From Elusimicrobiota bacterium (lineage in GTDB: Bacteria > Elusimicrobiota > Elusimicrobia > Elusimicrobiales > UBA9959), in contig JAINCQ010000008.1 of assembly GCA_036574205.1 (NCBI GenBank), positions 1-19,455 of the forward strand: a stretch of 19,455 nt of DNA, in the 5' to 3' direction. The position numbers and the translations under genes were made by a program. Below, one piece after another: positions 1 through 19,455 of the stretch (within the stretch, counting starts at the first letter, position 1; every line of letters begins with the position of its first letter). A model generated the notes under the pieces. The model was not told the DNA's origin. It did no database searches and was given only the letters and a program-made list of their open reading frames with translations.

Positions 1-227
1 TTGAGGATGTATTTTCGATAACTGGAAGGGGAACAGTTGCGACTGGCAGGGTTGAACGAGGGAAGATAAAGGTAGGGGAAGCGGTTGAGATAGTAGGCTT
101 TGGCAAGACCTATCAATCAGTGGCTACAAGACTTGAGATGTTCAGGAAGTTGCTAGATGAGGCTATAGCTGGAGACAAGATAGGCATTTTATTAAGGGAT
201 ATAAGCAAAAATTTTTTTAGGATTTAA
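1..227 (+). pseudogene. tuf: 3' end of a truncated, degenerate elongation factor Tu sequence (domain II only; 5' part lies outside the window)
   Basis: Frame from nt 3 reads [74 protein letters not shown], clearly EF-Tu domain II (EDVFSIxGRGTVxTGRVERG, EMFRK). Similarity ends near nt 205-210 and TAA at 225-227 occurs before the ERGQV motif; no domain III follows. Not in the ORF track. Confidence 0.85.
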
Positions 228-298
228 ATATTATTTAACGAGATTTAAATGAGTCAGATAAATAAGTATTATAAAATTTGTTTCATTTAGGAGGATGA

Positions 299-1315
299 AT
301 GATATATTTTGAAGCAAAACAAATTATAAAAAAGTGTTTATTAGCAAAATTACCCTGTTTTATATGGGGTGGACCTGGTATTGGTAAGAGTTCCTGTGTC
401 AGAGAAATTTGTGATGAAGAAAACACAGAGTTATTCGATATACGGCTTAGCCTTTTAGATCCTACTGATTTAAGAGGCTTACCTTTTCCTAATAAAACCA
501 GGGGAATTGTAGAATGGTTGGTTCCCGATTTTTTGCCGCCATCTAATTCAAAACAGAAGATAGTGCTTTTTCTTGATGAATTTAATTGCGCTCCAAAACA
601 GGTTCAGATGGCAAGTCTTCAGTTATTGCTGGATAGAAAATTGGGAAATTATATTTTACCTGAAAATGCTGCTATAATTGCGGCAGGGAATCGTGAAGAG
701 GATATGGCATTTGTAAATATACTCTCTTCTGCTGTTTGTAATAGATTGGTGCATATTCATTTAAATCCTGATATTGATAGTTGGACTAATTGGGCGGTAT
801 CTCATAATATTCTACCGGAGATAGTTGGTTTTTTAAATTTCAGACCTGAATTACTCTTTAAATTAACTGGTGAAAAATCTTTCCCTTCTCCAAGAACATG
901 GGTAATGGCAAGTGAGCTCATTAATAAAACAAAAATAACAGATATTAAAGAAATAAAAACAATTATTTCCTGTTGTGTTGGTGATGGGGTGATGTCTGAA
1001 TTTATTAGTTGGTATAAAAATTATAAAGATATAGATGTAAAATCTATTTTACAAGGCAAGTATCCTGATCTTGAATCTAAAAATGCTTCATATAAATATG
1101 CAATTATAATTGCCTTAGGTTATTATTTGCAAAATCATGGTTTTAAAAATTCTGAAGCTAATATAGCTAACTTTTTAAAATTATTTAATCCTGAGTATAG
1201 AGTTTTGTTTCTTAAAGCTTTAAAAAAAGAAGAATTAGTTCGCCAGTTATGCATGCATAAATCTATGAAGGAGATGGCTTCTCAGATATTAAAAGTTACA
1301 ATTGGGGAGATATGA
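299..1315 (+). CDS. MoxR-like/dynein-related AAA+ ATPase (AAA_5 type)
   Basis: Walker A WGGPGIGKS, DLRGLP insert, Walker B LFLDEFN, sensor AAGN, NRL arginine finger, FPSPRTW motif; SD AGGAGG at 289-294. Confidence 0.9.
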   Translation: MIYFEAKQIIKKCLLAKLPCFIWGGPGIGKSSCVREICDEENTELFDIRLSLLDPTDLRGLPFPNKTRGIVEWLVPDFLPPSNSKQKIVLFLDEFNCAPKQVQMASLQLLLDRKLGNYILPENAAIIAAGNREEDMAFVNILSSAVCNRLVHIHLNPDIDSWTNWAVSHNILPEIVGFLNFRPELLFKLTGEKSFPSPRTWVMASELINKTKITDIKEIKTIISCCVGDGVMSEFISWYKNYKDIDVKSILQGKYPDLESKNASYKYAIIIALGYYLQNHGFKNSEANIANFLKLFNPEYRVLFLKALKKEELVRQLCMHKSMKEMASQILKVTIGEI

Positions 1316-1620
1316 GGAAAAAATTCTATTTTTTTAAGAAAAAGATTGAGAAAATACAGCAGATGGGAGACTATAGTTTTTCTCTGTTAAAGTCAGAGGA
1401 AAATGAAGTACAGATTTTTTTATGTCATGGTGGAATAAAGGAATACACAATAACTTTATACCATGATCCCCAAAAAAAACCTGTATGCACATGTTTTGAT
1501 TATGAAAGGTCAATAAAAAATGGAATTTATTGTAAACATATTATAAAACTTTTGTATCAACTTGGGCGAGAAGGTGAGTTGCTTTCAATTTTATTATCGG
1601 AAGGTGAAAATGCAACCTGA
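1312..1620 (+). CDS. small SWIM zinc-finger protein
   Basis: CTC-x12-CKH (CxC...CxH) preceded by a beta-strand-like YTITL segment; ATGA overlap with the ATPase stop codon. Confidence 0.8.
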   Translation: MRKKFYFFKKKIEKIQQMGDYSFSLLKSEENEVQIFLCHGGIKEYTITLYHDPQKKPVCTCFDYERSIKNGIYCKHIIKLLYQLGREGELLSILLSEGENAT

Positions 1621-2701
1621 AGAAATAATTTCAAATGTAATAATTAGATTGATAACATTGAATCCTTTTTTTGGTGTTCTTTTAAGTAGTTTGGAAAAAA
1701 TTAAAGATGAAACGATAATATATAATGGGAAACCTACATTTGCGACTGATGGTTTTAAAATTTTTTATCATCCTCAAGTTTTAACATTGTTTACTTTATC
1801 AGAACTTGAAGGTATTTTATTACATGAAGTTTTACATGGCATTTTTGAACATTGTTTAAAATCAAGAATAGGTAATAGGAATCCTGATTTATGGAACATT
1901 GCTTGTGATATCGTGGTAAATATAGAGATAAAAGAGATGGGTTATGATCTACCTGCTGCTTCTGCTTTTGATTATAGGTTCAGAGATATGTTGCCTGAAG
2001 AAATTTATGAAATATTAAACAAAAAATCTGCTGTTTTTGTGAAAAGATTTGATATTCATATGCCGCTTTTAGATGAGGATGAAGAAAAACTAACTAATCA
2101 TATCTTAACAGCATATGAAATATCCAAAGATTCAATTGGAGATTTACCGTTAGGACTTATTAGAGCTATAAATAAATTAAAGCCGTCTAAAATTAACTGG
2201 CAAAAAATTCTCCATTATATCGCTGGCGAAGCTCTGGCAAAAGATGAATTAAATTATCACCTGCCAAATAAAAAATATATTCCATATGACATATATTTAC
2301 CTTCTTTGAGGTCTTATACCAAAGGAAGCCTGATAGTTGCAATAGATACCAGTGGTTCAATAACAAATGAGCAATTAATCCAATTCGTATCTGAAATAAA
2401 GAAAATAAGTTATCTGGTAGATAAATTTTTTCTTATTACATGTGATGCTTCGGTTCATGAAATAGTAGAAATAGAACAGTTTGAAAATTTTTTACACAGG
2501 GTTTATTTCAAGGGTGGGGGTGGCACTGATTTTAATCCTGTTTTTAAAATTATAAGAGAGAAGAGATTAAATCCTGATTTATTAATTTATCTTACAGATG
2601 GCGAAGGTGACTACCCAGAATTTAGACCACCTTATCCAGTTTTATGGATTTTAACTAAAAATTATAATGTTCCCTGGGGGAATAAACTTGTGATTAGTTG
2701 A
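1610..2701 (+). CDS. HExxH metallopeptidase-like N-terminal domain + C-terminal vWA domain (DUF2201-like), 363 aa
   Basis: PTFATDG, LLHEVLH, WNIACD in the N-terminal domain; MIDAS IDTSGS, GGGTDF and LTDG in the C-terminal domain. Start revised from the track's 1562 to ATG 1610, which follows GGAAGGTG and overlaps the SWIM gene stop by 11 nt. Confidence 0.9.
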   Translation: MQPEEIISNVIIRLITLNPFFGVLLSSLEKIKDETIIYNGKPTFATDGFKIFYHPQVLTLFTLSELEGILLHEVLHGIFEHCLKSRIGNRNPDLWNIACDIVVNIEIKEMGYDLPAASAFDYRFRDMLPEEIYEILNKKSAVFVKRFDIHMPLLDEDEEKLTNHILTAYEISKDSIGDLPLGLIRAINKLKPSKINWQKILHYIAGEALAKDELNYHLPNKKYIPYDIYLPSLRSYTKGSLIVAIDTSGSITNEQLIQFVSEIKKISYLVDKFFLITCDASVHEIVEIEQFENFLHRVYFKGGGGTDFNPVFKIIREKRLNPDLLIYLTDGEGDYPEFRPPYPVLWILTKNYNVPWGNKLVIS

Positions 2702-2766
2702 TAATAAATGAAAATGTGAATAAACAATTTAGAATTGGATTAAATATTGGCGGAGTTATTTTGACC

Positions 2767-3350
2767 TGTGAAAAAGTTACGATACATATGCGATATTAGG
2801 GTTTAATAGTTTTGGTATGCAAAATTTCTTTATATTTCGTAGAATAAAAGGCTTAAGGAGAGCATATAATATGCTTAATAGCCTTAAGAACTTAAGCGAA
2901 AGCGAAGTGGCAAAGAAAAGGAAGAAGATAATAAAGTTTTATGAGTAGGAAAAAATATCAGTGGTTTGGTAAAGAAAAGATAAAGGTAATGCTGGATAAA
3001 TAAAGAGCTTACAAAGCGACAATGGAAGTGAGAATTTAGGAGAGTTTGACTTAGAATTAAAACGAGAAGGGATAGAACATAAATTTACATATCCAAGATG
3101 TCCGAGAATAAATAGCTATATAGAAAGGTATAACAGGACAATACAGGAGGAGTTTATAGATAATAACCTGGATATAATGCATGACAAAGAGTTATTGAAC
3201 AAGAAGTTAGCGGAATACCTGTCTGCGTGCAACGCACAGGCAGATTTGATATACTATAATATTGAGAGACCGCATAAATCATTGAATATGAAAGCGCCAT
3301 TAGAGTTAATTTTAAAAGATAAAATGTCGCAAATGTGTGTAACTCATACG
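2767..3350 (+). mobile_element. internally deleted IS481-family insertion sequence remnant
   Basis: Imperfect terminal inverted repeats: left TGTGAAAAAGTTACGATACATATGCGATATT (2767-2797) versus the reverse complement of 3323-3350, CGTATGAGTTACACACATTTGCGACATT. They enclose transposase fragments over only about 580 bp. Confidence 0.75.
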
Positions 3351-3359
3351 AAAACTTGA
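2817..3359 (+). pseudogene. IS481-family (rve integrase core) transposase pseudogene
   Basis: N-terminal piece 2817-2948 (MQNFFIFRRIKGLRRAYNMLNSLKNLSESEVAKKRKKIIKFYE*). C-terminal piece 3000-3359 in the same frame (LQSDNGSE...YPRCPRINSYIERYNRTIQEEF...YYNIERPHKSL). In-frame stops lie between them and the region holding the first catalytic Asp is missing. The track ORF 3177-3359 is only the tail. Confidence 0.88.
3218..3244. repeat. 27-bp GC-rich palindromic micro-insertion, in frame in the transposase remnant
   Basis: CCTGTCTGCGTGCAACGCACAGGCAGA with inner hairpin TGCGT-GCA-ACGCA and outer arms CTGTC/GGCAG. Removing it restores EYLIYYNxxRPH. Confidence 0.75.
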
Positions 3360-3384
3360 TTTATTTTTTTAAATTAGTTAAATT
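3356..3384 (+). promoter_or_regulatory. putative sigma70 promoter of the aminotransferase gene
   Basis: TTGATT (3356-3361), 17 nt, TAAATT (3379-3384); SD AGGAGG just upstream of ATG 3423. Confidence 0.4.
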
Positions 3385-3422
3385 ATTTGTAGAAGAAGAT
3401 GATAATTTTTTAGGAGGAAAAA

Positions 3423-4649
3423 ATGGTGGATATAGTAAAGAATCTTGCAACTGCTCCAAGAAGAACTAAAGCTTCTGTTATAAGAGAATTATTAAAGCTT
3501 ACAAATAAACCTGGAATTATTTCTTTTGCGGGAGGACTTCCGGATCCAGAGGTATTTCCTTATGATTTTGTGGTGGAATCTGTAAAAAGAATAATGTCCG
3601 AAAAAGGGAGGATAGCTCTTCAATATGGACCAACAGAAGGTTTGAATGAGTTGAAAGAAGAATTTATAAAATTTCTTGAAAAAGAGGAAGGAATAAAAGC
3701 AAAACCTGAAAATCTTCTTATAACAACCGCTTCCCAGCAGGCGCTTGATATAGTTGGAAGACTTTTTATAGATGCTTCTGACCCTATTTTAGTTGAATTG
3801 CCAAGTTATATGGGCGGGCTTCAGGTTTTTAAATCTTATGGAGCAGATTTTATTGGCGTTAAGATGACTGAGGATGGAATTATAACTACAGAACTTGAGG
3901 AAAAACTACAGTGGTTAAAAGATCAGGATGAACATTATAAATTTGTTTATTTGGTCCCGGATTTCCAAAATCCAAGCGGTGTTACGCTTTCAGAAAAAAA
4001 GCGAAAAAGGGTAATAGAGTTGTCTGAAAAATACAATGTTATTGTTGTTGAAGACTCACCTTATAGGCAGATAAGATTTGAAGGAAAAGCGCCAAAGATG
4101 ATATATAGAATGGATATTGAGACTAAAAAAACTAATAACATTATATCTTTATTTAGTCTTTCAAAAACTTTTGCTCCGGGCTTGAGAATAGGGATAATAT
4201 TAGCCCATGAACAGATAATAAAAAAGATGGTTATACTAAAACAATCTCTTGATCTTTGCACATCAAGTCTTAATCAGCTTATAGCAGCTGATTTCTTAAA
4301 AACAGGTGAGTTTTATAAGCATGTGGATAAGGTTAAAAAAGTTTACAAAACAAAAAAAGACGCAATGCTTTCTGCGCTTGAAAGGTATATGCCAGAAGGC
4401 GTTACCTGGACTAAACCTGAAGGTGGGCTTTTCCTGTGGGTTAGACTGCCTGAGACAATAAGCGCCGATGATATGTTTGAAGACGCAATAAAAGAAAATG
4501 TTGCATATGTTATAGGTTCCGCTTTCCATGTGGATGGCAGCGGAAAGAACACTATGCGTCTAAATTTTTCGTATGCTACTCTTAATGAGATAGAAGAAGG
4601 GATAAAAAGACTTGCTAAGGCAGTTAAGAATAAAATGTTAAGAAAATAA
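3423..4649 (+). CDS. PLP-dependent aminotransferase class I/II (LysN/2-aminoadipate transaminase-like, no HTH)
   Basis: ISFAGGLP, LQYGPTEG, FQNPSG, VEDSPY, PLP-lysine motif SLSKTFAPGLRIG, PEGGLFLW, RLNFS. Confidence 0.92.
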   Translation: MVDIVKNLATAPRRTKASVIRELLKLTNKPGIISFAGGLPDPEVFPYDFVVESVKRIMSEKGRIALQYGPTEGLNELKEEFIKFLEKEEGIKAKPENLLITTASQQALDIVGRLFIDASDPILVELPSYMGGLQVFKSYGADFIGVKMTEDGIITTELEEKLQWLKDQDEHYKFVYLVPDFQNPSGVTLSEKKRKRVIELSEKYNVIVVEDSPYRQIRFEGKAPKMIYRMDIETKKTNNIISLFSLSKTFAPGLRIGIILAHEQIIKKMVILKQSLDLCTSSLNQLIAADFLKTGEFYKHVDKVKKVYKTKKDAMLSALERYMPEGVTWTKPEGGLFLWVRLPETISADDMFEDAIKENVAYVIGSAFHVDGSGKNTMRLNFSYATLNEIEEGIKRLAKAVKNKMLRK

Positions 4650-4666
4650 GTTTTTAAAATTGAAAT

Positions 4667-5065
4667 ATGGGAGTTAAAATTACAGCTAAATATATAGGAA
4701 ATGATAATGTTGAAGTAACTCATCTTCCAACTGGAGATAAAATAATAACAGATCTTCCAGTTGATAATGGTGGGAAAGGAAGGACTTTTTCTCCAACAGA
4801 TCTTCTTGCCTCGGCCGTTGCTTCGTGTATATTAACTATAATGGGTGTGGTAGCAAAAAGAGAAAATATTAATATTGAAGGATCTACTATTGAGATTGAA
4901 AAACATATGGCTGAAAATCCAAGAAGGGTTTCAAAACTTGTTGGAAAGATAAAAATTATTGGATCTTCAGAAGAAAAAAAGAAAAAACTTGTTTCGGTGA
5001 TAAAAAACTGCCCTGTATCAAAAAGTCTTCATCCTGATATTGAGTTAAAATTTGACATTGAATGA
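4667..5065 (+). CDS. OsmC/Ohr-family protein
   Basis: TDLPVDNGGKGRTFSPTDLL, conserved Cys pair in ASCILT and CPVSKSL. Confidence 0.88.
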   Translation: MGVKITAKYIGNDNVEVTHLPTGDKIITDLPVDNGGKGRTFSPTDLLASAVASCILTIMGVVAKRENINIEGSTIEIEKHMAENPRRVSKLVGKIKIIGSSEEKKKKLVSVIKNCPVSKSLHPDIELKFDIE

Positions 5066-5691
5066 TCGGATATCTTTATCCTTTCTTTTAAATGACCTTT
5101 CAGGTCAAAAAAGATTTTCATAATTATAAAAACTATCAAAAAAGCATTGTTCAATTTTAAGAAAAGCATTAAAAAAGCTCCGGCAAGTATTGTTATATGC
5201 ATAATAACTATTCTTGAATATGGAGCAACCATAACCTGATCGACAGTAAGATAATTTTTTTCACCATTTATGATGAAATTTTTAAGAAATGAATAACCAT
5301 GACTTATAAAAAGAGCTATAAGCATTATTTTTATGTTTAATACACTGGCTATAAAATTATCTGATAGTGAAGAGCTGCTTTTAAATCCTCCAAGAACAAG
5401 CCCAAATAAAAAAACTCCGTGAACAAACATAAACATGCCAAAATGAAAACAAAAAAACATAGCCATAAAAATTTTTAAAATAGCCATATTGACAGGTATT
5501 TTTATTTGGGGTTTGCTTATTTTTGAGGCTAAAAGAATTTTAAAGATATTGAAAAATCCTATAACCCCGCTTTCAGCCCAGTAAACTGTCAAAATTTCGT
5601 TAAGAGACCAATGATTAAATGAAACCATAAAAACAGGAATAATATTTGAAGCAATTAAAAAATAAGCTGAAGTGGTAAGTTTTGAAAACAT
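5029..5691 (-). CDS. integral membrane protein, DUF6498-like
   Basis: Multiple hydrophobic helices; YWAESGVIG, FHFGMFMFVH, SHGYSF and PYSRIVIMH motifs; 37-nt convergent overlap with the OsmC gene. Confidence 0.7.
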   Translation of the reverse strand: MFSKLTTSAYFLIASNIIPVFMVSFNHWSLNEILTVYWAESGVIGFFNIFKILLASKISKPQIKIPVNMAILKIFMAMFFCFHFGMFMFVHGVFLFGLVLGGFKSSSSLSDNFIASVLNIKIMLIALFISHGYSFLKNFIINGEKNYLTVDQVMVAPYSRIVIMHITILAGAFLMLFLKLNNAFLIVFIIMKIFFDLKGHLKERIKISDHSMSNFNSISG

Positions 5692-5747
5692 AATATATTT
5701 ATAGCAAATTTTAAGATAACTTTTGTAAAATGAATTATAATAATGTT

Positions 5748-6320
5748 ATGAAAAATATTTTTTATATTATTCCTTTTTTGTTTTTAATCTCATGTTCTGG
5801 AATTAAAAGAAATTTCTGGCTAAATCAATTTGAGGTTTGTTGTAAGATAGAAAAGACTCTTGAAAGAGATGGGCAAAAGCTTGAATTTAAAGATAATTTT
5901 TTTGAAGATGATTATTTAAAACTTTCTGCTGAGTTTGATATAATGGAGGGAATAAAACTTGATATTACAAATAAATGTGGGGTAAATTCTTATATCTACT
6001 GGGATAAGGCTTATTATATTGATGAAAGAGGAGAAAAATTCAATATTACTATTTCGCAACTGCTATTTAATGAGAAATCAGAGTTAAGTAATATTTCTAT
6101 CTTACCTCCATTTATAGACATAAAGGTCAATTTGATTCCCCAAAATTATGTTTATAAAGAAAAAAATATCTGGCATAATAAAACAATGCTTGATTTCTCT
6201 TTTCATCCGCAAGAGTATCTTTTTAAAAAAACCTCGCTTAATTTTGAATATATTTGTGGTAATATAACTTTAAGATATCTTCTTTCCTTTGGGATAGTTA
6301 ATAAGTATTCTAAAGATTAA
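5748..6320 (+). CDS. hypothetical lipoprotein
   Basis: MKNIFYIIPFLFLISC is a signal peptide II with lipobox LISC. ATG 5748 is preferred over 5730 because it lies 6 nt after TATAAT (5736-5741). Confidence 0.65.
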   Translation: MKNIFYIIPFLFLISCSGIKRNFWLNQFEVCCKIEKTLERDGQKLEFKDNFFEDDYLKLSAEFDIMEGIKLDITNKCGVNSYIYWDKAYYIDERGEKFNITISQLLFNEKSELSNISILPPFIDIKVNLIPQNYVYKEKNIWHNKTMLDFSFHPQEYLFKKTSLNFEYICGNITLRYLLSFGIVNKYSKD

Positions 6321-6372
6321 GTTTTACAATTTTTATATTTTTTTCCTGTTTGTTTATTATTATATATTTGTC

Positions 6373-6430
6373 ATTTAGGTCTAAATATTTTTATTTTTTC
6401 CCCTTTAGACCTATGTTTTTAGACTTTAAA
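6373..6430. promoter_or_regulatory. cluster of three TTTAGAC-type palindromic/inverted motifs, putative operator
   Basis: ATTTAG-GT-CTAAAT palindrome (6373-6386). TAGGTCTAAA (6376-6385) is the exact inverse of TTTAGACCTA (6404-6413). A third copy TTTAGACTTTAAA is at 6418-6430. Confidence 0.45.
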
Positions 6431-6471
6431 TTTTATAAAAAATAATTATGAGAGTGAAATCAGGAAGTAAA

Positions 6472-7566
6472 ATGAAATTTTTAGCCTTTTTGTTTTTTTC
6501 TTTTAATTTATTTGTTTTTGCTCAAAATAGTAGAGATTTAAATTTAGATTTATTTAATTTAGAAATGGAAAATTCGATAGATAATATACCTGTTTCTAAA
6601 AAATATGGGGTTTCATATTCTCTTACAGGAATAATAAAAATAGAGCAAAACGATATTTTGTTATATACAAAAGATGGCAGAATATTTAAACTGGATATAG
6701 ACTTAAAGAAAGCTAAAAAATATGAGAATAAATCTGTTGAGATATATGCAAAAGCGATTGCTTCTGATAATATTTCCTTGTTAAAAGTAAAAGAGATAAA
6801 AGAGTATAATCCAGTAAATGAAATTCAGCTTCCAGATTTCCAGAATAAAAGAAAGCCTGTTACAATAATTTCAAAAAACGGTAGTAAATATTTGTTAAAA
6901 AATGTAAGATGGCATCCTGAAAATTTTGAGGAAAAAAATTATCAGTGGATGGAGGTTATAGTTGATATTTCTAGACTAAAAGAGATTTATTTTGTAAAAA
7001 AACCCTTTACCCCTGAAATAATAGCCGCCCATTCACTTTTGTTATTTAAATTTGAGAAAGGTGGAGTTGTTGATTTAAAGGGTAGAGAAACTGATAGTAT
7101 AGTTTTATCTATTGAGGCTTATCTTAGAGAAGGCAAAACGTATTCTCTTATTGAGGGGATGAAAGATAGATTTAACATAATCTGGCTTTTTGCTACCTGG
7201 AAAGATTATTCTTATAGAACAATCTTATTTGATAAAGATAGCCATAGTCTTATACTCTATCCTGTTAAATTAACTCTTGAACAAAAAAGAGAAGTTCTTG
7301 AATATGCTATAAACCAGGCTGCGGTAAATAGAACTGGAGAGTATTATAACACAATAACCAACAATTGTACAAACAACCTTGTTATACTTATAAACAAGAC
7401 CTTACCAGAAAATAAAAAAATTAAATTATGGGAAATCCCATATCTTGTTTATAATATAAGAGCTACAATGCCAAACCTTGTAACTGATTATTTACAATCT
7501 AAAGAAATACTTGGTCCCGAGGTTTTTAAAATAACTTCACAGAACTATACTCAAGGTTTGCCTTAA
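6472..7566 (+). CDS. secreted DUF4105 / Lnb N-terminal-like (permuted papain-fold) protein
   Basis: Signal peptide MKFLAFLFFSFNLFVFA after AGGAAG (alternative start 6448); AAHSLLLFKF, LSIEA and YYNTITNNCTNNL motifs giving a His...Cys pair. Confidence 0.72.
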   Translation: MKFLAFLFFSFNLFVFAQNSRDLNLDLFNLEMENSIDNIPVSKKYGVSYSLTGIIKIEQNDILLYTKDGRIFKLDIDLKKAKKYENKSVEIYAKAIASDNISLLKVKEIKEYNPVNEIQLPDFQNKRKPVTIISKNGSKYLLKNVRWHPENFEEKNYQWMEVIVDISRLKEIYFVKKPFTPEIIAAHSLLLFKFEKGGVVDLKGRETDSIVLSIEAYLREGKTYSLIEGMKDRFNIIWLFATWKDYSYRTILFDKDSHSLILYPVKLTLEQKREVLEYAINQAAVNRTGEYYNTITNNCTNNLVILINKTLPENKKIKLWEIPYLVYNIRATMPNLVTDYLQSKEILGPEVFKITSQNYTQGLP

Positions 7567-7586
7567 TCTGAATATTTTCTTATAAT
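7558..7586 (+). promoter_or_regulatory. putative sigma70 promoter of the OTCase gene
   Basis: TTGCCT (7558-7563), 17 nt, TATAAT (7581-7586); SD AAGGAGG upstream of ATG 7617. Confidence 0.55.
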
Positions 7587-7616
7587 ATTTTTATGAAATT
7601 TATTTAAGGAGGAGAT

Positions 7617-8618
7617 ATGCCTATAAATTTAAAAAATAGACATTTTTTAAAAGAGATTGATTTTACAAAAGAGGAATTTTTGTTTTTACTTAAATTATCT
7701 AAAGATTTAAAAGCTGCAAAATATGCTGGAACTGAAAAACCCAAGTTGCTCGGTAAAAATATAGTTTTGATATTTGAAAAAACTTCTACAAGAACAAGAT
7801 GCGCTTTTGAGGTTGCTGCTCATGATCAGGGCGCTCATGTTACATATCTTGAACCAACAGGAAGTCAACTTGGTCATAAAGAAACTATTAAAGATACTGC
7901 AAGGGTTCTTGGAAGAATGTATGATGGGATAGAGTATAGAGGTTTTGGCCAGGAGATTGTTGAAGATCTTGCAAAATATGCTGGCGTTCCAGTATGGAAT
8001 GGTCTTACCAATGAATGGCACCCAACACAGGTTATGGCTGATGTAATGACAATGATGGAACATTCTAATAAACCACTTGAAGAAATATCATACGCCTATG
8101 TCGGGGATGCAAGATTTAATATGGGAAGATCTCTTCTTATGATAGGCGCTATACTTGGGATGGATGTTAGAATTGGCGCTCCAAAAGGACTTCAACCGCC
8201 GGATGATGTTATAAAAATGGCGCAGGAAAAAGCAAAAGAATCAGGCGCAAGAATCATAATAACAGATAATCCTGAAAAAGCTGTTAAAGGGGTTGATTTT
8301 ATCCATACTGATGTCTGGGTTTCTATGGGTGAGTCAAAGGAGGTATGGGCTGAAAGGATTAAGTTGCTTAAACCTTATCAGGTAACTCCGCAGCTTTTAA
8401 AGAAATCCGGCAATGAAAATGTTAAGTTTATGCATTGTTTGCCTTCTTTTCATAATGATGAAACTAAATTAGGCAAGGAAGTAAGCGAGAAATTTGGACT
8501 TAAGAATGGCATTGAGGTAACTGAGGATGTTTTTGAATCTAAGGCTTCCATAGTTTTTGATCAGGCAGAAAACAGAATGCATACTATTAAAGCAATAATG
8601 GTTGCCACGCTTGCATAG
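7617..8618 (+). CDS. argF: ornithine carbamoyltransferase
   Basis: Carbamoyl-phosphate motif [32 protein letters not shown]. Confidence 0.97.
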
Positions 8619-8648
8619 TAATTTTAAATTTCATATTAAAACTTAAAA

Positions 8649-10160
8649 GTGGACTTAAATAAAAACAAGAAAGAAATTATTTTTTTGGTGTTAAATCTAT
8701 TTTTTCTCAATTTGTATTCCCAAAAAGATTTTAGAGATGAGAGTATTTATTTTCTTATAACCGATAGGTTTGTTGATGGAGACAGTAAAAACAATAATAT
8801 TTATGGTGATGAATATGTAAAGGGGAATTTAAGATATTATCAAGGAGGGGATTTTAAAGGACTTATTGAAAACCTTGATTATATAAAAGATATGGGGTTT
8901 ACCGCTATATGGATAACTCCTCCTGTTATGCAACCTCCTGGAATATATGTTAACTCTTCTAAAACCTATGACGCAGCAGGATATCATGGATACTGGGGAT
9001 GGGATTTTTCAAAAATAGACCCTCATCTTGAAACTGATGGCTATACTTACAAAGATTTGATAGGAAAGGCTCATCAGAAAGGAATAAAAATAATTCAGGA
9101 TGTTGTAATAAATCATGCTTATGGAGCGGATGTGGATATAAGTGTAAGATGGTATAAGGATAGAGGAAAGGTTTTTGGGGCTGGAAAAATGTTTAATTAT
9201 TTTAATGATAGTGAAAACTGGTTTACAAAAGATGGACCTGTTTTATATGATCTTCTTGATTTTAATGATAAAAATCCAAAAACAAGAAAGTGGCTTATAG
9301 ATATTTATAAAGAATATCAAAATATGGGGGTTGATGCTTTTAGAATAGATACTGTTATCTGGGTTAGTAGCGATTTTATAAAAGAATTTTTATATGAGAT
9401 TCATAAAAATAAAAAAGACTTTTTTGTCTTTGGTGAGGTGTGGAGTAATAGTGATTTTGATTTAATCTCCTCATATACCCATCTTTGGGATGATAAAGAA
9501 AAAGATATGATGAACGCATCAATGAGTGTTGTTGATATGCCTATGTCAGCTATGGGGGAATGGGGTTTGATGGAGGAAGTTTTTAAAGGTGGAGATTATT
9601 CTAAGGTTATTAAGATACTTAGCAATGATTATAAGTATAGAGATACTACATATCTTGTAACCTATCTTGATAACCATGATAAACCGAGATTTAATAATAG
9701 TAAAAAACCTGCTAAGCTTGAAAATTATATAGATGCGTTAAACTTTTACTTTACAGTTAGAGGAATACCATGTATTTATTATGGAACTGAGATAATGATG
9801 GCAGGTGATGATGATCCAGACAATAGAAAATATTTTGGTGTTGAAGGAATAAAAAAAGCCAAAAAAAGTTTTCTCTATAAATATATTAAAAAACTTAATA
9901 AATTGAGAGCCAAAAGTATTGCTTTAAGAAAAGGCAGGCAGGAAAATATTTATGCCTTAGAAGATGAGTTTGTTTTTAAAAGAGTTTTTGAAAATGAAAC
10001 TGTTTATGTTTTTCTTAATAAAGCAGATAATAAAAGAATAATTAAAATTGATGAGATTGAGGATGGAAAATATAAAGATTTATTTTCAAACAAAAAAATT
10101 AAAATTATCAATAATCATATAGAAATTGAGCCTCATAGTTTAATTGTTTTAAAAAAATAA
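8649..10160 (+). CDS. alpha-amylase family glycoside hydrolase (GH13), probably exported
   Basis: TDRFVDGD, GGDFKG, YHGYW, DVVINH, catalytic FRIDTV / GEVW / LDNHD, GIPCIYYG. GTG start is uncertain; hydrophobic N-terminus. Confidence 0.92.
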   Translation: MDLNKNKKEIIFLVLNLFFLNLYSQKDFRDESIYFLITDRFVDGDSKNNNIYGDEYVKGNLRYYQGGDFKGLIENLDYIKDMGFTAIWITPPVMQPPGIYVNSSKTYDAAGYHGYWGWDFSKIDPHLETDGYTYKDLIGKAHQKGIKIIQDVVINHAYGADVDISVRWYKDRGKVFGAGKMFNYFNDSENWFTKDGPVLYDLLDFNDKNPKTRKWLIDIYKEYQNMGVDAFRIDTVIWVSSDFIKEFLYEIHKNKKDFFVFGEVWSNSDFDLISSYTHLWDDKEKDMMNASMSVVDMPMSAMGEWGLMEEVFKGGDYSKVIKILSNDYKYRDTTYLVTYLDNHDKPRFNNSKKPAKLENYIDALNFYFTVRGIPCIYYGTEIMMAGDDDPDNRKYFGVEGIKKAKKSFLYKYIKKLNKLRAKSIALRKGRQENIYALEDEFVFKRVFENETVYVFLNKADNKRIIKIDEIEDGKYKDLFSNKKIKIINNHIEIEPHSLIVLKK

Positions 10161-10184
10161 TAAAATAAGATTTAGGAGGAGTAA

Positions 10185-12059
10185 ATGAAAGATTTTAATT
10201 GGAAAGTAATGATAGTTGGTTTTGTTCTTTGCGCTTTAGCCGCGGCAGCAACCCCATATGTAACCTTAAAACTCGGGCAAAGCGTTGATCTTACAATAGC
10301 GGGGATGTTTTTAATAGCTTATATGTTTGCCCACAAAATGAGTAGCAAGGATCTTGCAGTTCAACTTAACATAGTTCAGACAATGATAGGTCTTGTCTCC
10401 GGTATTGCTTTTATGGTTGTTATACTTTCAGCTTTTTTTTATATTAAAAACATTTTTGGTAGAGATATAAACTTTGATCTTTCAGTATGGCAGATGTTTT
10501 TATGGCTTGTGGTTTCAGCAAATCTTGGGATATTTATGGGTATACTTCCAAGAAGCGCTATATTAAAAGACAGAACCCTCCCATGGCCTGCCAGTAAAGC
10601 AACTTTAAATGTCGCCCAGACTCTATCAGACCCGGCTGCTGGAGAATTAAACAAATCAAAAAGAAGAGTTTTAATGATGAGCACTGCTGGTTCAGGTTTT
10701 TTAACTTTTTTAAGAGATGGTATGGGGGTTTTGCAACCAGTCGTTGCCAATCCTTCATTAAATGTTGCTCTTGGTTTTGAGTTTGCGGCTTTTGGAATAG
10801 GAATGCTTGTTCCTCTTTCTGTGGGACTTTCAGGGCTTTTAGGAACATGGATAGTTAATTCCTTTGGAGATACTGTGGCAAAATATGCCGCTTTATCTGG
10901 TTTAAGTGGTGAAACTTTTAACAAATGTTTTGAGTTATTAAATAACTATTCATCCTTAGAGGGAGTTGATAAATCAAATGCCATTGAATTTTTAAATACA
11001 AGTTGTTCTAAGGCTGGTGAGTTTATTAATTCTTCTTCTCATTTTAAGTTTGTAGTTCAATGGATGATGTGGCCAGCAACAGCTATGATGATAGCAGCAG
11101 CTTTGACAGGAATATTTATTCCTGTTATAAAACACGCTTTTGGAAAAAGAAAGAAAAAAGATGATGAGCATCTATTTAAATCACTTGCCGATGAACATAT
11201 CCCTATGTCATGGATAGTTAGTGGAGTACTTTTAAGTGTTGTTTTGCTTATATGGATGACAAACAAATGGTTTAACATGCCAACTTTAGAGGTTTTACTT
11301 GCCATAGCTTTACAGCCTATTTTGATAATTGCTGGTTTAAAAGTTTTAGGAATAACAGGTTCGGGTCCAGTTTCGCTTATGGCAAATGCGACTCAATTTT
11401 TGTATGGCTTATTATGGCCTTCTCAATTAAAATCAAACTTAACCGCTGCCTATATAAGTGCAAATCCTCAGGCTACATCTGAAAATGTTGTGCCTTCATT
11501 TTGGGTCGCTCAAAGACTTGGTGGAAGATTTAAGACTCTTATAATAGCCCAGCTTTTAGTTGTTCCTATAGGCGCTTTGCTTACGCCGGTTATGTTTAAT
11601 ATGCTTGAAAAGACTTACGGCATAGGTTTAAATCCAGGACAGCTTGCCGCTCCAACAGGGCTTAAAATAGCGACTCTTGCAATTGTTATGGAAAAAGGTC
11701 TTTCCTATCTTCCTTATGGTGCTTTAAAGGCATCTGTTATAGCTGTATTTATAGGTATATTGTTTGAAATTCTTTTATCATTTAGAAAAAAGGATAAGGA
11801 AGGCAACGAAACTCAAAGGTTCTGGTGGGTTCCAATTCCAGCAGCATTGGGTTTTGCTTTAATTCTTCCTCCGTCCTTAAATATAGGTATTGCAATTGGG
11901 AGTTTTGTTTCATATATGTGGTCTAAAATAGCCTACAAAGAACACTCATCATATCATTTGTATTCTACATCTATTGCATCAGGTCTTATAGCTGGCGAGG
12001 CTATGGTTGGATCTTTGCTTTTACCTGCTTTAACAGCTTTAATAGCATTTTTAAATTAG
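10185..12059 (+). CDS. OPT/YSL-family transporter
   Basis: 624-aa polytopic membrane protein; YVTLKLG, NIVQT, LPWP, LAAP and ASGLIAGEA motifs; SD AGGAGG. Confidence 0.85.
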   Translation: MKDFNWKVMIVGFVLCALAAAATPYVTLKLGQSVDLTIAGMFLIAYMFAHKMSSKDLAVQLNIVQTMIGLVSGIAFMVVILSAFFYIKNIFGRDINFDLSVWQMFLWLVVSANLGIFMGILPRSAILKDRTLPWPASKATLNVAQTLSDPAAGELNKSKRRVLMMSTAGSGFLTFLRDGMGVLQPVVANPSLNVALGFEFAAFGIGMLVPLSVGLSGLLGTWIVNSFGDTVAKYAALSGLSGETFNKCFELLNNYSSLEGVDKSNAIEFLNTSCSKAGEFINSSSHFKFVVQWMMWPATAMMIAAALTGIFIPVIKHAFGKRKKKDDEHLFKSLADEHIPMSWIVSGVLLSVVLLIWMTNKWFNMPTLEVLLAIALQPILIIAGLKVLGITGSGPVSLMANATQFLYGLLWPSQLKSNLTAAYISANPQATSENVVPSFWVAQRLGGRFKTLIIAQLLVVPIGALLTPVMFNMLEKTYGIGLNPGQLAAPTGLKIATLAIVMEKGLSYLPYGALKASVIAVFIGILFEILLSFRKKDKEGNETQRFWWVPIPAALGFALILPPSLNIGIAIGSFVSYMWSKIAYKEHSSYHLYSTSIASGLIAGEAMVGSLLLPALTALIAFLN

Positions 12060-12772
12060 TGTTTGTGAATTAAAGATAAGACTATTGCAAATGTTATCCC
12101 CAGAAAAAGAGCAATTATGGAATGTTTTTCCTCATTTTCTCTTGCTTCGGGGATTAAATGAGAAGATGAAAAATAGATTAAAATTCCTGATGAAAATGCG
12201 CTTAATAAGCTTATTATATGATGCTCAAGATTTGATATAAAAGGATATACTATAAAAGCTCCAAGGGGAGTGGTTAATCCTGCTACCAGAAATGAATATA
12301 TTAATGCCTTCTTGGGTTTTACTCCTCCAGTTTTTAAGAATAGATATACTATTACGCCCTCAGCAAACTCATGAGCTGCAAGTCCAGTTGCTGATAAAAT
12401 TCCAATTACTGTTGAAGTTGAAAAAGTTATTGTATAAATAACACCGTCTACGAATGAATGAAATCCTATTGCAGTTGCTCCAGTAATTCCAAAAGCTATA
12501 TTTTTTTCATTTCTCTGAGATATAAATTTATTTATAATGAGCATAAACAAAAATCCACCAAGCGCCCAGAAACCTGCTTCGTGATTTTCTTCAAAGGAGT
12601 GTGGGAGGGCTATTAAAAGGGGAGTTGATATTAAAATTCCAGCGGCAAAACATAGAAGATAATCTTTAAATTTTTCAACCCAATTTTTTGATTTATGAAT
12701 AGAATAAATCCCTGCTAAATTTATAATTGCCGATAAAATCGCAAATACAGATATCCATCCAAAAGTGCTCAT
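12056..12772 (-). CDS. ZIP-family metal transporter
   Basis: FAAGILI, metal-binding helices HSFVDG and HEFAEG, TPLGA, LIPE; extended -10 TGCTATAAT 9 nt upstream of the ATG. Confidence 0.88.
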   Translation of the reverse strand: MSTFGWISVFAILSAIINLAGIYSIHKSKNWVEKFKDYLLCFAAGILISTPLLIALPHSFEENHEAGFWALGGFLFMLIINKFISQRNEKNIAFGITGATAIGFHSFVDGVIYTITFSTSTVIGILSATGLAAHEFAEGVIVYLFLKTGGVKPKKALIYSFLVAGLTTPLGAFIVYPFISNLEHHIISLLSAFSSGILIYFSSSHLIPEARENEEKHSIIALFLGITFAIVLSLIHKH

Positions 12773-12870
12773 ATATAAAAAATTATAGCATTTTGAATAA
12801 CATAGTATATTTTTAAAAGTTTAAAACAGTTTTTTAAAGTTATGATATTTTCAAAATTAATTGAAATCTT

Positions 12871-13497
12871 TTATATTATCTTTGCTTTTTCTTCAAACTT
12901 GAACCTCATAGCTCTTGGCAGAATTGGTTTTGAGGTATCATGTTTTCCTACAGCTATTATAAGCGGAATTATTTTATGTGATGGTATTGAAAACTCTTTT
13001 TTTATTGCCTCTTCATCTATACCATCCATTGGATGGGAGTCATATCCCAGAATTTTTGCAGCTATCATTAAAGACATTGCAAAAAAGGAAGCATTTTTAA
13101 CGGCAAAAATTTTTCTTCTTATATCATTGTTAGAACTTCCATATAAGTTTGGAGCAAATTTTTTGTAACCTTCAGCTGTTTTTTCATCAAGATACCCGGC
13201 GCTGATCCAATTTTCTAAAACCCTATCTATATTTGTTTCGACCGCATCAATATCTGCTATTATTATAAAGTTTACACTTGCCTGTTTTACCTTGATTTGA
13301 TTCATTGCACATTTCATTAATATTTCTTTTTTTTCTGGTGATTTTACCGCGATTACCTGCCATGGTTGAAGATTCATGGAAGAAGGAGAAAGTGATGCAA
13401 GCTCATATATTTTTTTTATATCCTCATCGCTTATAATAAACTCCGGGTCAAAATTAGCAACGCTTCTTCTTTCTTTTAAAATATCAATACAGTTCAT
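12871..13497 (-). CDS. nitroreductase-family flavoprotein
   Basis: RRSVANFDP, SPSSMNLQPW, LMIAAKILGYDSHPMDG; SD AGGAG; 8 nt downstream of the YHS-b5 gene. Confidence 0.92.
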   Translation of the reverse strand: MNCIDILKERRSVANFDPEFIISDEDIKKIYELASLSPSSMNLQPWQVIAVKSPEKKEILMKCAMNQIKVKQASVNFIIIADIDAVETNIDRVLENWISAGYLDEKTAEGYKKFAPNLYGSSNNDIRRKIFAVKNASFFAMSLMIAAKILGYDSHPMDGIDEEAIKKEFSIPSHKIIPLIIAVGKHDTSKPILPRAMRFKFEEKAKII

Positions 13498-13505
13498 AAC
13501 AACTC

Positions 13506-14123
13506 CTATTTATTTAAATTTCCTATATAAAATTTATCCAGTAGTTTTCGTGCATTTTCTGAGTGTGGCATACCTGAGCCTATTTTTTTATTATCATCAG
13601 TTGTTCTGGTTTTAAAAAGTCTTGTCGCATCTTTTCCACATCCAAGAAGTATGTTTTCATTGTGTTTGTAGGTAAAATCAGAAACATCATAAACTTTTGA
13701 GTCTATAACAAGCCAGCAGTCTCCTTTTTTGTTATGTTTTGCTATCTCTTCTATGTTAAATGATTTAACTTGAGAGTTTTTTGAGTCTTTCTTTTCTTCT
13801 TCGCAGTATACGCACATCTTGCCCTCTGTATGCACATGATTATGTTTACCTACCTTGTTTTTAGCTGGTTTTAAGTATTTTTCTGGCTCTTTTTTAAATT
13901 TTTCAACACATTCAGGACAGCAGAAAAAATAAATTTTTTCTTTATACTTAAAACTTGGAGTCTTATCTGTTATGGTAAACCTCTCTCCCATAACAGGACA
14001 GATAAGCTCATTTCCTATCTCAAGATATTTATTATCCTCTTTGCTTGTTTCATTTTGCGCAAATAAGATACCTAAACCTATAAGCGCAACTATTGTTGCT
14101 ATTATTATTTTTATTTTATTCAT
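13506..14123 (-). CDS. exported YHS (TRASH) metal-binding domain + cytochrome b5-like heme-binding domain fusion
   Basis: N-terminal signal/anchor helix; YHS CPVMGE...YFFCCPECVEKFKKEPEKY; linker HNHVH...CVYC; b5-like EEIAKHNKKGDCWLVIDSKVYDV...H...GKDAT..F...HS..A...L...IG.L. Confidence 0.8.
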   Translation of the reverse strand: MNKIKIIIATIVALIGLGILFAQNETSKEDNKYLEIGNELICPVMGERFTITDKTPSFKYKEKIYFFCCPECVEKFKKEPEKYLKPAKNKVGKHNHVHTEGKMCVYCEEEKKDSKNSQVKSFNIEEIAKHNKKGDCWLVIDSKVYDVSDFTYKHNENILLGCGKDATRLFKTRTTDDNKKIGSGMPHSENARKLLDKFYIGNLNK

Positions 14124-14327
14124 CTTTTACCTCCCTTCCAGTATTTTTAATGATTTGCTTTATCTCCTCAACAGTTATTTTGCTTTCATCAAAGACCACT
14201 TTCATAGTTTTTGTTTTATGAGAAGGTTCAACACTGATGATTCCATCAACATTGTTAAAAGCAATTTTCAAAGCATTTTCGCAACCTTTGCATGAGATAG
14301 AAGGTATTTAAAAATTATTTCTTTCAT
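14116..14327 (-). pseudogene. copZ: CopZ-like HMA copper chaperone with a 1-nt frameshift (real or sequencing error)
   Basis: ATG 14327 overlaps the csoR stop (ATGA). Adding one base in the homopolymer runs at 14307-14314 gives MKEIIFKIPSISCKGCENALKIAFNNVDGIISVEPSHKTKTMKVVFDESKITVEEIKQIIKNTGREVKDE* (70 aa, CxxC), ending at TAA 14118-14116 and overlapping the next start. The span is 212 nt, one short of a codon multiple. Confidence 0.85.
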
Positions 14328-14599
14328 GAGTATTTTTTATATATATCTATTAATTCCCTTATTTTTTCTTTAATTTCCTTTTCATTTTTTGATTGCATTG
14401 CGTTTCTTACGCAGGTATTCAGGTGATTTTCAAGTATTAAAGCATTTATACTTTTAAGCGCACCTATTACAGCTGCAATCTGCTGGAATATATCAATGCA
14501 GTATTCTTTGTTCTCAATCATCCTTTTAATGCCATTTATCTGTCCATATGCTTTTTTAATTCTTGGCGAAATTTTTTTAATAAGCCTGTCATCAACCAT
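14324..14599 (-). CDS. csoR: CsoR-family copper-sensing repressor
   Basis: GQINGIKRMIENKEYCIDIFQQIAAV...LENHLNTCV with the Cys/His/Cys Cu(I) ligand set; divergent from copA. Confidence 0.92.
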   Translation of the reverse strand: MVDDRLIKKISPRIKKAYGQINGIKRMIENKEYCIDIFQQIAAVIGALKSINALILENHLNTCVRNAMQSKNEKEIKEKIRELIDIYKKYS

Positions 14600-14605
14600 A
14601 ATTAG

Positions 14606-14634
14606 ATTATACTATTATAGGGTATACTTGTCAA
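14606..14634 (-). promoter_or_regulatory. consensus sigma70 promoter of the csoR operon
   Basis: Minus strand TTGACA (14634-14629), 17 nt, TATAAT (14611-14606), 6 nt, ATG 14599. Confidence 0.85.
14608..14626. promoter_or_regulatory. CsoR-type operator 1
   Basis: TATAC-TATTATAGG-GTATA; ATAC...GGGTAT pseudo-palindrome resembling characterised CsoR operators; covers the csoR -10 box and spacer. Confidence 0.75.
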
Positions 14635-14656
14635 GTCTTAAAATTTACATTATAAT
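14628..14656 (+). promoter_or_regulatory. sigma70 promoter of the copA transcript
   Basis: TTGTCA (14628-14633), 17 nt, TATAAT (14651-14656); its -35 overlaps the csoR -35 within CTTGTCAAG. Confidence 0.75.
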
Positions 14657-14662
14657 ATTTTT

Positions 14663-14809
14663 ATGAAGATGTTTATATACTATATGGGGGTATGTTTTCT
14701 TTGTCAAACGATTCTCAAGCGGTATGCTGAAAGATTGAAAGATAAAGTGAAACTTGATGAAAAGTATAGAAAAAGTGAAAATATGTGCCAAAGAGGATCA
14801 CTGTTTTGA
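14663..14809 (+). CDS. candidate leaderless 48-aa small ORF with CxxC upstream of copA
   Basis: MKMFIYYMGVCFLCQTILKRYAERLKDKVKLDEKYRKSENMCQRGSLF*. The ATG is 6 nt after TATAAT and the stop overlaps the copA SD (GAGAGG). No recognisable family. Confidence 0.3.
   Translation: MKMFIYYMGVCFLCQTILKRYAERLKDKVKLDEKYRKSENMCQRGSLF
14676..14694. promoter_or_regulatory. CsoR-type operator 2
   Basis: TATAC-TATATGGGG-GTATG with a G-tract; downstream of the copA promoter; overlaps a possible second minus-strand promoter TTGACA (14707-14702), 17 nt, TATAGT (14684-14679). Confidence 0.75.
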
Positions 14810-14821
14810 GAGGTTGTTATT

Positions 14822-17002
14822 ATGATAAATAAGCTATATATTAAAATTTATGGGATGAGCTGTGTTAGTTGTTCAAAAACAATAGAAAATTATTTAAAAG
14901 AAAAGAAAGGTATTTTAGAAATAAATATTAACTTTACAATTCAAAAGGGATATGTTGTGTATGATGATGAGCTGATAAATAGGTTTGAGATAATAAGTTT
15001 GATAAATAGTCTTGGATATGATGCAAAAATTGAGATTGATGAAAATTTTGAAAAAATAAAAATAAAGAGGTTTAAGATAAAACTTTTTCTAACAATACTT
15101 TTTGCTATTTTACTTTTTCCGTTTTCTATGGGACATCATATAGGTATTCATCTGCCGGTTTTTCTTCATCACAACAAGCATTGGCTTGAGTTTATCTTTA
15201 CGACATTAATTGTTACCCTTGGATATAATTTTTTTCAAAGCGGAATTATAAATTCAATAAAGACAAAAACTTTGAATATGGATACCCTTATCTCAGTAGG
15301 GGTAATTTCTTCTTATTCATATAGCCTTTTAATGCTTATTGAGAAGAAATATGATTTATTATTTTTTGAAACAGCTGCTTATATAATAACCTTTGTTTCA
15401 ATTGGAAAGTTTTTAGAGCAAAAGTATAGAAATTCCGCTACCAGTATGCTTGAAAGTATTTTCAGATTAAAACCTCGTAAGGCAACTATTGTAAAAGGTG
15501 AGAAACAGATAATAGTTGATACTGACACAATAAAGGAAGGGGATATTATAGTTGTAAAAGCAGGGGAAAAAATACCGGTGGATGTTGTTGTTGTAGAAGG
15601 AGGGGGTACATGTGATGAGTCTTTTATTACTGGTGAGGCTATAGGGGTTGAAAAAGTAAAAGGTGATGAGGTTAAAGCAGGAGCAATAAATCTAAGTGGT
15701 TATATGAAGATTAGAGCTATATGTAGTGGTACTAATTCTTTTTTAGACAGTATAATAAAAACTCTTGAAAATACACATAGTAAAAAGTTAAAAATTCAAA
15801 ATCTAGCAGATAAAGTATCAGCTTATTTTATTCCATCTGTTATGATTGTGGCTTTTATGTCTTTTGTTTATTGGTATTTAAGTGGGATGGGGTTTAGATT
15901 TTCGTTTGAGATCTTTATAAGTGTATTAATTGTGTCATGCCCATGTGCTTTAGGGCTTTCTGTGCCAGTTGCTATTTCAGTTGCTCTGGCAAGATTTGCC
16001 AGGGAAAGTATTTTAATAAAAAATCCTGGCGTAATTGACTTGATTAATAATGTTGATACAGTTATTTTTGATAAAACCGGTACATTAACAAAATCAAAAC
16101 TCTTTGTTTCAAAGATATACTCCATCATCTCTGAGGAAGAGTTTCTAAGGATAATTGCTTCTATCGAAAAATATTCAAATCATCCTGTGGCAAAAGCAAT
16201 AAGATTAAAGGTGGAAGAGAATAAATCTATTTTATATGAAGCAGTAGAGTTTAAGAATTTTGAAGGTAGAGGGGTTGTGGCTAAGATAGGTAGTAAAAGG
16301 TATTTTGCTGGGAATAAAAGATTTATGATGGAAAATAAAATTAAATTTGATGATAAAGTGATTGTGAAAATAGAAAACTTACAAAATGAGTTTAAGACGA
16401 TAGTTTATCTTGCCGATGAAGAAAAAACTTTAGGATTTGTGGTGGTGGAAGATGAAATAAGAGAAAATGCAAAAGAGGTTATTGAGTATTTTAAAAAGAC
16501 AGGTAAGGATGTAATAATGATAAGTGGGGATAATAAACAGCATTGTAAATTTATAGCTGAAAATCTCGGGATAAATCAATATTATTGTGAGGTTTTACCT
16601 CAAGAAAAAATGAAAAAAATAAATGAGTTAAAGTCCAAAGGAAAAGTAGTTTGTATGATTGGTGATGGGATAAATGATGCTCCTGCATTAAAAGAAAGTG
16701 ACATTGCTATTTCCTTTAAAAGCGCAACTGATATTGCATTTGAAACTGCAGACATTATACTTCTTAACGATAGGATTATTGATATTGTGAAGATATTTGA
16801 GTTTTTAAAGTATCTGAACAGAAAGGTAAAACAGAATTTGTTATGGGCATTTTTATATAATGCTACCTTAATTCCAGTTGCCTGTGGATTGTTTTATAAA
16901 TCAATGGGAATTATAGTAAAACCATATTTTGCATCATTAGCTATGAGTTTAAGTTCTATTACAGTTATATTAAATTCCTTTTCAATCCTCAAGAAAAAAT
17001 GA
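14822..17002 (+). CDS. copA: P1B-type copper-translocating ATPase
   Basis: N-terminal HMA GMSCVSC, TGE, CPCALGL, DKTGT, HP, GDGINDAP, and transmembrane YN and MSLSS motifs typical of P1B-1 Cu+ ATPases. Confidence 0.95.
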   Translation: MINKLYIKIYGMSCVSCSKTIENYLKEKKGILEININFTIQKGYVVYDDELINRFEIISLINSLGYDAKIEIDENFEKIKIKRFKIKLFLTILFAILLFPFSMGHHIGIHLPVFLHHNKHWLEFIFTTLIVTLGYNFFQSGIINSIKTKTLNMDTLISVGVISSYSYSLLMLIEKKYDLLFFETAAYIITFVSIGKFLEQKYRNSATSMLESIFRLKPRKATIVKGEKQIIVDTDTIKEGDIIVVKAGEKIPVDVVVVEGGGTCDESFITGEAIGVEKVKGDEVKAGAINLSGYMKIRAICSGTNSFLDSIIKTLENTHSKKLKIQNLADKVSAYFIPSVMIVAFMSFVYWYLSGMGFRFSFEIFISVLIVSCPCALGLSVPVAISVALARFARESILIKNPGVIDLINNVDTVIFDKTGTLTKSKLFVSKIYSIISEEEFLRIIASIEKYSNHPVAKAIRLKVEENKSILYEAVEFKNFEGRGVVAKIGSKRYFAGNKRFMMENKIKFDDKVIVKIENLQNEFKTIVYLADEEKTLGFVVVEDEIRENAKEVIEYFKKTGKDVIMISGDNKQHCKFIAENLGINQYYCEVLPQEKMKKINELKSKGKVVCMIGDGINDAPALKESDIAISFKSATDIAFETADIILLNDRIIDIVKIFEFLKYLNRKVKQNLLWAFLYNATLIPVACGLFYKSMGIIVKPYFASLAMSLSSITVILNSFSILKKK

Positions 17003-17062
17003 AAAAATAAATTAACTATTCTATGATTTTTAATTTTAATTGATCTATATATGTTGAGATTG

Positions 17063-17371
17063 TTATTTTATCATTACTAAAAGCAATTTTAATTTTTTAG
17101 TTGCTTTAACTGAATGAGGTTTATTTGCTGGCATTATTATAAAATCACCTTTTTTAAGTTTGTATAACTTTGATGAAATAGATATTTCAGCTTCTCCATC
17201 AACTATATAAACAAAAGCGTCATATGGTGAGGTATGAGGGGATAAAGACTGGTCTTTATCAAAAGCAAAAAGAGTTATTGTCCCTTTTTTTTTGTTTATT
17301 ATGGTATTACTTACAATATTTAATTTCTGATATTTTGTAAGCTCTTTTAATTTTATTATTTTATGTTCCAT
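17063..17371 (-). CDS. cupin-domain protein
   Basis: TLFAFDKDQSLSPHTSPYDA...GEAEI...GDFIIMPANKPHSV; SD AAGGA. Confidence 0.88.
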   Translation of the reverse strand: MEHKIIKLKELTKYQKLNIVSNTIINKKKGTITLFAFDKDQSLSPHTSPYDAFVYIVDGEAEISISSKLYKLKKGDFIIMPANKPHSVKATKKLKLLLVMIK

Positions 17372-17385
17372 ACTATTATCCTTTA

Positions 17386-17425
17386 CCCCCCTGCTTCATT
17401 TCTTAAGCAGGGGGGGGTTTTTTTT
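17386..17425 (+). terminator. strong stem-loop with a T-tract on the + strand, between hcp and the cupin gene
   Basis: CCCCCCTGCTT (17386-17396), 8-nt loop, AAGCAGGGGGG (17405-17415), then GG and T8 (17418-17425). Confidence 0.65.
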
Positions 17426-19046
17426 ATTTTACAAGTATTTCTTCCAGATCTTTTTCAGGTGTATTTATTGTTTTTATATTAAACTTTTCAACGAGTATGT
17501 TTAGTAAGTTTGGAGTTATAAAGGCTGGAAGTGATGGACCAAGTCTTATATTTTTAATTCCTAGATAAAGCAGGGTTAATAGTATACAGACTGCTTTCTG
17601 TTCATACCATGAAAGTACCAGAGAAAGCGGTAGTTCATTTACTGGTTTATTAAATACCTTTGAAAGAGCAAGTGCAATCTGAATAGCTGAATAAGCATCA
17701 TTACATTGACCTATATCAAGAAGTCTTGGGATGCCATCAATTTCTCCAAGGTCCAGTTTGTTAAACCTGAATTTTCCACAGGCAAGCGTTAAGATAATAC
17801 TATCTTTTGGTGTTTTTTCAACAAACTCGGTATAATAGTTTCTTCAAGGTTTTGCACCATCACATCCACCAACTAAAAAGAAATGTTTTATTTTACCTTT
17901 TTTAACATAATCTACTATAGTTTGGGCTGTATTTAAAACTGCTTGTCGTGCAAATCCAACTGTTATATACTTTGCTTCCTCATCTTTTTCAAATCCTTTT
18001 TCTCTTAGAGCTGCTTCTATAAGCGGTGTAAAATCTTTATTTGATATATGTTTTACCCCGGGCCATTGTACAAGACCTGTGGTAAACATTCTGTTTTCAT
18101 ATCCTTTTGGATCTTGCAAACAATTTGTTGTCATTAATATTGCCCCTGGAAATTTCTTAAATTCTTTTTGCTGATCTTGCCATGCTCCGCCGTAGTTACC
18201 CACAAGATGTTTATATTTTTTTAGTTTGGGATATCCATGAGCAGGAAGCATTTCACCATGGGTATATATATTAATTCCTTTTCCCTCTGTCTGTTTTAAA
18301 AGTTCTTCAAGGTCCTTTAAATCATGACCACTTATAAGAATAGCTTTTCCTTTAACTGGGGTTATTCTTACTTTTGTTGGTGTTGGATGTCCGTAGCGTG
18401 TTGTATGAGCCTCATCAAGCATTTCCATTATCCTTAAATTAATTTCTCCACATTTAAGATTATAATTGAACAATTCATCTAATTTATATTTTTTGTTTGT
18501 TAGATAAGAAAGTGCTTCATGAAAGAAATCAAATACTTTTTCATCAGTTTTACCTAATATCATAGCATGGTCTGCATAAGCTGCGGTGCCTTTAAGACCA
18601 TATGTTAAAAGTTCTTTCAATCCTGTAATATCATCTCCATATTCTTTTTTGCTTTGAACAATTCCAACTTTTGAGGCAAAAGATATTAAATCTGAAAGAT
18701 TTGATTGTGGAATCCATTTTGCTTCTTCAGCTTCCTGTTCATTTGGATAAAGTCTATCATATTCCTTTTTAAGCTTTTCCTTTATCTTTTTCCCTTCATA
18801 AATTTTTTCTCTTATTGTCTGTGGATCAAAGTTTACATTTGTAACTGTTGTAAAAAGAGACTCTATCACATATATATCAGCTTCTTTTGTTTGTAATCCT
18901 TTTTTTCTGAGTCTATGAGCATAATAAGATACCCCTTTTGTTTGATATACAAGCAGATCCTGCATGAGTGAGGTTTGTGGGTCCTTTCCACATATGCCAG
19001 TAACATCACACCCTTGATTGTTTTTAGCTTGCTCACATTGATAACA
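17424..19046 (-). pseudogene. hcp: hybrid cluster protein (hydroxylamine/NO reductase), disrupted by a nonsense codon and an IS at its 5' end
   Basis: One frame from CYQCEQAKNNQGCDVTGICGKD (19046, upstream of the track start) through SGHDL, YTHGEMLPAH, TTNC and GGCDGAKP*RNYY (TGA at 17846-17844), then LACGK, GQCND and SWYEQKA to TAA 17426-17424. The initiator codon is replaced by IS sequence. Confidence 0.93.
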
Positions 19047-19078
19047 GGGTAGTTTATAATATTGTGTGTAATTTTATA

Positions 19079-19150
19079 TTGACAAGATAATAAAAAAGGG
19101 CTATTCTCCTTATATAGAAACAAAAACTACAAAAAAAAGGAGGAATAGCC
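19079..19150 (+). promoter_or_regulatory. transposase promoter plus SD-sequestering inverted repeat
   Basis: TTGACA (19079-19084), 17 nt, TATTCT (19102-19107). GGCTATTCTCCTT (19099-19111) pairs with AAGGAGGAATAGCC (19137-19150) with one bulge. Confidence 0.7.
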
Positions 19151-19152
19151 TT

Positions 19153-19455
19153 ATGAATAGTATAACAAAAATAGAGGAGATAGAGAAGGGGAAATTAGCG
19201 AGGGAATGGCTTAAGGGTTTAGATGATGAATTTGATAAGGAACTGAGGCGGGAGACTGTGATAGGGTTAAAGAAGCTAATAGAAACCAGTCTTGAGGTGG
19301 AGGTTGTGGATTTAATAGGAAGTGATAAATGGGAGCACAATCCCAATAGGAAGACATATCGTAATGGCTATTATCAGCGTAATTTACTTACGAGCATGGG
19401 GTATATAGCGGGGATAAATGTTCCCCGTGTAAGGGAAGGCAGGATAAATTGGAAG
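19153..19455 (+). CDS. IS256-family (mutator-like) transposase, N-terminal 101 codons, runs off the window
   Basis: MNSITKIEEIEKG...LIETSLEVEVVDLIG...RKTYRNGYYQRNLLTSMGYIAGINVPRVREG; the RNGYYxRxLxTxxG...VPRxR signature is characteristic of IS256 transposases. SD AGGAGG. Not in the ORF track. Confidence 0.9.
   Translation, partial: MNSITKIEEIEKGKLAREWLKGLDDEFDKELRRETVIGLKKLIETSLEVEVVDLIGSDKWEHNPNRKTYRNGYYQRNLLTSMGYIAGINVPRVREGRINWK

Follow-up and report, generated by a model that had tools for sequence, protein, structure and literature searches.

The EF-Tu fragment at the start of the contig

The window analyzed here, 19,455 nt in length, is the whole of contig C41, which belongs to the bin G000 (43 contigs, 1.85 Mb, 95% complete). 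It opens with the reading frame of a tuf (EF-Tu) fragment, followed in the same orientation and 71 nt further on by an AAA-SWIM-vWA cassette, and then by the remnant of an insertion sequence (IS), which sits between the cassette and a conserved aminotransferase gene (Table 1).

Table 1. Features of the first part of the window
Feature	Position	Strand	Details
tuf part identical to functional tuf	1..127	+	Domain II; shared 127-mer at the fork of the assembly graph
Open frame of the fragment	3..227	+	74 residues, TAA at 225-227; EF-Tu residues ~220-287, then 8 unrelated codons (ISKNFFRI)
Diverged 3' edge of partial tuf	128..205	+	5 differences in 128-134 and 6 in 173-198; homology lost at ~199-205
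Spacer	228..298	+	71 nt, AT-rich; AGGAGG at 289-294 before the AAA start codon at 299
AAA+ ATPase, MoxR/AAA_5 type, first cassette gene	299..1315	+	Pfam AAA, E 1.2e-6; AAA_5, E 3.5e-4
SWIM zinc-finger protein	1312..1620	+	Pfam SWIM, E 2.5e-6
Putative HExxH metallopeptidase (DUF2201_N) and VWA-like (DUF2201) protein	1562..2701	+	Pfam, E 1.2e-23 and 9.8e-26
Internally deleted insertion sequence	2769..3373	+	rve-type integrase core remnant at 3000-3356; Pfam rve_3, E 2.5e-11

An earlier note, made from the letters of this DNA, had read the first frame as EF-Tu domain II running to the TAA codon and ending before domain III, 71 nt upstream of the AAA gene, and our searches agree on each of these points. 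The frame matches Pfam GTP_EFTU_D2 (PF03144) with an E value of 2.6e-16 and 60.2 bits (cut-off, 30.3 bits), so that domain II is present over profile positions 1-63 of 73. It aligns to EF-Tu models at positions 216-285 of 394, and over these positions it scores 95.9 bits with the equivalog TIGR00485, below the curated full-length cut-off of 522.4 bits. Domain III (PF03143) does not follow domain II in the fragment, the only PF03143 matches of the genome being at the ends of contigs C15 and C18, and a search of C41 for domain III or any further tuf remnant at very loose thresholds (E 50) returned only noise.

Changes at three conserved motifs had also been pointed out, and most of that observation stands. 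All 12 distinct tuf loci of relatives carry the motifs ATG[L/I]EMF, GDN[I/V]G, and LLRG, while the window has R, K, and D in place of the invariant G, N, and G of these 12 loci (ATGLEMF, GDNIG, LLRG) and thus departs from its lineage at all three. The L of TRLEMF, on the other hand, is native to the lineage, and the sole aberrant change in that motif is G to R. In the DNA, window 128-134 belongs to ACA AGA CTT (T R L), compared to ACG GGC TTG (T G L) in the real tuf, which gives the G-to-R replacement; the 6 differences in 173-198 span the region of the N-to-K and G-to-D replacements. Together they make 11 differences in 71 nt (128-198), after which unrelated AT-rich DNA begins. The same-genus tuf is homologous to nt 1-201 (82% identity), with similarity at background level beyond ~199-205, and the switch in composition described earlier is found at about nt 200, with a GC content of 0.45 for nt 1-200 and 0.255 for nt 201-400. 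A foreign origin was considered for the edge at 128-198 and rejected, with no signal for it in the matches to the best relative's tuf (57/71) and to the tuf of the own genome (60/71).

The spacer holds a promoter-like match at 244-272, which was not above the shuffle expectation, and promoter and terminator scans of the window as a whole were at or below that expectation. The same scans of the AT-rich spacer on C24, the contig with the second tuf 5' end described below, were uninformative. No Rfam family was found in the window.

The contig start and the junction

Throughout the assembly, the overlap between contig ends is exactly 127 nt, which marks it as the product of a k=127 graph. Window nt 1-127 are identical to the real tuf of the genome, and the first difference is at nt 128, that is, k+1. 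C41 therefore starts at window nt 1 because tuf is a repeat whose first copy-specific base on this path is nt 128.

For a comparison we used one public DNA run that contained 97% of the sampled words and may be the source of the assembly. Contigs built from it with k=31 were compared with window 1-1500; these are a second assembly, possibly from the very same reads, and do not count as independent data. One of these contigs is a tuf trunk of 638 nt with a depth of 39.5, which covers window 1-172 and 466 nt upstream and differs from the window only at 128-134. There are two branches. The first, of 2,703 nt with a depth of 15.8, runs from window 143 to ~2845, across the junction, with 0 differences. 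The second, of 411 nt with a depth of 23.8, differs from the window at 6 positions over 143-198, goes on as genuine tuf (GIEKDQVERG), and extends 355 nt beyond the break with no merging branch. The two branch depths sum to 39.6, compared to 39.5 for the trunk. The depths of 39.5, 23.8, and 15.8 correspond to 2.5:1.5:1, which fits 3:2:1 only roughly and 2:1:1 about equally, and they do not separate two copies from three.

Since a k=31 contig of even depth carries it, the junction at ~199-205 is real and is no chimera or misassembly. Exact patterns from nt ~190-240 gave 0 matches in the collections metagenome_contigs and genome_contigs, which may omit the window's own genome.

Copies of tuf in the bin

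Besides that of the window, the bin contains two tuf 3' ends, one at the end of C15 and one at the end of C18. Their sequences agree over 127 nt before they part, C15 continuing into rpsJ and PBP1A and C18 into rpmG, tRNA-Trp, and nusG. Two 5' ends are found as well, one at the end of C19 (GGAGGAATTTATG, 38 codons) and one at the end of C24 (118 codons). The same-genus genome G001 has a full-length tuf at each of two loci. The first, rpoBC-rpsLG-fusA-tuf-rpsJ-PBP1A, is syntenic with C15 in its downstream part, and the second, zinc-ribbon/RNase H-tuf-nusG-rplKA, is syntenic with C19 on one side and with C18 on the other. The rpoBC-rpsLG-fusA block, which adjoins tuf in G001, has no match in bin G000; as these genes are essential, their contig is simply unbinned. 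The figure of 95% completeness thus hides the loss of a core ribosomal/RNA polymerase contig.

The terminal 127-mer of C19 runs from the ribosome-binding site to tuf nt 113. Because C24 has 4 mismatches in this span, the 127-mer has to be shared with some other 5' path, a third one, for which fusA-tuf is the expected candidate. This gives three 5' paths (fusA-linked, C19, and C24) for three 3' paths (C15, C18, and C41). Synteny assigns the fusA-linked path to C15 and C19 to C18, which leaves C24 for C41. We infer this last join from elimination and synteny, with no spanning read, and recombination between tuf genes could have swapped the flanks.

Partial tuf sequences call for care in this group, as the tuf genes of the relatives are often at contig edges, and the 4 partial matches that looked interior (one in G011, two in G034, and one in G016) all proved to be at contig ends. 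Judging from the ends of C15, C18, and C19, the tufA/tufB repeat of this genome appears to start at the ribosome-binding site ahead of the tuf start codon and to reach as far as the start codon of the following gene, and an identical GAGGAATTTATG string stands ahead of tuf, rpsJ, and rpmG.

A probable third, partial tuf copy

We consider it likely that a third, incomplete tuf copy ends in window 1-205, which would be its 3' edge, that the interior of this copy has been kept identical to the full genes by gene conversion, and that the copy is a pseudogene remnant. It would extend from approximately codon 1 to approximately codon 287 of 398 and would have a G domain and the greater part of domain II, with domain III missing.

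Its 5' edge would be the start-less G-domain piece at the end of C24, which is attached to the window by elimination only; directly upstream of the window, the k=31 tuf contig provides 466 nt. On C24, a 2-oxoacid:ferredoxin oxidoreductase operon in divergent orientation is found 317 nt away from the tuf copy. The homology starts with codon 2, after ...ATTATTATT, where the ancestral ATG reads ATT and no GGAGG is present, in contrast to C19 (GGAGGAATTTATG). An in-frame ATG further upstream opens the frame (MCIIISKAK...). Over the first 113 nt, C24 differs from C19 at 4 positions, all of them synonymous. The visible parts of the frame are open, with 118 codons on C24 and 74 in the window. The geometry of the assembly places the last copy-specific base of C24 near tuf nt 224, and the interior from there to window nt 127, ~550 nt, is common to the full genes and was never seen as copy-specific sequence.

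Gene conversion is suggested by this contrast between an interior identical to the working genes and edges that have diverged by 4 to 15%, since a conversion tract needs homology on both sides. The interior was presumably overwritten repeatedly by the two full-length tuf genes, while the edges, where a tract would lack a homology anchor on the far side, may have been free to drift. Such drift at the 5' edge, on C24, would account for the loss of the ribosome-binding site and the change from ATG to ATT; at the 3' edge, in the window, it would account for the replacement of three invariant residues, the frame then entering unrelated AT-rich DNA, where it stops. Gene conversion between tuf copies is established, and the copies within a genome are nearly identical (PMC1780047, citing Abdulkarim and Hughes 1996 and Hughes 2000). 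An interior repeat shared by three copies would also have blocked the k=127 assembler, with C41 beginning 127 nt before the first copy-specific base as a consequence.

The third copy most likely makes no working EF-Tu, judging from the lack of a Shine-Dalgarno sequence, the ATT at the start, the missing domain III, and the three radical replacements. A copy under selection would also show synonymous-only differences at its 5' edge and open visible frames. Taken as a whole, the fragment is real but ordinary, most likely an extra truncated tuf copy and probably a pseudogene.

Other origins of the fragment

A different history, proposed in the earlier note, is that a regular tuf gene was cut by insertion of the AAA-SWIM-vWA island, which would make nt ~205 the junction and would leave the displaced domain III at the other end of the island. 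We regard this as unlikely, even though the cassette is indeed accessory DNA: a search found its vWA protein in neither of the 2 same-genus genomes, and among 300 other genomes of the phylum 9 have it, the best match being 41% identical. The IS remnant that follows the cassette, the abrupt end of homology at the AT-rich boundary, and the depths, for which a division of 39.5 into 15.8 and 23.8 is also compatible with two copies, would all be in keeping with such an insertion. Against it, both regular tuf 3' ends (C15 and C18) are intact and still joined to their conserved downstream genes, three distinct 5' paths are present, and the real-tuf contig passes the break by 355 nt with no branch merging into it. 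Neither C41 nor the rest of the bin holds an orphan piece of domain II or III, and no other displaced tuf piece was found there. A divergence of 15% in 128-198 next to an identical interior is also unlike a fresh cut. The fragment is better described as part of an extra third copy, which may have been truncated by the cassette on its arrival or by an IS-mediated event.

It is quite unlikely, in our view, that the first ~200 nt stem from the tuf of another strain or organism wrongly joined to C41, or represent a variant carried by a minor subpopulation. The source is a metagenome bin, the fragment lies at a contig edge, tuf k-mers are common to relatives, the depth ratios are not integers, and the junction is in no second public record, all of which would be in keeping with such an artifact. 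However, the k=31 contig from 143 to ~2845 has the same depth of 15.8 at the junction as in the 2.7 kb downstream and 0 differences, the k=127 contig connects the variant positions in 128-134 and 173-198 with the AT-rich DNA, and the two branches together account for the depth of the trunk.

The neighboring AAA-SWIM-vWA cassette

The cassette genes match the families of MoxR-type AAA+/VWA cassettes (DUF2201_N/DUF2201, SWIM). In PADLOC, the SWIM and vWA proteins had no match and the AAA protein only a weak one, to IetA (E 0.0058); an NCBIfam search of the cassette proteins added nothing, and neither library assigns the cassette a function. No close relatives of the vWA protein came up in a scan with that protein alone. 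A pattern search for the vWA protein was built on an alignment of 5 sequences, one of 8 sequences being too divergent. Genes for DUF2201-type vWA/metallopeptidase proteins are widespread, with at least 579 tblastn-confirmed relatives in species-representative genomes. We kept 80 vWA loci from many phyla (L080-L159), of which 63 have an AAA homologue, and for 54 of these the DNA available upstream of the AAA gene is 1 kb or longer. The AAA homologue is upstream of the vWA gene and on the same strand in 61 of the 63, the order also seen in the window. In one relative (L052), a SWIM-like open reading frame comes before the AAA gene, not after it.

The earlier note had offered as its second possibility that the EF-Tu-like sequence belongs to the module as a decoy, sensor, or substrate. 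No EF-Tu-like tblastn match was obtained near any of 7 homologous vWA/AAA loci in the phylum (E ≤ 1e-2) or near any of the 80 across phyla (E ≤ 1e-3). The EF-Tu fragment is therefore not a component of AAA-SWIM-vWA cassettes, and its adjacency is a matter of location, not of function. Even so, one can imagine a truncated EF-Tu, consisting of the G domain and domain II, that is expressed and works with this particular cassette, for example, as a decoy or sensor for the HExxH metallopeptidase domain. The open visible frame (118 codons on C24 and 74 in the window), the 4 synonymous differences at the 5' edge, the orientation shared with the cassette across a gap of 71 nt, and the putative metallopeptidase domain in a cassette protein would suit this idea. 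We nevertheless consider it very unlikely, given the absence of EF-Tu-like sequence from all 7 and all 80 homologous loci, most of those with an AAA homologue having upstream DNA in which it could have been seen, the radical changes at three invariant positions, and the PADLOC results. The missing Shine-Dalgarno sequence and the ATT at the ancestral start argue in the same direction, as both the C19 tuf and the AAA gene have AGGAGG or GGAGG. Most improbable of all is that a truncated EF-Tu made from the upstream ATG acts for the cassette as bait or as a mimic of the real EF-Tu, which would make it a lineage-specific addition to a conflict system, updated by gene conversion along with the host tuf.

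The flanks of the tuf copy and of the cassette point to a locus that differs between genomes. The oxidoreductase and aminotransferase orthologues of G001 are flanked by different genes, and at 12 orthologous aminotransferase loci tuf, AAA, vWA, and the IS remnant are all absent.

Relation to known systems

The likely third tuf copy can be compared with the concerted evolution of tufA and tufB by gene conversion in Salmonella, with which it has in common that there are several tuf copies and that their shared part is identical. The canonical tuf contexts, fusA-tuf-rpsJ and tuf-rpmG-secE-nusG, are present here. Unlike in tufA/tufB pairs, one partner is truncated and start-less, and conversion is deduced only from the pattern of an identical interior and diverged edges. 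In the passages considered here, a survey of translational GTPases reports a single partial gene, and two more that insertions had inactivated, in the genomes it analyzed (PMC1780047). Like those genes, the fragment in the window cannot make a full protein; a partial tuf kept identical to intact copies is not described in these passages (PMC1780047).

Compared to AAA/VWA cassettes generally, the tuf fragment in the window is the non-recurrent element, with no counterpart at the 80 loci.

Lit is an HExxH protease, and its cleavage of EF-Tu takes place in phage exclusion. The likeness of the present locus to the Lit system is one of theme only, an HExxH protein and an EF-Tu sequence, and no conserved EF-Tu association was found here.

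A practical caution follows from the way in which the tuf repeat breaks short-read assemblies: for this reason, a piece of EF-Tu at a contig start beside "defense-like" genes should not be read as a functional association. If the proposed history is true, a start-less, truncated tuf would be a natural example of gene conversion keeping a dead fragment "fresh," and its edge mutations might in principle also be passed on to the essential tuf copies.

Insertion sequences and other features of the window

The partial tuf copy sits in an IS-scarred, rearranged variable region. The IS remnant at 2769-3373 has DNA matches of 80 to 100% on at least eight other contigs (C42, C1, C10, C7, C6, C3, C5, and C33); its pieces lie at contig ends on C42, C1, C10, C7, C3, C5, and C33 and inside the contig on C6. 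Copies of insertion sequences are a main reason why the bin is so fragmented.

On C24, positions 20878-20963 (approximately 11407-11492 of locus L025) hold a 94-nt remnant (77% identity) of a second rve-type IS, comprising the 3' end of its transposase gene and its terminus. The spacer in which this remnant is found separates the oxidoreductase operon from the start-less tuf copy. The oxidoreductase of G001 is preceded by genes syntenic with the left end of C4, and in G000, C4 also ends in the repeat to which the 94-nt remnant belongs.

Further along the window, the gene of a hybrid-cluster (Prismane) protein at 17440-18965 on the minus strand has an in-frame TGA at 17844-17846 (GGCDGAKP*RNYYTEF), beyond which the frame stays open for ~135 codons. 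The TGA could be a nonsense mutation, making the gene a pseudogene, a recoding site, or a sequencing variant. The N-terminal cysteine motif of this protein (CYQCEQ...) is encoded upstream of the first ATG. The window ends, at 19153-19455, in the 5' part of a transposase gene of the IS256/Mutator family, which runs off the contig end, and its last 127 nt are common to C23 and overlap C7.

Follow-up and report, generated by a model that had tools for sequence, protein, structure and literature searches.

Classical chaperone couples of AAA_5/MoxR-type ATPases and vWA proteins are encoded next to the genes of their client enzymes. To our knowledge, in none of NorQ-NorD, CbbQ-CbbO, RavA-ViaA, BchI-BchD and midasin does the vWA protein carry an HExxH motif, and none of them has a SWIM partner. 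According to the record annotation, the E. coli gene cluster yehL-yehM-yehP-yehQ brings together an AAA+ ATPase of the MoxR family with vWA and SWIM proteins.

Another group, the MoxR-vWA ternary conflict systems (Kaur et al. 2020, PMC7159879), combines an AAA+ ATPase with a vWA protein, which can include a peptidase, and with a third component that varies and is VMAP, iSTAND, FtsH or a beta-propeller in the available text of that paper; SWIM is not mentioned in its main text (0 occurrences). A pair of an AAA gene and a gene encoding vWA and DUF2201_N domains was described in Delftia phage RG-2014, where, according to the available part of the description (PMC5735904), the two are three genes apart, a dUTPase gene adjoins the vWA+DUF2201_N gene, and thymidylate synthase, helicase and DNA polymerase genes are located farther away. 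No functional study of any member of this pair was found in the literature on DUF2201, DUF3150, MoxR/SWIM/vWA and Nmad/MoxR, and among the listed papers on MoxR-like ATPases of phages none deals with the pair in its title or abstract.

The window studied here, a whole contig of 19,455 nucleotides from an Elusimicrobiota bacterium (JAINCQ010000008.1), contains a module of an AAA+ ATPase, a small SWIM protein and a metallopeptidase-vWA protein. It follows the same logic as the ternary systems and is, like them, sporadic in its distribution, but its third component is a SWIM protein of 102 aa. With this third gene and an ATPase that scores only 16.5 bits against the Pfam model bpMoxR (cut-off 27), the module lies outside the systems of Kaur et al. 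2020. The parallel with the E. coli yeh genes, drawn in the preliminary description of the locus, holds as an analogy of domains, whereas specific homology found no support in BLASTP. Orthology with the Yeh proteins was rejected, since the ATPase gave E 0.014 (AAA core only), YehP no alignment and YehQ E 1.4 (motif level). YehQ is also much longer (614 aa, compared with about 100 aa for the window SWIM protein), and the yeh cluster has an extra gene, yehM. As for the classical couples, the window ATPase resembles the AAA part of midasin, and the vWA fold resembles those of NorD, MDN1 and BchD.

The three overlapping genes and their products

The ATPase gene (299-1315, 338 aa), the SWIM gene (1312-1620, 102 aa) and the metallopeptidase-vWA gene (1610-2701) are co-oriented on the + strand, and each overlaps the next. 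ORF calls and translations confirmed that all three are intact in their motifs, as had been stated earlier. The third ORF has an alternative TTG start at 1562, giving 379 aa, and an ATG at 1610, giving 363 aa; the latter, used here, is the start chosen in the public protein collection (P0002). AGGAGG is located 5' of the ATPase start at ATG 299. At the ATPase/SWIM junction, GGGGAG is followed by ATGA at 1312-1315, where the ATPase stop overlaps the SWIM start, and at the SWIM/peptidase junction GGAAGGTGA is followed by ATG 1610, with the SWIM stop at 1618-1620 and an overlap of 11 nt. These overlapping starts and stops, together with the Shine-Dalgarno sequences, argue for co-translation of the three genes and bear out the operon-like coupling proposed before. 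The G+C content of the module, 28-31%, is in line with that of the host, and the window as a whole has about 30%. The one sequencing run listed as containing this DNA is a DNA run of a hot-springs metagenome, and no RNA run is listed. In a second assembly of that run, positions 143-2845 are bridged in a single contig; since the window itself may derive from these reads, the bridge does not count as independent support.

Walker A (GGPGIGKS) and Walker B (LFLDEF) motifs are present in the translated ATPase. Its residues 4-332 align with positions 12-351 of 356 of the phage protein family PHROG 1297 (E 9.7e-90, 302 bits). Among the Pfam models, AAA was matched with 29.4 bits (cut-off 21.2), and AAA_5 (PF07728) with 21.0 bits, just under the cut-off of 22, so that the earlier assignment stands as regards the Walker motifs and falls slightly short as regards AAA_5. 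Since both the AAA_5 and the bpMoxR scores are below the Pfam cut-offs, the name MoxR denotes here a likeness rather than tested membership. The protein also resembles midasin AAA modules (E 2.1e-8) and is weakly similar, over residues 7-153 only, to PHROG 249 ('porphyrin biosynthesis', CobS-type; E 8.7e-9).

The remaining domain assignments of the preliminary description, for which an HMM search had been proposed, scored above the Pfam cut-offs. In the metallopeptidase-vWA protein, the HEVLH(x4)H and MIDAS DTSGS motifs were found in the translation, DUF2201_N (PF13203) and DUF2201 (PF09967) were matched with 84.5 and 90.7 bits, respectively, and the protein belongs to PHROG 1314 (E 7.4e-77). 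Residues H72, E73, H76, H81, T247, S248, G249, S250, T306 and D330 are invariant across 44 relatives. In the predicted model (pLDDT 88), residues from about 236 to 363 appear to adopt a vWA fold, with Z 12.0 and rmsd 2.5 over 125 residues (within 238-363) for the CD11b I-domain, Z 10.7 for NorD, Z 10.0 for BchD and a value within 10-10.7 for MDN1. The N-terminal domain weakly matches M48 and minigluzincin peptidases (E 0.0024-0.05). The best relatives known only as proteins include P0003, with 58% identity, from a 29.4-kb contig.

The SWIM protein carries the motif C59-x-C61-x12-C74-x-H76 and scores 27.3 bits with PF04434 (cut-off 19.6); C59, C61, C74 and H76 are invariant in a five-row alignment of SWIM proteins. 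Its AlphaFold model (pLDDT 82, pTM 0.73) suggests an N-terminal helix, three strands, the CxC-x12-CxH motif and C-terminal helices. A Foldseek search of the PDB with this model gave no match at E<=0.001, VIA-align gave a best Z of only 4.5, with all its rows tied, and weak values for ZSWIM8 (Z 3.5) and Shu2 (Z 3.4), and the look-alikes found in the Atlas were bacterial SWIM clusters of about 100 aa and the SWIM region of FAR1/MULE. Among 5.8 billion clustered proteins, the only sequence relative found was the protein itself, and among 1.84 billion representatives there was one relative of 100 aa (E 9e-5). The related proteins P0124 and P0125 come from contigs of 858 and 5,099 bases. No match to the SWIM protein was obtained in phage records (tblastn, E<=1), and no relatives were obtained in IMG/VR with P0124 and alignment A2 as queries. 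A complex predicted for the ATPase, the peptidase and the SWIM protein scored 0.65, and a control with the peptidase replaced scored 0.52, a result that counts neither way on binding.

The phage-type pair and its SWIM companion

Relatives of the peptidase occur in 563 phage records, in 435 of which they cover at least 80% of the query (tblastn), with identities of approximately 31-33%. The ATPase/DUF2201 pair is carried by hundreds of sequenced phages, including N4-like and jumbo phages, and by scattered bacterial genomes. Both outer genes of the window module match the phage pair nearly end-to-end (gp029/gp031 of Vibrio phage SBP1, 34/30 of Thermus phage phiFa and gp576 of Bacillus phage G) and share with it the gene order, the strand and the conserved HExxH and MIDAS residues. 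Unlike the phage pair, the window module has a SWIM partner with no detectable phage relative and lacks a phage context; in SBP1 and phiFa, the pair is located beside helicase, DNA polymerase and RNase H genes. A PHROG family of the pair is labelled 'HNH endonuclease', and this label looks wrong.

To compare gene neighbourhoods, 80 of about 550-575 confirmed relatives were fetched per collection, and a simple script delimited the ORFs from the first start codon; relatives on genome contigs were found with an alignment-based scan, while a scan with a single protein returned none. The ATPase gene is 5' of the peptidase gene on the same strand in 168 of the 240 fetched loci and directly adjacent to it in 69. 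In other clades, the middle position is occupied by an Nmad5-like gene (28 loci) or a DUF3150-like gene (24 loci), between which hhalign detected no kinship (probability 0.1%). The available text on Nmad5 in Tmn immunity (PMC11846954) mentions no ATPase or vWA partner. Other genes found between the pair encode HNH, RtcB, RNA ligase, PD-(D/E)XK nuclease, hemerythrin and DUF1737 proteins and, in locus L176, a homing-endonuclease-like pair. The ATPase/DUF2201 family thus generally varies in its third gene.

A SWIM gene between the ATPase and the peptidase was found in 0 of 246 related loci, which, taken literally, is an outcome that the preliminary description had set against its own reading. It is located instead directly 5' of the ATPase gene in loci L017, L273, L275 and L281, the SWIM ORFs of which score 30.4, 31.3, 23.1 and 19.8 bits, all above the Pfam cut-off. 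In L096, a CxC-x9-CxH ORF directly 5' of the peptidase gene is a candidate by motif only, with no Pfam SWIM match at 1e-3. Second upstream ORFs of L273 and L275, SWIM-like and in tandem with the first, are below the cut-off or unmatched. At E<=0.001, Pfam SWIM matched 0 of 148 ORFs intervening between the pair (158 before the removal of 10 near-duplicates), and a local SWIM HMM applied to 16,376 ORFs of the 240 loci matched only those of L017 and L096, both of them seed members.

L273, L275 and L281, which come from the same class as the window, and L017 thus contain the same three protein families as the window module. These SWIM-linked operons have the closest ATPase relatives seen (E 2e-92, 9e-84 and 4e-85), and their small SWIM proteins, alignable over the full length, share the build of the window protein, namely a helix, three strands and CxC...CxH. 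The same-class genomes look G+C-rich by protein composition, in contrast to the window with its G+C content of about 30%. Five other genomes of the class have a full-length match, and a SWIM gene was found in 3 of the 3 with visible upstream DNA and E<=1e-111. In a 56-row tree, built without the later found L281 and including protein-only rows that carry no gene context, all five SWIM-linked rows belong to one 22-row half (SH-aLRT 92) and four of the five to a 16-row subclade (SH-aLRT 86); by shuffling, this clustering is weak (4 changes, a number no higher than that in 57 of 500 shuffles).

The recurrence of a small SWIM protein of the same build beside the pair in L017, L273, L275 and L281 supports the view of the preliminary description that the SWIM gene is a genuine partner rather than an accidental insertion. 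As regards the arrangement that had seemed unrecognised, the middle position of the single SWIM gene is indeed unique, whereas the outer genes form a pair very common in phages, and the novelty is therefore narrower than was first thought. Since the window gene order is unique, SWIM could have reached the middle position through a secondary rearrangement. Because SWIM genes occur in one sub-clade and Nmad5-like or DUF3150-like genes at the same place in others, the third subunit is likely to be a specificity factor, so that exchanging or mutating it should alter the target. These two findings offer a starting point for experiments on the pair.

Flanks and spread of the module

The window begins inside a tuf piece at 3-227 (+ strand), which encodes EF-Tu domain 2 only (PF03144, 60.2 bits) and ends early at a premature stop; no EF-Tu domain 3 was found after it with Pfam. 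Contigs C15 and C18 end in tuf tails with domain 3, and the other tuf copies of the genome are unassembled. Contig depth is 39.5 across 1-172 and 15.8 for the module. As the contig starts inside tuf and the other copies are unassembled, the 'broken tuf' reported earlier is best described as a truncated extra copy at an assembly break. A functional tie between the EF-Tu fragment and the module, which had also been considered, has nothing in its favour. On the right, the IS remnant noted before is present at 2772-3359 (+ strand; stop-to-stop frames), although its rve_3 score, 22 bits, is below the cut-off of 26.5; a transposase start (2772-2948) is in a different frame from the terminal part of a DDE integrase-core domain (3000-3359), and copies with 80-100% identity are found at or near the ends of contigs C42, C1, C10, C7, C6, C3, C5 and C33.

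Housekeeping and metal-homeostasis genes are the neighbours of the module in the window; genes of a ZIP protein, a CsoR-type repressor, a P-type ATPase and a hybrid-cluster protein lie 9-16 kb away, and no phage genes beyond the module are visible within the window. Full-length modules were found in 1 of 61 close relatives, namely the window's own genome. Of 401 genomes of the phylum, 6 have one, and with a threshold of E<=1e-40 the same number was obtained among 393 genomes of the class. This sporadic occurrence among the kin of the host, together with the IS remnant and the truncated tuf copy on either side of the module, supports the horizontal acquisition suggested earlier, and the vertical core inheritance that would have spoken against it was not seen.

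Origin and possible role of the module

On balance, and with moderate confidence, we regard the module as an operon of three translationally coupled genes that was acquired horizontally and comes from a mobile element of phage type. It probably encodes an ATP-driven remodelling and proteolytic unit with a clade-specific SWIM adaptor. By analogy with RavA-ViaA, NorQ-NorD, CbbQ-CbbO and midasin, the ATPase would form a ring that docks the vWA/MIDAS domain of the peptidase-vWA protein, ATP would drive the remodelling of a client, and the N-terminal HExxH domain may cut the client or the protein itself. The small SWIM protein would be a clade-specific third subunit bringing a target, either protein or nucleic acid, to the machine. 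From such comparisons we infer that the proteins form a complex, that a client is cleaved and that SWIM serves as adaptor, and also what the biological purpose may be. Most likely, this purpose was inherited from phages and lies in genetic conflict or in the maintenance of an element; a housekeeping role in the host is unlikely. The phage-type ATPase/peptidase-vWA pair was already known, and the small SWIM companion is modestly new.

A role in anti-phage or anti-plasmid defence, as a new ternary relative of the MoxR-vWA conflict systems in which SWIM would sense invader DNA or protein, the ATPase would set the threshold and the metallopeptidase would execute the response by cleaving a host or invader target, seems rather unlikely to us, although several observations agree with it. 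The spread among kin is sporadic and transfer-like, the IS remnant flanks the locus, and the available text of PMC7159879 counts MoxR-vWA couples whose third component varies among conflict systems. In a handful of neighbourhoods, inspected without enrichment statistics, L281 has genes for a SoFic-like protein (E 1.3e-49) and for a helicase resembling MkoA (E 4.9e-54) within a few kb, a defence-type reverse transcriptase (RT_XIII, E 1.6e-73) is encoded two genes downstream in L276, IetA-like AAA proteins were recognized at L273 and L282 (E 1e-15 to 2e-19), and the SWIM ORFs of L273 and L017 weakly match the candidate family PDC-S62 (E 2e-5 and 3e-4). The IetA-like matches, however, span little beyond the generic AAA core. 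With PADLOC-DB 2.0, none of the window proteins had a significant match (the best was IetA with E 0.0058 on the ATPase, while the SWIM protein and the peptidase matched 0 families), which leaves the defence role proposed in the preliminary description unproven; PADLOC gave no significant match for the pair in L273, L275 and L281 either, and the NCBIfam IteA model scored 12 bits against a cut-off of 510. Moreover, lytic phages have the pair much more often, with replication genes around it, and the module's own neighbours in the window are housekeeping and metal-homeostasis genes.

It is still less probable that the locus is the decaying remains of a phage or other element once integrated here, with no role in the cell and with SWIM as an unrelated insert in a hot spot. 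The many unrelated genes in the ATPase-peptidase gap of other loci, the window being free of other phage genes and the near lack of sequence relatives of the SWIM protein would fit such a leftover, but all three frames are intact with every catalytic and metal-binding residue retained, the overlapping starts and stops with their Shine-Dalgarno sequences argue for co-translation, and the G+C content of the module is host-like. A random insertion of SWIM would not explain why four to five other loci, whose gene orders differ, have like-built SWIM genes next to the pair's nearest relatives. A chaperone for metal-cofactor insertion or enzyme maturation, acting on a host enzyme like CobS-CobT, NorQ-NorD or CoxD-CoxE, appears very improbable. 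The AAA+ and vWA/MIDAS couple is a hallmark of such chaperones, to which the structural matches of the predicted vWA domain to NorD and BchD, the weak CobS-type similarity of the ATPase and the metal-handling genes elsewhere in the window could be added. No client enzyme, however, adjoins the module, its absence from 60 of 60 close relatives with the same housekeeping genes is against a core maturation role, and both the conserved HExxH domain and the phage distribution are foreign to the known maturation couples.

A further reading, which we put forward only tentatively and would not count on, is that the trio is an undescribed ternary conflict system. It would be a branch of a large phage-and-host family in which the target of an ATPase-peptidase engine is set by interchangeable third subunits (SWIM, Nmad5-like or DUF3150-like), and in the SWIM branch a cue from nucleic acid or protein, perceived by the zinc finger, would trigger ATP-gated proteolysis. 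If this were true, the system would defend cells, whereas in phages it would serve counter-defence or takeover. Should the module prove to work in defence or counter-defence, the concept of the MoxR-vWA 'ternary system' would reach a much larger, phage-centred family.

Architecture and relatives of the ATPase/peptidase pair

The three overlapping genes of the preliminary description, with their Pfam domains and intact motifs, were confirmed by HMM searches and in the sequence itself. They lie on the forward strand of contig C41, which the window covers whole (19,455 bases, G+C about 30%), in a 95% complete genome of 1.85 Mb in 43 contigs. The first encodes an AAA+ ATPase of 338 aa (299-1315; Pfam AAA 29.4 bits, AAA_5 21.0 bits, just below the cut-off of 22), the second a SWIM protein of 102 aa (1312-1620; Pfam SWIM 27.3 bits, cut-off 19.6) and the third a metallopeptidase-vWA protein (1610-2701; DUF2201_N 84.5 bits, DUF2201 90.7 bits) of 363 aa, counted from the ATG of its public gene call P0002; a mechanical ORF list gives TTG 1562 as an alternative start. 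AGGAGG is found 5' of the ATPase ATG at 299, GGGGAG 5' of the ATGA at 1312-1315 joining the ATPase and SWIM genes, and GGAAGGTGA 5' of ATG 1610, which precedes the SWIM stop at 1618-1620, so that both junctions were borne out. Walker A and B, CxC-x12-CxH, HEVLH with a further His, and DTSGS are all intact, and the peptidase and MIDAS residues do not vary across 44 relatives.

In the confident model of the peptidase-vWA protein (pLDDT 88), residues ~236-363 form a vWA fold with a top structural match at Z 12.0 (rmsd 2.5 over 125 residues) and matches to the vWA domains of NorD, MDN1 and BchD at Z 10-10.7. The best Foldseek match is the vWA domain of CLCA1, which is a metalloprotease-vWA protein too. 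The peptidase domain is weakly similar to M48 and minigluzincin sequences (E 0.0024-0.05), and the ATPase is similar to the AAA modules of midasin (E 2.1e-8). The SWIM protein (pLDDT 82, pTM 0.73) was likewise modelled with confidence, as a helix and three strands followed by zinc-knuckle helices.

The outer two genes are a known, abundant and uncharacterised phage-type pair. Nearly full-length profile matches were obtained to PHROG 1297 for the ATPase (E 9.7e-90) and to PHROG 1314 for the peptidase-vWA protein (E 7.4e-77). A tblastn search with the peptidase found 563 phage records, with Pseudomonas, Escherichia, Vibrio, Klebsiella and many others as hosts, and the protein collection yielded 2,085 relatives (E<=0.001), with P0003 the closest at 58% identity and the next at ~45%. 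PHROG 1314 and many phage records (e.g. NC_055784.1, NC_023719.1) are labelled "HNH endonuclease"; this annotation seems to stem from an adjacent gene, since Pfam finds no HNH domain in the peptidase-vWA protein. A true HNH gene adjoins the peptidase gene in the N4-like Vibrio phage SBP1, and this neighbour may account for the spread of the label. The genes there run ATPase, HNH, peptidase, followed by those for helicase and DNA polymerase. In Thermus phage phiFa, the pair is separated by an RNase H gene. According to the available text of PMC5735904, Delftia phage RG-2014 carries AAA gene 33 near vWA+DUF2201_N gene 36, followed by dUTPase gene 37, and its genes 45-51 include those of thymidylate synthase, helicase and DNA polymerase.

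The SWIM partner and other third genes

By sequence, the SWIM protein is nearly an orphan. A word search of 5.8 billion proteins returned only the protein itself, and HMMER against 1.84 billion representatives gave one relative of 100 aa (P0124; 34% identity, E 9e-5), together with two giant repeat proteins that match over a short stretch only. P0124 scores 32.7 bits against the Pfam SWIM model and sits on short contigs. Stand-alone bacterial SWIM proteins of ~100 aa are nevertheless an already existing kind: the ESM Atlas contains clusters of them with 52-70 members, one of which matches at TM 0.72, and the fold is similar, too, to that of the SWIM region in FAR1/MULE proteins.

The neighbourhoods of the pair were studied in 240 peptidase loci, namely the best 80 of ~550-575 confirmed relatives from each of the genome, metagenome and viral collections, and in seven more loci of genomes from the same phylum, one being a duplicate of L016. 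Intervening ORFs from the best-80-per-collection loci (148, after 10 near-duplicates were dropped from a list of 158) contained no SWIM domain by Pfam, and at no homologous locus examined is the SWIM gene conserved between the ATPase and the peptidase. It does recur beside them. In L017, a 103-aa SWIM ORF (PF04434, 30.4 bits) ends ~30 bases 5' of the ATPase start. In L273, the ATPase and peptidase are preceded by a SWIM-like ORF (18.8 bits, below the cut-off) and then a SWIM ORF (31.3 bits); L275 has the same order (SWIM ORF 23.1 bits), with more SWIM-like ORFs elsewhere on the contig; in L281 a single SWIM ORF (19.8 bits, just over the cut-off) precedes the two. In L096, an 83-aa ORF with CxC-x9-CxH lies directly upstream of the peptidase, and the ATPase is downstream; this ORF has no Pfam hit at 1e-3 and was counted as motif-only. 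The small SWIM proteins align over their full length (N-terminal helix, 'GG..Y.V.lf.D' strands, CTCxD...CKH[IV]I, C-terminal helix), and the SWIM loci hold the closest ATPase relatives among the loci examined (E 2e-92, 9e-84 and 4e-85). Among five other genomes of the class with full-length matches, three have a SWIM gene, one (L282) has a contig cut inside the ATPase, and one with a more distant match (G300) has a 283-aa middle gene that is not SWIM.

Three gene orders were thus seen: SWIM-ATPase-peptidase, SWIM-peptidase-ATPase and, in the window alone, ATPase-SWIM-peptidase. Recurrent linkage through differing orders is the usual sign of functional partnership and argues against a chance insert of the SWIM gene. 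In a quick peptidase tree of 56 rows, from which the later-found L281 was left out, all five SWIM-linked rows (window, L017, L096, L273, L275) fall into one 22-row half (SH-aLRT 92), four of them into a 16-row subclade (SH-aLRT 86), and the window is sister to P0003 (support 99). This clustering is suggestive, not strong, because the SWIM label needs four changes, and no more were needed in 57 of 500 shuffles. Protein-only rows lack gene context. The SWIM partner is real and clade-specific, and its position in the window is unique. The SWIM gene proposed as a module component stands as a neighbour of the pair, but its place between the two genes recurs at none of the other loci examined.

L275 (1276-4143) and L281 (2024-4874), from genomes of different families, have the same two genes, encoding a ~225-aa lipoprotein-like and a ~720-aa PEGA-domain protein, in front of the SWIM-ATPase-peptidase operon. 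The cassette may be larger in these loci.

ORFs from a simple caller, searched with phmmer, put the ATPase 5' of the peptidase and in the same orientation at 168 of the 240 loci (best 80 per collection), at gaps of <=100 bases in 69, 101-600 in 20, 601-1400 in 65 and more in 14; the remaining 72 comprise 40 with <1.2 kb of upstream sequence and two with the ATPase downstream. Within the same best-80 sets, the middle position is filled by two conserved families: Nmad5-like proteins of 212-260 aa in 28 loci (L098, L102, L189 and others) and proteins of 273-355 aa with weak DUF3150 matches in 24 (L043, L055, L058, L108 and others). No relatedness between these two families is detectable. Their occurrence at this position in other clades suggests that the third subunit is interchangeable. 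Small phage ORFs (DUF1737 in 13 of these loci) and one-off genes (RtcB, RNA ligase, PD-(D/E)XK nuclease, hemerythrin, CZB) were also found there. In L176, the closest viral contig among those listed (105 kb, peptidase 42% identical), two genes split the pair. One of them encodes a protein of several zinc ribbons that ends in an endonuclease-like tail, and a paralogue follows just downstream (2978-4003 and 6242-7402); this looks like a homing-endonuclease-type insert, although Pfam assigned no clear family.

Flanks and distribution of the module

The contig starts inside a truncated tuf copy (3-227) that contains only EF-Tu domain 2 and then a stop. There is no assembled whole tuf in the 43 contigs, EF-Tu domain-3 tails occur at the ends of C15 and C18, and the window piece is the sole EF-Tu-type domain 2 found in the genome; two further domain-2 matches come from reading frames of 609 and 794 aa, which exceed the length of an EF-Tu. 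A second assembly comes from the one run that contains the window DNA, a hot-springs metagenome that may be the window's own source. In it, a 638-base contig of depth 39.5 (~2.5 times the module depth) spans window 1-172, and a 2,703-base contig of depth 15.8 bridges 143-2845. Given the domain-3 tails at contig ends and the higher depth over 1-172, tuf is a repeat present in several copies, at which the assembly broke. Its copy in the window is truncated, an extra (third) one joined to the module. Both assemblies show this junction, but as they derive from the same data they are not independent proof. The tuf reported as broken is indeed truncated, but the break coincides with a repeat-driven contig start. 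This analysis gave no sign of a functional tie between the EF-Tu fragment and the module.

In the same run, a low-depth contig (depth bins rising from 15.8 to 18.4) agrees with the window as far as 1337 and a second one from 2698 on, each with 255 unmatched letters. The two may be a single contig of a minor strain, with ~255 other bases in place of the SWIM and peptidase genes (1338-2697). A 32-base intergenic stretch 5' of the ATPase gene (247-278) recurs on contig C8 (53823-53855) at 91% identity.

On the right, the IS remnant noticed earlier was recovered as a decayed IS with an integrase-core end (2772-3359; rve_3 22 bits, below the cut-off). Pieces of it turn up again at, or close to, the ends of eight or more other contigs, and contig breaks in this genome appear to be set by IS copies. 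The remaining genes are of housekeeping and metal homeostasis, up to the start of a Mutator-family transposase at the right end (19153-19455). The metal-homeostasis cluster (12059-17002: ZIP transporter, YHS/cytochrome b5 protein, CsoR-type repressor, heavy-metal P-type ATPase) is, as far as can be seen, unrelated to the module.

A full-length match was found in one of 61 relatives, the window's own genome, in 6 of 401 genomes of the phylum sample (12 with any match at E<=1e-10) and in 6 of 393 of the class (E<=1e-40). This pattern is sporadic and transfer-like; it supports the horizontal acquisition suggested at the outset, and inheritance as a vertical core of the relatives is unsupported in the genomes searched.

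Possible action and the question of defence

Well-known AAA_5/MoxR-vWA couples are RavA-ViaA, NorQ-NorD, CbbQ-CbbO and midasin. By analogy with them, and from the structural matches of the vWA domain, the ATPase ring would bind to the vWA domain at its MIDAS face and remodel a client for the HExxH domain to cut; alternatively, the ATPase may gate self-cleavage. SWIM domains are regarded as DNA- or protein-binding. As the third gene (SWIM, Nmad5-like, DUF3150-like or none) varies by clade, it is the best candidate for a specificity subunit. The available text of PMC11846954 calls Nmad5 a DNA-modification enzyme on prediction only, where reference 29 is cited for a predicted function in the synthesis of modified bases. 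This link, like the phage setting among replication and nucleotide-metabolism genes, hints at a target related to nucleic acids.

The E. coli K-12 record has yehL (MoxR-family ATPase), yehM, yehP (vWA) and yehQ (SWIM, 614 aa) in a row. The comparison with yeh in the preliminary description is valid for this domain repertoire by annotation, but not for the family: BLASTP gave E 0.014 for the ATPase (AAA core), no alignment for vWA and E 1.4 for SWIM. The MoxR-vWA ternary conflict systems, as outlined in the available text of Kaur et al. (PMC7159879), share the logic of the module but not its parts.

The role in defence proposed earlier seems rather unlikely to us. Neither PADLOC (no significant match) nor NCBIfam gave a model match for any of the three window proteins, although related cellular loci, in a handful of neighbourhoods taken without statistics, do adjoin defence-type genes. 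L281 has a SoFic-like gene (919-1938, E 1.3e-49) and, at 9163-12611, an MkoA-like helicase (E 4.9e-54) accompanied by an RNase_H_2 protein, and L276 has a defence-type reverse transcriptase (5846-7577; RT_XIII E 1.6e-73) two genes after the pair. IetA-like AAA proteins occur beside L273 (8793-11441) and L282 (2265-3578), but these matches cover mainly the generic AAA core.

In our opinion, the finding directs attention to a variable third subunit as the way into a large, functionally uncharacterised family.
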